The notes under the pieces were generated by a model that was not told the origin of the DNA, searched no databases, and worked only from the letters and a program-made list of their open reading frames with translations. Below, one piece after another: positions 1-64,000 of a DNA stretch of 64,000 nucleotides. Every line of letters begins with the position of its first letter. Positions within the stretch are counted from its first letter, which is position 1. Position numbers and translations under genes: made by a program. The stretch covers positions 8,620 through 72,619 of the forward strand of contig JBGTDR010000151.1 in the NCBI GenBank assembly GCA_041748215.1, given 5' to 3'. This DNA is from Chthoniobacterales bacterium (GTDB taxonomy: Bacteria; Verrucomicrobiota; Verrucomicrobiia; Chthoniobacterales; JAATET01).

Positions 1-1275
1 GCCCACGCCACCGAGTGTCGCGCGTGCGTCGGCTGGCTGGCTGATTTTCTCAACTCACTCGGGCTCGATGCGTCGGTCCGGGAAACGGGCGGTGCACCCG
101 CCGTCGTCGCCCGCTCCCCCCGGACACCCGACCGACCCACACTGCTTCTTTACGGTCACGCCGACGTGCAGCCCGTCGAACCTCTCGGATTGTGGACAAC
201 TCCGCCGTTCGAACCAACCGTTCGCGACGGTCTTGTGTTTGCGAGAGGCGCGACGGACAACAAAGGTCAGACGTTTTCCCACCTGATCGGTTTAAAACGT
301 GCGCTCACGGCCGGGGATCTTCCGGTCAATCTCGTGGTCCTGATTGAGGGCGAAGAGGAAATTGGCAGCCCGCACCTTGGCGCATTCCTCCATGCGCATC
401 GCGACGAACTCGCCTGCGACGTCGCACTCATTTCAGACACCAGCATGATCGAACCCGGCTGGCCCGCGCTCACCCTCGGACTGCGCGGCGTCGCGTGTTT
501 CGAGATCGTCGCGACAGGACCGAAAGCCGACTTGCACTCCGGCATGTTTGGGGGCGTCACCCCAAATCCGGCCCTCGCCCTCAGCCGTGCGCTCGCGCGG
601 CTCCACGACGATCGGGGTCTCATCACGATTCCTGGTTTTTACGAAAACGTTCAGCCCATCCCCGAAATTGAAAGCGAAGCGTGGAAGCGGCTGCCGTGGA
701 ACGCCGCGTGGTTCGAACACACGACCGGAATTGCGCCGTTGTTCGGCGATCACACCCGCTCCGTCCTCGAACGCGTCTGGGCATTTCCGACTGCCGAAAT
801 CAACGGCCTCACCAGCGGTCATCAAGGCAGCGGCTCGAAGACGATTGTGCCCGCCCGCGCTTCGGCCAAGCTCAGCTTCCGATTGGTGCCGGATCAGGAT
901 CCCGATCAACTCGCGCCGGTCGTCACGGAATGGTTCGAACACGAACTCGCGCGGGAAGGCGTAACCGGAACGGCTCTCTACGACCACGGCGGTCTGCCGT
1001 TCCACACGCCTCCCGACAATCCCTATCTCGCCGCCACGCGCACCGTGCTGACCCGAATCTTTGGCCGCGAGCCCGCGCTCACTCGCGAGGGCCTCAGCAT
1101 TCCCGTTGCCACGCTAATCCAACGCGAGCTCGGCGTTCCGGTTATCCTGGCCGGCCTCGGCCTGCCGGACTGCGCCGCCCATTCACCCGACGAATCCTAC
1201 CCGCTCGCCCACCTCGACCTCGGCGCACGCACATTCATCGAGCTTATGACGGCATTTGCGGACGCGTCGCGCTGA
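1..1275 (+). CDS. M20-family metallopeptidase (dipeptidase/acylase-like); 5' end outside window
   Basis: Frame 1 is open from nt 1 (...TLLLYGHADVQPVEPLGLW...), so the ORF-track Met at 166 is internal. HADVQP, ARGATDNKGQ and IEGEEEIGS match the metal-ligand/catalytic motifs of peptidase family M20. Confidence 0.8.
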   Translation, partial: AHATECRACVGWLADFLNSLGLDASVRETGGAPAVVARSPRTPDRPTLLLYGHADVQPVEPLGLWTTPPFEPTVRDGLVFARGATDNKGQTFSHLIGLKRALTAGDLPVNLVVLIEGEEEIGSPHLGAFLHAHRDELACDVALISDTSMIEPGWPALTLGLRGVACFEIVATGPKADLHSGMFGGVTPNPALALSRALARLHDDRGLITIPGFYENVQPIPEIESEAWKRLPWNAAWFEHTTGIAPLFGDHTRSVLERVWAFPTAEINGLTSGHQGSGSKTIVPARASAKLSFRLVPDQDPDQLAPVVTEWFEHELAREGVTGTALYDHGGLPFHTPPDNPYLAATRTVLTRIFGREPALTREGLSIPVATLIQRELGVPVILAGLGLPDCAAHSPDESYPLAHLDLGARTFIELMTAFADASR

Positions 1276-1281
1276 TCGCGC

Positions 1282-2187
1282 TCAGCGCCGAAGGGCGCGG
1301 ATCTTCACGTGCAAATCGACGTGATCATTCACCACGTGTTTCCCGAGGAAACTGAAAAATCTCGACGATCCGTAGAGACAGCCCCACTCGGTTCGGTCGA
1401 TGGATATCTGCGCCTGCGCGACAATATGATCCGCGGTTTCCGCGGCAACGACCGCAAAAAATCCCAACGCTTTCGTGACGCCGCGCAACGTCAGTTCCCC
1501 ACGGATCTCCACGTTCGGCCGCCCCGGCCCACTGCCCGGCACCGGCACAGCATCTTGCGAACGAAATTCCGCAGTCGGAAATCGTCCCACGTCGAAAAAG
1601 TCCGCGTCGTTGAGGTGCCTGATGAGGGCATCATTCATCGGCCCCGCCGAAAGGTCCGTGCACGCAATCGTCCGCAGGTCGATCGTAAAACGTGCAGTGA
1701 CAAGCTCGTTCGCACGCGCGCAAATCTCGCCATCGCCAAGTCGCACGGTGCCTTCATGATGATTGAAGAGATTTCGCCCGGTCCAGCGGACCACGCTCGC
1801 GGCCGTGTCGATAAAGTAGGTCCCTTCGACAAGCGGATCAGCCGAAGGCTCCGCCGGACCTTGATCAAGTGGCCAGCCCGCCTCCTCCCACGCCGCGATT
1901 CCACCTTCGAAATTATGGACGTTGGTGAATCCTGCCGCGCTGAGCTTTTCCGCCGCCACCGCCGACTCGCGCGTTCCGGCACCTGATCCATACACGACAA
2001 TCAACGATTCCGGCGTCTTTGCCTGCTGAACCACCCGTTCGAGGAAGACCGTTTCGTAAACGCACGCGTTGCGCGATCCCGGCAGTCTCACGACCTGATA
2101 ATGCTCCTCCGGCAGTACGTCGATAAGGTGCAGATCGGGTTTCGATGCGATCCATTCGTGGAGTTCCTCCGCGCTCAGAGTGGTCAT
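1282..2187 (-). CDS. Rhodanese-domain / YceI-like-domain fusion protein
   Basis: ATG at 2187. The N-terminal ~110 aa have a rhodanese layout (LIDVLPEEHY...VVYGSGAG...GGIAAWEEAGWPL). The C-terminal ~170 aa look YceI-like (VRWTGRNLFNHHEGTV, FTIDLRTI, GELTLRGVTK). Confidence 0.65.
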   Translation of the reverse strand: MTTLSAEELHEWIASKPDLHLIDVLPEEHYQVVRLPGSRNACVYETVFLERVVQQAKTPESLIVVYGSGAGTRESAVAAEKLSAAGFTNVHNFEGGIAAWEEAGWPLDQGPAEPSADPLVEGTYFIDTAASVVRWTGRNLFNHHEGTVRLGDGEICARANELVTARFTIDLRTIACTDLSAGPMNDALIRHLNDADFFDVGRFPTAEFRSQDAVPVPGSGPGRPNVEIRGELTLRGVTKALGFFAVVAAETADHIVAQAQISIDRTEWGCLYGSSRFFSFLGKHVVNDHVDLHVKIRALRR

Positions 2188-2286
2188 TCTTGAACATTAA
2201 CTCAGTAGGACATCGAGCGCGAGGCCACCGTCCCTTGACCCCTACAGCGGCTGCCGTTACCCCTTGGGACCGCTTTTCCCGGCCAC

Positions 2287-2922
2287 ATGACCCCTCACTC
2301 CCTCCGAAATCCACTGTTGTATCTCGTCATTTTCTTTTTCGGGATTCTGAGCATGGGATATCAACAAGTCGCATCGCGCGTACTGGCTCCGTTTTTCGGT
2401 GGCGATTACATTGTCTGGTCGGTGCTGATCAGCACCTTCCTCGCGGCATTCACGGCTGGCTCGTTCCTGGGCGGCACCGTGAGCGCTCTCGCGCCAAAGC
2501 CCCGCCGCACGGCTGTCATTGTCATCGGGATTGTCGCAACGCTGTCGCTTCTGCTCAACGAAATCGCGCGCAAACTCTTGCTCGCGGCGCTTGAGCAATC
2601 GTTCGACTCCGTCATCACCGCACTCATCATTGGCTGCGTCACGCTCTTCGCTCCGCCTGTGATCACACTTTCGTGCATCACGCCCATCGCCATCGAGTTG
2701 CTCGCGCAAACCGGGGTCCCGTCTGGCTGGGCCGCTGGCAGGCTTTATGGTATCAGCACCGTGGGCAACATCCTTGGCGTCTTCGCGACCGCACTCCTCC
2801 TGATTCCCCACTTTCCCATTCCGGTCATTCTTTACGGATGGTCTTTCACTGCCGTGCTGTGTTTCACCGCGTTCACCTTGCTCATGTCCCGCTTATGGCC
2901 CGCCGAATCTCATTCCTCCTGA
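2287..2922 (+). CDS. Polytopic membrane protein resembling the N-terminal membrane module of fused MFS/spermidine-synthase family proteins
   Basis: 211 aa that are almost entirely hydrophobic helices (LYLVIFFFGILSMGYQQ..., LYGISTVGNILGVFATALLLIP). The 3' end overlaps the next ORF by 28 nt in a different frame. Confidence 0.55.
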   Translation: MTPHSLRNPLLYLVIFFFGILSMGYQQVASRVLAPFFGGDYIVWSVLISTFLAAFTAGSFLGGTVSALAPKPRRTAVIVIGIVATLSLLLNEIARKLLLAALEQSFDSVITALIIGCVTLFAPPVITLSCITPIAIELLAQTGVPSGWAAGRLYGISTVGNILGVFATALLLIPHFPIPVILYGWSFTAVLCFTAFTLLMSRLWPAESHSS

Positions 2923-3827
2923 CGCTCCTGCTCAGCCTGCTCCCCTTTCGCCCGGCTGCGACTCAGGATTTCGTCAAGGAATACGACTCCGTCTATGGTC
3001 ACATCATCATCCAGCGCCGGGGTGCGATCGTGGAAATGTTTGCGACGTACAAAGGCTGGATGGCGCGAGAATCCGGCATCAATCTCGAAGACCCGCTGCA
3101 AATCATCGTCCCGTACGTGAAATACCTGTTTGCTGGTTCGGTCGTGCGACCGGACCCAACCAAGGTGCTCCTCATCGGACTCGGAGGTGGCGGATTTAAT
3201 CGTCTCTTCGGAGCGGTTTATCCGGAAGCCACCCTGGATTCCGTCGAGATCGATCAAAAGGTCCTCGACCTCGCCAAGGAACACATGGGCTTTCAGGCGA
3301 CGGAGCGCAACCGTGTCCACGTCCGTGATGGGCGGTCGTTTTTGCGTCGCAGTCAGGACACCTACGACTGGATCATTCTCGACGCATTTCACGGTAGTGT
3401 GGTCCCGCCCCACCTCAAGACACTCGACTTCTACCGGGAAATCGCCGCGAAACTCACCCCCGGCGGCGTGCTGATTGCCAACATTCATCAAGGCTCCGAG
3501 CTGTTTTATTTCGACATCGCGACCTTCCGTGCCGCCTTCACCGATGTCGTCATGCTGCAGGTTCCCGGCACGGGGAACGTGATCACTCTCGCCGCCAACG
3601 AACCGCCCGGCACGCTCGAAAACCGGCTCAAGTCGTTCGATCCCGCATCGATCTCGAGCCCCGCCTGGCACCGCGAAATCAACGCTGCAGAATTCCCGGG
3701 CGCGGTCCTGCAATTCAATGACGCCGCACTAAACCGTGGGCGCGTGATGACCGATGACTTCGCACCGGCCGAATATTACAAAATCCTGCCCGCCCCCACC
3801 CTGCCGCCGCCCTCTCTGCAGCGCTGA
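2895..3827 (+). CDS. Spermidine-synthase-like (aminopropyl/methyltransferase fold) protein with N-terminal hydrophobic anchor
   Basis: ATG at 2895 (MARRISFLLTLLLSLLPF...). LLIGLGGGG glycine loop, SVEIDQKVLDLAKEH and YDWIILDAF match the spermidine synthase family. The ORF-track start at 2673 is an Arg/His-rich extension overlapping the upstream gene. Confidence 0.7.
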   Translation: MARRISFLLTLLLSLLPFRPAATQDFVKEYDSVYGHIIIQRRGAIVEMFATYKGWMARESGINLEDPLQIIVPYVKYLFAGSVVRPDPTKVLLIGLGGGGFNRLFGAVYPEATLDSVEIDQKVLDLAKEHMGFQATERNRVHVRDGRSFLRRSQDTYDWIILDAFHGSVVPPHLKTLDFYREIAAKLTPGGVLIANIHQGSELFYFDIATFRAAFTDVVMLQVPGTGNVITLAANEPPGTLENRLKSFDPASISSPAWHREINAAEFPGAVLQFNDAALNRGRVMTDDFAPAEYYKILPAPTLPPPSLQR

Positions 3828-3883
3828 TATTTCCGCGCGTTGCGGTCTGGATTTCCCGCTGCCCGCCCGGCATCCTGCTGCCC

Positions 3884-5284
3884 ATGTCTGCCGCCGCCTG
3901 CCGTGAAAAAATGATCGCCGCCGGTGTTCACGACACCGCCATTCGCTGCTTCGAGCGCAGCTACGCCCTGCTCGCAGAAAGCGACTCGGGACTGATCCCC
4001 GAAATATCGATTCAGCCCGTCACGACGCTGCCGACACTCACAGATCTTCCCGCCGCGCCCGTCAGCTCTGCTCTCACGGAGTTACTTGGTCGGTGCGCCA
4101 TTCTCAAACTCAACGGCGGCCTCGGCACCGGCATGGGCCTCGCAAAAGCCAAATCACTCCTCGAGGTCCGTCCGGGCGTCACGTTCCTCGACCTCATCGT
4201 CCGTCAGATCGAACACTTCCGCCGCGCTACGGGAGCTGACGTGCGGTTTCTGCTGATGAACAGCTTTAGCACCAGCGCCGACACCCGGGAATTTCTCGCG
4301 CGCCATCCCGACATCGGAGATCCCGACTCCATCGAGCTGCTGCAGAATAAAATCCCAAAAATTGACGCCCGGACGCTGGCGCCGGTTGATTGGCCATCCG
4401 AACCCGACCACGAATGGTGTCCTCCAGGCCATGGCGATCTGTATCCCGTGCTCTCCAGCACCGGTGCTCTCGACCGGCTGCTGGCCGACGGCGTGGAAAT
4501 CCTATTTGTTTCCAACTCCGACAATCTTGGTGCTTCCCTCGACGCCCGTCTGCTTGCGTGGTTCGCAGCGTCGGGCATGCCGTTCGCCATGGAGGTCACC
4601 GCCCGCACCGAGTCCGATCGCAAGGGTGGCCACCTCGCCCGGACCTCGGACGGGAGCCACTTGATACTGCGAGAATCCGCCCAGTGTCCGGAAGCTGACC
4701 TCGACGTTTTTCAAGACATCACGCGACACCGATTTTTTAACACGAACAACCTTTGGATTCGCCTGGATCGCCTGCGCGACGCACTCGCCGAATCCGGAGG
4801 ATTTCTTCCGTTGCCGGTAATCCAAAACAAAAAAACGGTCGACCCGCGCGATAAAAATTCGCCAGGCGTATTTCAACTCGAATCAGCCATGGGAGCCGCG
4901 ATCGAATGTTTCTCTGACGCCGGAGCCATCGAAGTGCCTCGCACACGCTTTGCCCCCGTCAAAACGACGGCAGATTTGCTCACCTTGCGTTCTGACGCTT
5001 ACGAAATCCTGGCTGATGGCACCGTGCAGCTCGTTCCAGAATGCAAAGGCATCCCACCGCACGTCGATCTCGACGGAAGTTACAAATTGGTCGACCAACT
5101 CGAAGCCGCCCTCGCCGGAGGTGCTCCCTCGCTGAAACATTGCCGCTCGCTCCGCGTCACCGGGCCCGTTCGTTTTTCTTCCGACGTCGAGTTGCTCGGC
5201 AATGTGACCATCACCAATGACTCTACTACGCCCGTCGAGATCCCCGCCGGACGTTACGCCGACCAAAACCTCACGCTTCCCTGA
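3884..5284 (+). CDS. UTP--glucose-1-phosphate uridylyltransferase, UDPGP (eukaryote-type) family
   Basis: ILKLNGGLGTGMGL nucleotide-binding loop, FVSNSDNLGA, and a 466 aa length typical of the UGP/UDPGP family rather than the short GalU type. Confidence 0.8.
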   Translation: MSAAACREKMIAAGVHDTAIRCFERSYALLAESDSGLIPEISIQPVTTLPTLTDLPAAPVSSALTELLGRCAILKLNGGLGTGMGLAKAKSLLEVRPGVTFLDLIVRQIEHFRRATGADVRFLLMNSFSTSADTREFLARHPDIGDPDSIELLQNKIPKIDARTLAPVDWPSEPDHEWCPPGHGDLYPVLSSTGALDRLLADGVEILFVSNSDNLGASLDARLLAWFAASGMPFAMEVTARTESDRKGGHLARTSDGSHLILRESAQCPEADLDVFQDITRHRFFNTNNLWIRLDRLRDALAESGGFLPLPVIQNKKTVDPRDKNSPGVFQLESAMGAAIECFSDAGAIEVPRTRFAPVKTTADLLTLRSDAYEILADGTVQLVPECKGIPPHVDLDGSYKLVDQLEAALAGGAPSLKHCRSLRVTGPVRFSSDVELLGNVTITNDSTTPVEIPAGRYADQNLTLP

Positions 5285-5824
5285 TCAGCGCTCGAGCGTC
5301 TGGCGAATCAAAATCACTTCGCCGGTTCCGAACGTAATTGTCTCCGTGAATCGCACCTGCGTATCGGTGAAACGCAGCACACCCTTCACTTCGGCCTGCA
5401 AGATCGAGCCCCCGGTAAAAATCATGTCGCCTTCGTAGGTCACCCGGCCACGTTTGATTTTATACGTGGTCGTCATCGTGCCCGTCAGCCCGCCGACAAA
5501 CCGCAAAGTTTCCGTCACCCGATTTTTTCGACTGAACGTCAGCAGAGAATTGATTTCCGAACTTGAGCCATTCGTAAATTCGACCGAGGAAAACAATGTG
5601 AGCGTCGCTGATCGTGGCGGTGATGCGACCTCGAGCTCTCCCACCTCTGTCGTCACCTCACCCTGTCGCAGCGTGATGTTGCCCAACGTGTCACGAAACA
5701 CACCAGAGCCCGCGTATTCACCTGCATACTTCTCAAACGCCTTCGGACTACCGCTGCCAGCCTCGGCCGGCGTCGATGCGAGAGTCAGGCAGAATATTAG
5801 CGCTAAACCGCTGCGTCGAAGCAT
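5285..5824 (-). CDS. Secreted hypothetical protein (signal peptide, beta-rich)
   Basis: N-terminus MLRRSGLALIFCLTLASTPAEA looks like a signal peptide. There are no recognisable motifs. It sits directly downstream of and co-oriented with the 5870-7330 gene. Confidence 0.5.
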   Translation of the reverse strand: MLRRSGLALIFCLTLASTPAEAGSGSPKAFEKYAGEYAGSGVFRDTLGNITLRQGEVTTEVGELEVASPPRSATLTLFSSVEFTNGSSSEINSLLTFSRKNRVTETLRFVGGLTGTMTTTYKIKRGRVTYEGDMIFTGGSILQAEVKGVLRFTDTQVRFTETITFGTGEVILIRQTLER

Positions 5825-5869
5825 GGACGGGAAAACGGTGACCGTGATCTTAAATTAAGGGACAAACGG

Positions 5870-7330
5870 TCAGCGCGCGACGATAACGGCAGAGGTTCGA
5901 TCCGTGAAAGAAGCGGTAAATGCCACCTGCCCACGACGATTGATTGCAGAAACCGGGCTGAACGTGATCCGATTCAAAATCTTCCGGGAGTTGCCGATGG
6001 GAATTGTCTGTCCTTCCAATGCGAGGAGTCGGAGATTTTTTCCCGAGTTGTCGGAAAGCCAGATACCGATGAGTTCACGATTGCCGTCCTGAACGGTTCC
6101 GAGAATGGCAACTTGCCCTCGATTGCTTACGGATGCCAATTCCAGAGTCGCAAAATTTTGACCCGTGCCAGGTGCAGGCTGACCGATTCCAGCAACCAGG
6201 ATAGGTGAGTCGCCTCTCCGTGTGGAACGATAAACCCCTCGCGTCGTGTCACCTCCAGTGACGTTCGCAATAAACGCCACCAGGTTGCCGTTGGGACTCG
6301 GGGCAACTGTCGCCTCGAAACTCGCAAAAGTTCCGCCCCCCGGTGCTGGCGTATTTTTTACAATAACGGGTTGTAAATTCGGATTTGTTCCCTGCCAGAT
6401 TCCGTCAAATTCATCTCCTTGATCGGATATGTCTGCTACCAAATAGCACACGTTCTTATTCGCAATGATCGGATAGGAGAAACTTTGAAATGTCGTAAAG
6501 TAAGGTAATCCAATAACGTTCGAAGCGGTCGTTGCGACCGGTGACAATCCATAAGTAGGCGCACCGTAGCCGAATCCTGGCAGAATTTCTTCCGGCGTGA
6601 TCCGGAATGAGGCAGTGTAGGGTACCGCACCTGTTTGATTAATGCTTATATTCCTCGTCAGGATGTCTGCAAAATAGTTATCGTATGTCGCTATCGCCGT
6701 GTTCGTGAACGTTTTGCGCAGCGGAAGAATCACGCCGATCGCGGAATAACTGGCATCATTAAATTCAAAATCGGTCACGACACCTTCCTCGAGAGTATTG
6801 GACTGGGTGTCGAAAATAAGTTGACCGGAAAAGGCAATTTGATTCCGACTATTGATCGCTACAGTTCGCGAAATTCGATACATCCTTCCCGAATTGATAC
6901 GTGGGAAAATGTTCGCGCTATTGTTCGTATCAATGAGGAAATTGTTATTGATGGTGCGCGGATCGTTGGTCAATATGATCTGTTCGGTCTCTTCGGGACC
7001 CGTCGGAATTGCCGCCCGGACACCGCCTTGCAAAGCCACCTTGGCAGCTTTTTTTCCGGCACGACGAGTGACGACTGAATAAGTGCTGAGCGCACCGACA
7101 CTGTTCCCGGAAAGAATGCAAGCATACGCGACGCTACCGCGGTCATTGATCGCTGGTGCACCAAACGAGCCCTGGCGGGCTTGTCCCGTGACGGCACGCA
7201 CCTTGTCTGTGGTTTGCGCGCGAATGTCGTATTGGACGGCTTGTGAAAATGCGTGGTTTGGGAGGATGGCACAAGCCAGCCCAGCAGCGACGAACTGGGC
7301 ATTACGGAGTTTTTTCGAAAAAATGTTCAT
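5870..7330 (-). CDS. Secreted repeat protein with N-x-x-G-x-x-A-F/Y type repeats
   Basis: Signal-like N-terminus (NAQFVAAGLACAILPNHAFSQA). Recurrent motifs are INDRGSVAY, INSRNQIAFSG, NPNGNLVAF, VSNRGQVAILG and INRRGQVAFTA. The gene is visibly AT-richer than its neighbours. Confidence 0.6.
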   Translation of the reverse strand: MNIFSKKLRNAQFVAAGLACAILPNHAFSQAVQYDIRAQTTDKVRAVTGQARQGSFGAPAINDRGSVAYACILSGNSVGALSTYSVVTRRAGKKAAKVALQGGVRAAIPTGPEETEQIILTNDPRTINNNFLIDTNNSANIFPRINSGRMYRISRTVAINSRNQIAFSGQLIFDTQSNTLEEGVVTDFEFNDASYSAIGVILPLRKTFTNTAIATYDNYFADILTRNISINQTGAVPYTASFRITPEEILPGFGYGAPTYGLSPVATTASNVIGLPYFTTFQSFSYPIIANKNVCYLVADISDQGDEFDGIWQGTNPNLQPVIVKNTPAPGGGTFASFEATVAPSPNGNLVAFIANVTGGDTTRGVYRSTRRGDSPILVAGIGQPAPGTGQNFATLELASVSNRGQVAILGTVQDGNRELIGIWLSDNSGKNLRLLALEGQTIPIGNSRKILNRITFSPVSAINRRGQVAFTASFTDRTSAVIVAR

Positions 7331-7473
7331 GATGTGGAGGAATACGTTCGACTACGGCAGCGGCACAGATAACCCGGAAGATTTCTCTGTAAAGTAAAAT
7401 TCGTTTCGGGGACGCGACACCTCTTAGAAAACACGCACAATTCGTTGCCGTCGCGAAAATTCTGCTGAAAGTC

Positions 7474-7506
7474 GAAAAAAACCGCCGTCCGGATCACCGG
7501 ACGGCG
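7474..7506 (-). terminator. Rho-independent terminator downstream of groEL
   Basis: 11-bp perfect stem ccgccgtccgg / ccggacggcgg with loop atca (7481-7506). On the minus strand it is followed by a 7-nt U-run (A-run 7474-7480 on plus). Confidence 0.7.
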
Positions 7507-7554
7507 GTTGATTCGAATCGAGGCGTTTGAGCGTCCCGACCGGGTTGGAATGCT

Positions 7555-9530
<1,976 letters not shown>

Positions 9531-9618
9531 AGTTGGTGTTTCGTTTTGGTTTTTTGGGTTTTTAACATTGCCGCGAACGCAAAATGCGGGCGGGCGTGTT
9601 GCTAAAGTGTTGAGTGGA

Positions 9619-11559
<1,941 letters not shown>

Positions 11560-11805
11560 TTATCGCTCCGCGTCTGCATTCAGCAGAGCCCGGGCCACCC
11601 GCCATCTACATCGTATAAGCAGCTTGAATTCAGTAATTTAAAAATTACAGCCGTACCGAGCGACTCGAAATAAGCGTCATAATGCCTCACATTCGGCGGA
11701 ATCGTGGCACGCTATTGCGCCAGCCTGACGCTTCAGCATGGTTTCGCCGCGTTTCGATGAATCCCCACTTGGCGGGCGCGGTGGCATGCTTTTAGTCTCA
11801 CGATC

Positions 11806-12612
11806 ATGTTTGAACTCACGGGGAAACGAGCGGTCGTGACTGGCGGCGCTGGGGCGCTTGGAGGAGCCATGGCTGCCAGCCTGGGTCGTGCGGGAGTTCG
11901 CGTCGGAATTCTCAGCCGATCCGAGGAACGCGTTGGCTCCATGGTCCGCACAATCAACGCAGACGGCGGCGAAGCCCTCCCGCTGATCGCAGACGTCACG
12001 GATCGCGAGCAGCTGACGGTGGCGCTCTCGACAGTGACGGAGAACTGGGGTGGCATCGACATTTTGATCAACGCAGCGGGAGGCAACCGGCCCGGCGCGA
12101 CCATCCTGCCGGATCAAACCGTATTCGATCTCTGCATGGAGGACTTTGATGAAGTGATGCGGTTGAATCTTCAGGGCACGGTGCTGCCCACCCTGCTTTT
12201 CGGAGAAAGCATGGCGAAGGCCGGACGCGGCACGATCATCAACATCTCGTCGATGGCCGCCCAACGATCCCTCACCCGAGTCGTGGGATATTCCGCCGCG
12301 AAAGCCGCGATTGATAACTTCACGCGCTGGATGGCCGTCGAACTCGCGTCGAAATTTGGGGAAGGACTGCGCGTCAACGCCATCGCACCCGGATTTTTTA
12401 TCGGGGACCAGAACCGGCGGCTTCTGCTGAACGAAGACGGCACGCCCACCGCCCGTGGCCAGAGCGTGATCGATCACACACCAATGCGCCGATTTGGCCG
12501 CCCGGAAGAACTGCTCGGAGCGCTGCACTGGCTGTGCAGTGACGCGTCGAGTTTCGTCACCGGCACGGTCATCCCGGTGGACGGAGGCTTCAGCGCCTTC
12601 GGCGGCGTTTAA
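11806..12612 (+). CDS. SDR-family oxidoreductase (hexuronate-pathway context)
   Basis: TGGAGALGG cofactor loop and YSAAKAA (YxxxK) catalytic motif. It lies immediately upstream of uxaC. Confidence 0.8.
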   Translation: MFELTGKRAVVTGGAGALGGAMAASLGRAGVRVGILSRSEERVGSMVRTINADGGEALPLIADVTDREQLTVALSTVTENWGGIDILINAAGGNRPGATILPDQTVFDLCMEDFDEVMRLNLQGTVLPTLLFGESMAKAGRGTIINISSMAAQRSLTRVVGYSAAKAAIDNFTRWMAVELASKFGEGLRVNAIAPGFFIGDQNRRLLLNEDGTPTARGQSVIDHTPMRRFGRPEELLGALHWLCSDASSFVTGTVIPVDGGFSAFGGV

Positions 12613-12624
12613 TCCCCTCGAAAC

Positions 12625-14022
12625 ATGAAACCATTCCTCGACAAAGATTTCCTGCTCCAATCGGAACCCGCCCGCCGCCTGTATCACGGCGCCGCGGCCC
12701 TTCAGCCGATCATCGATTATCACTCGCACCTGTCACCCGAGCACATTGCCTCGGACCGCGTGTTCGACAACCTGACGCAAGCGTGGCTGGAGGGCGATCA
12801 TTACAAGTGGCGCGCCATGCGGACCAACGGCGTGAAGGAGCGCTACATCACGGGTGACGCCGACGATTACGAAAAATTTGAAAAATGGGCGGCGACGGTG
12901 CCATGGACGGTGCGCAATCCGCTTTTCCACTGGACCCACCTCGAACTCAAACGCACCTTCGACATCAGTGATTTCCTCGGGCCGCGCAGCGCACGCAAGA
13001 TTTACGAAACCGCCTCCGCCCAACTGAGAACTCCGGAATATTCCGTCCGGAATCTCCTGCGAAAAGCCAAATTCGAGGTTGTCTGCACGACCGACGACCC
13101 GTGTGATTCGCTCGAACACCACGAGACGATCCGCGACAGCGATTTCGAAATCCAGGTGCTGCCCACCTTTCGGCCGGACAAATATCTGGCGATTGGCAGC
13201 GAGGCATTTCCCGAGCAGATTCGGCGGCTTTCCAACGCCGCCGCAACCGTGATCCAGACTCACGAGGATCTGCTGGCCGCCCTCGAAAAACGCATCGATT
13301 TTTTTGACCGGATGGGATGCCGCCTGTCCGATCACGGGCTGGAACGGATTCCGTCCGAATCCTTCACCGCAACCGAGGTCGAGGCGATTTTCCAGCGCCG
13401 TCTCGACGGGGGAACGGTTTCGCCCACCGAAGCGGGGGTATTTCTCGTGGCGATGCTCGATCGGCTTGGCCGGATGTATCACCGGCGTGACTGGGCGCAG
13501 CAATTTCACCTCGGGGCGCTGCGCAATAACAATACCCGCCTCCTGCGCCAGCTTGGGCCCGACACGGGATTCGACAGCATCGGCGATTTCGACCAGGCGA
13601 CCGGCCTCTCACGATTCCTCGATCGCCTCGACGCCGACGATCAACTCCCCAGAACCATTCTTTACAACCTCAACCCGCGCGACAACGAGGTCCTCGCCAC
13701 CATGGTCGGAAATTTCAACGACGGCAGCATCGCGGGGAAAATGCAGTTCGGTTCGGCTTGGTGGTTCCTCGATCAGCGCGACGGCATGGAGCGGCAGATC
13801 AACGCCCTCTCGAACATGGGCCTGCTCAGTCGCTTTATCGGCATGCTCACCGACAGCCGCAGCTTCCTTTCGTTTCCCCGTCACGAATATTTCCGACGCA
13901 TCCTCTGCAATCTGCTCGGCGACGATATCGAGCGCGGCGAAGTGCCGAACGACACCGATTGGCTCAGCGGGGTCGTCAATGGCATCAGCTACCTGAACGC
14001 CAAGGCCTACTTCAAATTCTGA
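12625..14022 (+). CDS. uxaC: Glucuronate (uronate) isomerase
   Basis: 465 aa with FLLQSEPARRLYH, PIIDYHSHL and DSRSFLS motifs, typical of UxaC in length and motifs. Confidence 0.9.
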   Translation: MKPFLDKDFLLQSEPARRLYHGAAALQPIIDYHSHLSPEHIASDRVFDNLTQAWLEGDHYKWRAMRTNGVKERYITGDADDYEKFEKWAATVPWTVRNPLFHWTHLELKRTFDISDFLGPRSARKIYETASAQLRTPEYSVRNLLRKAKFEVVCTTDDPCDSLEHHETIRDSDFEIQVLPTFRPDKYLAIGSEAFPEQIRRLSNAAATVIQTHEDLLAALEKRIDFFDRMGCRLSDHGLERIPSESFTATEVEAIFQRRLDGGTVSPTEAGVFLVAMLDRLGRMYHRRDWAQQFHLGALRNNNTRLLRQLGPDTGFDSIGDFDQATGLSRFLDRLDADDQLPRTILYNLNPRDNEVLATMVGNFNDGSIAGKMQFGSAWWFLDQRDGMERQINALSNMGLLSRFIGMLTDSRSFLSFPRHEYFRRILCNLLGDDIERGEVPNDTDWLSGVVNGISYLNAKAYFKF

Positions 14023-14723
14023 TGGCCGCACCCGCTGCTCCGTCGGATCGGCCCGTGCTGATCGCCCACGTTCTGCCGTTCGGACTTTTTATGCTCGGAC
14101 TGGCGGCCGTTTCGCTGGTTCAGAGCCTGGCCGGCGAATCCGACAACCTGCTTCTCGCCGAGCCTGCCTACTGGATTTACCCGTTGCAGACGCTCGCCTG
14201 CGCCGTGGCGCTCGTCGTTTGCTGGCGGCGGTACGCGTTTGGCTCCCAAAAATCCCTGCCGCTTGCCGTTGTGATCGGCCTCCTGGTTTTTGGGATGTGG
14301 GTCAGCCCCCAATGGATTTTTGGCCAGGCACCGCGCCTGGACGGTTTTGATCCCGAGGTATTCGCCGACAATCCCGGCCTCTACTGGAGCACGGTGATCG
14401 CACGGTTCCTGCGACTCGTCGTCGTGGTGCCGCTGGTGGAGGAAATCTTCTGGCGCGGATTTCTGATGCGTTACCTGATCGACGAAGATTTTACCAAGGT
14501 GCCATTTGGGAAATACACCCACCTGAGCTTCTGGGGCGTCACGTTCGCCTTTGCTCTCGCGCATTTGGGTCCGGACTTCGTACCCGCCGTGATCACGGGT
14601 GCTGTCTTTGGCTGGGTGGCCATCCGCACCAAGAGCTTGCTCGCTTGCGTCGTCGCCCACGCCGTCACCAACCTCGCGCTTGGTGTTTACATTATGCAGA
14701 CGCGCCAGTGGGGATTCTGGTAG
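14022..14723 (+). CDS. CPBP-family intramembrane glutamic endopeptidase (CAAX protease-like)
   Basis: The ATG at 14022 overlaps the uxaC TGA (ATGA). Motifs EEIFWRGF (EExxxR), FALAHL (FxxxH) and HAVTN (HxxxN). Polytopic membrane protein. Confidence 0.75.
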   Translation: MAAPAAPSDRPVLIAHVLPFGLFMLGLAAVSLVQSLAGESDNLLLAEPAYWIYPLQTLACAVALVVCWRRYAFGSQKSLPLAVVIGLLVFGMWVSPQWIFGQAPRLDGFDPEVFADNPGLYWSTVIARFLRLVVVVPLVEEIFWRGFLMRYLIDEDFTKVPFGKYTHLSFWGVTFAFALAHLGPDFVPAVITGAVFGWVAIRTKSLLACVVAHAVTNLALGVYIMQTRQWGFW

Positions 14724-14772
14724 GTCCGATCAAACGCAATTCGCTCGCGCGGACTGGCGGCAAATTCCGGAT

Positions 14773-15186
14773 TCAGCTAAACGTCAGGTTCTTCACGCCG
14801 GCGGCCGCCGCGGCGTTCAGCACATCAATGATGCGTTCGTGGCGCGTATCCGGAGTTGGCCGGATGATCACCGGATCATCGCCACCGAAGCGCTCGATGG
14901 TCTCTTCGAGCCAGGCTCGCAGCTCAGGCAGCTCTTTGGTCGTGCCGTAGGATTTGTTGTTCACGATCACGTTTCCGTCCGCGGTGATGTCGACCATGAT
15001 CGGAGTTGGTGGTGGCCCCGCCTTGGCGGCCGAGCGGCCGCTGGGCAGGCTGATGTTCAGCTCGCGCTCGATGATCTGCGATCCCGCCGAGGCCATGAAA
15101 AACAGCAGCAGCACAAACACCACGTCCACCATCGGCGCAATCTGAAATCCCACGTCGCCGTCTTCACTTGTTCCGCCGCCTGCCAT
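14773..15186 (-). CDS. ExbD/TolR-family biopolymer transport protein
   Basis: 137 aa with FQIAPMVDVVFVLLLFFM, the typical N-terminal TM motif of ExbD/TolR. Confidence 0.8.
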   Translation of the reverse strand: MAGGGTSEDGDVGFQIAPMVDVVFVLLLFFMASAGSQIIERELNISLPSGRSAAKAGPPPTPIMVDITADGNVIVNNKSYGTTKELPELRAWLEETIERFGGDDPVIIRPTPDTRHERIIDVLNAAAAAGVKNLTFS

Positions 15187-15201
15187 GTTTCTGGATCGAT
15201 T

Positions 15202-15681
15202 TTAAGGTTGGGTCGGCACGTCCTTGTCGACGACCGAAAATGTCACGTTGGCGATTCCCGCCTGGCCCACCGCTTCAAGCAGGGAGCGCATGAATTCATA
15301 ACGCACGTCGCGATCCGCCCGGATGAGCACGCGGACAAGCGGATTTTGCGTCACATTTCTCTGCAGCATTGCCACGAGATCGGCCGGGCTGGGGTAATTC
15401 TGCTCGTTGACCGTGATGGCGACCGCGTTGTTGATCTGGCTGTAGGTCACGTTGATGATCACCTGACCGGGATTTTCCTTCGCGTCCTTGGCCGCCTTCG
15501 CCACCGGCAGGTTCACATCCTTGCTGGCCTGAAGGACTTCCGTCGAGCTGATCGACATAAAAAAAACGAGCAGAACGAGGAGAATATCGATCATCGGCGC
15601 GATCTGAAATTCCGGATCGGCCTCCGGTTCAGGCTGCCGGTGTTTTTTTTTCCGGCCGGAATGGGATGGGCTGTCCGACAT
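15202..15681 (-). CDS. ExbD/TolR-family biopolymer transport protein (second copy)
   Basis: 159 aa with FQIAPMIDILLVLLVFFM. Confidence 0.8.
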   Translation of the reverse strand: MSDSPSHSGRKKKHRQPEPEADPEFQIAPMIDILLVLLVFFMSISSTEVLQASKDVNLPVAKAAKDAKENPGQVIINVTYSQINNAVAITVNEQNYPSPADLVAMLQRNVTQNPLVRVLIRADRDVRYEFMRSLLEAVGQAGIANVTFSVVDKDVPTQP

Positions 15682-15693
15682 GGGACTGCCTGG

Positions 15694-16620
15694 TTAGGCC
15701 CAGTCGAGGGTGGCCCCGCAATGCGGGCACGGGTTTTGTCCGGGACTGATCGCGCCATTGCAGACCGGGCAATTGGTCGTGAGTTCCATCGAAACGCGAC
15801 GGGAAACGCCCGCTCCCTCAGCACCCGGGAACGCACCGGCGCTGAAATTATCGCCAATTTTGAGTCCTTCGAGTTCTGCAAACGGGATGTCCTCGATGAG
15901 GCGATTGAGTTTATCGTCGGCCCCGACCAGCACGATGGTGGCCCGATTCCGGAAGTAATAATAAAAAATGAACGCCGGGATCGCGATGAAAAGGCCGCTG
16001 GCGGTGGCCATGAGCACCTCACCGATGCTCAATGCGAGTGCCCGCGGATCCGAGACACCGGTTTGTCCCAATACCGCGAATGCCCCCATCATGCCAATGA
16101 CGGTGCCGAGCAGTCCGATCATGGGAGCAATAACCCCGATCACGGACAGATAGCTATTTTGCGTTTTGAGAATTTGAGCCTCGCGCAGACCGTGCTCGAT
16201 GAGGGCCGTCTCGACGGCGTCCTTGCCGCGGCCAATTCGCTCGAGCGCTCCCTGCAGGACTTTCGCGATATACGCTTTATTCGCCCGGCAGATTTCCCAG
16301 GCCTCCTGGTAATTGCCCGCCTCGATCGTTGCGCGCAGGGAATCGACAAGTGCTTTCGGCGCCAGCTTCTCGTCACGAAGACTCAGAAACAGCTGGATGA
16401 TGAATGTGACCATCACGATCGACACCACGAGGATCGCGATCCAGATCATGATAATGAGCGGCCCGCCGTGTAGAATCGTGTCGAGAATGCTCATGCTCTC
16501 TGGCGCGGCGTCCGCAGGTGCTTCCGGCGGAGGTTCCTGGGCGAAGAGAGTGGCAGCCGAAAAAATCAGGGCAAAAATTGAAGCCGTGAGCCGATGCGAC
16601 AGGGAATGGAGACACTTCAT
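15694..16620 (-). CDS. MotA/TolQ/ExbB-family proton channel with C-terminal CxxC...CxxC zinc-ribbon tail
   Basis: Signal-like N-terminus and three TM segments, including SVIGVIAPMIGLLGTVIGMMGAF. The C-terminus is NCPVCNGAISPGQNPCPHCGATLDWA. Confidence 0.8.
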   Translation of the reverse strand: MKCLHSLSHRLTASIFALIFSAATLFAQEPPPEAPADAAPESMSILDTILHGGPLIIMIWIAILVVSIVMVTFIIQLFLSLRDEKLAPKALVDSLRATIEAGNYQEAWEICRANKAYIAKVLQGALERIGRGKDAVETALIEHGLREAQILKTQNSYLSVIGVIAPMIGLLGTVIGMMGAFAVLGQTGVSDPRALALSIGEVLMATASGLFIAIPAFIFYYYFRNRATIVLVGADDKLNRLIEDIPFAELEGLKIGDNFSAGAFPGAEGAGVSRRVSMELTTNCPVCNGAISPGQNPCPHCGATLDWA

Positions 16621-16666
16621 AAAAGAAAACGAGCGGTGAGGAGGGGATGTTTAAGCAAGTGCCTCG

Positions 16667-17419
16667 CTACGGTGCGATGACATTTTTCTCGTTGATGAGA
16701 GCTTCCGCGCGGCGCCGCGCTTCCGCAACCGCGGTCGCGTCGGCGTAAAATACCGTCACCGTTCGTAAATAATTCTGCAACGCTTCCGGGAAATCGCCGT
16801 CCTCCTCGCGGACACGACCCATCAACAAAAACGCCCGACCGTATGCCGCGCTCTGGGCCGGTTCCGCCAACTGCACCTTGGCTGCCTCCGAAATCAGGGG
16901 CGTCAACTTGGATTCCGCAGCCGCAAAATCACCCTTCGAAACGTCCAGCGACGCCATCGAGACGGCGGCCAGACCGCCGGCATCCGGGTAGAGCCGGGTA
17001 AAATCGCTAAAAGTTTTTCCGGCCTCTTCGGTTTGGCCCAGCTCGATCTGCGATTCTCCGAGCATGACGTAAGCACGTTCGACCCAATCGATAGGCAGCC
17101 CCCCGTAGCGGGTGACGACGTTGCGCAAGCCCGCAAGCGCTTGGGCCGTATTGCCGCTGGCGCGCGCAGATTCCGCGGCCGTGAGCTCCGCTGGCAGGGC
17201 GACCCGAGCCGATTTGACCTGTGCCAATGGCACTGTCGATTGCACCGGACCGACTTTGAGGGTGACATTTCCGCCGGAAACGCCGACCACTTCGCCTTGA
17301 CGGCGCTGGCCATTCTCGAGAACCAACTCATCCTGCGCCCATGCCGTCGGCAGACTCGTGATCAGCAGGCAGCTCAGGGACACCAGTTGCCAGAAATGCC
17401 GGGACGAGCTTGATTTCAT
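16667..17419 (-). CDS. Secreted TPR-like protein (YbgF-like context)
   Basis: Signal peptide (LLITSLPTAWAQ). The helical repeat C-terminal half has TPR-like AxxxLG/Y patterns. It is the first gene of the ExbB-ExbD-ExbD block. Confidence 0.5.
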   Translation of the reverse strand: MKSSSSRHFWQLVSLSCLLITSLPTAWAQDELVLENGQRRQGEVVGVSGGNVTLKVGPVQSTVPLAQVKSARVALPAELTAAESARASGNTAQALAGLRNVVTRYGGLPIDWVERAYVMLGESQIELGQTEEAGKTFSDFTRLYPDAGGLAAVSMASLDVSKGDFAAAESKLTPLISEAAKVQLAEPAQSAAYGRAFLLMGRVREEDGDFPEALQNYLRTVTVFYADATAVAEARRRAEALINEKNVIAP

Positions 17420-17476
17420 GTCATCTTTCCTTAATCACATCCCCTCCTTCTTTCAACCTTTGCGAGCTTAATCCCG

Positions 17477-18988
17477 ATGTTTACCTGGATGCGGACCCAT
17501 CAGCGCAAGCTGATGATCGTTGTAACTTTCCTCACAATCATTGCCTTCGTCGTGCTCTACAACACGGCGCAGCTCGACCAGATCGCGGAGGGACAATCGA
17601 TCAAACTTTATGGCCGGGACGTCCCGATGGCTGAGATTCAGAAGTCGGCGCGCATGTTCTCGCTGGCCCTTGCGCTCGGTCTGACCGAATACGCCAGCAT
17701 GCTCGACGGAGCAGGCGGAGAAGCCAGTGCCGGGGAATTTGCGTTCAACACCATGGTACTGCGCCACGAAGCCCGGCAGCTCGGCATCGAACCCACGATC
17801 GAGGAAATCAAAAACGCGATCACGGCGATGCCGGCATTCCAGACCAATGGTCAATTCGACCCCGCGAAGTACGAGACGCTCGTCCAGACGGCTCTCGGTC
17901 CGCAGGGCTTTACCGTTGCGGAAATCGAGGAAAGTGTCCGCAATTCGCTGAAACTCCAACGCATCCTGAAAATCGTCGAATCCGCGCCGACCGTGACCGA
18001 CGACGAAGTTGCCTACACCGCGCGGGCGTTCCAAAAAACCAGCGGGATCGCCGTCACGTTTGATCTCGCGACGTATCTCCCCAAGGTCGAATTTTCCGAC
18101 AATGAAATCGAAGCCGCTTACGCGATTCGTCAGCCCCAGCTCATGACGCCCGAGCTGCGGAGCGTGCGCTACGTCACGTTTGAACTCTCGGAGGAACAGA
18201 AAAAGCTCGAGGGCAAAGCCCGCATCGACGCCCTCCAGGCCGTCGCGGATGCATCGTCCCAATTTGCCGAAGCGGCCGCAACCTCGGGATTCACGTCGGC
18301 GGCGGAGTCCGCCGGACTCGAAATCAAAACGACGCTCGACTTCGATCGCTCGGGAAATGTCCAGACGCCTGAAGGTGCCGCCGAACCCGCGACAAATCTT
18401 GCCGGCCCAATCCCCGTCTTCGCTCCCGCGGCCAGCCTGCTCACCAAGGAACAACCCGTGAGCGGAGTCATCCAAAACGGAGACCAATTCTTTGTGCTCG
18501 AACTGGCCGGCGAAACCGCCTCCCGCCAGCTCACGCTCGAGGAGACGCGCGAAGAGCTGTCCGCCGATGTCCGCCGGACCCTTGCCACCGCCACACTCGA
18601 GGTGGAAGCCGACGACGCCATGGAAAAAATTCGCACCGCAATCAAGGGAGGCCAATCGTTCGCCGACGCGGCCGCGGCCGCCGGTGTGACCACCCGGCCA
18701 TTCACTGAGATCGCTCCGCTTGCCGACACCGGCTCCGAACAGGAGCGCGCATTTGCGGACGCCACCCTTCAACTCAAGGACGGCGAAATCTCCGGCTACG
18801 TCTCGCAGCCCGAAGGCGGATTTTTTACGTGGCTTGAAAAACGTTCACCAGTCGACGAAGCGGAGTTTGCCGAACGCAAGGAGCAGATCGCCGACTACAT
18901 CCTGAGTCGGAAACAATCGATTTTGTTTTTCGAATGGCTCGAGTTTGCCCGCGAAAACGCCGGTCTCGTGATGCCCGGCGACCAGTAG
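17477..18988 (+). CDS. PpiD/SurA-like periplasmic chaperone (N-terminal membrane anchor)
   Basis: The N-terminus MFTWMRTHQRKLMIVVTFLTIIAFVVLY is typical of PpiD-type anchored chaperones. The length and layout fit a SurA_N-like domain plus a degenerate parvulin-like region. Confidence 0.6.
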   Translation: MFTWMRTHQRKLMIVVTFLTIIAFVVLYNTAQLDQIAEGQSIKLYGRDVPMAEIQKSARMFSLALALGLTEYASMLDGAGGEASAGEFAFNTMVLRHEARQLGIEPTIEEIKNAITAMPAFQTNGQFDPAKYETLVQTALGPQGFTVAEIEESVRNSLKLQRILKIVESAPTVTDDEVAYTARAFQKTSGIAVTFDLATYLPKVEFSDNEIEAAYAIRQPQLMTPELRSVRYVTFELSEEQKKLEGKARIDALQAVADASSQFAEAAATSGFTSAAESAGLEIKTTLDFDRSGNVQTPEGAAEPATNLAGPIPVFAPAASLLTKEQPVSGVIQNGDQFFVLELAGETASRQLTLEETREELSADVRRTLATATLEVEADDAMEKIRTAIKGGQSFADAAAAAGVTTRPFTEIAPLADTGSEQERAFADATLQLKDGEISGYVSQPEGGFFTWLEKRSPVDEAEFAERKEQIADYILSRKQSILFFEWLEFARENAGLVMPGDQ

Positions 18989-19001
18989 CCCTGCGGATGC
19001 G

Positions 19002-19346
19002 ATGACCAATCCGGACGACGCGACGCTGGCACTGTTCGACGACGCCAGTGGCGACCTCGCGGTCGGTGATCTCGATGCCGCCGTCGAAAAGTACCGCCGT
19101 TGCGTCGCAGCCGCTCCGGAGTATTTCGACGCCTGGCACGCTTTGGGCATGGCGCTCATGAAAACCGGCCACTACCCCGAGGCCATTACGGCAGGATTGC
19201 GCGCCACCGAATTGCGTCCCAACGACCAGCTGGCCTGGTCCAGTCTTTCGCTTTTTTACGTCCGCAACGGCCAGATCAAGGACGCCGAGAGCGCTGGCGG
19301 CAAAGCCCGCATCCTTTCGTGGGGCGGCAAGATCGTGAAAGATTAA
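19002..19346 (+). CDS. Small TPR-repeat protein
   Basis: 114 aa with TPR-like pattern AVEKYRRCVAAAPEYFDAWHALGMALMKTGHYPEAI...ELRPND. Confidence 0.6.
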   Translation: MTNPDDATLALFDDASGDLAVGDLDAAVEKYRRCVAAAPEYFDAWHALGMALMKTGHYPEAITAGLRATELRPNDQLAWSSLSLFYVRNGQIKDAESAGGKARILSWGGKIVKD

Positions 19347-19433
19347 CCTCCAGGACACCAAGCCCCGAGTTAATCCGTCCGGAGATTTCTCCTTCGTGTC
19401 GTGGTGACTTGGTGGTTCCATTGCCTTCCAACC

Positions 19434-20975
19434 GTGAAGCCGTTTTTCATCACCACCGCGATCGACTACACCAACGGCGCGCCGCACATCGGGCACGCCT
19501 ACGAAAAGGTGCTCGCCGACGTCATCGCCCGCTACCACCGCCAATGTGGCCGCGAGGTTTTTTTCCTCACCGGCGTCGATCAGCATGGTCAAAAGGTCCA
19601 GCAGGCCTCCCAACACGCCGGCGTGCCGCCTGAGCAATTCGTTCTCGAGGTCACTGCGATGTTTCTCGCGCTCTGGGCGAAGCTCGACATCGCGTACGAC
19701 CGCTGGGCGGCCACCACCGAGCCGGCCCACAAAGCCGCCGTGCAGACGATTCTTCAACGCCTGTTCGACGAGGGCCAGCTCTACAAAGCCTCCCAGCGCG
19801 GTTTCTACAGCGTGCGGCAGGAGCAGTTTCTCACCGAAAAAGAACGCGGACCCGAAGGCGAATTCGGCCCGGAGTGGGGCGAGGTCGTCGAGCTCGAAGA
19901 GGAAAATTACTATTTCCGACTCGCTCGACACCGCGACTGGCTGCTTGCGCTCATTGACGCTCGGCCGGATCTGGTGACACCGGAATTTCGGCGCACGGAA
20001 TTGCGCAACGCGGTGGAAAAACTAACCGGTGATCTGTGCATTTCGCGCCCGAAGTCACGACTCACGTGGGGCATCGAATTCCCGTTCGATGCCGATTTCG
20101 TGACCTATGTCTGGTTCGATGCGCTGGTAAATTACATCAGTTTCGCACCGGGCTTCGATGCACAAAATCCTGCCGACTCCGCAGAGTTCAAGGCGTTCTG
20201 GCCCGCACTCCACGTCATTGGAAAGGACATCATGGTCCCCGCCCACGGAGTTTACTGGCCCATCATGCTTCACGGCCTCGGCTTCTCCGACGACCAGATC
20301 CCGCCGCTCCTCGTTCACGGCTGGTGGAACATCAGCGGTGCCAAAATGAGCAAGAGCCTCGGCAACGTCATCGACCCCGCCGCGCTCGCCGACCAATACG
20401 GCGCGGAAGCCGTGCGATATTATCTCGTCGCCGACATCGCGACAGGCAAGGACTCGGATTTCAGCGAAGAGCGCCTCATCCAACGCTACAACGTCGATTT
20501 GGCGAACAACGTCGGCAACCTGCTCAACCGCACGCTGAACATGGCCACGAAATACCGCCAGGGCGTGCTCAAGCAAAGCCTCGAGGGCGATTTGAGCGGG
20601 CGCGCCGCGGAGGTCGTGAATGCGTATGGCACCGCAATGAACGAGTTTCAGATCAATATCGCTATGGAAAAGGCGCTGGGTCTCGCCATCGAGGCCAATC
20701 AGTTTGTTGAGCAGACGAAACCCTGGGCGCTGGCAAAGGCCGGAGACGATAAGGTACTCGACGGAGCCCTGTATCAACTTGCGGAATCTCTGCGGATCAT
20801 TGCGATCCTGCTTTCCCCCGTGCTGCCAAAAGCCGCCTCCGGAATTTACGAGCAGCTTGGCGTGAGTGGCGGATTCCGACTTTCGCATGCCGCCTGGGGC
20901 GGACTGCCTGACGGCCATCAGCTCGGAAAACCCACCCCACTTTTCCCGCGCATCGAGGCCGCAATCGAACCGTAA
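19434..20975 (+). CDS. metG: Methionine--tRNA ligase
   Basis: HIGHAYE (HIGH) and AKMSKSLGN (KMSKS) motifs. The start is placed at GTG 19434 (VKPFFITTAIDYTNG), which matches the usual MetRS N-terminus. The GTGs at 19401/19404 are alternatives. Confidence 0.9.
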   Translation: MKPFFITTAIDYTNGAPHIGHAYEKVLADVIARYHRQCGREVFFLTGVDQHGQKVQQASQHAGVPPEQFVLEVTAMFLALWAKLDIAYDRWAATTEPAHKAAVQTILQRLFDEGQLYKASQRGFYSVRQEQFLTEKERGPEGEFGPEWGEVVELEEENYYFRLARHRDWLLALIDARPDLVTPEFRRTELRNAVEKLTGDLCISRPKSRLTWGIEFPFDADFVTYVWFDALVNYISFAPGFDAQNPADSAEFKAFWPALHVIGKDIMVPAHGVYWPIMLHGLGFSDDQIPPLLVHGWWNISGAKMSKSLGNVIDPAALADQYGAEAVRYYLVADIATGKDSDFSEERLIQRYNVDLANNVGNLLNRTLNMATKYRQGVLKQSLEGDLSGRAAEVVNAYGTAMNEFQINIAMEKALGLAIEANQFVEQTKPWALAKAGDDKVLDGALYQLAESLRIIAILLSPVLPKAASGIYEQLGVSGGFRLSHAAWGGLPDGHQLGKPTPLFPRIEAAIEP

Positions 20976-21103
20976 TAATTCCCTAAATTCTGTCCAAAGA
21001 ATCTCCTTCACCCGACCCGCTGGCCGGATTCACCGGCTTCAAGCGCTTCAGATACCGGCTTGAATACTGGGCGCTCGAGTCCGTCGCCGCGATCGTTCCG
21101 TTA

Positions 21104-21994
21104 TTGCCGTACGAGGCCCTTGAACCGCTCGCCAACTGGCTAGGCGGCCTGGCTTGCGCCGTGGATTCCCGCGGTCGCACCGCTGCGTTGGAAAATCTTC
21201 GCGCGGCGTTTCGCAGCAAATATTCACCCGATGAGCGCGCGCAGATTGCCCGCGCTTCGTACCAAAACTTCGCGCGCACGATGTTGTGCCTATTCTGGTC
21301 GCCAAGGCTGACCAACGGACGCTGGAGGGAATTTCTCCACGTCGAAGGTCTCGATCTCGACCCGTGCCACCGCGACCCGGCAGCGCCCGTCGTTTATTTC
21401 TGCGCGCACTACGGAAACTTCGAATGGCTCAGCCACGCGTCCGCTTACGCCATCCGGACCGGGCCGGTCATTTTCCAAAAGTTCAAAAATCCGCTGCTCG
21501 GGCCAGTGTTCAGTCGGCTGCGGGCGACCAGCGGACACGAAATCGTGCCGCAGGAACGCGCCATCATTCGCATGCTGAAAGTCATCAAAGCGGGAGGAAA
21601 ATTTGGCGCGCTCACCGACTTGAGCCTCGACCCAAAACACGGCGGCATCCCGATTCATTGTTTCGGGCTGTGGACCTCGGCTAGCCCTTTGCTTTACGCC
21701 CTGCGATCTCGCACCGGCGTCACGCTGATTCCGTGTGAATGTGTGCCCGGATCCGACGGTACCTACACCGCGCGGTATCATCCGGCCATCGAGCTTCCCG
21801 CCGATGCGACCGCCACCGAAATCACGCAGGCATGCTGGGACAGCATCGAGCGATCCATTCGCGCCCGCCCGGAACTCTGGCTCTGGGCTTACAAACATTG
21901 GCGCTTCCGGCCGTCCGCCGCGGCTCCTTCAGATTACCCCGCCTACGCCAATCCCGCCGGCCGTTTTGACCGCATGATTGCCGGCATCGACTAA
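21104..21994 (+). CDS. LpxL/HtrB-type lysophospholipid (lipid A late) acyltransferase family protein; true start probably upstream
   Basis: FCAHYGNFEW matches the HxxxxD/HxGNWE-type acyltransferase motif region. The first ATG/GTG/TTG is TTG 21104, but the frame is open from 20987 with family-like sequence. Confidence 0.65.
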   Translation: MPYEALEPLANWLGGLACAVDSRGRTAALENLRAAFRSKYSPDERAQIARASYQNFARTMLCLFWSPRLTNGRWREFLHVEGLDLDPCHRDPAAPVVYFCAHYGNFEWLSHASAYAIRTGPVIFQKFKNPLLGPVFSRLRATSGHEIVPQERAIIRMLKVIKAGGKFGALTDLSLDPKHGGIPIHCFGLWTSASPLLYALRSRTGVTLIPCECVPGSDGTYTARYHPAIELPADATATEITQACWDSIERSIRARPELWLWAYKHWRFRPSAAAPSDYPAYANPAGRFDRMIAGID

Positions 21995-22995
21995 ACCAGC
22001 AGTAACGTCGCGAGACCGAGGAACGCTCCCATACTGACCACGTCGGTTGCCGTGGTGAGGAAAATCGACGAAGCGGTCGCAGGGTCCGCACCGAGGCGCT
22101 TCATCGCGGTAGGGACGACCACGCCGGAGATCCCGCTGATCACGCACGCGAGCACCATGGCGAGCCAGGTCACCGCGGCAAGGCCAAGAGCCTGCGGATT
22201 CTTTTGCAGCGACGCGTAGATGAACATACCGAGTCCCGCCGAGATGCCGACGAGCGCGCCATTGCTGAAGCCGAGAATCGCTTCCTTGCTCAACGCTTTC
22301 CAGAAACTACCGGGTTTGAACTCACCCAGCGTCATGCCTCGCAACGTGACCGCCAGGGCCTGACACCCGGTGTTTCCCGATTGCCCGGCCAGCACCGGCA
22401 GGAATACCGCCAGCAACACAATTTTTTCCAACGTGCCCTCGAAAATACCAACGACAAATGCGGCGATGAACGCGGTGAGCAGATTGAGCTGCAGCCAGGG
22501 ATGACGGAAGAGCAGGCTGCGCTGCCACGGCGTGGCGAGACGTTCCTCCTTGTCGACACCCACCATCGAACCGGCCTGCGCGCTCAACTCGACTGCCTGC
22601 TGTTCGAACATCGTTTGTCCGCGGACCAGACCCACCAGTTTGCCGCCATCATCAACCACAGGATAAACCGGGTAGTGGCGATCCAGCGTGGCCTTCATCG
22701 CATCGAGCAGCGGCATGTCGGCTTTCAACGTGAAAAGATTGCGCAGCATGATTTCGTCGAGCCGTTTCGTGGCTTCCGAAAAAAGCAGATCACGCATCGT
22801 AATCACACCCACGAGCCGCCCGGAATCATCGATCACCCACCCATACGTGATGAATGCCTGTTTCACCATTTCCCGAAGCTTTTCGACGGTCTCAGCGACC
22901 GTCTGCTGTGGTGAAAAAACCGCCAGCGGCGGTTCCATCATCCGGCCAATTGATTGTTCGGGATACGGCGAGGCGGTGTCGGTGGGCTCACTCAT
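21991..22995 (-). CDS. mgtE: Magnesium transporter MgtE (CBS pair + TM domain; no long N-domain)
   Basis: CBS-like segments (VIDDSGRLVGVITMRDLL, VVDDGGKLVGLVRG) and the TM-domain motif AGQSGNTGCQALAVTLRG. Confidence 0.8.
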   Translation of the reverse strand: MSEPTDTASPYPEQSIGRMMEPPLAVFSPQQTVAETVEKLREMVKQAFITYGWVIDDSGRLVGVITMRDLLFSEATKRLDEIMLRNLFTLKADMPLLDAMKATLDRHYPVYPVVDDGGKLVGLVRGQTMFEQQAVELSAQAGSMVGVDKEERLATPWQRSLLFRHPWLQLNLLTAFIAAFVVGIFEGTLEKIVLLAVFLPVLAGQSGNTGCQALAVTLRGMTLGEFKPGSFWKALSKEAILGFSNGALVGISAGLGMFIYASLQKNPQALGLAAVTWLAMVLACVISGISGVVVPTAMKRLGADPATASSIFLTTATDVVSMGAFLGLATLLLV

Positions 22996-23014
22996 GAAGC
23001 GGATGGGGCGGTGT

Positions 23015-23650
23015 TCAGTAGACGATGCGCACCGGCATTCCTACGTGCGCGGCGGCGAAAAAATCTTCGATGACTTCCTTGCTGATTCGAATGCAACCGT
23101 GGGACGCCGGCGATCCCGGGACAGGGATTGGCCCTTGATGCATGCCAACGCCACCTGACGTGAGACGCATCCAATACGGCATCGAAGCGCCTTCAAATCG
23201 GCCGCCGGGCGGCACCTTGTCCTTTCGCACATCGGCGTCGTAATTCACGACGGTGCCTGATGCGTCATACATGTAGCCGTAAAGATTTGACCGCTTGTCC
23301 ACGATCTTTTCCATGATCTTGAAAGTGCCCGCGGGCGTGCCAAATCCCTCCTTGCCCGTGGCGACGAGCGCGACGCCAGCAAGCTGATTGCCCTGGAAAA
23401 AATACGCGCGTTGCTCGGTGAGATTGATCGTGATCGAAGGTGCGCCACCTCCGTAAGACATTCCGTCCCAATAACTCACGTCATCGATTACCTCAGTCGG
23501 TGCACTGCCGCTGGCGGGGTTGAATTGCGTGTCGTAACCGCCGCCGAGGTAATCCACGTTGCCGCCTCCGCCACAGCCCGACACCGCGAGCACGCAAGCT
23601 CCCAACATAACCGCAGCTCGCGCCCGCCGCTCTTTACTCCGAAAAATCAT
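23015..23650 (-). CDS. L,D-transpeptidase (YkuD domain) lipoprotein
   Basis: Lipobox-like LAVSGC and the catalytic motif [20 protein letters not shown]. Confidence 0.8.
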
Positions 23651-23704
23651 GGCACGGCTCTACCACACTCAAGTTAGTTTCACAAAGACAACCGGCCAAT
23701 TCGA

Positions 23705-24403
23705 TCATGGCTGCTCGGGCCGGGGACGGGCCCCGAAGATTGCTGTGCCGACCCGCACCAACGTCGAACCTTCTTCGATCGCGACCTCGAAATCTCCGCT
23801 CATTCCCATCGAGAGCGTGCCGAACGGCAGCCCGGTCCGTTCCGCGAGCCGGTCGCGAAATTCCCGCAATGCCGCGAAGTGCGACCGGGACGCCTCGGGA
23901 TCATCCGCGTAAGGCGCAATCGTCATAAGCCCCTCGATTTGCAGTCGCGGCAACGCCAGCAAACGCTCGACATCGCGCTCGAGAGCGTCGGGTGCAAATC
24001 CGAATTTCGAGGCTTCGCCCGCAACGTTCACTTCGAGCAGCACACGCGGATGCCACCCCTCCTCGGCCGCAATGCGATCCACGGCCTCGGCGATCTCGAC
24101 CGTATCGATACCGTGCACGAGTTCAAAGAGAGGCAGCGCGCGCCGCACCTTGTTTTTTTGCAGGTGGCCGATCAAATGCCAGCGCAAGTCGGCCGGGGAT
24201 TCCGGGATTTTCGACGCCGCCTCCTGGACTCGATTTTCGGCGAAGTCGCGCTGACCCGACGCCGCGACGGCACGCACCGCTTCCGGCCCGTGGGTTTTGG
24301 AAACTGCGATCAACGTCACGTCTTCCAACGGTCGGCTCGCACGGACGCATGCCGCCGCCACTCGCTGCCGCACCGCATCCAGGGCCATCGTGAGATCATG
24401 CAT
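23705..24403 (-). CDS. yggS: YggS-family pyridoxal-phosphate homeostasis protein
   Basis: 232 aa with LIAVSKTH (PLP lysine) and a GHLQKNK-type motif (IGHLQKNKV). Confidence 0.85.
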
Positions 24404-24430
24404 TAGAAAATAAGCGCACTCCGTCAGTTG

Positions 24431-24449
24431 ATATTAGAACTTCTTATAT
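24431..24449. promoter_or_regulatory. Imperfect AT-rich dyad in the yggS/LysR divergent region (candidate LysR-type operator)
   Basis: atattagaacttcttatat matches its own reverse complement at 16 of 19 positions. It is the only AT-rich dyad in the 58-nt divergent spacer, 13 nt upstream of the LysR ATG. Confidence 0.3.
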
Positions 24450-24461
24450 TACGATCCTGTC

Positions 24462-25355
24462 ATGCAAATCGAGACGTTCAAGGTCTTCCGCGACCTCGTG
24501 GAGACGACCAGCTTTTCGCGGGCGGCGGAGGTGAACGGGATCACGCAGAGCGCGGTGAGCCAGCAGGTGCGAGCGATCGAGCGGAAGTTCAGCGTTCGAT
24601 TGATCGAACGGGGCAAGCGGTATTTTGCCCTCACTCCGGAGGGCAAGGCGTTCCTCGCTGCCAGCCGGAACATCCTCGACGCCTACGAAAGCCTCGGGCA
24701 CCGCATTCAGGCGATTCAGCAGGTCGTCGCCGGAGAGCTGAGGGTCGGCACGGTCTTCAGCATCGGCCTTCACGAGCTTCCGCCCTATTTGAAGTTGTTC
24801 CGCAAGGCCCACCCCGACGTCGACGTCAAGGTCTCGTATTGCCGGTCAAATGAAGTCTACACTGCGGTCGCCGACGGTGAATGTGATCTGGGCCTCGTCG
24901 CCTACCCGACCCGCAAGGCCGGTCTGAGGGTGATGACGTTCTGGCGCGACAAGCTTGTCCTCATCTGTTCCCCCGAAAATCCGCTGGCCAAAAAACCGCG
25001 GGTGCGGCTCGACCAGCTGGCCGCGGTCAAATTCGTGGCGTTTGAACCTGACCTGCCAACGCGCAAGGAGATCGACAAACGCCTGCGGGATCGCGGAGTG
25101 AAACTCAAACCCGTGCTTGAGTTCGACAACATCGAGACCGTCAAACGTGCCGTCGAAATCGAGCAGGCCGTCTCGATCGTTCCGGAAATTTGTGTGCGCG
25201 ACGAAGTGCGCGGCAGCACGCTCGTTGCCGTCGAAATCGACGAACCGGACATGTGGCGTCCGCTCGGAGCCGTGGTCAAACGCAGCGCCTCCCCGTCGCC
25301 TGCGCTCAAAGAGTTTCTGGCAATGCTTGAAAAGAACGAACTCGGCAGGCAGTAA
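24462..25355 (+). CDS. LysR-family transcriptional regulator
   Basis: N-terminal HTH FSRAAEVNGITQSAVSQQVRAIERKF and a ~300 aa LysR architecture. Confidence 0.85.
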   Translation: MQIETFKVFRDLVETTSFSRAAEVNGITQSAVSQQVRAIERKFSVRLIERGKRYFALTPEGKAFLAASRNILDAYESLGHRIQAIQQVVAGELRVGTVFSIGLHELPPYLKLFRKAHPDVDVKVSYCRSNEVYTAVADGECDLGLVAYPTRKAGLRVMTFWRDKLVLICSPENPLAKKPRVRLDQLAAVKFVAFEPDLPTRKEIDKRLRDRGVKLKPVLEFDNIETVKRAVEIEQAVSIVPEICVRDEVRGSTLVAVEIDEPDMWRPLGAVVKRSASPSPALKEFLAMLEKNELGRQ

Positions 25356-25386
25356 TACGCACGCGGTTACAACCCCCATCCCACGC

Positions 25387-26274
25387 GTGGAAACTCAATA
25401 CTCAGATCCCTCCACCCCAGCCGTCGGCGTCATCGGCGGCAGCGGTCTTTACGACATCGAAGGTTTCGTCGAAGACAAACAGTTCGAGGTCGAAACTCCC
25501 TTCGGACCACCTTCCGACGAAATCCTCGGCGGCGAACTCCACGGCCGACGGGTCTATTTTTTGCCCCGGCATGGTCGCGGCCACACGATCGCCCCGCACG
25601 AGATCAATCACCGGGCCAACATCTACGCTTTGCGCATGCTCGGCGTGCGGTGGATCATCAGCGCCACTGCGGTCGGCAGTCTCCAGGAACGTTACGAGCC
25701 GCGTGACATCGTTTTGCCGTCGCAGTTTTTTGATCGCACGAGCAACCGTGCTGCCCACACATTTTTCGGCGAAGGCATTGTCGCGCACATCAGTTTTGCC
25801 GAACCGACGAGCGTCTTTCTCCGCCAGCTACTCGCGCAATCCTGCTCCGCACTGCGCAAGACGTATCATTCCGGCGGCACATACGTGAACATGGACGGCC
25901 CTGCGTTTTCCACCCGCGCGGAATCGGAATCGAACCGCAAGCTTGGATTCGACGTGATCGGCATGACCAATCTGCCGGAGGCCAAACTTGCCCGCGAAGC
26001 GGAAATTGCCTTTGCGACCATGGCCATGGTCACCGACTACGACTGCTGGAAAACCAACGAAGATCCCGTCACCGTCGAGTCCGTTGTCGCCCACCTTCAG
26101 GCGAACGCCACGGCCGCAAAACAGGTCCTCGCCCACGTCATTCCGCGCATTCCGGACGATCCCTCCTGGCCGGAGCACTTTGCGCTCAACGATGCAATCG
26201 TCACGCCTCGCGAATACTGGCGGGAGGAGACCATCGACAAACTTCGCGTGATTCTCGAGCGATTCCTCGCTTAG
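25387..26274 (+). CDS. mtnP: S-methyl-5'-thioadenosine phosphorylase
   Basis: GTG at 25387. GVIGGSGLY, FLPRHGRGH and GMTNLPEAKLAREAE are typical of MTAP. The ORF-track start at 25117 overlaps the LysR gene. Confidence 0.85.
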   Translation: METQYSDPSTPAVGVIGGSGLYDIEGFVEDKQFEVETPFGPPSDEILGGELHGRRVYFLPRHGRGHTIAPHEINHRANIYALRMLGVRWIISATAVGSLQERYEPRDIVLPSQFFDRTSNRAAHTFFGEGIVAHISFAEPTSVFLRQLLAQSCSALRKTYHSGGTYVNMDGPAFSTRAESESNRKLGFDVIGMTNLPEAKLAREAEIAFATMAMVTDYDCWKTNEDPVTVESVVAHLQANATAAKQVLAHVIPRIPDDPSWPEHFALNDAIVTPREYWREETIDKLRVILERFLA

Positions 26275-26285
26275 AGTCCGCCCAC

Positions 26286-27206
26286 ATGAAATCTCACGCT
26301 CCCTGGGCGACCGGTCTCGCCATCGCATTCGCCTTCGCCGCGTGCCAGTCCGTTCGCACCCAGGGTGACCCTGCCGTGACGTCCGATCCGAACGCCATCA
26401 TTTCCTCAAGCGCGCCGTCCGGCGACGCCACCGCCTCGCCCAGCCCCGAGGCAGTCGATACTCCCACTCCGGTTCCGCCGACTCCAACGCCAACGCCGAA
26501 ACCCCGCCAGCACGTTTACAATTCCGTAGATGTCGATGGTCCGTACATCGCGATCACGTTCGACGACGGCCCGCACCCGAAACTCACCCCGCAACTTCTT
26601 GACCTGCTCAAAGCTCGCGGCATCCCCGCGACATTCTTTGTGGTCGGAAAAAGCGTCGCAGAATATCCTGAGATCGTTCAGCGCATGGACGCCGAGGGTC
26701 ACGAAGTCGCCAACCACACGTGGAACCACCCGTCACTGACGAAGCTTGGCGCGGCGGGCGTGAAGAGCCAGATGGACCGAACCGACGCTGCCATCGTCAA
26801 GGCGATCGGCAAACGCCCGACCATCATGCGCCCTCCGTACGGCGCAACGAATGCCCGGCTTAACCGCGCCCTCGACGAGGATTATGGGCAGAAGGTGATC
26901 ATGTGGTCCGTCGATCCACAGGATTGGAAATACCGCAACGCCTCGCGAGTGACCGAGCAGATCCTTTCGAAAACCCAGGCCGGCGGCATCGTGCTCGCGC
27001 ACGACATCCATGCGTCCACCATTGCCGCCATGCCCGCGACCCTCGACGGTCTGACCCGGAAAGGCTTCAAGTTTGTGACCGTTTCCCAGCTCCTTGCCAT
27101 GGAGAAAGGTCGCGCTCCCGCGCAGTCCACGTCAGTTTCGCCGACCCCGGCAGCGAGTCCGACCGCAACGCCATTTGTGATTCAACGCGTCGAGCCGCTT
27201 CCCTGA
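26286..27206 (+). CDS. Polysaccharide deacetylase (NodB homology domain) lipoprotein
   Basis: Lipobox-like AFAFAAC, a Pro/Thr linker, and the NodB motifs ITFDDGPH and HTWNHP. Confidence 0.8.
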   Translation: MKSHAPWATGLAIAFAFAACQSVRTQGDPAVTSDPNAIISSSAPSGDATASPSPEAVDTPTPVPPTPTPTPKPRQHVYNSVDVDGPYIAITFDDGPHPKLTPQLLDLLKARGIPATFFVVGKSVAEYPEIVQRMDAEGHEVANHTWNHPSLTKLGAAGVKSQMDRTDAAIVKAIGKRPTIMRPPYGATNARLNRALDEDYGQKVIMWSVDPQDWKYRNASRVTEQILSKTQAGGIVLAHDIHASTIAAMPATLDGLTRKGFKFVTVSQLLAMEKGRAPAQSTSVSPTPAASPTATPFVIQRVEPLP

Positions 27207-28069
27207 CGCAGCGGAATTTCAGGTCTGCCGCCTTCCAGCGACGACAGGGCGGCTTGGTAATCCGGGAATTCGGGGATCCACCCCGTGGCCCGCAATTTTC
27301 GGTTCTGCACCCGCTTGCTGGTCCAACCCCGCTTCCGCGTGAGGTCGCGCTCGCCAGCGGACGGCAGGGGCAGGGAGAAATGGTCCGCCAGCCATCCGTA
27401 AACGTCACGCTGCACCGCGGGACGGTCATCGACCACGTTGTAAATTCCAGAGGTCGCGCCGGCCGTGAGCAAATGCACGATTGCGCGGGCCGCATCATCG
27501 CGATGGATCTGGTTGATCCACCTTTCCCCATCTCCTTCGATGACCGCCGAGCCATCCAGAAATTTTCGCATCAGGACGGACCGACCCGGCCCGTAGATCC
27601 CCGCCAGACGCGCAACGAAGCCTCCTGCTTCGAGGGTGAGGGATTCCGCGGCAAGCAACAACCTCCCGGTTTCCCGGTCGGGCGCGGTTTCGCTCGATTC
27701 ATCGACCCAACTCCCGTCCGTCTGCGCGTAAACCGAGGTGCTTCCAGTGAAGACAAGACGGGCTTCGGGAAACGCCGCCTGCAGGTTTGCGATGCCATTC
27801 AAATACACGGCTCGATAGGCGTCGTCGCCGCCCCGGCCGGAACTCGCGCAATGCACCATCGCATCGAACATTCCTTCCTTTTCGCGAAGTGCCATCATCG
27901 ACTCCCGACTCGCGAGGTCGGCCCACACAACGGGAAACGGCTTCGTCGCGAGGGCGGCCGCGGAACGTTCCGAGGCCGTCAGGCCGGCAACGCGCCATCC
28001 CGCCCCGGAAAACAAATCGGCTGCGGCTTCCCCAAGGAAACCGCAGCCGGCAATCAGAATTCTCGGCAC
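27182..28069 (-). CDS. NAD(P)-dependent epimerase/dehydratase-family (extended SDR) protein
   Basis: GTG start at 28069 and a Rossmann loop ILIAGCGFLGE. About 295 aa. The 3' end overlaps the convergent deacetylase gene by 25 nt. Confidence 0.65.
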   Translation of the reverse strand: MPRILIAGCGFLGEAAADLFSGAGWRVAGLTASERSAAALATKPFPVVWADLASRESMMALREKEGMFDAMVHCASSGRGGDDAYRAVYLNGIANLQAAFPEARLVFTGSTSVYAQTDGSWVDESSETAPDRETGRLLLAAESLTLEAGGFVARLAGIYGPGRSVLMRKFLDGSAVIEGDGERWINQIHRDDAARAIVHLLTAGATSGIYNVVDDRPAVQRDVYGWLADHFSLPLPSAGERDLTRKRGWTSKRVQNRKLRATGWIPEFPDYQAALSSLEGGRPEIPLRQGSGSTR

Positions 28070-28080
28070 GAAAGTGCGAG

Positions 28081-28284
28081 CTAGTTCAGATTAAAATTGA
28101 AACGAATCTTGAGCTTCTGGCGCTTGGCATTGGCCTTCGCCTTGCGGCGGGTCTTCTGCGTGGGCGTCTCGAAGGCGCGCAAGCGGCGGACCTCGTCGAG
28201 GATCCCCTCGCTATCGAGCTTCGACTTCAGGCGCTTGAGCGCGCGGTCGATGGGCTCTCCTTTGCGGACGGTAACTTCGGGCAT
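28081..28284 (-). CDS. rpsU: 30S ribosomal protein S21
   Basis: 67 aa: MPEVTVRKGEPIDRALKRLKSKL... Confidence 0.9.
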   Translation of the reverse strand: MPEVTVRKGEPIDRALKRLKSKLDSEGILDEVRRLRAFETPTQKTRRKAKANAKRQKLKIRFNFNLN

Positions 28285-28407
28285 GAACTTATTTCACCTT
28301 CTTTCTCAGTTCCGGGTCGGACTTAACGTCCCGGATTCAATGGGGGATAGAGAATGAACCAGCCAGGGGTGGCTTCGCAAGCGTGATTTTTCCCAAACGG
28401 CCGTCGG

Positions 28408-30744
28408 TCAAGCGGCTCCGCTGGACGTCCGGCGCATCGTTTCCGTCTCAAGAACCTCACGGCGAATGCTTTTACCGCGAACGCGCGACCACCAAAGCAC
28501 GATGGGAGCGGCCACAAAAATCGACGAGTAGGTTCCCACGAGAATGCCCGCCAAAATCGCAAACGCGAAATCCTTCAACACCGCGCCACCAAAAATGTAG
28601 AGGCAGAGCACCGAAATCACGGTCGTGCCACCCGTCAGGATCGTGCGGCCAAGCGTTTCGTTGATCGCGTTATTCATCAAATTCTGCACGGACCCTCCCG
28701 TGCCCGATTTGAGCGCCTCGCGAATTCGGTCAAAGACAACAATGGTGTCGTTGATCGAATATCCCGCGATGGTCAGGATGGCTCCCACCATCACCAGCGA
28801 AAGTTCCCCGCCGAAAAGCGAAAACAGACCGATCGTGATCACCACGTCGTGCAGAACCGCAATGACCGCGCCCAAAGCGAAGGAAAATTCAAAACGAATC
28901 GTCACGTAAATCAGGATGCCGATCATTCCGAACGCCAGCGCCAGGAGGGCGCGGCGCGCGAACTCCATGCCGATGCGGGCTCCCACCGTATCCTCCGACT
29001 GCACGACAATGCCGCGATCCGGAAAATCCTTTTCCAGCTGATCAACGATGCCCGCTCCGGTGCCCTCCGCACTACGGATCGTGAGCATTTTTGTGGTACC
29101 CTCGGTTTCCATCTGGATGACGGCCTCGCCCTGACCGACCTGCCGGGCCGACACCCGGGCCTCCTCGACGGTGACCGGAGTCTGGGAATCCACCACCACC
29201 AGATCACCTCCGCGGAAATCGATGCCGAAATTCCGCTCACCCCGCAGCCCAAAAATCAACAGGGATCCGCCGATCAGCACGCACGACGCGATCAGTGCCA
29301 TTCGGCGTTGACCGAGAAAATTGAAATGTTTTTTCGGGATGATATCGACCATCGAAAGCTTGCGCAGATGGCCTTTCTCGACGAGCCAGCGGAAGATCGT
29401 CCGCGTGACGAGCAGTGCGGAAAACATCGAGGCGATGATGCCGAGCGTCAGCGTCACCGCGAATCCCTTGACGGAACCGGTCGCACCAAGGAAGAGGATG
29501 ACCGCCGTGATCAGAGTCGTGAGGTTGGCGTCGAAAATAGCGCTGAATGCCTTGTCGTAAGCGCCGTTGAGCGCCACCGGCAGGGATTTGCCAGCCGCCA
29601 TTTCTTCACGCAGTCGTTCGTAGATCAGCACGTTTGCATCGATGGCCATGCCGATTGTCAGAATGATGCCCGCGATGCCGGGGAGCGTGAGCACAAAACC
29701 AAACATCGCCATCATGCCGAGCAGCAACAGGATATTCACGAGCAAGCCGACGATGGCAACGATGCCCGCCGTTCGGTAATAGAGCAGCACGGCCACGATC
29801 ACGAGAACGAGGCCCGAAAGACCCGCCAGCACACCGCTGCGGATCGAATCGAGTCCGAGCGTCGGGGACACGCTGCGCGTCTCTTCGATCTGCACCGGAA
29901 CGCGCAACGGATTTTCCAGCGAACTCGCGAGATCCCGCGCTTCTTTTTCCTGGAAATTTCCCGTGATCACCGCGCGTCCTCCGTACTGGCTTTCGGTCAG
30001 CGTCGGCGCGGAAAGAATTTCCCCGTCGAGCAGGATGGCGAGTTGGTTGCCGCGATTGGCCGCCGCCAGATTGTCGAAGCGCCTCGCCCCTTCGGAATCG
30101 AATTCGAGGCTCACGCCCCAGCCGGATTGATCGAAATACGCGAACGCTTTGCTCACGTGGTCCCCACCAAAATCCGCGTTTCGTTTGACGAGATATCGAA
30201 ACGTTTCGTCCGGCTTGTCGGAATCCGGCGTGTACGGTTTGACGATGTAGCCCGGCGGCATGATCGCGGTGCCGGCTTCGATCTGCGAGAGGATCGTGTC
30301 GCTGTTCGGCTGAACGATGGCAAATTCCAGCTTGGCCACACGCTGGAGTTGCTCCTTCGTGAGGTTCATCTGCTCATTATCCAGTCCGGGAATCTGGACC
30401 AGGATGCGGTCGTCGCCCTGGGGCGCTATGTCCGGCTCGCCAATGCCTCCGGCGTCCACCCGCTTGCGAATCACCTCGACGGCCCGATCCAGCAGATCGC
30501 GCGAAACAACGTCATCGGGATTTTCCCGCACCAGGCGAATCAGGAACGACGTTCCGCCTTGAAGGTCGAGACCAAGCCGGATGCGTTTATCGATCGGCGT
30601 GAGCTGCTCGATGCAAAACGCGACGAGAAAGACGGTCAGAACCAGCCCCAACCAGCGTTTGCGGCCCGGGATCTCGGTGGCAAAATACCAGCCGAAAAGG
30701 CACAGCAGGACCATTCCAAAGGCAAACGTGAGAGCAGGAGACAT
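28408..30744 (-). CDS. secDF: Protein translocase subunit SecDF (fused)
   Basis: 778 aa with a large periplasmic domain followed by two 6-TM modules (GLDLQGG, GIAGIILTIGMAIDANVLIYERLREE, SINDTIVVFDRIRE). Confidence 0.9.
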   Translation of the reverse strand: MSPALTFAFGMVLLCLFGWYFATEIPGRKRWLGLVLTVFLVAFCIEQLTPIDKRIRLGLDLQGGTSFLIRLVRENPDDVVSRDLLDRAVEVIRKRVDAGGIGEPDIAPQGDDRILVQIPGLDNEQMNLTKEQLQRVAKLEFAIVQPNSDTILSQIEAGTAIMPPGYIVKPYTPDSDKPDETFRYLVKRNADFGGDHVSKAFAYFDQSGWGVSLEFDSEGARRFDNLAAANRGNQLAILLDGEILSAPTLTESQYGGRAVITGNFQEKEARDLASSLENPLRVPVQIEETRSVSPTLGLDSIRSGVLAGLSGLVLVIVAVLLYYRTAGIVAIVGLLVNILLLLGMMAMFGFVLTLPGIAGIILTIGMAIDANVLIYERLREEMAAGKSLPVALNGAYDKAFSAIFDANLTTLITAVILFLGATGSVKGFAVTLTLGIIASMFSALLVTRTIFRWLVEKGHLRKLSMVDIIPKKHFNFLGQRRMALIASCVLIGGSLLIFGLRGERNFGIDFRGGDLVVVDSQTPVTVEEARVSARQVGQGEAVIQMETEGTTKMLTIRSAEGTGAGIVDQLEKDFPDRGIVVQSEDTVGARIGMEFARRALLALAFGMIGILIYVTIRFEFSFALGAVIAVLHDVVITIGLFSLFGGELSLVMVGAILTIAGYSINDTIVVFDRIREALKSGTGGSVQNLMNNAINETLGRTILTGGTTVISVLCLYIFGGAVLKDFAFAILAGILVGTYSSIFVAAPIVLWWSRVRGKSIRREVLETETMRRTSSGAA

Positions 30745-31091
30745 GACGTAATGATTAAAGACCCTCGCGACGGATGAGGGTCTGGCCGCCGGAAGGGACA
30801 GGCAGAATATGGAAGGTCCCGGGCCTGTCCAAGGAAATCAACAGAATCTTCGAATCCGCGGGGAGGAGTTTTGCAACCCTCATTCACCTCCACTCCACTG
30901 AATTTCGGGAGAATATTCGATGTCCCCTCACCGATTGTGTCGGATACGGCCCGACACCTGCGCTCCCGTTTTTGAAAGCCTGCCACCTTCCCGCAATTTC
31001 CCAAGGGACCGGCCGCGCTATCTCCTCGGACTCCGTTCGCGTTCTGTCACGAGGCAGCTTCTTCCGCGCGGCAGATCCGATTTGTTCCAGC

Positions 31092-32417
31092 CTATCGCCG
31101 AATGACAACGATTCGAACCGGCTTGGCGTTTCCACCAGGGCCTTCGGCAAAGACGTTGATGACGTTGCGACCGGGACGAAGCGGAATGGTAAACCTCCAG
31201 TCGGCACCACCGGAGGCAAAGCCGGAATTTCGCGAACGATTCACGCGATAGGAGACGCTGGTCATGCGACCACGAACGATTCCAGAGAGAGTAATCCGGC
31301 GGGAAACAGTGGTCATCGTCCGTTTAAACCGAGTGGAAAGCATTGGCGGAGCAACGCTCGCAGTCGAAATGGAAGGAATGGAAGGCGGGGCGTCCAGTGA
31401 GACGATCCAGCCGCGTTTCTTTCCAGAATGGACGCCGAGACCAACAATCGTCCGGCCATCCCCACTGACGGCGACGGCCCGGAAAAGATTCCATCCGGCT
31501 AAATCGACACCCTCTGTCACAAGGACGGATTCCAAGGAACGCACCCCGTGATCAACGTCCCAAATGAACGCGCCGTCACGATTCTGGCCAACAATTACTC
31601 CACCATCCGCGGACACGCCAAACGCCAGACCACCCGGGGGGCCGCCCAACCCGACTTGACCGGTCTCGCTTGTCCATCGAAATGCCTGAAGGGTTTCTCC
31701 CGCTCCGGTAAAGCCGATGATCACGGATCCATCGCCGGATACACCGGTCGCGCGACTCTGTTGCGGCGTCGAGCCGGGAAGAAAACCCAAACCGACGAAC
31801 CCGGTAGACACCGTCCAACGAAATGCCTCCTCGCGGCCAGGCGCTGAATGCCCGCCACCGACAATCACTTGGCCATCGGCCGAAATCGCCGTGGGAAAGC
31901 ACGCGGGTTGGATGGGATTAAAATCACCGAGTTCCACCATTCCAGTCTGTGCTGTCCAACGAAATGCTTCTGTGCCGCGCGTACCCCCCGCGTAACCGGT
32001 GATGACCGACCCGTCCGCCGAAACGGCGGTAGGATGAGCCCAACCGTTTCCAGGAAACGGTCCCAAAGAGACGGCTCCGCTCTCTTTCGTCCACCGAAAC
32101 GGACTGCCCAGATAATTTGTTGCACCCACGATGACAGAGCCATCAGCGGAAGTGCCGGTAGCCGATTGGATCTCGCTGAACGGTTCGGAAGGATCAATGC
32201 TCGCATCGATACCAGTCGCCAAAGTCCATCGGAAGGCCTGCGTGTAGCCGCCAAATTCTCCGAGACTTCCAACGACGACCGAGCCATCGGCGGAAATCCC
32301 CGAGGGGTTGGCATGGTCAGCGCCGAAATCGCGAAAATCCACGGCTGCAACGCCGTCGGTCGCAAAAATCAACCCGGAAGATAAAATAATAGCCCGAAAG
32401 GCACTCAAAAAGAACAT
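31092..32417 (-). CDS. Secreted HAF-type repeat protein
   Basis: Signal peptide, then six or more repeats of the pattern S-A-D-G-S-V-[IV]-x-G...[EQ]AFRWT...G (QAFRWTLATG, SPFRWTKESG, EAFRWTAQTG, EAFRWTVSTG, QAFRWTSETG, GAFIWDVDHG). Confidence 0.65.
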   Translation of the reverse strand: MFFLSAFRAIILSSGLIFATDGVAAVDFRDFGADHANPSGISADGSVVVGSLGEFGGYTQAFRWTLATGIDASIDPSEPFSEIQSATGTSADGSVIVGATNYLGSPFRWTKESGAVSLGPFPGNGWAHPTAVSADGSVITGYAGGTRGTEAFRWTAQTGMVELGDFNPIQPACFPTAISADGQVIVGGGHSAPGREEAFRWTVSTGFVGLGFLPGSTPQQSRATGVSGDGSVIIGFTGAGETLQAFRWTSETGQVGLGGPPGGLAFGVSADGGVIVGQNRDGAFIWDVDHGVRSLESVLVTEGVDLAGWNLFRAVAVSGDGRTIVGLGVHSGKKRGWIVSLDAPPSIPSISTASVAPPMLSTRFKRTMTTVSRRITLSGIVRGRMTSVSYRVNRSRNSGFASGGADWRFTIPLRPGRNVINVFAEGPGGNAKPVRIVVIRR

Positions 32418-32690
32418 GCGGTGGGAGGGATCGACGAACGATTCGGGCTTATCACGAAAAGAGGATAGGAGCCTTTATCGCAGAAGCAATTTTTGGCCTC
32501 CGAGGAGACATCGAACGGAATGGGGTCACGACTTGGCATTAAAGATTGGCCGCCCTGATTACCGCGGATTTCTGCTTTCCGATTAGCTCAATCTTGCCGC
32601 TGAGTATCGCCATGTACTGAAGCGAAGACGGCGTGACTTTCGCTTCTTGAGCCTGCAACGACGGCGGAGCCGCCAGAATGCTGATCAGGG

Positions 32691-33032
32691 TCAGGAGACC
32701 TTTTCGCCCTCTTCCTTGCCGTCGCGGAGTACGGTGACGACGCTGCCGCGGTCGAATTCGATCTTCACGTTGTCGGCGACGCGGACAATGACGGTGCGGT
32801 CCTTGACGTTGGTGATCGTGCCGTGGATGCCTGCGTTCGTGACCACGCGGTCGCCCGACTGGAGAGACGTGATCAGCTTCTGGTGCTCTTTCTGTTTCTT
32901 CTGCTGCGGGCGGATGAGCAGGAAATAAAAGATCACGAAAATGAAGACCAGCGGCATGAACTGCAGCAAGGGATTGGGGGCCGGAGCGCCCGGTGCGGCC
33001 TGGGCAAAAAGAAGGAGATCAGTCACGTTCAT
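32691..33032 (-). CDS. yajC: Preprotein translocase subunit YajC
   Basis: 113 aa with one TM segment, then LIRPQQKKQKEHQKLITSLQSGDRVVTNAGIHGTI. Confidence 0.85.
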   Translation of the reverse strand: MNVTDLLLFAQAAPGAPAPNPLLQFMPLVFIFVIFYFLLIRPQQKKQKEHQKLITSLQSGDRVVTNAGIHGTITNVKDRTVIVRVADNVKIEFDRGSVVTVLRDGKEEGEKVS

Positions 33033-33173
33033 AAGTCGGCGCGGACGCTAGGCCATGGTCCGCCGCCAAGTCCAAGAAATTCGCCCAACCCCCTCCCCGG
33101 TCCGGCGATCCGTCTGATCCGGGAAAACGATCTCCGCCGGTTCCGTGACTGCGGATGAACGCGAGCCGACAGA

Positions 33174-34556
33174 TCAGGCCGGACCGGGCGACGGGGAATC
33201 TTCCCGCCGGAGAAAGTTTTCGGCGAGGGCTTCGTACAGGGCGACGGGGCAGACGCGGCGGGAGGCCTCGTATGCGATGATCGCAGCCGCCGCGAGCGGC
33301 AGCGTGAAGGCGACCATCCCCGTCATTTCGACCAGTATGATAAATGACGTCATCGGGCTCTGAACCACTCCTGAAAAATAGGCGACGATGAAGAGAAGAA
33401 CGACCGCCTGGAACGAAACGCCGGTCCACGCCAGCCACGGCGCGGAGATTTTCCCGAGGCCGGCACCGACCGAAAACGAAGGATCGAAAAGCCCGCCGGG
33501 AATTCCCGTCAGGAGCACCAGCAGCGAGGCCGCGGCCCGCATGAACGGGTATTCGGGGCCGATGGTGGGTTCGAGCGCGGCGATCGCGGCCTGCTCGTCG
33601 GCGGGGAGTGTGGCGAGATACTCCGGGCTGCCCTGGACGACGAGAGCACGGGCGGCATCGTAACCGCTGCCCAGCGTGAGCCCACCCGATCCGACGGCAA
33701 GCGCGGCCGAGAGCAGGCCGAAAACCAGGGCAATCACCCAGAAGCGAAGGCGAATCTGCCGCGAGACCATCGGCATGAGCCAGAGGAGCAGACTGGAAAA
33801 CAGACCGCCGAGAAATCCGCCCGCGAGACCGATCAGGACGACGGCAATCCACGGACCCGGCTGTAAAAATTCTCGCGGCAGGAGACCGCCGTCGAGTTGG
33901 CCGTAGAAAAAATAGTTCCCGAGAAAAACCATCGTGACCAGACAGGCGACCAACACAGTTCGCACGAGCGTGCCCATGTTTTCCTTTTCGAAAGAACGCC
34001 CGATCTCTTCGCACGTGAACACGATTCCAGCGATCGGAGCGTTGAATGCCGCGGCGATGCCAGCAGCGCCGCCCCCGAGAATGAGACCACGATTCACGAG
34101 GTGGGCAGGAAATTTCGCCCACCGGCTGACGAGATGCATGAAGCACGCGCCGAGCTGCACCGACGGGCCTTCGCGGCCGATGGAGAGAAACGAAAATAAC
34201 CCCATCGTGGTGAGCACGAGTTTTCCGAAGGCGACGCGCAGCGAGAGCAATTGATCGCGTTCCCGTCCTGGTCCCAGCTTGAGCGCGGCAATCGTCTGCG
34301 GGATGCCCGTACCGTCGGTCCCTTGAAAAAAGTTGTCGCGCAGGTAGAGGATGAGCCCAAGCCCGAGCGGCATGATCACAAAAAATGCCCACGGGGAAAA
34401 CGTCCACACGACGGCGCTGAGCTCGTTTGCGCGGTCCTCGACGAGGGCAAAATACAGAGCGCCGAGACCGGCAAAAACTGCCCCGATCAGCGCGGCGACC
34501 AGCGGCCACCAGCGTTCCGTCCACCCCCCCGCGCGCGTCTCGACTGCCTTTGCCAT
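33174..34556 (-). CDS. ClC-family chloride channel / H+-Cl- antiporter
   Basis: GREGPSVQLGA and GIPGGLFDPS ClC selectivity-filter motifs. The ATG at 34556 avoids overlap with the upstream Usp gene, whereas the ORF-track start at 34670 overlaps it. Confidence 0.85.
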   Translation of the reverse strand: MAKAVETRAGGWTERWWPLVAALIGAVFAGLGALYFALVEDRANELSAVVWTFSPWAFFVIMPLGLGLILYLRDNFFQGTDGTGIPQTIAALKLGPGRERDQLLSLRVAFGKLVLTTMGLFSFLSIGREGPSVQLGACFMHLVSRWAKFPAHLVNRGLILGGGAAGIAAAFNAPIAGIVFTCEEIGRSFEKENMGTLVRTVLVACLVTMVFLGNYFFYGQLDGGLLPREFLQPGPWIAVVLIGLAGGFLGGLFSSLLLWLMPMVSRQIRLRFWVIALVFGLLSAALAVGSGGLTLGSGYDAARALVVQGSPEYLATLPADEQAAIAALEPTIGPEYPFMRAAASLLVLLTGIPGGLFDPSFSVGAGLGKISAPWLAWTGVSFQAVVLLFIVAYFSGVVQSPMTSFIILVEMTGMVAFTLPLAAAAIIAYEASRRVCPVALYEALAENFLRREDSPSPGPA

Positions 34557-34615
34557 TGGAGCCGCATGGTGTCCCACCGACCTGCAAAATGACAAGAGCC
34601 GCCTGCGGGCGCGAT

Positions 34616-35431
34616 TCAGTCTTTGCGGGTCAGCAACAAAACATTGGATGGAATCACCTGGAGCAGCCAATCCATGTGGGGCGGCAGGACGCGCGCTCCG
34701 TTGTCCTGCCGGGCGATCACGATGAGGAAATCCACGTTGGAATCCTGAACGAAATCACAGACGGCAAATCCGGTATTGGAGCGAATCACGCGGACGTCGA
34801 CCGCGCCGGTGAAACCCGAGGCCTGGTCGACAATCTCGGCGAGCCGATCCTCTGGTGAACGCGCGGGTTCCTTGCGGGCGGCTGCTTTGGCTTCATCGAA
34901 TGGCGTGACGACCGCGATGAAAACCAACTCCGCAGCACCGAGGCAGGTGGCAATTTCGCAGGCGCGGGTGAGCGAGTCCACCGAGGCATCGTCGAGATCG
35001 ACCTCGACCGCGATCACGGACGATGCGGTCACGGTTTCGTCGGGTTTCGGAATCAAAAGGAGGTCGCACGGGGCGTGCTGGAGCAAATCCCGCGCGACTC
35101 CGCCGATGAAGTTCCGGTGTTCGGTTTCGCGCTCGAGCGCCCCGGCCAGCAGGAGATCGACCTGGTGCATTTGGCACGCCGCAACGATTGCCGCGGACGG
35201 CTGCTGGCCCTGAGCTGGATCGCTCCAGAGCACCGGGGTCGGTAGATCGCGCCGGAGTTGCGCCAGCGCGGCGTCGAATCGAGCCGCGCGCTCGGCATCT
35301 TCCGACGCCGCGTGCACGATGCTCAAAGGCCCGGCAAAGCGCCGCGCGATCCGATCCGCCTCCGCCAGCACGGCCAGAAACCGCGGCGAAAATGTCGAGG
35401 CAACACCAATGTGGCGATAGGCAGGCGGCAT
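34616..35431 (-). CDS. Universal stress protein (tandem Usp domains)
   Basis: Two Usp-like halves (LSIVHAA...DLLLAGA, ELVFIAVV...DFLIVIAR). ATG at 35431, and the track start at 35440 is a TTG. Confidence 0.7.
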   Translation of the reverse strand: MPPAYRHIGVASTFSPRFLAVLAEADRIARRFAGPLSIVHAASEDAERAARFDAALAQLRRDLPTPVLWSDPAQGQQPSAAIVAACQMHQVDLLLAGALERETEHRNFIGGVARDLLQHAPCDLLLIPKPDETVTASSVIAVEVDLDDASVDSLTRACEIATCLGAAELVFIAVVTPFDEAKAAARKEPARSPEDRLAEIVDQASGFTGAVDVRVIRSNTGFAVCDFVQDSNVDFLIVIARQDNGARVLPPHMDWLLQVIPSNVLLLTRKD

Positions 35432-35528
35432 GGAAATCAAGAGACCAGAAGCATGTAAGGCCGCGGCCGCGCGGCGTCATCCGAAATTCCGGAAGATGCG
35501 TGCGATTTCCCGCGGAAATTGCGGCGAC

Positions 35529-37082
35529 CTACACTCCCGACGATTCGAAACGGCGCGCCATCAAATCTTTGAGCGCAACCTCCCGATTGATCGCGTTGAG
35601 GTATGCGCGCGCGCTGGCTTCGATCACGTCCGTGCTTGCGCCTTTGCCGGTGATGAGTTCGCCGTCGCCGAAATCGATCTTCACGGTCACCTCACCCAAC
35701 GAATCGCGTCCCTGCGTGACAGCCTCAACCTGGTAGGACGCCAGGGTTCCGTTGCGATTCACGATGCGATCAATGGCCTGCATCGCGGCATCAACCGCGC
35801 CGTTTCCGGGACTGGAATCCTGAAATGTCTGGCCGCCCAGGCTCAGGCGAATTGTCGCAGTCGGCACGGTCGTCGAGCCGCTGGTCACGTGAATGTATTC
35901 CAGCGCGTACGTCTCGTTGGTATTGCCGATGGAGTCATCGACCAGTGCCGACAGGTCGTCGTCGTACACGAATTTTTTCTTGTCGCCGACTTCCTTGAAT
36001 CGAGTGAACACGGCGCCGATCTCGTCGTCGGTCAGGTGAAATCCGAGGTGCTCCAGCCGCGCGGCCATGGCGTGGCGGCCGCTATGTTTGGTCAGCGGCA
36101 ATTCCGTCCCGCCCCAGCCGACCTCCTCGGGATCCATGATTTCATACGTTTCGCGTTTTTTGAGGATGCCGTCCTGGTGAATGCCCGAGCTGTGCGCGAA
36201 AGCATTTTCGCCGACGATGGCCTTGCTTCGGGCGACCTGCAGACCGCTCATCCGGGCGATCAGGCGCGACGCTTTCAAAATTTCGCGGGTCACGACGCCG
36301 GTGTGCAGATCACCAAAAAAGTCGGGCCGCGTTTTGATGGCCATCACAACTTCCTCGAGCGCGCAATTCCCGGCGCGTTCACCGATGCCGTTGAACGTGC
36401 CCTCGACCTGACGCGCTCCAGCTTTGATGGCGGCCAGGGAATTCGCCACCGCCAGGCCCAGATCGTCGTGGCAATGCACGCTGATGATCGCGTCGTCGAT
36501 GTTGCGCACGTTCGCGCGCAGTCCGCCGATCAGGGCGGCGTATTGCTCGGGGACCGCGTAGCCAACCGTGTCCGGAATGTTCACCGTCGTTGCACCCGCC
36601 TCGATGGCGGCCTCAACGACACGCGCGAGAAATTCAGGCTCTGTGCGGGACGCGTCTTCGGGCGAAAATTCCACGTCTTTCACCAACGCCTTTGCCCGTT
36701 TCACGCTCTCAACGGCCATGCGCAGAATCTCGTCCTCCGCTTTCTTCAACTTGAATTCACGGTGAATCGCCGAAGTGGCCAGGAAAACGTGAATGCGCCC
36801 ACGGTCGCCAGCGGCTTTTACGGCCGCACCGGCGGCATCGATGTCTTTGGGAACGCAGCGCGCCAGGCCGCAGATCACCGGCCCGCGGATCTCTTCAGCA
36901 ATGAGGCGCACGGCTTCGAAGTCGCCGTCACTGATGACCGGGAATCCGGCTTCGATGACGTCGACGTTCAGCCGCGCGAGCTGGCGGGCGACCTCCATTT
37001 TTTCCCGCAAATTCATGGATGCGCCCGGGCATTGTTCGCCGTCGCGCAGGGTGGTATCGAAAATCAGAACGTGGTCGGACAT
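35529..37082 (-). CDS. leuA: 2-isopropylmalate synthase
   Basis: 517 aa with DTTLRDGEQ and HCHDDLGLAVANS motifs and a C-terminal LeuA dimerisation/regulatory domain. Confidence 0.92.
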   Translation of the reverse strand: MSDHVLIFDTTLRDGEQCPGASMNLREKMEVARQLARLNVDVIEAGFPVISDGDFEAVRLIAEEIRGPVICGLARCVPKDIDAAGAAVKAAGDRGRIHVFLATSAIHREFKLKKAEDEILRMAVESVKRAKALVKDVEFSPEDASRTEPEFLARVVEAAIEAGATTVNIPDTVGYAVPEQYAALIGGLRANVRNIDDAIISVHCHDDLGLAVANSLAAIKAGARQVEGTFNGIGERAGNCALEEVVMAIKTRPDFFGDLHTGVVTREILKASRLIARMSGLQVARSKAIVGENAFAHSSGIHQDGILKKRETYEIMDPEEVGWGGTELPLTKHSGRHAMAARLEHLGFHLTDDEIGAVFTRFKEVGDKKKFVYDDDLSALVDDSIGNTNETYALEYIHVTSGSTTVPTATIRLSLGGQTFQDSSPGNGAVDAAMQAIDRIVNRNGTLASYQVEAVTQGRDSLGEVTVKIDFGDGELITGKGASTDVIEASARAYLNAINREVALKDLMARRFESSGV

Positions 37083-37327
37083 GGTGATGGATGGTTTTTC
37101 CGGCGGAGGAAAAATTGGGGATCACGGCCGCAGCCGCGTCGCCGGATCGCAGCACTGCCAGGGGAAAATCAGGAAAGGAGAAGGCCAAGTCGGTTCGGGA
37201 GCAACCCGAGTCGAGCGACGTGCAGCGAGGCGCGTGAGCAAATGGCCATGGAAATGAGTTAGGACGCGCCAGCCGGGAAGTCAAGGGGCCGGATGGCACG
37301 GCCCCACGGCGCGATCGCGCTGCGGCA

Positions 37328-39562
37328 TCACGCGAGTGCGGTGTAACTCAGGCAAGCGACCTCCTCGAGCGTCGTCTGGCCGTCGAGAATCTGGATCAGA
37401 CCTTCCTGGTAAAGCGTGAGCACACCTTCGCGGACGGCGACCTCGCGCATCCGACTCTGCGGAGCATTTTGCGCGATGAGGTCGGCCAGCTCGGACGAGA
37501 TCGGGCACATTTCCATCAGCGCAATGCGACCGGCGTATCCGGTGTCGTGGCAATCGGGGCAGCCGGATTTGGCGAAAATCATGGTCTGATCCGGCGGGAT
37601 TGGGACAAGGTTACGCGTGAAGATGTTGCGTTCATCTTCGGTGATGGCGGTCGGGCGTTTGCAATAGTTGCACAGCCGCCGCACGAGGCGCTGGGCCTGG
37701 GAGAGCGCGAGGGAATCAGCCAGCAAATACGGTGGCACGCCCATCGAGATGAGCCGGGAAATGGCGCGCAGTGAATCGTTGGCGTGCAGGGTGGTGAGCA
37801 CGAGGTGACCGGTGAGGGCTGAATTCACCGCGGCGGAAGCCGTTTCGGCGTCGCGCGATTCGCCGATCAGAATCACGTCCGGATCAGCGCGCAGGATGCG
37901 GCGCAGACCCTCGGCGAAATTGATACCGTTGATCGGATCGGTCTGCGTCTGGTTGATGCCCTCGATCTCGTACTCGATCGGATCTTCCACGGTGTGGATG
38001 TTGATCGAATCGCGATTGATGCTGTTGATGAACGCGTAAAGCGACGTCGTTTTGCCGCTGCCGGTGGGTCCGGTGACCAGAATCAGCCCCTGATCACGCC
38101 CGAGAGCATTGGCGACGATTCCCGATTGGCGGGGAGTCAGGTTCAGCTCGCTGAGCTGGCGCACACCGTCCTTTTTATCGAGGAAACGAATGGTGATCTT
38201 TTGGAGATCCTTGCGGCACGGGATGGCGGAAACGCGGCAATCGACGCGGCGTTTGCCGATGCTCATGCTGAAACGCCCGTCCTCGGCGGCCTGCCGCCGC
38301 TGCCCCATGTTCGAATAATTTTTGATGAGGCTGATGTAGCGCGGGAGGGATTCCTCGGAGCAGGAATGGATCACGCGAAGTTCGCCATCGACGCGCACGC
38401 GGAACCGCGCCGTGTTGTAAAATTTTTCGACGTGAAGGTCGCTGGCGCGGAGCGAGACGGCGCGGTAGAGCACCCAATGCACGATTTGCTCAGGTGTGGT
38501 GTTGATGCCCGAGGGATTGACGCGGCTCATCTCGGCAGCGTCGATTTCGACGAGCGCGCCGGTGTCGGAATAGGTGAGGTCGCCGGACTCGACGATGGTG
38601 GAGGCCGTCGCCGCGTTGCCGCGATTGCGGTTGATGGTCTCGGTGATGCGCTCGGGATCCGCGAGGACCATCGTAAACTTCACGTCGTCCTGCCCGGTCG
38701 AAGCCCACTCGTCTTCGAACGCGTAGCTGGAGCGGTCCGGCGAAAGCAGGAAGACGTGCTGCCGCCCGCAATAGAGCGGATAGACGTTGTGTTTCTCGAG
38801 GATCGCGTCGGGGAAATACGACTGCGCCGGAGCAAACTCCGGGTTAAAACACGGCTGGCCGGTGGCGGAGTGGAAAAAGGCTACGCCGTAATCACGTGGC
38901 AGAATCTTGAACGTGGCGGGATCGTAGCCATCGTTCTCTCCCAAAACAGCTTCCGCTGCACGCAGGAGTCCCGCCTCCTCTTCGGTGAAGGGATAATGCT
39001 CGAGCATCCAGCGAGCCATCGCGAGCGGACCGGCTCCGCGCGGCGGCTCCGGGCTGTATTCCACGGGATTTGACATCGGCAGTGCGCCAAACGAAAGCCG
39101 CGCCAGAATGTCGGCGCGCAGGACCTCGTATTGGTCCCGTTTGACGAGCACGGGCATAAAAAGCCAGCGCGGGATGCCCCACGCCTCCCGGGCCGACGGA
39201 TCGAAATGGGCGCAAATCAGGATCGGGCCAATCGTGCCGAGCGGAAGCCACGGATTGGATTCGTCGGTCGCCCGCGCGAGTCGGCGGAAAATCGTTTCCG
39301 CCCGTGTCGGGCACGACGCGCGCGGGCAGTCGAGCGGCACAAGATCGCTTTGTTCCGCCAGCCATTCGAGTGACGCCTCGATCGGCACGTCATTCGTCTG
39401 GGCCACGAGCTCGTCGACATTCTCCCAATCGGTCAACGGCTGGAGCGGCACACGCAGATTGCGGCTCCGGAGCCACTCCGCCAGCCCATCGGGATGCCAG
39501 CCGCCTTCGCTCTGGACATCGGAGGATGCCACGGCGGGTCCGGGGGCAGCATGGCCAATCAC
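37328..39562 (-). CDS. GspE/PilB-family type IV filament assembly ATPase with extended (~370 aa) N-terminal region
   Basis: ASDLHVE, Walker A GPTGSGKTT, Walker B ADPDVILIGESRD, His box GHLVLTTLHAN and a tetracysteine CNYC...CPDC. The start is placed at GTG 39562, 3 nt after the upstream pilin stop. Confidence 0.85.
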   Translation of the reverse strand: MIGHAAPGPAVASSDVQSEGGWHPDGLAEWLRSRNLRVPLQPLTDWENVDELVAQTNDVPIEASLEWLAEQSDLVPLDCPRASCPTRAETIFRRLARATDESNPWLPLGTIGPILICAHFDPSAREAWGIPRWLFMPVLVKRDQYEVLRADILARLSFGALPMSNPVEYSPEPPRGAGPLAMARWMLEHYPFTEEEAGLLRAAEAVLGENDGYDPATFKILPRDYGVAFFHSATGQPCFNPEFAPAQSYFPDAILEKHNVYPLYCGRQHVFLLSPDRSSYAFEDEWASTGQDDVKFTMVLADPERITETINRNRGNAATASTIVESGDLTYSDTGALVEIDAAEMSRVNPSGINTTPEQIVHWVLYRAVSLRASDLHVEKFYNTARFRVRVDGELRVIHSCSEESLPRYISLIKNYSNMGQRRQAAEDGRFSMSIGKRRVDCRVSAIPCRKDLQKITIRFLDKKDGVRQLSELNLTPRQSGIVANALGRDQGLILVTGPTGSGKTTSLYAFINSINRDSINIHTVEDPIEYEIEGINQTQTDPINGINFAEGLRRILRADPDVILIGESRDAETASAAVNSALTGHLVLTTLHANDSLRAISRLISMGVPPYLLADSLALSQAQRLVRRLCNYCKRPTAITEDERNIFTRNLVPIPPDQTMIFAKSGCPDCHDTGYAGRIALMEMCPISSELADLIAQNAPQSRMREVAVREGVLTLYQEGLIQILDGQTTLEEVACLSYTALA

Positions 39563-39564
39563 GG

Positions 39565-39978
39565 TCAGTTTTCGATCACGAGCCCGGCACCACTCGTGCC
39601 GGGCGGGGTAAGGGTGAAAAAATCGCCCGACCACGTCATGCGGAATGTGTCGGTCGCACTCGATGTGGTCGTGGAAAATTCCGCCGGCACGTACGGCGAG
39701 CCCGGGATGCTTTCGTCCCGGGTCGTAAGCAGCGCGAGGACTTCCAGTTCGTCGGCCGCACCGGACGCCGCCGCAACGGGAATCTTTTCTGCCGATTGGT
39801 TGTAAGAAGCCACCCCGCGATTGAGCAGCGCCATGGCGTCGGATGTCAAGACACGCCGCGAATGGTCGATCACTCCGCCAAACCGCGGCACCGCAATCGC
39901 AATGAGAAATCCGAGGATCGCCATTGTCACCACCAGCTCAACCAGTGACATCCCGCGGCGATGGAAAAACGGATTCAT
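39565..39978 (-). CDS. Prepilin-type N-terminal cleavage/methylation domain protein (pseudopilin D)
   Basis: MNPFFHRRG|MSLVELVVTMAILGFLIAIAVP gives a class III signal with Gly-1 and Glu+5. Confidence 0.7.
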   Translation of the reverse strand: MNPFFHRRGMSLVELVVTMAILGFLIAIAVPRFGGVIDHSRRVLTSDAMALLNRGVASYNQSAEKIPVAAASGAADELEVLALLTTRDESIPGSPYVPAEFSTTTSSATDTFRMTWSGDFFTLTPPGTSGAGLVIEN

Positions 39979-39988
39979 ATCGGGTAAC

Positions 39989-40408
39989 TCAATAATCGAT
40001 CGCGCCAGCCGGCCCGGCGAGACCGACTTTCGTCAGCGGTGGGCTCATCGCAGTGGGCAGGCTGAGGGAATATCCCGAGGGCAGGTAATCGGAAAACGAA
40101 TCCGGGGCGAAGGCGAGGTAAGCGGCGAGTTTGTCGTAGCGTGCCTCGTCGTTAGCTGCTCCAGCCCATTGGGTTCCCGCGGCAGACCCGTAAGCCTGAA
40201 CAAACGAAGCCATCGCGAGGTTGATGGCCTCCGCCCGGGCGATGGCGAGGTTTTCCTCACTGTCCTGCTTCACGCGAACAATGTTCGGGATCGCCAGAAA
40301 AACGATCACGCCGATCAACGCCACCGCGGCGAGAACCTCGACCAGAGAAAACGCACGGCCACGGAACGTTGAACACTGGATGTTGGAAGTTGAACGTTGG
40401 GAGTTCAC
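39989..40408 (-). CDS. Prepilin-type N-terminal domain protein (pseudopilin C)
   Basis: ...FRGRA|FSLVEVLAAVALIGVIVFLAIPN. GTG 40408 overlaps the upstream stop (GTGA), and GTG 40444 is the alternative start. Confidence 0.65.
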   Translation of the reverse strand: MNSQRSTSNIQCSTFRGRAFSLVEVLAAVALIGVIVFLAIPNIVRVKQDSEENLAIARAEAINLAMASFVQAYGSAAGTQWAGAANDEARYDKLAAYLAFAPDSFSDYLPSGYSLSLPTAMSPPLTKVGLAGPAGAIDY

Positions 40409-40409
40409 T
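40368..40409. repeat. Degenerate heptamer array (GTTGRRN x6) inside the leader-coding 5' end of pseudopilin C
   Basis: gttgaac actggat gttggaa gttgaac gttggga gttcact. It shares gttggaagttga and gttgaacgttggg with the array at 62888-62946. Confidence 0.7.
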
Positions 40410-40902
40410 GGAGTTCGACCTTGGGATAGGTGTTGGTACCCCACGCTGAGAAGGTCACGTATTCGCCGTTTTTCGCCATGGCTTCGCTGCGGACCTGATT
40501 GGCGTTGGTCGTGTTGCCCACGAAATGCTGATACGTCGCCTCGTCAAGATAAGGACTCACCAACGCCAGCTTGGCCGCACCGGTCGCCGCGGCTGCGTAA
40601 GCCCCGCGAGTGCCCGCCACACTGCCCTGCCCGGACATCTGTTTTGACGCCCAATTGTTGAGCGCCTCCTGGAGCACGGCCTGCTGCTGACGCGCCAGCA
40701 CCGCTCGCGCGTCCTGCGCCGCATTCGTAAACGACGCAATCACCATCGAAACCATAATCCCAATGATCGAGATCGTGATGAGCAACTCGATGAGCGAAAA
40801 TGCGGCGCGGGCGGGATGAGAGCGCGTGCCTTCGGCTCGCGGGATGGAACGAACCGGGACGGGACGTCCCAGCTCCCTTGGGTTCAGTTGGCGTGGCTTC
40901 AT
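40405..40902 (-). CDS. Prepilin-type N-terminal domain protein (pseudopilin B, 34-aa leader)
   Basis: MKPRQLNPRELGRPVPVRSIPRAEGTRSHPARAA|FSLIELLITISIIGIMV. Confidence 0.7.
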   Translation of the reverse strand: MKPRQLNPRELGRPVPVRSIPRAEGTRSHPARAAFSLIELLITISIIGIMVSMVIASFTNAAQDARAVLARQQQAVLQEALNNWASKQMSGQGSVAGTRGAYAAAATGAAKLALVSPYLDEATYQHFVGNTTNANQVRSEAMAKNGEYVTFSAWGTNTYPKVELQ

Positions 40903-40919
40903 CGCGATTCCTTCGGGTC

Positions 40920-40954
40920 AAAAAACAAGCTCCGGCGTCCCCGCCGGAGCTTGT
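40920..40954 (-). terminator. Rho-independent terminator directly after the putative major pilin gene
   Basis: 13-bp perfect stem acaagctccggcg / cgccggagcttgt (40925-40954) with loop tccc. On the minus strand it is followed by a U-run (A-run 40920-40924 on plus). Confidence 0.7.
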
Positions 40955-40980
40955 ATGCGCTGCAACAGAGAGTGTGAGGA

Positions 40981-41400
40981 CTATGGGGTTGGAGAGGGCG
41001 CTGCACCTGCAGGATTGTAGATCAATTCGGACCCAGCGATGGACATGTATCCTTTGGCCGCAGCGAGATCAGCTGTTGCCATGTTCGGCACATGGAATTT
41101 TGCCGCTCCTACTTCAGCGGCATTCGCACCTGTAACAACTGCAACAGCATCGTCGACCGTTGTTGCACCAGAGTGGCCCGCTGCGCGAGCGGCAGAGTAA
41201 ACTGAAACAATGTTCTGCGCATTGCGCTGATTCTTCGCATCCCCAGCACCCTCCGTCAGGTTGGCGATATTCGGGATCGCGATGGCGGCAATGATGCCGA
41301 TGACGGCGATTACCACGAGAAGCTCGATCAGACTGAACGCCTTGCGACAGGCGGCACGGAGGCTTTGGAAGGTGTTTTCGGACTGGCTGATATTCTTCAT
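40981..41400 (-). CDS. Putative major pilin/pseudopilin A
   Basis: ATG at 41400: MKNISQSENTFQSLRAACRKA|FSLIELLVVIAVIGIIAAIAIPN. The mature part is small (~118 aa). The gene has its own 152-nt upstream spacer and a strong terminator behind it. The 197-aa track ORF is over-extended. Confidence 0.75.
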   Translation of the reverse strand: MKNISQSENTFQSLRAACRKAFSLIELLVVIAVIGIIAAIAIPNIANLTEGAGDAKNQRNAQNIVSVYSAARAAGHSGATTVDDAVAVVTGANAAEVGAAKFHVPNMATADLAAAKGYMSIAGSELIYNPAGAAPSPTP

Positions 41401-41552
41401 GTTTTGGTTTGGTTTGGCTCCTTGATATGAGGCCCTGCAAAGCTGAAATCCAAGTAGGGAGAATCTGTATTTCGACCAGCAGAAACCATGTAGAGCGCGC
41501 GGTAAGATATTAGAAACCAAGGAACGGCGGCCTCCAGCCGCCGTCGTATCGG

Positions 41553-42860
41553 TCAGGCGGCTGGAAGCCGCCACTCCTTAAAACCATACGGCGAGGGCAC
41601 CGGAGCAGGCATCACCTGGGCACTGCCGGGTTTTTTCTTTTGGGGAAGGACAACTTTGCTGAGGTTGAAGATCGGTCCGTAGATGGCGTAAACGAGGAAT
41701 CCAACAAAAACGCCCATCGTGACGATGGTGATGGGTTCGAGGATTTTGTCGATCTGGCTGGCGATGTTGTCGAGTTCCTCCTCGTAATCGGTGGCGAGTT
41801 CGTCGAGCGCCTCGGTGGCACTACCGGATTCGGCGGCATTTTGCATGAGAGCGGCGATGATGCGGCCGTCGGGGCCAAGGCGGTGGGACTCGAGCATGAA
41901 TGCCTCGGGCAGGCTGAGGCCGTCGCTGATGTGGCCGCCAAGTTTTTCGAAAAAGATGCGGAAGTCGATGTGGGTGGCGGCGGATGAGGTGATTTCAAGC
42001 GCCGTGCTGATGCGGACGTTGGCCTGGAGCAGCATGGCGAGCGTGCGAAAACTGACGGTGGCGGCGGATTTCAAGACGATGGGCCCGACCGTGGGCAGCC
42101 GGGAAATGAGACGCTGAACCTCGGGCACGCGGTAAATTTTCGACCAGCGTTTGAAGAGAAAATAGAGGCCAACGAACGGCAGGATCGCGAGGTAGGGCTG
42201 ATTGATGAGAACGTTTGAAAGCGTCATCATGGCCACCGTGGCGAGGGGGAGGTCAGCCTTGAAGCTGACGTAGAGTTTCGAGATGGCGGGAACGAGCGTG
42301 AAGCTCATGGCCACAATCACGCCAACCGCTAGGACAAGCACGATCGCGGGATAGATCAGGCCGGTCTTGAGTTTTTTGAGGATGCGGAGCGTCTTGCGCT
42401 GGGTATTGGCAATCTGCAGGCAGACCGCCGGGAGTTGGCCGGACTCTTCGCCGGCGCGCAGCAGCGCAATCACGTCGTCGGGAAAGAGCGCCGGAAACTT
42501 TGCGAAAGCATCACTGAGTTTTTCGCCGGCGGAGAGCTCGTTGATCATCTCGGCGATGGCACCGCGATAGACTGGGGATTTCACCCGGCCGGTCTGGAGC
42601 TCCAGACTCTTGATGGCGGATATATTGCGGTCCAGGCAGCGGCCAAATCCTGAAAAAAACGCGACGCGGTCGTCCATCGACGGCTGTTTCCACGTCCGGC
42701 GGTAAACGAATTCGTCGGCACCCGTGATCGAGTGGATTTTCGCGACTTCGGTGGGCGCCTTGCCGCAGGCGAGCAGGGCGAGTTCGTCGCTGGCTGTATC
42801 GATCAGGACGTCGACGGACCGGCCGGATTCGGTGTCAGTGAGCGTGACTTTTTTGAGCAT
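41553..42860 (-). CDS. GspF/PilC-family type IV filament platform protein
   Basis: 435 aa with two T2SSF-like halves, each with TM segments (LKTGLIYPAIVLVLAVGVIV..., KILEPITIVTMGVFVGFLVYAIYGPIF). Confidence 0.85.
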   Translation of the reverse strand: MLKKVTLTDTESGRSVDVLIDTASDELALLACGKAPTEVAKIHSITGADEFVYRRTWKQPSMDDRVAFFSGFGRCLDRNISAIKSLELQTGRVKSPVYRGAIAEMINELSAGEKLSDAFAKFPALFPDDVIALLRAGEESGQLPAVCLQIANTQRKTLRILKKLKTGLIYPAIVLVLAVGVIVAMSFTLVPAISKLYVSFKADLPLATVAMMTLSNVLINQPYLAILPFVGLYFLFKRWSKIYRVPEVQRLISRLPTVGPIVLKSAATVSFRTLAMLLQANVRISTALEITSSAATHIDFRIFFEKLGGHISDGLSLPEAFMLESHRLGPDGRIIAALMQNAAESGSATEALDELATDYEEELDNIASQIDKILEPITIVTMGVFVGFLVYAIYGPIFNLSKVVLPQKKKPGSAQVMPAPVPSPYGFKEWRLPAA

Positions 42861-42869
42861 GAATCAGAC

Positions 42870-43325
42870 TTACCGAATGGACGCGCGAACGGCGGTGATG
42901 ACGCTCGTGCGCAGGGCGCTGGGGTCGCCGCCGGACCACGTTTCGGGCGTAACCGTCACCGGTAAGGCTTCGAAGTTGGATTTGAAAGTGATGGTGCAGC
43001 GGATTTGTTCGATACTGCCGATGCCAACGACGGAATTTGTCGAGCGGGGTAACGTGAGCGAAATCTGAGCGGGATCGCGGGGCAGCACGGTGGTGATGTC
43101 GATGGGATCAAGGCCGAGTTGAAAAAGCCGGGCCGCTTGTTCCTGAAGATTCAGCATGCGGCTGATCACCGTATTGGCTTCGGCCTGGGTCGTGATCGTG
43201 AGGGCCATTGACGCGGTCGCGGCGACACCAATCATGAGGATGGCCGCGGCAACGAGGACTTCGATGAGCGAATAACCACGGGCGGCAAACGGCGGAGTTT
43301 CGAATTTCAGCGGACGGGGAATCAT
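42870..43325 (-). CDS. Prepilin-type N-terminal domain protein (minor pilin, 151 aa)
   Basis: MIPRPLKFETPPFAARG|YSLIEVLVAAAILMIGV. Its ATG overlaps the upstream stop (ATGA at 43322-43325). Confidence 0.65.
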   Translation of the reverse strand: MIPRPLKFETPPFAARGYSLIEVLVAAAILMIGVAATASMALTITTQAEANTVISRMLNLQEQAARLFQLGLDPIDITTVLPRDPAQISLTLPRSTNSVVGIGSIEQIRCTITFKSNFEALPVTVTPETWSGGDPSALRTSVITAVRASIR

Positions 43326-44656
43326 TGGTTGTAACTTTCGACCCAGGTGTCCCGGGCGGTGAGGCGGTCGAGCAGGCGCGGATCGAGTTCGGGCGTTATT
43401 GTGAGTGAGCCGGTCGTCACGCTGAGAGCGGAATTCGTCTGGATGCCGCCCGTGAGCACGAGGCTGCCCGCCGGAGTCCAGACAGTGGGAACATTTTCCA
43501 ACGTGACGAGCAGCCGCCAGCCTCCACTGCCGGGGTTTGGGAAATCACACGTCACGTCGGCCGGGGTGGATTTTTTAATGGCGAGAACGGCGCGCCGGGC
43601 GTTCCGGTGATTGAACGTGATATTCATGAGGGCATCCTGAACGACGACGATGCTCACGGCTCCAAGGTTTCCCGCTGCGGCGTAATCGTCGTCGGAGATC
43701 TGGCCATTGATGACGATACGATCCGACGTGCCGGTGATGACCACTCCGGGAAAAGCCGGGTCGCCGATCTCGATGGTGATGAGGCCCGCGCCGTCATCGG
43801 TCACGCCCGGGACGCTGGCCCCGGGGATCGGCCGCGCTCCGTAGGTGGTTGCGGCAACGGCAAGGGAGTTGAGGCCCGAGGAATTGGCGACGACGTCGAG
43901 TGCGCCATTGAAAGCCGGAACCCCGCCGACGTCTCCGGACGTGAGTGGCGGAAACGCAAAATTGCTACCGGGTTGGTTCTGCCCGGAACCATTCGGAAGG
44001 GTGAGCAGGCCGAGGCTGGGCGGAACGGGCGGCACCGTGAATGACGCGGTTTGAAGGGAATAGGTGCCGCCCGCCCACACCAAAGACCGGCCCGCGGCAT
44101 ATGTCGTGCCGGAAACGCTCATCGCCACCGGAGGAAGCGCCGCAATAAAAACATCGCCGCCGAGCAGCGGCGAGCGGCTGCGGGCAAAATACCGGCGAAT
44201 CTGCTGTCGCGTCACATCGCTGCCCTCGCGTGAAGTGATGGTCGCCGTCAGACTGACTGCGTAACCATCCCCATTTCCGGGATTAAAAAAATTGTAGCCC
44301 GCAAATTTCGATGTCGTTGTCAGTGGGGTGAACGCGGTGGCGGCGATGTCGACTGATCCCCAATCCACGCCACCGGAATCCGTCACCGTCGCGGTCACGG
44401 CCGCCGCACCGGTTTTTGTGAGCACCTGCGCGAGCAGATATTCCTGCGCCAGCGCATGACCATTGTTGAACGCGATGCGCCGCTTCACGCCGGCAGAAAA
44501 TTGGTCGACATACCCAGTTTGTGCCGACATCACCGCGAGCCAGCCTGCGGTGAGCGCCGCGCCCGCGATCATGATCACGAGCACGAAGGCAAGGGCCGCA
44601 CCGGAACAATGTGCCGGTCGAGAGCCGCAGATTCGTGATCGACCCGGCAGTTTCAT
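43322..44656 (-). CDS. PilX/GspK-like large minor-pilin-type protein (hydrophobic N-terminus without Glu+5)
   Basis: ATG at 44656 (MKLPGRSRICGSRPAHCSGAALAFVLVIMIAGAALTAGW) with an ATGA overlap with the upstream gene. The function is assigned from position and N-terminal topology only. Confidence 0.45.
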   Translation of the reverse strand: MKLPGRSRICGSRPAHCSGAALAFVLVIMIAGAALTAGWLAVMSAQTGYVDQFSAGVKRRIAFNNGHALAQEYLLAQVLTKTGAAAVTATVTDSGGVDWGSVDIAATAFTPLTTTSKFAGYNFFNPGNGDGYAVSLTATITSREGSDVTRQQIRRYFARSRSPLLGGDVFIAALPPVAMSVSGTTYAAGRSLVWAGGTYSLQTASFTVPPVPPSLGLLTLPNGSGQNQPGSNFAFPPLTSGDVGGVPAFNGALDVVANSSGLNSLAVAATTYGARPIPGASVPGVTDDGAGLITIEIGDPAFPGVVITGTSDRIVINGQISDDDYAAAGNLGAVSIVVVQDALMNITFNHRNARRAVLAIKKSTPADVTCDFPNPGSGGWRLLVTLENVPTVWTPAGSLVLTGGIQTNSALSVTTGSLTITPELDPRLLDRLTARDTWVESYNQ

Positions 44657-45606
44657 AAGGCCGGAAACATGGGGACGACAAAAAAGAACGACGTGCGACC
44701 ACCCATTGCCGGATAAGATGCCTTCGGATCGGTGGCGGCGTAGGTTGTGGCGGCGGGCACGGCCTCGAGCCGGGGCACGGCAGGATCTGGCCACCAGACA
44801 AAATAAAACGGGCGTCCACGCGCGATTTTGAGCCGGTCGATGGCGTCACCTTCGACGAAATTTTTTCGCGCCGCCCGCTCGAATGCGACAACCAGCGGAT
44901 TGAATGCCACCGTTGCGCCGTCCACGGCTGGATAAAAGATATCGTAATAATCCGTGAGCACGCCGGCCTCGTGGCGTGTGACCGCGGCGTAGGTCCCGTC
45001 CGAACCAATCGGCACGAGGTCGATGTCGTAGATGACGCGCACCGACAGCTCAACGACGGACGCTGAGGGTTGAAGCAAAAAAATCGAGGCATTGGTGGCG
45101 GCCGACGCGCCTCGATAGGCATCGTATTCGCCGGCGTCGGGCAATAATTGGCGGAAAGCCTCGGGAGAACCGACCGTGCGCCCGTCGAAGTTCGCGGGCA
45201 CTGCAATCGTAGTTGGACGGGAGGGATTCCGCCCATCCCTTCCGAGGCAAAAGACAGCGCTCGCCCGCGCAACGTCATCCCAAAATTTATCCCGCAACAA
45301 GTCGGCATCGGCCCGGCGGCCGTAGTTTGGGGCGGAATAGACGTCCAGATTTGTCTGGCTGAGTCCGTAGAGATTTTCCAGCACTGTAGCCCCGACGGGC
45401 AGCGAGGAATACGAAGCCGTGGGTCGGGCGGCAGCGGTGATATTCTGGTAAATCATTACGGCCGTCGTGATGACGGCGGCGGCGATGGCGGCGGCGATGA
45501 CGATTTCAACCAGGCTGAACGCCGCGTCCGCTCCAGCCGATCGATGCCGGGCACCGGGACGGAGTTCAGAGATCCGCCGGGGCTTCGGTGGGCGGAACGG
45601 GTGCAT
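44653..45606 (-). CDS. Prepilin-type N-terminal domain protein (minor pilin, ~318 aa)
   Basis: ATG at 45606: MHPFRPPKPRRISELRPGARHRSAGADAA|FSLVEIVIAAAIAAAVITTAV. Confidence 0.55.
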   Translation of the reverse strand: MHPFRPPKPRRISELRPGARHRSAGADAAFSLVEIVIAAAIAAAVITTAVMIYQNITAAARPTASYSSLPVGATVLENLYGLSQTNLDVYSAPNYGRRADADLLRDKFWDDVARASAVFCLGRDGRNPSRPTTIAVPANFDGRTVGSPEAFRQLLPDAGEYDAYRGASAATNASIFLLQPSASVVELSVRVIYDIDLVPIGSDGTYAAVTRHEAGVLTDYYDIFYPAVDGATVAFNPLVVAFERAARKNFVEGDAIDRLKIARGRPFYFVWWPDPAVPRLEAVPAATTYAATDPKASYPAMGGRTSFFFVVPMFPAL

Positions 45607-46129
45607 CGGTGGTGACACTGGGTTGAGGAACCGGCGGATTGACCGAACGTCCGCCAAGCGCGCGGCTCACTCCCGGCTGAAGATTCACTGGAATAAATAG
45701 CCGGCGGGGTTCAGCAGCGGGATCAGCCTCGATCCAGACGATTTCGATCGCGGATTCGTAGATGGCTTCGACTTTGAGCCGCTCGGTTTGACCGGCGATC
45801 ACCGGCGGCAGAATTTTTCCGGCCTCGAGAATGAGATCATCGAGCAGGATTTTGCGACCTTCGGATCCGCGCGTGCGGCCGACCACCCGGAGCTGCATCA
45901 GCACGTTGCGGATGCGATTTTCCTCTGTTTCGGCCTCCTGTTCGTCCTGCACGATTTCGGGTTTCTGCTCGCGTTTCGCGAAAGGATTGCGCTCCTCGGG
46001 GCGGATGGGAACGGGTTGTTTGTCGCCGGGCAGCAATCCGACCGAGCGCTGGGCGTGGGCGGCCGCTGCCGCACCGAACACCGCCATGCCAAGCAGGATG
46101 AGCAACCGGGTGGAGCGAAACGTGGTCAT
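45566..46129 (-). CDS. Secreted protein, PilP-like by position
   Basis: ATG at 46129 and signal peptide MTTFRSTRLLILLGMAVFGAAAAAHAQ. An acidic linker is followed by a small beta-rich domain. The assignment is positional. Confidence 0.4.
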   Translation of the reverse strand: MTTFRSTRLLILLGMAVFGAAAAAHAQRSVGLLPGDKQPVPIRPEERNPFAKREQKPEIVQDEQEAETEENRIRNVLMQLRVVGRTRGSEGRKILLDDLILEAGKILPPVIAGQTERLKVEAIYESAIEIVWIEADPAAEPRRLFIPVNLQPGVSRALGGRSVNPPVPQPSVTTDAPVPPTEAPADL

Positions 46130-46671
46130 GGCGTTTCCGCGCTGAGAAGCGGGAGGTCGATGGTGACGTCGAGGCGAATGTCGTTGCCGCTCTGGCCGCG
46201 GGCGATCTTGAGATTCGACACGCGGGAGGCGGGCAGGGACGCCTCGATGTTGCCAAGCCACGCGAGAGTTTTGGCATAGTCATCCTCGAACGTGAGATTG
46301 GCACGGACGATCCGCGGGATGTGTGGGGAGACGGTGGAATTCACGACCTCGAACCGCTGGGCCAGACTGACCAGGCCGGATTCCTTGATGCGGGCGGCAA
46401 TGTTGAGCTCGCCGGCCTCGGCGGTGTGAATCTGGTTGAGCGGCTCGCGCCACGCTTCGAGGTAGGCAATGAGCTGATTTGAATCGTCACGCAGTCCGCC
46501 GAGCATCGTGTTTTCCGTCGCGAGCACGCTCTCGATCGAGGTGGCGTTCAGTTGTGCGGCGGCGGCAGCGGCGGTCATTTTGTTGAGGCGATTGCGCACC
46601 GAAAGTGCGCCTTGGAAAACGAGCACCGCGAAAAGTGCGAGCATGACGCAGGCGAGGTGTTTGCTGTTCAT
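46126..46671 (-). CDS. Bitopic membrane protein, PilO/GspM-like by topology
   Basis: One N-terminal TM segment (HLACVMLALFAVLVFQGAL), a coiled-coil-like stretch and an alpha/beta C-terminus. ATGA overlaps occur at both ends. Confidence 0.45.
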   Translation of the reverse strand: MNSKHLACVMLALFAVLVFQGALSVRNRLNKMTAAAAAAQLNATSIESVLATENTMLGGLRDDSNQLIAYLEAWREPLNQIHTAEAGELNIAARIKESGLVSLAQRFEVVNSTVSPHIPRIVRANLTFEDDYAKTLAWLGNIEASLPASRVSNLKIARGQSGNDIRLDVTIDLPLLSAETP

Positions 46672-47291
46672 GGCGCGGTTTCCGTTGGTGGTGCGACGGC
46701 GGGCGGCGTTTCCGCGGGAGGTGTGGAACTGCCACCAGCCCCCTGCCAGATCAGGGTGGCTTCGTAGTCGATCTGGTCCCGACTCTGACGTTGCTGCGCG
46801 GAATACGGGCGAAAATTCATGCGGGTGATCTCTTCAAGCGTCGCGTCGAGCTGGCGCGTCTCGTCAGTCTGGAGGGCAACGCTCACCTTGATTTGAAACG
46901 GGGCTTTGTCTTCGCGGGCGAGGGCCAATTCCGTGATCGCGGCCCGGCTGCCAATGCTCCGGCAAATGGTGGCCACGAGCGGCTGAAGATTGCGCGATCC
47001 CTCGACCCAATTGACAAAATCCGAGGCGCGCTTGGCGCGTGACTCGAGTGAAGCGCGCTCGCCTTTTGTGCGATTGAGTTCGGTCTGGGTGGCGGCCGAC
47101 TGGGCATTCCAACGGTCGAGTTCGGCGGACGCCTGGCGAATCTGAAACATCGAATATCCCGCGATGCCGATGCTGGCTGCGACAGCGAGATAAAACCCGA
47201 GCGGCACAATGCGCAGAGTCACCGGCAGTGGCGGTGCGATCTCCGGTCGCTCGGTCTTGAGGTCGTGGACCTGTCGGGGTTCGATGTACAT
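46668..47291 (-). CDS. Bitopic membrane protein, PilN/GspL(C)-like by topology
   Basis: A short cytoplasmic N-terminus, one TM segment (LRIVPLGFYLAVAASIGIAGYSMF), a coiled-coil-like segment and a Pro/Thr-rich tail. Confidence 0.45.
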   Translation of the reverse strand: MYIEPRQVHDLKTERPEIAPPLPVTLRIVPLGFYLAVAASIGIAGYSMFQIRQASAELDRWNAQSAATQTELNRTKGERASLESRAKRASDFVNWVEGSRNLQPLVATICRSIGSRAAITELALAREDKAPFQIKVSVALQTDETRQLDATLEEITRMNFRPYSAQQRQSRDQIDYEATLIWQGAGGSSTPPAETPPAVAPPTETAP

Positions 47292-47298
47292 GGACGGC

Positions 47299-48204
47299 TC
47301 AGAGATCGGCGAGGACCCGCCAGAGCTGATGGTTGCGGGAATGATCGGTCACGGCCGCGGAAGGCAGGCGATCGCGAAGTTTTTCGACCAACGGAGATTC
47401 GTCGGTCTCGGCGACAAAGTGGACTTCCGCGTCCTTGTCGAGCCGGCTGCAAAGTGGCTGGAGGATGTCGAGCACGGGTGCCGGATCGCCGTGGTAAAGG
47501 TCGCTGCGCGAACGCAGCTCGGTCCACAGGTCGCCCGACTGCAACATCGCGCACACCGAACCTTCGCAGCAGACCACGTAAAGTCGCTCGACCTTTTTCC
47601 CACCGGGCTGATTGAGCCCGGATCGCGACCCGTCGCCGGACGGGCGTTCGGCGTTGGTTTCCTCGAGCACTCGGCAAAGCAGCGCATACGTGCCACAGGC
47701 GATGCGACCCGCTTGAAGCCCGTGTTCCTTGAGCGTCGTTTCGGTGCGACGAATCTGCTCCTCATCGCACGCGAGCAGGATCGACGCGATGCTCTCCGGA
47801 TTGTGCGTGAGCGCGTAACGTTTGCCGCGCTCGTAACGCGAGCCGAGCGCGCTCCGGGGATTCGTCCGGATCACCTCCTCGACGCCCGGCTTGCGGGACA
47901 GATTCGTTTCGAGGCTGATCACGTAGCGGGTATTGATCGAGACGGCGCACCAGCCATCGTCCGAGAGACTTTTCCACTCGTCGTTGCACTGCGTTGCGAC
48001 GTCCTTGAATTCCCCTTCCTGCGAGCCGCCCTCGAGGAATCGACCGCCCTTGCCGAGGCAGCGCCACGTCGTGGCCGCACGGCTGATGTTCAGCAAAAGT
48101 GTCCGTTTGTGCGGGAAGCGCGGCCGCCACGGAGCGGAGCTGTCGTCGGGTTCGGGCCGAAATGCCGCGAACGTCAGCACGTCCTTGATGTCCTTCAGAT
48201 TCAC
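47299..48204 (-). CDS. Cytoplasmic protein, PilM/GspL(N)-like by position
   Basis: 301 aa with no TM segment. The GTG start overlaps the PilT stop (GTGA at 48201-48204). I could read no diagnostic motif, so the assignment is positional. Confidence 0.35.
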   Translation of the reverse strand: MNLKDIKDVLTFAAFRPEPDDSSAPWRPRFPHKRTLLLNISRAATTWRCLGKGGRFLEGGSQEGEFKDVATQCNDEWKSLSDDGWCAVSINTRYVISLETNLSRKPGVEEVIRTNPRSALGSRYERGKRYALTHNPESIASILLACDEEQIRRTETTLKEHGLQAGRIACGTYALLCRVLEETNAERPSGDGSRSGLNQPGGKKVERLYVVCCEGSVCAMLQSGDLWTELRSRSDLYHGDPAPVLDILQPLCSRLDKDAEVHFVAETDESPLVEKLRDRLPSAAVTDHSRNHQLWRVLADL

Positions 48205-49253
48205 GCCGGGATCTTCACCTGTTTCGCGAGGTAATCCTCGACTTCGCCGGCGCTGAACCCGGTCGGTTCGGGTGAGACGCTCTGAAATCCTTCCTCAGCG
48301 CGCTGTGCGATGCTCCGGGTGAAATCGTTCATGCCACGCTTCCAACCGGTCTCGAGTTCCTGATCGAGCTTTTTGAACTCCCCGCGGCGGATGAGATTCA
48401 CCACGGCATCGTACTGGAGGAGGACCTCGTGAATCGGAAACCGTTTGCCGCGGGTGCCATCGAGCAACAGGCGCTGGCAAAGCACAAGGCGCAGCGTATC
48501 GGCGAGCGTCGCCTGTGCCGCTTCGACCCGCTCACTCGGGATCAGCTTCAGAAATCGCTGCACCGTCTGTGACGCCGACGACGTGTGCAGCGTGGCCACC
48601 ACCGCATGGCCGGTCTCGGACGCCTGCAGCGCGATCTCGGCCGTCTCGCCGTCGCGAATCTCGCCAACCACAATGACGTCCGGTGCCTGGCGCAACGCCG
48701 ACCGAAGCGCGTAGCCGAAATTGGTTTCGTCGCTGCCCATTTCGCGCTGCGAAACGAGTGACGGCAACGCCTCTGGATAAACGAATTCGATGGGATCTTC
48801 GAACGTGATGACGTGTTCGCGGCGGCGTTCCGCGCGGTGTTTCACCATCGACGCAATCGTCGTGGATTTGCCGCTGCCGGTTGCTCCGCAGATGAGAAAC
48901 AGCCCATTTTTGGACTCGAGAAACGTCTTCACCGCGGGCAGTGGGACTTTGATCTGGCTGGGCTCCGGGATGTCGCGCGGCAGCAGGCGCAGCACCCAGC
49001 GAAAACGGCCCTGGGTGACCATGCGGCTCACGCGAAACCGGTAGTCGCCAATCATCTGAGCGTAATCCAGGCAGCCCGGGACCAGCTCCGGAAGAGACGA
49101 CGGCTCGTAAATGTGGGCGTCGTAATGAAGCTGGCCGTTGTGTTTGTAGCAGAGCGGTTGCCCCGGGGTGACGTAAAAATCGCTCACCCCGTCGCCGGCG
49201 GCGAGTTCGACGATACGGGCTTCGAGGGCGGGCGAGGCGAGGGATTCGCTCAT
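48201..49253 (-). CDS. pilT: PilT-family (retraction-type) hexameric ATPase
   Basis: 350 aa with Walker A GATGSGKST, Asp box ITFEDPIEFVY, Walker B PDVIVVGEIRD and His box GHAVVATLHTSSA. It lacks the N-terminal GspE-type domains. Confidence 0.85.
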   Translation of the reverse strand: MSESLASPALEARIVELAAGDGVSDFYVTPGQPLCYKHNGQLHYDAHIYEPSSLPELVPGCLDYAQMIGDYRFRVSRMVTQGRFRWVLRLLPRDIPEPSQIKVPLPAVKTFLESKNGLFLICGATGSGKSTTIASMVKHRAERRREHVITFEDPIEFVYPEALPSLVSQREMGSDETNFGYALRSALRQAPDVIVVGEIRDGETAEIALQASETGHAVVATLHTSSASQTVQRFLKLIPSERVEAAQATLADTLRLVLCQRLLLDGTRGKRFPIHEVLLQYDAVVNLIRRGEFKKLDQELETGWKRGMNDFTRSIAQRAEEGFQSVSPEPTGFSAGEVEDYLAKQVKIPA

Positions 49254-49274
49254 CGCGCAATCGGGAAGGAAAGG

Positions 49275-51791
49275 TCAGTTCTCAATGACGGGCGGCAGGT
49301 TGAAAACAACGCTGTTGCTGTTGATGGTCAGGAAATTGGCAGTAACGCTGCCGGTGAAAACGCTGTTGGCGTTGAAAGTGACACTGCCCGTCGGAATCAC
49401 GAGTTGACCGTACATCGTGCTACCGGAATTGGCAGTGAAATTGCCCGACGAGAATTGCATTTGCAGCCAGTCGGGATTGGCGGAATTGCCAAGGACCGAG
49501 CCGCTGTTGATCGTGATGCTGTTGCCGACGGTGATGACCACCTTGCCGACAATTTTGAGGTCACTGTTGCTGTTCAGCGTCAGGTTATTGAAGCTGTAGT
49601 ATTGCGGGACGTCCGGATTGTTCGGATCTCCAAGCACGAACGCGGTGCCATTGTTGGCGGTAAGGTTGTTAAAATTTCCCGGGTTGAGCCGCACGTCGCC
49701 GACGCCGCTGGAATTGATGGTGACGTTGGAGAACTGGGTGGCGCTGATCGGTCCGGGTGGAGGGGAATTCAGGCTGGTCGAGCCGCTACTCTGCGGAGGG
49801 GGCGGTGGTGCGACTTCCGGGAATGCCGGGGAATCATGCCGCCGGACAACCTTGCCCTCCAGAAGCGCGTTGTTGTTGAAGGTCACGGAATAGTTCGTCG
49901 GCTGGATGCTCCCATCCTCGTCGATCACGCGCGGCGTGGTTTGCACCGTCTTTTGTCCGGCCGCGTTGAACTCCCAACCCTGGATGACGGCTGCAAACTG
50001 GTCGTCGTTGGCCGGAGACCAGACCGTGCCACTGGTGCGGCGAACCGTCGGCGTGCCGGGTAGATACAGGTTGCCGTTGAGAATGCGCGCGTTGGAATTG
50101 AACGTGATGCTATTCATCGAACCCGAAGCTGGCGTCGCGTAAATGAGGGATCCGACAAACGTCCCGTTGAGCGTGGCGCTACCCACGAGTGCACCCTCGG
50201 GTGTGGTGATCGACGTGTAGGTCGCCGTTGCCGGACTACTCGGGGTGAACCATTGGCTCGCTCCCGGCGGCCCGTAAGTACGCGCGGTCACGACAAGAAC
50301 GCCAGCCGTTCCGGCACCGGGCAGGAATTCTCCGGCGTAAAGTGTCCCGCCCGCCGCACTCCCGTTGTTGTCGCCGGGATCAAGACCATCGAGCGTGTAA
50401 TAAATCTGCTCTCCAGTCGGCCCCCCGGCGGCCGCCTCGATGGTCACGGGCACGTCCGCGGACCGGATCCCGGTGCCCGGAACAATGGTGGGTGCTCCCA
50501 GCGCGGTGGGCGTGGCGGCAACCGATGCGTTGCCCTCACCGGCGAGAAACGTGATCGTCTCTGAGCTGGACCCCTCCGCGGATGCCCGGATCGTCAGGGC
50601 GCTGCTGGCTGCCCAGCGGCCAACGCTTACGTCGATGGACGCGGGGGACGGCGAGCTTTGCTCGACCGGAGTATCGCCAGCGAGCGGGTCTCCACCGTCA
50701 TAACGCCACCAGATTTTGGGATCGGGGCGATAACGTTCGTTGATCTGAGCAAGGTTGGTGATCGCCGCAAGGGCCGGGGCTGGAGCCAGCGGTGACACGC
50801 CGGGTATCGCACCGCCCGCCTGCTGATACGTGAGCGTGGGCGCGGCGGGTGATACCGAAACCTCGAGTTGGTAGGGTGTTGCGGCATAACTGGCTGCCCC
50901 GGCGCCACCGTCAATCCAGCGATCAGGATCGACCGTCACGGCGCGGGCGGTGAGCGTGGCCCCCGGATCAACCTCGATGGCATTTGTGTAAAGGTCTTCG
51001 GGAGCGCCGTTGAGCGAATAAAGCACCTTCGAACTGCCGCCCGGATTGGGATTATTGACGGAGACCATCATCGGGTAGGCGGTCAGCTCGTAACTGCCAT
51101 CTCCGGGAGAAAAAGTCGGGGCCGTCAGCGGGTCGGCGGTTGGAGTTGGTGGAGCCAGCGCCGCAGGAGCAGCGGCAGTGCCGGCAAGAGCAGGGCCGCC
51201 GGGGCGCGCCGCAGGCTCTCGATCTGTGTAATCCCAAACCCAGCCGTTGTCCGCGAGCTTTGTGGCTGGCGCGCGATCCTCCGTCCCGGGATCGACCGCG
51301 GCGAGCGCGTCATCGAGCACAAATTGCCGAACACCCGCGCCCCCCGACATCGCAATTTCGAAACGTTGATCCGCCTGGCTGAAGATTGCCCGTTCTTCGG
51401 TGCGCGCCGCTTCGGCAGACGTCTGCATCACCGCCCGCAAACGTTTATCGACCATTCCACCGGTCAGGCCGGCGATGGTCGTGGCCGTCGCCGACGTGGC
51501 GGACTTCTTCAACTGATCGACCGCCGTCTGGGGATTCGTGGTCGCGAGCGAATTCCCACCACTGACCCGGTAAGTCTGGATCGCGGAATTAATGACGGCA
51601 ACATCGCTGCGGAGTTTTTCCACCCGGGTGGATTCGCCCAGCGAAACGATGCTCACGTAGCCAATACTCGCAAGAATGCCGATCACCGCAGCCACCACCA
51701 GACCCTCGAGCAAAGTGAAAGCGCTCCGCTCACCGGCGGAGGCCAGCCGCCTCCGGTGTGTCGAACGATGGACTAAATGCTTCGGCTTCAA
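49275..51791 (-). CDS. Giant prepilin-like protein (~839 aa) with two chitobiase/hexosaminidase-C-like segments and an Asn-rich beta-helix-like C-terminus
   Basis: ...AGERSA|FTLLEGLVVAAVIGILASIGYV class III signal. Also PTFSPGDGSY...KVLYSLNG and GEQIYYTLDGLDP segments, and C-terminal repeats of the type TFNSNA/TINSSG/TLNSNS/TINSGS/TFNANS/TINSNS. The start is uncertain. TTG 51791 was chosen because the 961-aa track ORF would run into the divergent secretin gene. Confidence 0.6.
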   Translation of the reverse strand: MKPKHLVHRSTHRRRLASAGERSAFTLLEGLVVAAVIGILASIGYVSIVSLGESTRVEKLRSDVAVINSAIQTYRVSGGNSLATTNPQTAVDQLKKSATSATATTIAGLTGGMVDKRLRAVMQTSAEAARTEERAIFSQADQRFEIAMSGGAGVRQFVLDDALAAVDPGTEDRAPATKLADNGWVWDYTDREPAARPGGPALAGTAAAPAALAPPTPTADPLTAPTFSPGDGSYELTAYPMMVSVNNPNPGGSSKVLYSLNGAPEDLYTNAIEVDPGATLTARAVTVDPDRWIDGGAGAASYAATPYQLEVSVSPAAPTLTYQQAGGAIPGVSPLAPAPALAAITNLAQINERYRPDPKIWWRYDGGDPLAGDTPVEQSSPSPASIDVSVGRWAASSALTIRASAEGSSSETITFLAGEGNASVAATPTALGAPTIVPGTGIRSADVPVTIEAAAGGPTGEQIYYTLDGLDPGDNNGSAAGGTLYAGEFLPGAGTAGVLVVTARTYGPPGASQWFTPSSPATATYTSITTPEGALVGSATLNGTFVGSLIYATPASGSMNSITFNSNARILNGNLYLPGTPTVRRTSGTVWSPANDDQFAAVIQGWEFNAAGQKTVQTTPRVIDEDGSIQPTNYSVTFNNNALLEGKVVRRHDSPAFPEVAPPPPPQSSGSTSLNSPPPGPISATQFSNVTINSSGVGDVRLNPGNFNNLTANNGTAFVLGDPNNPDVPQYYSFNNLTLNSNSDLKIVGKVVITVGNSITINSGSVLGNSANPDWLQMQFSSGNFTANSGSTMYGQLVIPTGSVTFNANSVFTGSVTANFLTINSNSVVFNLPPVIEN

Positions 51792-52011
51792 TTGGTGAAT
51801 CGGGATCGACCAGGATCGAAAGAGCCGTTGCAGCGCGATTTCACTAGACCAACAGACCTTGCCGCGGACAAGAAAAGACTTTGATTGCAAAGACCTGCAC
51901 GGTAGTGAGTCCGTCAAGCATCGCAGGCGGAGCGAAGCCCCAACTTTCCCATTTCGCGACTTGAGCCTCGAACCAGCCGGCAGCCCCATCCTTCCTTCCG
52001 GCAGTCCCCAC

Positions 52012-54081
52012 GTGCGGCGGCGCGGGGCACGAATTCGAACGATCGGCTTCTGCCTTGCGACCGTTTTTATCCTTACGTCAGCCGGATTTGACACGGGTCC
52101 AGCATCCGCCGTCGAGATGGCGCGCGGGCAATACAGCGAAGAAAGCGCCGAAGCGACCATGCTGCGAAGCGCCCCGGAGAAAGATTACGAGTTTGATCGA
52201 GCGGCACTGCGCGACGTCCTGCGATTTCTGGCCAACGACGCGGGCATTTCGTTCGTCTCGGTTCCGGAAGCCAGCGAAGCGGAGGAAAAACTGGTTACAT
52301 TCACGCTGCGGACCAGCCCATTTCGCGCCCTCGAAATCATCGCCAAAGCCAACGGCGTGGCGCTCTTCTACGAAGATGGCGTGTGGTATTTGCGGCCGTT
52401 CGACGACAAGGAACTCGTCGCCCGCACCTACAAAATCAAATTCAACACGCAGGAGAAGGTCACCTATGACCCCTCGGCGCAGTCGCAAAGTTCCACCGCG
52501 ACCAACACGACTGGAGGATCGGGCACCGGGCCGGACGTGAGTCTATCGCTCGAAGGTGCGACCGACGTTTTTAAGGTTGAAAAAACCGAGGATGGGGACG
52601 GCGACGTGATCGAAATCGTTAAGGACATCCGAGCGCTCATCGGCATCCCGACCAGTGGTTTTGATGCCTCGGTTTTGTCGGACACCGGGGTCGGATCGGA
52701 TCAAGTTCTGGGCACGTCGCCGAGTTCGGTGCGGCCGCGCTCGCCGGACGGTGGAGCCGCCAGCCCCGAAGAGACTGAAGAACCCGCCCAGCAGGTCTTG
52801 TGGAGTTCGGACTCCAATACACTCTACGTCGTCGCGACCCGTCAGCAGCAACGCTGGGTCGAAGGTTATCTCGCCTCCGTCGACCGGCCCCAGGCCCTCA
52901 TCGCGATCGAAGTGAAATTTTTCGAGTCGACCAAGGATCCGCGCAAACAGCTGGGCCTCGACTGGGCCGGCACGCTTCAGGAGGGCTACGGGGTTCAAGT
53001 CACCGACATCAACGTGGCGGCTACCGGCGCAATCAACATCACCAACGACAACACGGCCCAGCGGGCCAGCGGCACACCTCCCGCCGGCCTGGACACGTTC
53101 GATTATTACACTGGAGACCGGAATTACACGGCCACGGTCGCCGCTCCCTACTCCGCCGTTCTTTCGGCCGACAATCTCGCCGTGCGGTTGCGCGCATTTC
53201 TCAATGATCGGGACACGACCACGGTCTCGTATCCGCGCGTACTCACCCGCAACAATCGCGAGGTGGTGATTCGCAGCGTGGTCAATACCCCGGTGCTCGC
53301 TTCGAGTTCCAGCGTCACCCCCGGCGTCGGCGGCACGACCACGGCCAGCATTTCTTATTTACCCATCGGGACCATCATTAACGTGCTTCCGAAAAAAATG
53401 GACGATGGATCCATCGGCTTGAACGTCGCCATCACGATCTCGACAATCATCCGTTTCGAAGACATTGGGGGAAACCTTTATCCCGTGGTGAGTTCACGCG
53501 TTTACAATGCCGCTCTTGATGTCCGGTCCGGCTATTCGCTCGCCATCGGCGGACTGGAAGAAGCATTTGATCGCACCGCCGACAATGGTGTCCCGCTGCT
53601 GAAAGACATCCCACTTCTCGGCGAGCTGTTCAAAAGCTCGGATCGCAACCAGAGCAAAAAAAACCTCATGCTCTTTATTACGCCGACCCTGTTACCCGCC
53701 CGCTCGACAACCGGCGTCGATCCGAAGCCCGAAAGCACGATTCCCGTTACGCCGGATTTGCCCCGCCCCCCTGCTTTCACTCCGGATGGCCAGCTCATTG
53801 GCGGTGCGGCCGCCGTGCCCGCCGCCGTCGTCTGGCTCAACCGCGAGCGGCGATATTATCAGGAGCTGATCAAGGAAAACCGGATCGACAAAAAGGGCCT
53901 CGCGAAAATCGAAGAATTGATCGCGATCTGTAAATTGCTGGCCCAGCAGCTCGAAATCGAGCGGATCGACAACCCCAACCGGTCCTCGCGCATCGACGAT
54001 GAACTCGCGCGTCTCGCCCAGCTCGACCAGGCTCTGCTCGAGCTCCTGAACGACGGACGCAAAGCCATCATCACGTTTTAA
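52012..54081 (+). CDS. Secretin (GspD/PilQ family) with C-terminal coiled-coil-like extension
   Basis: C-domain signature NGVPLLKDIPLLGELFKSSDRNQSKKNLMLFITPTLL. GTG 52012 gives a signal-like N-terminus (VRRRGARIRTIGFCLATVFILTSAG). The start is uncertain. Confidence 0.8.
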   Translation: MRRRGARIRTIGFCLATVFILTSAGFDTGPASAVEMARGQYSEESAEATMLRSAPEKDYEFDRAALRDVLRFLANDAGISFVSVPEASEAEEKLVTFTLRTSPFRALEIIAKANGVALFYEDGVWYLRPFDDKELVARTYKIKFNTQEKVTYDPSAQSQSSTATNTTGGSGTGPDVSLSLEGATDVFKVEKTEDGDGDVIEIVKDIRALIGIPTSGFDASVLSDTGVGSDQVLGTSPSSVRPRSPDGGAASPEETEEPAQQVLWSSDSNTLYVVATRQQQRWVEGYLASVDRPQALIAIEVKFFESTKDPRKQLGLDWAGTLQEGYGVQVTDINVAATGAINITNDNTAQRASGTPPAGLDTFDYYTGDRNYTATVAAPYSAVLSADNLAVRLRAFLNDRDTTTVSYPRVLTRNNREVVIRSVVNTPVLASSSSVTPGVGGTTTASISYLPIGTIINVLPKKMDDGSIGLNVAITISTIIRFEDIGGNLYPVVSSRVYNAALDVRSGYSLAIGGLEEAFDRTADNGVPLLKDIPLLGELFKSSDRNQSKKNLMLFITPTLLPARSTTGVDPKPESTIPVTPDLPRPPAFTPDGQLIGGAAAVPAAVVWLNRERRYYQELIKENRIDKKGLAKIEELIAICKLLAQQLEIERIDNPNRSSRIDDELARLAQLDQALLELLNDGRKAIITF

Positions 54082-54122
54082 GTATCCGCCGGGCGGGTGC
54101 CCGTCGCTTTCTCCAACCAAAC

Positions 54123-54162
54123 AAAAAAGGGGGAGGCGAACAACCGCCTCCCCCGGATTTTT
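54123..54162. terminator. Bidirectional rho-independent terminator between secretin gene and ppdK
   Basis: 10-bp stem gggggaggcg / cgcctccccc (54129-54154) flanked by an A-run (54123-54128) and a T-run (54158-54162). Confidence 0.65.
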
Positions 54163-54179
54163 GTCGAGTTCGCTGACGC

Positions 54180-56951
<2,772 letters not shown>

Positions 56952-57042
56952 GGATGGAGGTAAGTAAAGGGTGCGAGGGGGTTCCTTTGATAGCAGGAGC
57001 ACCGGGTGTGTCAACGCGTGCCGGATTGCCCCGCGACGGACG

Positions 57043-57315
57043 TCACGCGGGCTCAGACTCGGCCAGCGCCGATGTGGCGACTTCGTCGAAAAGGCGGTCG
57101 AAATCCGCCAAACCCGTGCTCGGAATGATGATGGAATTGCGCCGACCATGCGCTTCTTCCGTGATGCGCAGGAACTTCCCGCGTTCGTTTTCGCGATATT
57201 CGATGAAGAAGTGCTTGCGTTCGATCTGCAAGTCACGGGCCATAAGAATGTTGTCCATTCGATTAAATACAGCTTTGCCGCTCGGGTGGCGAATATCGCT
57301 CACCAACCGCTTCAA
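57043..57315 (-). CDS. Small PUR-alpha-like (DUF3276-type) nucleic-acid-binding protein
   Basis: [26 protein letters not shown] matches the PUR repeat pattern. The start is uncertain, with TTG 57315, ATG 57258 and ATG 57243 as candidates. Confidence 0.55.
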
Positions 57316-57321
57316 ACAAGA

Positions 57322-59514
57322 TCAAACTATTTTGAAATCCACCTGTTGTTTGAACATGTCCACCCGGGCCACGATCACCTGCACGGTCTGTCCGGCGGCA
57401 TAGGTCTTTTTGGTCTTCCTGCCAACAAATCGGCTGCGGGCGGTGTCGTAGAGGTAAAAATCGTCGTCGAGCGTCGACACGTGAATGAGTCCGGTGAGCA
57501 GAAATTCGGGCAGCTCGACGAGCAAACCAAAATTCCGAACGTCCACGACGCGCGCCTCGAACGACTGCCCCTTGCGCGTCGAGACCTGACGCTGGAAAAA
57601 CTCGAGTTTTTTGAGTTTTGTCGATTCGCGCTCAGCTTCGGCTGCGATGCGCTCGGTGTTGGAAATGTGCTCGGCGGTGGACGTGAGTTCGCCGGATGAC
57701 GGCCCGGACTTCGTGAGACCCAGCTGACGCTCCATTGAACGGTGCACGATCAGATCGGCATAACGCCGGATCGGGCTGGTGAAATGGGCGTAGTCGGGTT
57801 TGGCCAGACCATAATGTCCGAGCGGTTTCGGCGAGTAGGTCGCGCGTTTCAGACTTTTGAGCAGGCCAATCTTGATCGCGTATTCGTATGGCTGGCCTTT
57901 GACAGAAGCGAGCAGGCGCTTGAGGTCTTCGCGACGGGTGAGATCGCCGGCCTTGAGGCCGAACGACAGCGCGACCTCGCGGTATTCGGCAAGTTTTTCG
58001 GGATCCGGGTCTTCGTGAATGCGATAAACCGTCGGCTGGTTGCGCAGCTTGAGTTCGCGCGCGACCACCTCGTTGGCCAGCAGCATCAACTCCTCGACAA
58101 GCTGGTGCGAAATGTCGTTTTCGACTTTTTCCAACCGCACCGGCACGCCCTGCGCATCGAGCCACACCTTGATTTCGGGAAAATCCAAATCGAGCGATCC
58201 GCTCTGGAATCGCAATTTCCGCAACACCGAAGCCAGCTCCCATGCCACGTGAACCCGCGTGCTCACCTCGTCGGTCGGCGGTTTCTGCAACAATGCAAAT
58301 GCCTCTTTGTACGTCAGCCGGGCGGCACTGCGGATCACACTCCGGCCGAACCGCACGCTGTGAATTTTTCCCTGCCGTGTGATTTCGGCAAAAACCGAGA
58401 ACACCAAACGTTCAACGCCGGGTTTCAGACTGCAAATTCCATTACTGAGTGCCTCGGGCAGCATCGGAATCACCCGATCCGCCAGGTAAACGCTGTTGCC
58501 GCGACCCACCGCCTCGCGGTCCAGCGCCGTCCGCGGTCGCACGTAATGGGACACGTCCGCGATGTGGATTGCCGCACTCCAGCCCTTCGTCGTGCGCTGC
58601 ACCTCGATCGCATCGTCAAAATCTTTCGCGTCGTCCGGATCGATCGTGAGAATGAACCGGTTCCTCAGATCTTCGCGGCGTTCGATCTCCCGCGGGTCAA
58701 CGGTCGGACTGATTGCATCCGCCTCCGCCACCACGTCGTCCGGAAATTTTTCTGGCAGGCGGTATTTGCGAATGATCGAAAGAATGTCGACTCCTGGAGC
58801 TCCAGCGCGCCCGAGCAGTTCGATCACCCGACCCTCCGGGTTGACGTGGCGGGACGGCCAGTCCTCCAGTTTCGCCACGACCTTGTCGCCAGGCCGTGCA
58901 CCAATTGCAGCCTCGGGCTCCGGAACGTAAAGGTTGTGCACGAACCGGGGATCGTCGCCGACCACGTAGAAGAAATTTTTCGATTTCTGCAGGGTGCCGA
59001 CCAAAGTTTCGTTGGCTCGCGTCAGGATGCGGATGACGCGGCCTTCCCGTCGGGCGGACGCTCCCGGCCGGGGCGGTCCGGCGGGCGGTTTGCGATCCGT
59101 CCCGATGCGCGCCACCACACGGTCTCCGTGCATCGCGGTCCACGTGTTCTCCGCGCTGATATAAAGGTCCGCTTCCCCCTGCTCTTCGTTCAGGACGTGG
59201 GCGGCACCGCTCGCGTGGAACTGGATGGTCCCGGTAAAGAGGTCCGCTTCCCGCGGGACCACGTAACGATCTTTGCGAATGCGGACGATCTCGCCCGCCG
59301 TTTCCATGGTTTCGAGCAGTTCGCGCAACCGGCGCCGCGCGGATGGTGCCAAGTCCAGGCGTTTGGAGATTTCCACCTTGTCGAGCGGCTGGGAACGAAC
59401 CAACTCGACGATCCGGGAACGCAGGTTCGGAAGGGATGTTCCAGCCCTGCTGCCGGTCTCAGTGGGTGCAGGAGGATTCGACTTCGACCTCCGGGAATTG
59501 CGTGACACCACCAA
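57322..59514 (-). CDS. rnr: Ribonuclease R
   Basis: 730 aa. The RNB domain contains HFTSPIRRYADLIVHR, and the C-terminus is an S1 domain (GQSFEARVVDVRNFGLLVELPE). The start is uncertain within about 6 nt (TTG 59514, GTG 59511/59508). Confidence 0.9.
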   Translation of the reverse strand: MVVSRNSRRSKSNPPAPTETGSRAGTSLPNLRSRIVELVRSQPLDKVEISKRLDLAPSARRRLRELLETMETAGEIVRIRKDRYVVPREADLFTGTIQFHASGAAHVLNEEQGEADLYISAENTWTAMHGDRVVARIGTDRKPPAGPPRPGASARREGRVIRILTRANETLVGTLQKSKNFFYVVGDDPRFVHNLYVPEPEAAIGARPGDKVVAKLEDWPSRHVNPEGRVIELLGRAGAPGVDILSIIRKYRLPEKFPDDVVAEADAISPTVDPREIERREDLRNRFILTIDPDDAKDFDDAIEVQRTTKGWSAAIHIADVSHYVRPRTALDREAVGRGNSVYLADRVIPMLPEALSNGICSLKPGVERLVFSVFAEITRQGKIHSVRFGRSVIRSAARLTYKEAFALLQKPPTDEVSTRVHVAWELASVLRKLRFQSGSLDLDFPEIKVWLDAQGVPVRLEKVENDISHQLVEELMLLANEVVARELKLRNQPTVYRIHEDPDPEKLAEYREVALSFGLKAGDLTRREDLKRLLASVKGQPYEYAIKIGLLKSLKRATYSPKPLGHYGLAKPDYAHFTSPIRRYADLIVHRSMERQLGLTKSGPSSGELTSTAEHISNTERIAAEAERESTKLKKLEFFQRQVSTRKGQSFEARVVDVRNFGLLVELPEFLLTGLIHVSTLDDDFYLYDTARSRFVGRKTKKTYAAGQTVQVIVARVDMFKQQVDFKIV

Positions 59515-59600
59515 AGTGTCCGCAACCGGCCCGGCGTTGACAAGAAAATGCTTGCTTGCTCACTGGGAGCCGCGAAATTCCCCCAATACCTTCTCCCACT

Positions 59601-60134
59601 ATGCCTGCTAGATTCTCCCCATCCCAACGCGCCTTCACCCTCATTGAACTCCTCGTCGTCATCGCAATTATCGCGGTGTTGATGGGTCTTCTTTTCCCTG
59701 CGGTTGGTTCCGTTCAGGAAAATGCCCGCCGAGTGCAGGCGAAAAATGACGCCACGAATATCGCCACTGCGATCAGTGGATATGAGTCGGAATACGGCAA
59801 ACTTCCCGACGTCGGTGGCGGCGGAAATGCCAATAGCTCGGCCCTTTTTGATATTCTTACCGGCACCTCTGCGGGTGAAGAACTGAATCCCCGTCGCATC
59901 GTTTTCCTCGAAGCACCTCGTGCCAAGTCGGGTAAAAATGGCCTGATCGAAGGCGGCGGTCAGTACATGGATTCCTGGGGTCAGCCCTATGAAATCGTGC
60001 TTGACGATGATTACGACAACGAAGTTGACGGCCCTGCTGGCGATACCGTCCGGAAAAAGGTTATCGTTTGGTCGGAAGGCAATCCGAAAAAACTTCGCAA
60101 CAACCAGCCGAACTACGTGAAGTCCTGGGAATAG
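59601..60134 (+). CDS. Orphan GspG-like pseudopilin (prepilin-type N-terminal domain)
   Basis: ATG at 59601: MPARFSPSQRA|FTLIELLVVIAIIAVLMGLLFPAV. MDSWGQPYEIVLD resembles the GspG DPWGxPY motif. Confidence 0.7.
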   Translation: MPARFSPSQRAFTLIELLVVIAIIAVLMGLLFPAVGSVQENARRVQAKNDATNIATAISGYESEYGKLPDVGGGGNANSSALFDILTGTSAGEELNPRRIVFLEAPRAKSGKNGLIEGGGQYMDSWGQPYEIVLDDDYDNEVDGPAGDTVRKKVIVWSEGNPKKLRNNQPNYVKSWE

Positions 60135-60161
60135 TCCCAGGACGTCAGGCGCTAGGGTCAC

Positions 60162-60235
60162 GCGGGTGTAGTTCAATGGTAGAACGGCAGCTTCCCAAGC
60201 TGCATACGAGGGTTCGATTCCCTTCACCCGCTCCC
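60162..60235 (+). tRNA. tRNA-Gly (anticodon CCC)
   Basis: Acceptor stem gcgggtg/cacccgc, anticodon stem gcagc/gctgc with loop ttCCCaa, T-arm gagggttcgattccctt, and an encoded CCA at 60233-60235. Confidence 0.9.
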
Positions 60236-60279
60236 ACGGGTTAGTCCGTCTTGGAACAAAATTGGAGCCTTTCACCTGC

Positions 60280-61143
60280 ATGAAGTCTCCCTTTGGCGAA
60301 CAAAAGTTGATCCTTGGTGGGCACTCGTTCATTGCCCCGCTGGGATCCGACCCGGCAGCCTCACCGGAAGAGCAGCACGAAATCGTCGCCGAATGTTTGA
60401 ATCGCGGCATCACGACGTTTGACACGACCTACGCGCCCGAGAGGGTCGGCTGGGCACGCGCCATCGCCGCGTTGCCCAACTCCTCGAACGCCACACCAAT
60501 CCTCTGGAATTTTTTTGGTCATCCGGCTCACAGGGATCCATTGCCCGGTCCCACCGCCTGGGATGAAGCGGGGTGGGACAAAGCGCGGGAAGAATTGGAC
60601 GCATGGGAGGGCCGTATTGCCCTCGTGATGCATCCGGTCGACGCGGAAAATGCCGCCCAACTCGCGACCGTTCAGCGTTGGAAAGCGGAGGGCCGCATCG
60701 CGGCTCTCGGCGTCTGGACAAGCCTGCAGGGCAATCCGGATCACCGGGATCGCATCCTGAGTGGCTGGCAATGGGTGCAGGACCACGGCGACGCGTGGGA
60801 TTTCGTGGTGACGCCAAAAAATCTCGCGTGCGGTGCGATCAACGATCCCATTTTTGACTACGCCCGGGAGGTTGGCTGGACAACGCTGGCCACTTCGCCC
60901 TTCGAACGCGGTTGGGAACTCGACCGGCGAGTGGACCTCGCCGTCCGTCGCGGCGGCACTGATCCTGCCGCGACACGCGCCCATGTGGCTGGCGCGATGC
61001 TGCGACATGTGGCGTTCAGTCCCGGGGTTGACCACGTTATCGTTGCCATGCGGGCGCCGGCCTACGTCGCCGCAAATCTTGCCGCAGTTGCCGCCGGTCC
61101 ACTCGCTCCGGATGAAGCCGACCGGCTGCATGGCCTCGTGTAG
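60280..61143 (+). CDS. Aldo/keto-reductase-like oxidoreductase (weak call)
   Basis: ECLNRGITTFDTTYAPE resembles the AKR N-terminal G-x-x-x-DTA-x-x-Y region. The start is uncertain (60262 or ATG 60280). Confidence 0.45.
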   Translation: MKSPFGEQKLILGGHSFIAPLGSDPAASPEEQHEIVAECLNRGITTFDTTYAPERVGWARAIAALPNSSNATPILWNFFGHPAHRDPLPGPTAWDEAGWDKAREELDAWEGRIALVMHPVDAENAAQLATVQRWKAEGRIAALGVWTSLQGNPDHRDRILSGWQWVQDHGDAWDFVVTPKNLACGAINDPIFDYAREVGWTTLATSPFERGWELDRRVDLAVRRGGTDPAATRAHVAGAMLRHVAFSPGVDHVIVAMRAPAYVAANLAAVAAGPLAPDEADRLHGLV

Positions 61144-61188
61144 CAAATGCGGGTTGCGAATCGAAGCCGCCCGACTGACCCTCCCGCC

Positions 61189-61746
61189 ATGAAAACATTT
61201 TTGCTCGACGGACTTTGGGGAAATTCCGTCCGCCTCGGGCTAATGAAACAACGCCTCGAGACCTCGGGCGTCGGTGACGTCGAGATCGTTCGTTACGACT
61301 CAAGCGGCCAATCAAGTCTCGAACGGGAAGGTTCCCTACTCGCCGAACGACTCGCGCGAATCGGCGAAGCGGTCAACCTCGTCGGTTACAGCATGGGCGG
61401 CCTCGTGATTCGCGCCGCACGGCTCGCCGATCCGATGCTCCGCATTCACCGGGCCGCATTCCTGAATACACCGCATCAGGGTTCGATCATCGCCCGGTTG
61501 TTGCCGGGTGCGGGATTCTGCCAGATGCGGCCCGGCAGCGCGTTTCTCGCGCGACTGGAATCTCTCGAATGGACTGTACCGACCTACGTGGCGTGGACGC
61601 CCGGCGATCTCGTGGTTGTCCCTGCAACGAGCGCTCGCTGGCTTCGCGCCTCGGTCGTCTCCCGCTGCGGTGTGCCTGCTCATCTCTGGCCGATCTTCTG
61701 TCCAAAAATTCACCGCGAGCTGGCCGACTTTCTTCGCGCGTCGTGA
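61189..61746 (+). CDS. Alpha/beta-hydrolase (lipase/esterase-like)
   Basis: ATG at 61189. Nucleophile elbow VGYSMGG (GxSxG) and a small ~185 aa fold. Confidence 0.6.
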   Translation: MKTFLLDGLWGNSVRLGLMKQRLETSGVGDVEIVRYDSSGQSSLEREGSLLAERLARIGEAVNLVGYSMGGLVIRAARLADPMLRIHRAAFLNTPHQGSIIARLLPGAGFCQMRPGSAFLARLESLEWTVPTYVAWTPGDLVVVPATSARWLRASVVSRCGVPAHLWPIFCPKIHRELADFLRAS

Positions 61747-62720
61747 TCGCGGTCGCCGCCCGCCTCCACGGATTCGGTGATCCCGCCGATGTCCTGCGCG
61801 TGGACGAAATCGAATTACCCGCCCCGGGCCCCGGCGAACTCCAGCTCGCCATGCTCGCCGCACCGATCAACCCCGCCGATCTCAACATCATCGCCGGGGC
61901 CTACGGCAAACTGCCCGCCCCACCCGCCGTGATCGGGAACGAAGGTGCCGGCCGTGTGACCGCCTGCGGCCCCGGTGTCGATGGAGCTGCCGTTGGTGAT
62001 CTCGTCGCGACCACCACACCTGGTTGCTGGTGCTCCCACCGCAACATCCCGGCGGCCTCCGTCGTGCGTGTGCCGCCAGCTACGGATCCGCTCCAGGCCG
62101 CAATGCTCTGCGTCAATCCCGCCACCGCTCACGCGATGCTTCACGATTTCGTCCGACTCGAGCCGGGTGACTGGATCGCTCAAAATGCTGCGAATTCCGG
62201 CGTCGGCCGATGCGTCATCGCGCTCGCCCGACGCCTCGGGCTGCGCACGTTTAATGTGGTCCGCCGCCCGGAACTCGTGGCCGAGTTGATGGCCCTCGGA
62301 GCCGATTACATCGTGACCGAAGACCACGACTCCGCCGCAGTACATCCGTTTGCCGATCACCCTCCCCGTCTCGCCCTCAATGCCGTTGGCGGAACGTCCG
62401 CACTCAAGCTCGCCGAGTTGCTCGCGCCCGGCGGCATTCACGTGACCTACGGCGCGATGGCCCGCCAGCCCGTCAAAATTCCCAACGGCATGCTGATCTA
62501 CAAAAACCTCAGCTTCCGGGGTTTCTGGCTGCGGCACTGGATCGAAGAAACGCCGGTAACCGAACGGTCACGTACGCTTTCGTTCCTCGCCGAACTCATG
62601 ACTGCTGGAACCCTAGAGGTCCCCATCGCCGCCACATTTCCGCTCGGAGAAATCCACACCGCCCTCGCCGCCGCCGCAACCAGCTCGCGCCCCGGAAAAA
62701 TCCTCCTCACCTTCCCGTAA
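61743..62720 (+). CDS. Zinc-independent MDR-family enoyl reductase / quinone oxidoreductase-like protein
   Basis: GTG 61743 overlaps the upstream TGA (GTGA). VIGNEGAGRV, NAANSGVGRCVIALA (cofactor loop) and a ~325 aa length. Confidence 0.7.
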   Translation: MIAVAARLHGFGDPADVLRVDEIELPAPGPGELQLAMLAAPINPADLNIIAGAYGKLPAPPAVIGNEGAGRVTACGPGVDGAAVGDLVATTTPGCWCSHRNIPAASVVRVPPATDPLQAAMLCVNPATAHAMLHDFVRLEPGDWIAQNAANSGVGRCVIALARRLGLRTFNVVRRPELVAELMALGADYIVTEDHDSAAVHPFADHPPRLALNAVGGTSALKLAELLAPGGIHVTYGAMARQPVKIPNGMLIYKNLSFRGFWLRHWIEETPVTERSRTLSFLAELMTAGTLEVPIAATFPLGEIHTALAAAATSSRPGKILLTFP

Positions 62721-62825
62721 TCACCCCGCAGACAAACCCAACCAATGTCCCCGATGATACCAATCTTGAGTAATAATCAGGCTGAAGTTCGTCCGCAGAT
62801 GCTCCCAGATTGCTTCGATTTTTTT

Positions 62826-62837
62826 CTGATTTCCTGA
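62826..62837. repeat. Left copy of flanking direct repeat (core ctgatttcctga)
   Basis: tttttctgatttcctgagttcccca at 62821-62845. The same 12-nt core recurs at 62973-62984, 147 nt away. Confidence 0.6.
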
Positions 62838-62887
62838 GTTCCCCATTGGCCCGGAAATCTCCGATCTGACCTGGGGGAAGATTGACC

Positions 62888-62946
62888 GTTGAGCCTTGAG
62901 CCTTGAGCCTTGAGCGTTGAACGTTGGGCGTTGGAAGTTGAGCGTT
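62888..62946. repeat. Tandem degenerate heptamer array (8.4 units, STTGRRC)
   Basis: gttgagc cttgagc cttgagc cttgagc gttgaac gttgggc gttggaa gttgagc gtt, read directly from the sequence. It is intergenic, upstream of hisS. Confidence 0.85.
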
Positions 62947-62972
62947 AAAATGCCCCGCCTCCCCGCATTTTC

Positions 62973-62984
62973 CTGATTTCCTGA
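62973..62984. repeat. Right copy of flanking direct repeat (core ctgatttcctga)
   Basis: attttcctgatttcctgattccca at 62967-62990. Confidence 0.6.
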
Positions 62985-63020
62985 TTCCCACGCCCGGCAA
63001 ACTCCCATTCCCTATTCCGG

Positions 63021-64000
63021 ATGCGCTCTTTGCCCGGATTCCGGGATTTTTTCCCTGACGAATTTGCCCGCCGCGATTACCTGCTCGCCGCCTTCCGCGA
63101 CGCGGCCCGGCGGCACGGATTTGTGGAGATGGATGGACCGCTGCTCGAGAGTCGCGACCTCTACGCCAAAAAAAACGAAAGCGGCGCGGAAATCCTCGGC
63201 CAGCTCTACGACTTCACCGATAAAGGCGACCGCGAGGTTGCGCTGCGTCCGGAAATGACACCGACGCTCGCGCGCATGGTGATCGAGCGCGAACGCCAGT
63301 TTCGCAAGCCCCTCAAGTGGTTCAGCATCGCGTCGTTTTTTCGCTACGAGCGCCCGCAGAAAGGTCGCCTGCGCGAATTCATTCAATTTAACGCCGATCT
63401 CATCGGCGACGGCTCGCCCGCCGCTGACGCGGAAATACTGAGCCTCGCCATCGCGATTCCCCGCGCTCTTGGGTTCACGCGCGACGATTTTGTCGTCCGC
63501 CTGAGCGACCGGCGGGCATGGCTTGGTTTCCTCGCAGAGCGTGGATGTTCGGACGAAAGTGCCCGCGCGGTGCTCCAAATCGTGGATAAACTCGAGCGCG
63601 AACCGGCGGATTCGCTCGACGCCAAACTTGCGCCGCACGGTCTCACCGTCGCCGATTTACGCGGATTCATCACCGCCGGCAGTCCGGAACATTTTGCCCC
63701 GCTGTTCGAAGAACTCGACTCCCGCGGCCTCGCAGAATTTGCCACCGTCGATCTTTCGATCGTCCGCGGCCTCGCGTATTACACCGGACTCGTCTTCGAA
63801 CTTTTTGACTGCGGGAAAAACCTGCGCGCGCTCGCTGGCGGTGGCCGCTACGACTCGTTGCTCGCTGACCTCAGCGATCAGGCCGTGAACCTGCCCGCCA
63901 TCGGTTTTGGCATGGGCGATGTCGTCCTCGGCGATCTCGTCGAAGAAACTCCGCACGCCCGCGAACTCCGGGACGCCGCCCTCACCGCCGCTCCCGCCGT
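63021..64000 (+). CDS. hisS: Histidine--tRNA ligase (3' end outside window)
   Basis: ATG at 63021 (MRSLPGFRDFFPDEF...). ALRPEMTPTLARM, FRYERPQKGRLREF, RGLAYYTG and GGGRYD class-II HisRS motifs. The frame is open to the window end, so it is absent from the ORF track. Confidence 0.9.
   Translation, partial: MRSLPGFRDFFPDEFARRDYLLAAFRDAARRHGFVEMDGPLLESRDLYAKKNESGAEILGQLYDFTDKGDREVALRPEMTPTLARMVIERERQFRKPLKWFSIASFFRYERPQKGRLREFIQFNADLIGDGSPAADAEILSLAIAIPRALGFTRDDFVVRLSDRRAWLGFLAERGCSDESARAVLQIVDKLEREPADSLDAKLAPHGLTVADLRGFITAGSPEHFAPLFEELDSRGLAEFATVDLSIVRGLAYYTGLVFELFDCGKNLRALAGGGRYDSLLADLSDQAVNLPAIGFGMGDVVLGDLVEETPHARELRDAALTAAPA

Follow-up and report, generated by a model that had tools for sequence, protein, structure and literature searches.

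Does the preponderance of Ala over Gly immediately before the predicted cleavage site of the prepilin-like proteins encoded at this locus point to an unusual mode of prepilin processing? In the window (the whole 64,000-nucleotide stretch of DNA analyzed here), the −1 residue is Ala in six of the eight proteins with a class III signal and Gly in the other two. The initial annotation, which read these N-termini exactly as they emerge from our six-frame motif scan, considered the pattern anomalous on the premise that Gly at −1 is nearly invariant. We find that Ala at −1 is an already recognized variant of the cleavage site, common and interchangeable with Gly in this lineage; the observation is real but ordinary. 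In the reading that we favor, with a probability of about 0.85, all eight are ordinary precursors of type IV pilins or pseudopilins. A PilD-type peptidase whose gene is unlinked would cleave them after either residue, and the variation between Ala and Gly at −1 would be a near-neutral polymorphism enriched in this clade.

The strict motif used in the scan, x-[FMYLIVW][STAN]xx[ED] and then a run of 10 or more uncharged residues, identified eight real class-III-signal ORFs, along with two chance matches outside the pilins, at 9421 and 26096. All eight proteins contain Phe, Met or Tyr at +1 and Glu at +5, with at least 14 uncharged residues thereafter, and all display the basic hydrophilic leader and the stretch of about 20 hydrophobic residues broken by Glu5 by which SPIII are defined in a recent review, with Gly or Ala as the last leader residue (PMC10191384). 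The leaders are indeed 9-34 aa long and basic, as originally described, with net charges of +2 to +6. Seven of the eight proteins score above the TIGR02532 cut-off (16.3), at 17.7-31.9 bits (18.3 for pilin 3), and five score above the Pfam PF07963 N_methyl cut-off (21.2), with pilins 3, 6 and 7 below it; the N_methyl match of pilin 6 is weak (13.9 bits, E = 0.043), and the same motif is present in its 34 orthologs.

Seven of the pilins are encoded in one conserved type IV filament operon, and the remaining one is a pseudopilin of the DUF1559 type that stands alone (Table 1).

Table 1. Genes of the pilus operon and the orphan pseudopilin in the window. A slash marks the predicted cleavage site; leader lengths are given for the start codons used in the initial annotation.
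Feature	Length (aa)	Coordinates	Strand	Motif	N-terminus	Leader (aa)	Residue −1	Cys	Remarks
Extension ATPase, GspE/PilB type	up to 768	37328..39634	−						Pfam T2SSE, E = 1.6e-99, residues 383-759
Pilin 4	137	39565..39978	−	HRRG/MSLVE	MNPFFHRRG/MSLVELVVTMAILG	9	Gly	none	Met at +1
Pilin 3	139	39989..40408	−	FRGRA/FSLVE	...STFRGRA/FSLVEVLAAVALIG	19	Ala	none in mature part	
Pilin 2	165	40405..40902	−	PARAA/FSLIE	...HPARAA/FSLIELLITISIIG	34	Ala	none	
Pilin 1	139	40981..41400	−	ACRKA/FSLIE	MKNISQSENTFQSLRAACRKA/FSLIELLVVIAVIGIIAAIAIPN	21	Ala	none in mature part	
Platform protein, GspF/PilC type	435	41553..42860	−						Pfam T2SSF, E = 1e-39
Pilin 5, PilV/GspI-like minor pilin	151	42870..43325	−	AARG/YSLIE	...PPFAARG/YSLIEVLVAAAILM	17	Gly		
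444-aa protein	444	43322..44656	−		…CSGAALAFVLVIMIAGAALTAG				N-terminal hydrophobic segment, no Glu at +5
Pilin 6	317	44653..45606	−	GADAA/FSLVE	...RSAGADAA/FSLVEIVIAAAIAAAV	29	Ala		
Four genes	about 187, 181, 207, 301	45566..48204	−						Gene calls
PilT/PilU-like ATPase	350	48201..49253	−						Pfam T2SSE, E = 1e-43
Pilin 7, giant modular pilin	838 from TTG at 51791	49275..51791	−	GERSA/FTLLE	...LASAGERSA/FTLLEGLVVAAVIG	24	Ala	none	
Outer-membrane secretin	740	51859..54081	+						Pfam Secretin, E = 1e-32; divergent from pilin operon
Orphan pseudopilin	177	59601..60134	+	SQRA/FTLIE	MPARFSPSQRA/FTLIELLVVIAIIAVLMGLLFPAVG	11	Ala	none	

The combination of a T2SSE extension ATPase, a T2SSF platform protein and seven pilins, four small and three larger, places the operon in the T4F superfamily. 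The extension ATPase, which has a long N-terminal extension, matches the GspE (388 bits) and PilB (377 bits) models, both below their cut-offs. The best NCBIfam match of the PilT/PilU-like ATPase, a putative retraction motor, is pilT_fam (274 bits, E = 1.5e-81; cut-off 319 bits), and the secretin matches the PilQ and GspD models of NCBIfam below their cut-offs. Pfam and NCBIfam gave no match for the 444-aa protein or for the four genes between pilin 6 and the PilT/PilU-like ATPase. Judging by position, the former might be a minor pilin, given that it occupies the usual place of the PilX/GspK-like proteins, and the latter, located where a PilP/O/N/M-like alignment subcomplex would be encoded, may provide such a subcomplex. 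Matches to the GspG, GspH and GspI models of T2SS pseudopilins were confined to the N-terminal helix, with scores far short of the cut-offs (GspG on the window pilins, 25-41 bits against 88.85), and among the cluster genes scanned against Pfam and NCBIfam, there was no GspC/L/M-type match. The classical hallmark of T4aP, a leader shorter than 10 aa combined with a D-region disulfide in the major pilin, is also absent.

The source of the DNA is a verrucomicrobium in or near Chthoniobacterales/Terrimicrobiaceae. The platform protein has 816 homologs, of which the named ones belong to Chthoniobacterales, Terrimicrobiaceae or Verrucomicrobiales. The orphan scores 36 bits with N_methyl and has a DUF1559-type start (SBP_bac_10/DUF1559, 23.2 bits, just under the 23.3-bit cut-off); its best 120 homologs carry prepilin-type or type II secretion system annotations, and the three named ones come from Chthoniobacterales or Terrimicrobiaceae MAGs.

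Pilin 1, the product of the first gene after the platform gene, is likely the major pilin. It scores 30 bits with Pfam N_methyl and 31.9 bits with TIGR02532; when type IV pilins of known structure (8qqj PilA5, 1oqw PAK pilin) are aligned with it, their mature chains begin at F22, and Gly-1 of the geopilin precursor is aligned with Ala21. The AlphaFold2 model (pLDDT 90.5) predicts a lollipop in which a helix spanning residues 8-73 is followed by an alpha/beta head with four short strands. Foldseek returned no PDB match for this model; we suspect that its prefilter was defeated by the elongated, helix-dominated shape. The predicted membership of pilin 1 in the pilin fold is based on its sequence and on the shape of the model.

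For the comparison with relatives, 80 related loci were anchored on the non-pilin GspF gene, and orthologs were assigned by BLAST of the mature domains; a relaxed motif (x-hydrophobic-xxx-[DE] plus 12 uncharged residues) was dropped after yielding 916 mostly spurious matches. Across these loci, the aligned −1 position in the seven operon pilin families is occupied by 122 Gly, 56 Ala and 2 Thr, and both Ala and Gly are found at the same aligned site in every one of the seven families, with +1 and +5 fixed. By family, the orthologs comprise 13 Ala and 10 Gly for pilin 2, 10 Ala and 15 Gly for pilin 3, 3 Ala and 19 Gly for pilin 4, 13 Ala and 29 Gly for pilin 5, 4 Ala and 30 Gly for pilin 6 (n = 34), and 7 Ala and 6 Gly, in addition to 2 non-N-terminal matches, for pilin 7, whose orthologs are about 800 aa long. 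A search without a word index detected 36 Ala and 109 Gly among 145 representatives of the pilin 1 family. In the orphan family, the best 120 homologs include 99 with Ala and 21 with Gly, a count that may lean slightly towards Ala through the word-index prefilter. Thus, the lineage-wide occurrence of Ala at −1, which the initial annotation had left to be established, is borne out, with Ala accounting for 25-83% of the −1 residues in the orthologous families.

The two residues also alternate at short evolutionary and genomic distances. Ala and Gly pilins are mixed in 20 of 39 operons, as they are in the window, and therefore one cell must process both. The neighbor-joining tree of the orphan family implies at least 11 independent changes between Ala and Gly, and some pairs of proteins that are 88% identical differ at −1. 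The ratio of Ala to Gly is 16:9 in the six closest related loci, compared with 40:113 in the rest, so the abundance of Ala is a clade trend rather than an oddity of one genome. Given the family-specific frequencies in the relatives, 3.2 Ala residues would be expected among the eight window proteins (Poisson-binomial P(≥6) = 0.03), that is, six is modestly above expectation.

These distributions could also reflect a specialized peptidase, either because the S1 pocket of the verrucomicrobial PilD accepts Ala at least as readily as Gly, or because the Ala/Gly choice tunes processing rates and pilin stoichiometry. The high frequency of Ala, set against the 'invariably Gly' of model organisms (PMC4471445), its enrichment at the clade level, and the differences between families, with pilins 4 and 6 mostly containing Gly and pilin 2 and the orphan mostly Ala, all fit such an enzyme. 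However, the switching is frequent and scattered, even among close relatives; the putative major pilin 1 contains Ala here but Gly in most of the relatives, a pattern that looks neutral rather than role-specific; and the streptococcal PilD, a canonical enzyme, already handles Ala (PMC3694846). Hence we consider a specialized peptidase quite unlikely. It is likewise rather unlikely that, in Verrucomicrobiota and above all in the Chthoniobacterales clade, the peptidase no longer prefers Gly to Ala at P1, or that the rate at which each pilin is processed is set by the choice between Ala and Gly; if true, this would provide a natural experiment on the S1 pocket of A24 enzymes, whose substrate recognition is still poorly understood.

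Under the favored reading, that of ordinary precursors cut after either residue, each precursor would be inserted in the inner membrane with the basic leader on the cytoplasmic side. An A24 aspartic peptidase of the PilD family, whose gene would lie elsewhere in the genome, would then separate the −1 Ala or Gly from the +1 Phe, Tyr or Met and would probably N-methylate the new N-terminus, after which Glu +5 and the hydrophobic helix would drive filament assembly. The −1 position in this lineage would take Gly or Ala interchangeably, and the excess of Ala in the window would represent clade-level drift, not a different processing chemistry. Our data show the motifs, their register, the operon context and the interchange of Gly and Ala across the lineage, whereas we infer that cleavage and methylation take place and which enzyme is responsible. 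Equal efficiency of cleavage after Ala and Gly is an assumption because PilD of P. aeruginosa, according to what Strom and Lory reportedly found in 1991, cleaves a Gly-1-to-Ala mutant less well than the wild type, with partial cleavage.

With regard to the enzyme itself, the initial annotation had noted the lack of an A24 peptidase gene in the window, and we found none either: a tblastn search with a P. aeruginosa PilD sequence produced nothing better than E = 7, and no GxGD[hydrophobic][K/R] signature was present in a coding frame of the window. Applied to the 80 relatives, the same approach (tblastn with this PilD sequence and GxGD scans) detected no A24 peptidase within 10 kb of GspF in any of them.

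The near-invariance of Gly at −1, the premise from which the anomaly was derived, is contradicted by the literature. The canonical motif is (A/G)X4(D/E), and PilFind accepts [GAS] at this position (Imam 2011, PMC3244431); furthermore, top-down mass spectrometry demonstrated that ComGC of S. pneumoniae is cut after Ala15 and N-methylated (Laurenceau 2013, PMC3694846). The 'invariably Gly' wording of an older review pertains to model organisms, and the same review notes many exceptions to Gly at −1 in archaea (Berry & Pelicic, PMC4471445).

Nor do the leader lengths constitute an anomaly. The described ranges are 6-26 aa overall, up to 18 aa for type IVa and 15-30 aa for type IVb, and the PilFind motif is usually located in the first 35 aa, so that the 9-34 aa observed here fall mostly within or near these limits. 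Only the 34-aa leader of pilin 2 extends beyond both 6-26 and 15-30 aa, still under the PilFind limit, and this length is firm because the gene has only one possible start codon (ATG); pilin 3 starts with GTG at 40408, with an alternative GTG at 40444. Leader-length criteria for subtypes are, moreover, no longer valid according to a review (PMC4471445). Verrucomicrobial pilin leaders were not the subject of any paper found in our literature search. As originally stated, Cys is missing from the mature parts of pilins 1-4, the four small ones, but Cys-free heads, together with median leaders of 11-13 aa, are features of the families as a whole, and the pilin 2 orthologs are Cys-free throughout. 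The absence of a disulfide is known in other pilins and pseudopilins as well. Taken together, the initial annotation is partly supported: its descriptive statements hold, whereas the premise that made them anomalous does not.

A further possibility is that the Ala-type proteins are not cut at the predicted bond but after an upstream Gly, that they are translated from other start codons, or that they persist as uncleaved membrane anchors. Some of the leaders do contain an upstream Gly (RSAGADAA, ASAGERSA, FRGRA), and the scores of pilins 3, 6 and 7 below the N_methyl cut-off could be taken in the same sense. Yet pilin 1, pilin 2 and the orphan contain no Gly in the ten residues preceding the site, and the leaders of pilin 1 and the orphan are entirely Gly-free. 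In the orthologs, Gly is located exactly where the window proteins have Ala, with F/Y at +1 and E at +5 fixed, and the register of Phe1 and Glu5 works only with a cut directly before Phe, from which the solved pilins align. In these ORFs, every possible start codon precedes the motif. We therefore regard cleavage at another bond, or none, as very unlikely. That the Ala codons arose from errors in sequencing or assembly, or belong to decaying pseudogenes, is almost certainly wrong and effectively refuted by independent assemblies, considering that a Logan assembly encodes an identical GspF protein and has identical starts for the covered cluster genes (products of 139, 165, 151, 317 and 444 aa, equal in length to those of the window), that the class-III-signal ORFs are intact and their GC3, at 0.66-0.76, is in line with that of coding genes here, and that the same Ala recurs in dozens of independent MAGs.

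Apart from its bearing on annotation practice, the finding has little import. Ala at −1 should be accepted both by motif-based pilin finders and by human readers, above all in Verrucomicrobiota, in which between a quarter and four-fifths of the family members contain it. The locus and its relatives offer a quantitative example of the evolutionary interchange of Gly and Ala at the prepilin cleavage site, often inside one operon, which supports the 'Gly or Ala' rule, and the verrucomicrobial prepilin peptidases appear to be convenient material for studying how A24 enzymes read P1. The conserved operon, with its four Cys-free small pilins, 838-aa modular pilin, PilT-like ATPase and secretin, may itself be worth study as a variant of a well-known machine.

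Among the known systems, the archaeal class III signals (FlaFind; substrates of PibD, FlaK and EppA) resemble those in the window in tolerating small non-Gly residues at −1, but the window proteins have a bacterial-type helix (Phe +1, Glu +5) and a diderm machine with a secretin, and lack any archaeal-type pilin or archaellin domain. ComGC of the S. pneumoniae Com pilus shares the class III signal, the Ala-ended leader and Glu at +5. Pneumococcal ComGC is also not known to contain a stabilizing disulfide. The Com pilus, however, serves DNA uptake in a monoderm and has neither a secretin nor PilT, and ComGC is unrelated to the window pilins beyond the N-terminal helix, the ComGC HMM scoring far below its cut-off. 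The orphan resembles the pseudopilins of the PVC superphylum (N_methyl plus DUF1559/SBP_bac_10) in that its N_methyl domain precedes a region matching the start of DUF1559; with 177 aa against 268 model positions, however, it matches only positions 2-43. This group also includes the 'Verru_Chthon cassette' proteins (TIGR02596/TIGR02599); the match of the orphan to cassette protein D is weak, under the family cut-offs. The remaining comparison is with the diderm type IVa pili (P. aeruginosa PilA/PilD, the Thermus thermophilus PilA5 narrow pilus and the Geobacter geopilin; PDB matches 9egp, 7tgg, 8qqj and 1oqw). Model pilins of this type have Gly at −1 and leaders of 6-7 aa, compared with Ala in six of eight proteins and leaders of 9-34 aa in the window, where, in addition, the small pilins lack the D-region disulfide, the genes in the PilMNOP position match no HMM, and all equivalog models score under their cut-offs. 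The window nevertheless shares with these pili a PilB/GspE-type ATPase, a PilC/GspF platform, a PilT-like ATPase and a secretin, and the N-terminal helices closely resemble each other, with FSLIELLVVIAVIGIIAAIAIP here and FTLIELLIVVAIIGILAAIAIP in geopilin.

Eight pilin-type ORFs, together with two non-pilin chance matches, were recovered when the whole window was scanned in six frames for any residue that precedes [FMYLIVW][STAN]xx[ED] and an uncharged run. All eight carry Glu at +5; seven clear the cut-off of TIGR02532 and five that of Pfam N_methyl, with pilin 6 matching the HMMs weakly. Where a separate Logan assembly from this organism covers the cluster, its gene calls have the same lengths. 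The N-termini transcribed in the initial annotation were exact for all eight proteins, and its descriptive details, namely six Ala versus two Gly at -1, long basic leaders, Cys-free mature parts of the four small pilins, and the absence of an A24 prepilin peptidase gene from the window, were each checked and borne out, so that the observation is confirmed throughout. Two tandem ExbD/TolR-like small proteins adjoining an ExbB-like gene (motif FQIAPM[IV]D[IV]) are false positives of a relaxed pilin motif; like these genes, GroEL and DnaK represent ordinary housekeeping context.

Features of the window, with leader lengths (from the start codons of the initial annotation) and residues at the aligned -1 position of each family in 80 related loci
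Feature	Coordinates	Strand	Residue at -1	From +1	Leader (aa)	Ala in family	Gly in family
Pilin 1	40981-41400	minus	Ala	Phe	21	6	13
Pilin 2	40405-40902	minus	Ala	Phe	34	13	10
Pilin 3	39989-40408	minus	Ala	Phe	19	10	15
Pilin 4	39565-39978	minus	Gly	MSLVE	9	3	19
Pilin 5	42870-43325	minus	Gly	YSLIE	17	13	29
Pilin 6	44653-45606	minus	Ala	Phe	29	4	30
Pilin 7 (giant)	49275-51791	minus	Ala	Phe	24	7	6
Orphan pseudopilin	59601-60134	plus	Ala	Phe	11		
Extension ATPase	37328-39634	minus					
Platform protein	41553-42860	minus					
444-aa protein	43322-44656	minus					
Four-gene block	45566-48204	minus					
Secretin	51859-54081	plus					
ExbD/TolR-like pair	14773-16620	minus					
GroEL and DnaK	7555-11556						

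The Gly found in orthologues sits exactly at the position of Ala in the window. In sequence alignments, the mature chains of solved pilins (Thermus thermophilus PilA5, 8qqj; Pseudomonas aeruginosa PAK pilin, 1oqw; Myxococcus xanthus PilA; Neisseria gonorrhoeae pilin) start at F22 of pilin 1, and Gly-1 of the geopilin precursors (9egp, 7tgg) aligns with its Ala21. The predicted scissile bond is thus positionally homologous. Cleavage at a Gly farther upstream was rejected: the Gly residues present there in some leaders show no conservation, and Gly is altogether absent from two Ala-type leaders. Modelled by AlphaFold2 with 60 relatives, pilin 1 is confidently predicted (pLDDT 90.5) to have a small alpha/beta head on a long helix at its N-terminus; a Foldseek search of the PDB with this model returned no neighbour.

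Like the four small pilins, T2SS GspG, geopilin, and the Com pilin of pneumococcus are not known to have a disulfide. The leaders bear net charges of +2 to +6, and the 34-aa leader of pilin 2 is firm, given a single possible start codon. A review that gives leader lengths of 6-26 aa in general, at most 18 aa for type IVa and 15-30 aa for type IVb states that leader-length criteria 'are not valid anymore' (PMC4471445), and PilFind looks for the motif in roughly the first 35 residues of a protein (PMC3244431).

To place these residues in their lineage, 80 related loci were collected using the non-pilin GspF-type platform gene as the anchor, with 10 kb flanks, on contigs from one genome per species; orthologues were assigned by BLAST of mature domains minus the first 25 residues, which keeps the shared helix from driving the match. 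Across the seven operon families, the -1 position is occupied by Gly in 122 cases, Ala in 56 and Thr in 2, with the +1 aromatic residue and +5 Glu constant throughout. Thus, Ala at -1 is lineage-wide, a point that the initial annotation had left to be checked: it occurs in all seven operon families and in the orphan family, where Ala was found in 99 and Gly in 21 of the 120 best homologues (43-100% identity). In the latter family, a Fitch count on a neighbour-joining tree gives at least 11 Gly/Ala changes, and there are pairs with 88% identity over the mature part but different -1 residues. Two or more pilins could be assigned in 39 loci, of which 20 mix Ala and Gly in one operon, 17 are Gly-only and 2 Ala-only. 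An index-free search with pilin 1, in which all 1.84 billion representatives were read with no word prefilter, produced 145 motif-bearing matches, 36 with Ala and 109 with Gly (median leader 13 aa; mature part Cys-free in 130). The six nearest loci (GspF identity 64-68%) contain 16 Ala and 9 Gly, versus 40 and 113 in the remaining loci, so the 5/7 Ala of the window operon follows a clade trend. The Ala surplus in the window is mild (6/8 observed versus 3.2 expected from family-specific frequencies, P = 0.03) and consistent with the Ala-rich closest loci.

Strom and Lory reportedly found in 1991 that Ala is the only substitution of Gly-1 still partly cleaved by P. aeruginosa PilD. The premise of the initial annotation that Gly is near-invariant at -1 matches one published statement, but does not stand against Imam et al. 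2011 (PMC3244431), who have PilD acting 'at a glycine or alanine', the canonical motif as (A/G)X4(D/E) and [GAS] coded into PilFind, nor against pneumococcal ComGC, found by top-down mass spectrometry to be cut after Ala15 and N-methylated (Laurenceau et al. 2013, PMC3694846). No paper describing the prevalence of Ala in Verrucomicrobiota was found in the literature searched, so the census numbers may be new; they extend the known Ala/Gly rule without breaking it.

Within the window, tblastn with a P. aeruginosa PilD query gave nothing better than E = 7, and no coding frame contains a GxGD-type signature. An A24 gene is likewise absent from the 10-kb flanks of the platform gene in all 80 related verrucomicrobial loci, so the peptidase appears consistently unlinked from the operon across the lineage. 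We consider these proteins ordinary type IV prepilins, most likely (probability about 0.85) subject to standard processing, in which an unlinked PilD-family peptidase would cut directly after Ala or Gly, the two residues forming a near-neutral polymorphism of unusually high frequency in Verrucomicrobiota, with further enrichment in this clade.

Judging from its predicted genes, the locus encodes a diderm-type machine for type IV filaments. Seven of the eight pilin-type genes share one minus-strand operon, which runs from the giant pilin (838 aa) through a PilT/PilU-like ATPase, four genes without an HMM match, a 317-aa pilin, a 444-aa protein with a hydrophobic N-terminus, a 151-aa pilin, the GspF/PilC platform protein and the four small pilins to a GspE/PilB ATPase of at most 768 aa; the secretin gene is divergent from it. 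Equivalog models for PilB, GspE, PilT, PilQ, GspD, GspG and others all matched below cut-off, so that they assign the machine to no curated subtype. With a threshold of E <= 1e-20, 816 homologues of the platform protein were retrieved; the named ones, 58-71% identical, come from MAGs of Chthoniobacterales, Terrimicrobiaceae or Verrucomicrobiales, and one match outside the named set reaches 88%. The window therefore belongs to a verrucomicrobium of this group.

In the extension ATPase, the T2SSE domain covers residues 383-759 only, with a faint MshEN-like match at residues 272-341, leaving an unexplained N-terminal extension of roughly 270-380 aa; if the longest start is used, the ORF shares 70 nt with the 3' end of pilin 4, and its real start may therefore be further downstream. 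The four consecutive genes between the PilT-like ATPase and pilin 6 (about 187, 181, 207 and 301 aa) have no match among Pfam and NCBIfam models, lie where PilM/N/O/P-type alignment proteins are expected, and stay together as a conserved block on a Logan contig (L001). The 444-aa protein has an N-terminal hydrophobic segment, CSGAALAFVLVIMIAGAALTAG, but lacks both Glu at +5 and any HMM match. BLAST finds its C-terminal part in related loci at about 30-45% identity, and the protein may be a minor pilin of the PilX/GspK kind without the canonical motif.

The giant pilin 7 has orthologues of about 800 aa in related operons (33-55% identity, nearly all Cys-free) and resembles the modular pilins exemplified by PilB of Streptococcus sanguinis. 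Over its last 70 residues, the secretin has a weak match to NF042912, the 'Amuc_1098 family type IV pilus outer membrane protein', which loosely links the operon to the pilus-like cluster Amuc_1098-1102 of Akkermansia.

Follow-up and report, generated by a model that had tools for sequence, protein, structure and literature searches.

Modular pilins, as surveyed by Raynaud et al. in 2021, combine a pilin module, placed at the N-terminus and provided with a class III signal peptide, with further modules of kinds not restricted to pili; a role in adhesion, displayed on the filament, is presumed for them, and they are widespread (PMC8179133). In S. sanguinis, PilB carries a vWA module and PilC a lectin module (PMC8179133, PMC9934059). 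The type IVb minor pilins CofB and TcpB, in which a pilin module is joined by a flexible linker to beta-rich C-terminal domains, are located at the tip and initiate the pilus (PMC8179133, PMC10191384). ComZ of Thermus thermophilus (PDB 6QVI) is a DNA-binding pilin with a large triangular beta-solenoid of the ice-binding protein (IBP) type, rigidly inserted in the pilin beta-sheet (PMC6561018). A tip location has been argued for S. sanguinis PilB and PilC, CofB and ComZ, all of them large modular pilins (PMC8179133, PMC6561018). The type IVa tip adhesins PilY1/PilC are analogous in that a large adhesin, variable in its 'effector' part, is presented at the tip by a complex of minor pilins; PilY1 is a non-pilin, defined by its C-terminal beta-propeller.

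The window analysed here is a stretch of 64,000 nucleotides from a Chthoniobacterales bacterium (GenBank assembly GCA_041748215.1, contig JBGTDR010000151.1). As had been reported in a preliminary description of this DNA, it encodes a pilin-like protein of about 840 aa (838 aa; Table 1) that opens an operon, which proved to be a conserved, type IV pilus-like one. Like the pilins of the 2021 survey, the protein combines a class III signal and a pilin module with extra modules, in this case CHB_HEX_C/Fn3_assoc-like Ig domains and a DUF7305-type solenoid, and the modular pilin architecture noted earlier is confirmed. The design principle is a known one, found here in an uncharacterised Verrucomicrobial family. 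At a predicted 838 aa, the protein stands near the top of the sizes in the survey (maximum 860 aa). It differs from the S. sanguinis modular pilins in that the cargo consists of three Ig-like domains and a DUF7305/IBP-like solenoid instead of a vWA or lectin module, in that the linker is a disordered segment of 34 aa instead of a short loop, and in its diderm host, which has a secretin and PilT. The protein resembles CofB and TcpB in its succession of pilin module, linker and beta-rich domains, but the CofB and TcpB domains (beta-repeat and beta-sandwich, trimeric) differ from the present cargo, their machine is of the T4b type, without PilT, and no homology to them was detected. Assignment to the PilY1/PilC tip adhesins was rejected, as searches of Pfam and NCBIfam gave no PilY1-type propeller match and the carrier is a pilin module.

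Table 1. Features of the modular prepilin gene and of its neighbours (positions in the window).
Feature	Position	Strand	Remarks
Secretin	52012..54081	+	Pfam Secretin E 9e-33; start inferred, GTG before signal peptide
Divergent intergenic region, pilin/secretin	51792..52011		presumed promoters; gene starts inferred from sequence
Modular prepilin gene	49275..51791	-	TTG start 51791, stop codon 49275-49277, 838 aa
Leader peptide	51720..51791	-	aa 1-24, MKPKHLVHRSTHRRRLASAGERSA; basic; Ala at -1
Pilin alpha1 helix	51564..51719	-	aa 25-76; F+1, E+5, family motif KLxxDVxxxNxAxxxY..GG
Pilin globular head	51246..51563	-	aa 77-182; predicted short helix and four-stranded antiparallel sheet; conserved WVWDY at end
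Disordered linker	51141..51245	-	aa 183-217; Pro/Ala/Gly-rich; pLDDT <50 for aa 183-216
Ig-like domain 1	50877..51140	-	aa 218-305; CHB_HEX_C/Fn3_assoc-like; predicted beta-sandwich
Ig-like domain 2	50502..50876	-	aa 306-430; contains IWWRYDGGDP; AlphaFold and hhalign
Ig-like domain 3	50202..50501	-	aa 431-530; contains IYYTLDGLDPG; sub-threshold Pfam
Predicted beta-solenoid, Asn/Ser/Thr-rich	49278..50201	-	aa 531-838, 308 aa; divergent DUF7305, IBP-like fold
PilT-like (retraction-type) ATPase	48201..49253	-	350 aa; T2SSE E 1e-43
Four conserved genes, PilM/N/O/P positions	47299-48204, 46668-47291, 46126-46671, 45566-46129	-	within 45566..48204
Minor-pilin-like gene, AAFSLVE	44653-45657	-	J-like, 334 aa
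Minor-pilin-like gene, cap-like	43322-44656	-	without Glu+5; K-like, 444 aa
Minor-pilin-like gene, GYSLIE	42870-43325	-	PilV/GspI-like, I-like, 151 aa
PilC/GspF platform protein	41553..42860	-	T2SSF E 1e-39
Four small pilin genes, candidate major pilins	~40981-41400, 40405-40902, 39989-40444, 39568-39978	-	N_methyl and motif scan
PilB/GspE-type extension ATPase	37328..39634	-	T2SSE E 1.6e-99; start uncertain

From TTG 51791, the sole canonical in-frame start that yields a normal leader, the ORF and start analysis predicts a protein beginning with MKPKHLVHRSTHRRRLASAGERSA followed by the hydrophobic segment FTLLEGLVVAAVIGILASIGYV. The reading frame is open further, to ATG 52160, and this stretch runs into the divergently oriented secretin gene, with its signal peptide encoded from about 52012. 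The 24-aa basic leader aligns with the leaders of two full-length homologues, P0002 and P0003, and is disordered in the AlphaFold model (pLDDT <50); cleavage is predicted after Ala24 (Ala24/Phe25, junction A/FTLLE). Ala at -1, instead of the canonical Gly, is common to nearly half of the family (the motif was located in 118 representatives, 52 of them with Ala and 65 with Gly) and to almost all other pilins of the cluster. The class III signal with Glu+5 described earlier is borne out: E29 is invariant in the aligned family members (40/40), F25, T26, L27 and E29 are unchanged across 11 relatives, and TIGR02532 scores above its cutoff (18.5 versus 16.3). Pfam N_methyl, which matches 30 of 40 family members, falls just below (17.9 versus 21.2). 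No prepilin peptidase (PilD-like) gene was found within the window.

In the NCBI annotation the gene starts at GTG 51698 (V32). Combined with the N_methyl score below cutoff, this start would fit a protein that is simply membrane-anchored or secreted and that happens to look like a prepilin at its N-terminus. We consider this extremely improbable: F25, T26, L27, E29 and L31, all 5' of V32, are conserved in all relatives, orthologues start 8-25 aa upstream of the motif, and the profile matches to pilin alpha1 structures as well as the operon context point to a pilin. Since a basic leader and the motif FTLxE are shared by the orthologues, the NCBI call is 31 aa too short; the public annotation begins inside the pilin helix, so that the pilin nature of the gene is hidden. 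The preliminary reading depended on a start that was not downstream of 51719, and the start proposed here lies upstream of it. In one relative (L015) the leader, if any, is short because a stop codon lies 10 aa upstream of the motif and leaves, as the sole upstream start, a GTG some 9 aa ahead of the motif. By its sequence, the hydrophobic segment is a conserved class III signal and alpha1 helix, other than a generic signal anchor.

The AlphaFold model (m41409d4bee78), for which an alignment of 40 sequences was the input, has a mean pLDDT of 85.5. In this model alpha1 spans residues 27-76 (about 50 residues) and the head strands are placed at 118-122, 134-138, 143-147 and 154-159 (pLDDT about 85-94). 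The 'lollipop' fold of pilins is thus seen by AlphaFold prediction only, except that alpha1 is also recognised in sequence comparisons: a GspG N-terminus profile matches it with 27 bits, and the family profile matches alpha1 of geopilin, PilE1 and GspG at E 2e-9 to 2e-7. Beyond alpha1, profile searches found no sequence relative of the head among solved pilins, and no model in Pfam or NCBIfam covers the head or Ig-like domain 2 of the family. The complete pilin head and the disordered linker (about 34 aa; 20% Pro, 29% Ala) are additions to the earlier description.

The two 'YYTLDG'-type segments that had been likened to the C-terminal domains of carbohydrate enzymes are both present (aa 225-268 and 447-476); the Ig domains, as counted with hhalign, number three, the second having gone unrecognised. 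Ig1 and Ig3 match with a probability of 96.6% (E 6.5e-10), Ig2 and Ig3 with 89.5% (E 2e-6) and Ig1 and Ig2 with 82.7% (E 9e-6), compared with 0.1-0.3% for controls; it is by this profile-profile comparison only that Ig1 and Ig2 are tied to Ig3. Within the window protein, CHB_HEX_C_1 (PF13290) and Fn3_assoc (PF13287) score in Ig3 only, just below their gathering thresholds (19.4 versus 22 and 21.7 versus 23, respectively). Thresholds are passed by relatives at the position aligned to Ig3 (P0092, 25.7; P0052, 25.6; P0023, 29.7 with Fn3_assoc), and these models match 23-26 of 40 family members at E<=0.01. Tandem Ig proteins were matched to the Ig-like region by Foldseek. We treat the domains, on sequence grounds, as divergent relatives of CHB_HEX_C_1/Fn3_assoc, other than called members, and a role as a stalk is more likely for them than glycan binding.

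The Asn-rich, beta-helix-like tail of the preliminary description was recovered. There are 11 h-T-h-N-S-type units in aa 531-838, compared with three weaker matches in aa 1-530, and Asn makes up 13% of this part versus 2.5-3.2% of the rest of the protein. Structure prediction, which had been suggested as a check, models both the Ig-like sandwiches and the beta-solenoid at pLDDT of about 90, mostly >90 for the solenoid. DUF7305 (PF23981) matches the C-terminus with 16.2 bits (E 0.01), below its gathering threshold of 27, which is passed by the homologous module of relative P0070 (36.9 bits); nine of 40 relatives match DUF7305 at E<=0.01, and the threshold of pAdhesive_15 (PF20597) is reached by P0047. 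In the profile searches proposed earlier (PF07963, PF13290 and beta-helix families), the window protein stays below gathering scores; relatives pass at aligned positions. Foldseek matched the modelled solenoid to IBP structures (5uyt, E 1.8e-3; 7dc5 and 3vn3, probability 0.99, rmsd about 3.5 A). The IBP-1 fold (DUF3494) is a triangular, right-handed beta-solenoid flanked by an alpha-helix; the model shows no long helix of this kind. The C-terminal 308 aa are predicted to form a parallel beta-solenoid, a divergent DUF7305 with an IBP-like fold; this modelled likeness does not imply ice binding. The earlier interpretation, which was made to depend on the type of the hydrophobic segment, on the start and on the fold, is supported on all three counts.

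The resemblance to ComZ raises the question of a DNA receptor for natural transformation. The fold nearest to the ComZ solenoid is that of the ice-binding protein FfIBP (PMC6561018), and the present solenoid matches the same IBP structures, and ComZ itself weakly (6qvi, E 0.12, probability 0.14). We regard such a function as highly improbable. Basic residues are scarce in the solenoid (K 1.3%, R 2.3% versus D+E 5.1%), which is carried C-terminally on a long stalk, after the linker and three Ig domains and without insertion into the pilin sheet, and we noticed no competence genes among those of the cluster. To our knowledge, ComZ is the only solved pilin with an IBP-like beta-solenoid. Its sequence and that of the window protein show no similarity, and a ComZ-type tip pilin, with the solenoid inside a GspK-like pilin sheet, was rejected on the C-terminal position of the solenoid and the Foldseek result.

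The modular pilin gene is the first of an operon in which it is followed by the PilT-like ATPase, four platform genes, three minor pilins, PilC, the small pilins and PilB; the secretin gene lies upstream and is divergent. A scan of the region between the two found no match to the sigma-70 consensus. With its secretin, ATPases, PilC and seven other pilin-like genes, the cluster has the components of a type IV filament machinery. The gene for the PilT-like ATPase starts 21 nt past the pilin stop codon; the top match of its product is TIGR01420 (pilT_fam; 274 bits, below the cutoff of 319), and in related loci it is syntenic and 60-80% identical. The three minor-pilin-like genes were recognised by N_methyl, TIGR02532 and PilV matches, by N-terminal sequences and by conserved synteny. 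Whether homologues always adjoin PilT-like genes had been proposed as a further check: secretin and PilT-like ATPase genes flank the gene in every operon-slot orthologue locus with enough flanking sequence (about 20), and gene order is identical across about 20 independent loci from Verrucomicrobiota relatives.

The genes at the PilM/N/O/P positions keep the same order in all related loci and have only weak GspM-like matches, and for the PilM-position gene searches with Pfam/NCBIfam-type profiles gave no match. The weak or missing matches, and the JGI name of one relative ('pseudopilin PulG'), would suit a pseudopilus or inner-membrane component of a T2SS-like machine that stays periplasmic, or a cargo that is released as a secreted product. 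This is very unlikely, since a PilT-family ATPase, which classical T2SS do not have, is encoded directly downstream and is always syntenic, four small pilin genes adjoin the PilB and PilC genes, and the cargo domains are of surface-adhesin kinds.

The variants found in the operon slot all have the same pilin module and differ in cargo: the shared module carries DUF7305, a DUF5122-propeller (1286 aa), DUF4114 (434-461 aa) or others. It might be argued that the protein is a core assembly minor pilin in the GspH/FimU slot, which primes the pilus and connects the major pilin with a tip complex of the I/J/K kind, with the cargo as an accessory decoration. The conservation of the pilin module and not of the cargo would fit, as would the weak GspG/GspH N-terminal matches and the presence in the cluster of only three other minor pilins, like I, J and a Glu5-less K. 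However, the likeness to GspH is confined to alpha1, and cargo in some form is always present and is 62-80% conserved in some lineages, which implies selection on the cargo itself; we consider this assignment unlikely. A whole-domain match to the GspH/FimU family was rejected, TIGR01708 giving 15 bits (cutoff 80) over aa 25-64 only. A GspH/FimU-type position is compatible with, not exclusive of, the adhesive function considered next.

We think it probable that the protein is a modular minor type IV pilin, which displays an adhesin at the tip of the pilus or close to it and is retracted by PilT. Display at the tip or on the filament is proposed by analogy with the systems described above. The prepilin would enter the inner membrane, its cargo would fold in the periplasm and its leader would be removed by a prepilin peptidase encoded elsewhere. 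The pilin module may form a pilus-priming complex with the three neighbouring minor pilins, and upon extension by the PilB-type ATPase the thin, elongated Ig-Ig-Ig-solenoid cargo would leave via the secretin ahead of the fibre. The solenoid would then be the adhesive head, its ligand being most likely a polysaccharide or another regular surface, and the adjacent PilT-type ATPase would retract the fibre, drawing the cell and the bound substrate together. Tip caps lack Glu+5 (PMC10191384), as does the minor pilin encoded at 43322-44656, which resembles them; since the modular pilin does have Glu+5, it is not necessarily the cap itself.

In principle, the long flexible linker of the model would be compatible with a place within the fibre as well. 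A low-abundance pilin could then decorate the shaft with many stalked solenoids; the disordered linker between head and cargo and the presence of Glu+5 would be in keeping with this, and Raynaud et al. allow a fibre-body position if the linker is flexible (PMC8179133). Yet in this diderm host the fibre would have to pass a secretin, and, judging by the dimensions known for secretins and pili, a channel into which the fibre only just fits would hardly let through folded side appendages of about 650 aa, which makes shaft decoration quite unlikely. Soil Verrucomicrobia are abundant, mostly uncultured polysaccharide degraders. A retractile pilus that bears a stalked beta-solenoid as its head is a candidate for how they attach to substrates, and the 'modular pilin' idea, set up mainly in a Gram-positive pathogen, is extended to diderm environmental bacteria.

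The earlier remark that a pilin with such a module is unusual was overstated, given that modular pilins are widespread (PMC8179133). An exhaustive HMM search of the present family retrieved 771 cluster representatives at E<=1e-30, some of >4,500 aa; as judged from sequence, the family is not rare. This defines a large uncharacterised pilin family with a constant carrier, a fixed operon slot and exchangeable cargo. It is possible, although we hold it to be rather doubtful, that Verrucomicrobiota use a single dedicated carrier pilin of about 160 aa, usually with an Ig stalk, as a plug-in platform on which cargo is swapped by recombination, and that this platform includes orphan paralogues of 2,000 to >5,000 aa made of beta-propeller arrays. 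An identity mosaic between the solenoid and the pilin part bears on the recombination. If the giant paralogues were real pilins, modular pilins would reach much larger sizes; processed as pilins and displayed on retractile pili via a secretin, they would far exceed all known pilus subunits in size, and the question would arise of how giant cargo crosses the outer membrane. There would also be a possible link to other PVC-group bacteria, in which giant adhesin-like genes adjoin T2SS/T4P-like loci (bioRxiv 10.1101/2023.11.21.568195). The solenoid was also observed on two non-pilin proteins, P0113 and P0116, in which the N-terminus is an ordinary hydrophobic one of Sec-type appearance.

In the large pilin, a pilin module is followed by a linker, a stalk of Ig domains and a solenoid, and its gene occupies a fixed slot in a pilus operon with a retraction-type ATPase. 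Its minus-strand ORF ends at 49275 and is open upstream to an ATG at 52160; the part upstream of TTG 51791 overlaps the divergent secretin gene, whose signal peptide (RRRGARIRTIGFCLATVFILTSAGFDTGPASA) begins near 52012. The ATG was rejected as a start, as it would cross the signal-peptide region of the secretin and add a 147-aa 'leader' that is conserved in no orthologue. TTG 51791 was the sole canonical in-frame start near the hydrophobic segment, in agreement with the start used in the preliminary description, and translation from it gives an 838-aa protein with the N-terminus MKPKHLVHRSTHRRRLASAGERSA/FTLLEGLVVAAVIGILASIGYV (the slash marks the predicted cleavage site). For the NCBI protein (P0001, 807 aa), GTG 51698 was taken as the start. 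This lies within the hydrophobic pilin transmembrane helix, and the call is, judged from the sequence, 31 aa too short; the leader, F+1 and E+5 are lost, so that the NCBI entry is not recognisable as a pilin. A similar truncation seems to affect several representatives of the family, among them P0015, P0017 and P0144.

The motif (A/G)FTL(V/I)ELLVV and a basic leader were kept in two full-length homologues of about 40% identity; F25, T26, L27 and E29 were invariant in 11 relatives, and E29 in 40 relatives. In orthologous loci, start codons were found 8-25 aa upstream of the FTL motif, and in one of them (L015) a stop codon lies just 10 aa upstream of the motif. The conserved motif, the basic leaders, the orthologue starts and the L015 stop together indicate that the upstream start and the prepilin-type N-terminus, as originally claimed, are real.

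Direct library scores of the large pilin were marginal (see table). Among the 40 relatives, N_methyl was matched in 30, Fn3_assoc in 26, CHB_HEX_C_1 in 23 and DUF7305 in nine, and the PDB matches of the 40-member family profile were exclusively alpha1 helices of solved pilins (geopilin, E 2e-9; PilE1, E 2e-8; GspG, E 2e-7). With a 3-sequence alignment, AlphaFold gave an unusable model of aa 1-530 (pLDDT 46.7); with the 40-sequence alignment the mean pLDDT of the large pilin was 85.5, and Ig-like sandwiches as well as a beta-solenoid were predicted. The protein contains no cysteine.

Library matches and predicted structure of the large pilin (aa counted from the TTG), and genes of the window (nt)
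Feature	Coordinates	Strand	Score or source
TIGR02532	N-terminus		18.5 bits, cutoff 16.3
Pfam N_methyl	N-terminus		17.9 bits, cutoff 21.2
GspG N-terminus	N-terminus		27 bits, cutoff 88.85
CHB_HEX_C_1	aa 447-474		19.4 bits, cutoff 22
Fn3_assoc	aa 459-474		21.7 bits, cutoff 23
Disordered leader	aa 1-24		AlphaFold
Helix (alpha1)	aa 27-76		AlphaFold
Pilin head, short helix + four strands	aa 77-182		AlphaFold
Disordered Pro/Ala linker	aa 183-216		AlphaFold
Beta-sandwich 1 (Ig1)	aa 218-305		AlphaFold
Beta-sandwich 2 (Ig2)	aa 306-430		AlphaFold
Beta-sandwich 3 (Ig3)	aa 431-530		AlphaFold
All-beta solenoid	aa 531-838		AlphaFold, pLDDT mostly >90
2-isopropylmalate synthase-like ORF	35529-37082	-	judged by translation
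PilB-type ATPase, maximal ORF 768 aa	37328-39634	-	
Fourth small pilin gene, G/MSLVE	39568-39978	-	
Same gene (fourth small pilin), as ORF	39568-40032	-	
Prepilin-like gene, G/YSLIE	42870-43325	-	
444-aa pilin-like protein	43322-44656	-	
PilM-position gene, 301 aa	47299-48204	-	
Large pilin	49275-51791	-	
Pyruvate phosphate dikinase-like ORF	54180-57236	-	judged by translation
Stand-alone prepilin-like ORF	59541-60131	+	

Profile-profile comparison of alignment slices gave 96.6% (E 6.5e-10) for Ig1-Ig3, 89.5% (E 2e-6) for Ig2-Ig3 and 82.7% (E 9e-6) for Ig1-Ig2, compared with 0.1-0.3% for control pairs, and at this level shows that the three beta-sandwiches are homologous to one another. The two CHB_HEX_C-like segments described previously are both such Ig domains; their number is three, the middle one (IWWRYDGGDP) having been missed.

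The Asn-rich C-terminal tail, previously described as beta-helix-like, contains eleven h-T-h-N-S units (13% Asn, few charged residues) and was indeed modelled as a solenoid. DUF7305 scored 16 bits on this solenoid alone (cutoff 27) and 36.9 bits, above the same cutoff, on the homologous module of the relative P0070; another relative contains pAdhesive_15, described as an 'ice-binding-like adhesive domain'. With the full model, the Foldseek list was swamped by tandem-Ig proteins (cadherins and GhpA, for example). The 3-sequence model, folded at the C-terminus only, was reused for a solenoid-focused search and matched ice-binding and antifreeze proteins, including 5uyt (E 1.8e-3) and 7dc5/3vn3 (probability 0.99, rmsd about 3.5 A), and weakly the pilin ComZ. 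BLASTP detected no significant solenoid similarity in the neighbouring 444-aa pilin that lacks Glu+5, and the solenoid is also present on P0113 and P0116, whose N-termini are not pilin-like but resemble an ordinary signal peptide. Ig spacers of this type are typical of carbohydrate-active and surface proteins. The solenoid is neutral, rich in Thr, Asn and Ser and carried on such spacers, which suggests that its ligand is a polysaccharide or other regular surface rather than DNA.

ComZ is the closest structural precedent, being a pilin with an IBP-like solenoid; however, the DNA-binding solenoid of ComZ is an insertion within the pilin sheet, whereas that of the large pilin is C-terminal. CofB shares the layout of a pilin followed by a flexible linker and beta domains, and PilY1 is a functional analogue, although not itself a pilin. 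The large pilin qualifies as a modular pilin, of which more than 1,200, in 264 architectures, were reported by Raynaud et al. (PMC8179133); the design is therefore known, and the large pilin represents a new, uncharacterised member and family.

A mechanism can be proposed from type IV filament biology (PMC10191384) and from modular pilins (PMC8179133, PMC6561018). The class III leader would be cut at Ala24/Phe25, and the pilin module would take its place among the neighbouring minor pilins in the priming complex. The narrow, elongated cargo would next pass through the secretin, preceding the fibre; a surface would be bound by the solenoid, and PilT retraction would pull on the bound solenoid. 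A near-tip or shaft position is possible, given the flexible linker and Glu+5; placement at the tip is favoured, because a fibre that traverses a secretin could hardly carry folded side appendages. Rarity apart, the initial observation is confirmed and its interpretation supported, the function being what we infer.

Word-indexed searches, with the protein and with the 40-sequence alignment, returned three proteins. Exhaustive HMM search yielded 771 cluster representatives at E<=1e-30, which overturned the apparent rarity of the family and shows that the earlier view of such a protein as unusual was overstated. In the best 150 of these 771, a class III-like motif was present in 116 and the alpha1 motif KLxxDVxxxN in 130; 36 exceeded 1,000 aa and six exceeded 4,000 aa (the longest 5,087 aa), five of the six having a pilin N-terminus. 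Giant relatives of 2,000-5,087 aa (P0097, P0027, P0144, P0092 and P0112; loci L042, 479-8980, and L044, 10001-21367) share the pilin module and Ig region (aa ~21-520, ~29% identity), followed by OLF/DUF5122-type propeller arrays. No pilus genes were found beside the two giants with readable contigs (2,833 aa, and at least 3,789 aa in a Verrucomicrobiales MAG). A search with the giant relative P0118 showed both to be orphans outside the operon slot, which makes the reading of giants as presented pilins less likely. Upstream of the orphan in the Verrucomicrobiales MAG are gliding/ABC-type and T6SS genes.

Adjacency to PilT, earlier proposed as a check, holds for the operon-slot orthologues with enough flank, but not for the entire family, as the two giants lie away from pilus genes. 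The metagenome scan was queried with an 11-sequence alignment, and syntenic loci came from Chthoniobacterales, Terrimicrobiaceae and 'Verrucomicrobiae' MAGs and from metagenomes. In every related locus with sufficient flank the order secretin, large pilin, PilT, ..., PilC was repeated; the large pilin, at 27-57% identity, was much more divergent than PilT, at 60-80%. Variants in the slot combined the pilin module with three Ig domains and 13 DUF5122 propeller blades (1286 aa), with DUF4114 (434-461 aa), or with one Ig domain and an unknown domain (521 aa). Compared with the large pilin, L011, L012, L014 and L017 were 62-80% identical in the solenoid and 26-58% in alpha1, head and Ig parts; P0002 and L022 were closer in alpha1 (58-62%) and merely 33-42% identical in the solenoid. 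This mosaic conservation suggests that modules have been exchanged among pilin scaffolds, or that constraint is very unequal; it is a point of interest, as are the constant carrier of exchangeable cargo and the giant orphan paralogues. One locus (L033), in which the Ig-region ORFs are fragmentary and no pilin module is present, was uninformative. In L001 (20097-22463) and L003 (14974-17348), a CHASE4-PAS-HisKA_3 sensor kinase directly follows PilC, where the window has small pilins and PilB.

The PilT-family ATPase gene begins 21 nt after the large-pilin gene. It is followed by four conserved genes in PilM/N/O/P positions, three minor-pilin-like genes (one without Glu+5), PilC, four small pilins and a PilB-type ATPase. 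Promoter and terminator consensus sequences had no match in 49100-52300, a result that shows only that no terminator-like site separates the large-pilin gene from pilT. The PilM-position gene is syntenic and 37-64% identical in all related loci and had no Pfam/NCBIfam match at E<=0.1; the two genes after it gave weak GspM-like matches. By these matches, the inner-membrane platform is highly divergent. A relationship to Amuc_1100, which belongs to the pilus-like cluster of Akkermansia, was dropped, as the platform genes had no sequence match to it in the PDB.

In the 444-aa pilin-like protein, which had no library match, the N-terminus is hydrophobic but lacks Glu+5 (…GAALAFVLVIMIAGA…), as is characteristic of GspK/PilX-type capping subunits. 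In nearly all prepilin-like genes of the cluster the -1 residue is Ala (AFSLIE, AFSLVE, AFTLLE), not the canonical Gly, which is found in just two (see table); the wider family had Ala in 52 and Gly in 65. The frequent Ala hints that the prepilin peptidase is relaxed in its -1 specificity. The fourth small pilin ORF (MNPFFHRRG/MSLVELV…) and the maximal ORF of the PilB-type ATPase overlap at the 5' end of the latter, and the ATPase therefore probably starts downstream of 39634; its long N-terminal extension gave no more than a faint MshEN-like match. The genes flanking the cluster, downstream of the secretin and beyond PilB, look housekeeping-like from their translations, and nothing noticed there pointed to a mobile element. 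The stand-alone prepilin-like ORF outside the cluster (…SQRA/FTLIELLVVIAIIAVLMGLLFPA) is of a kind abundant in PVC-group genomes.
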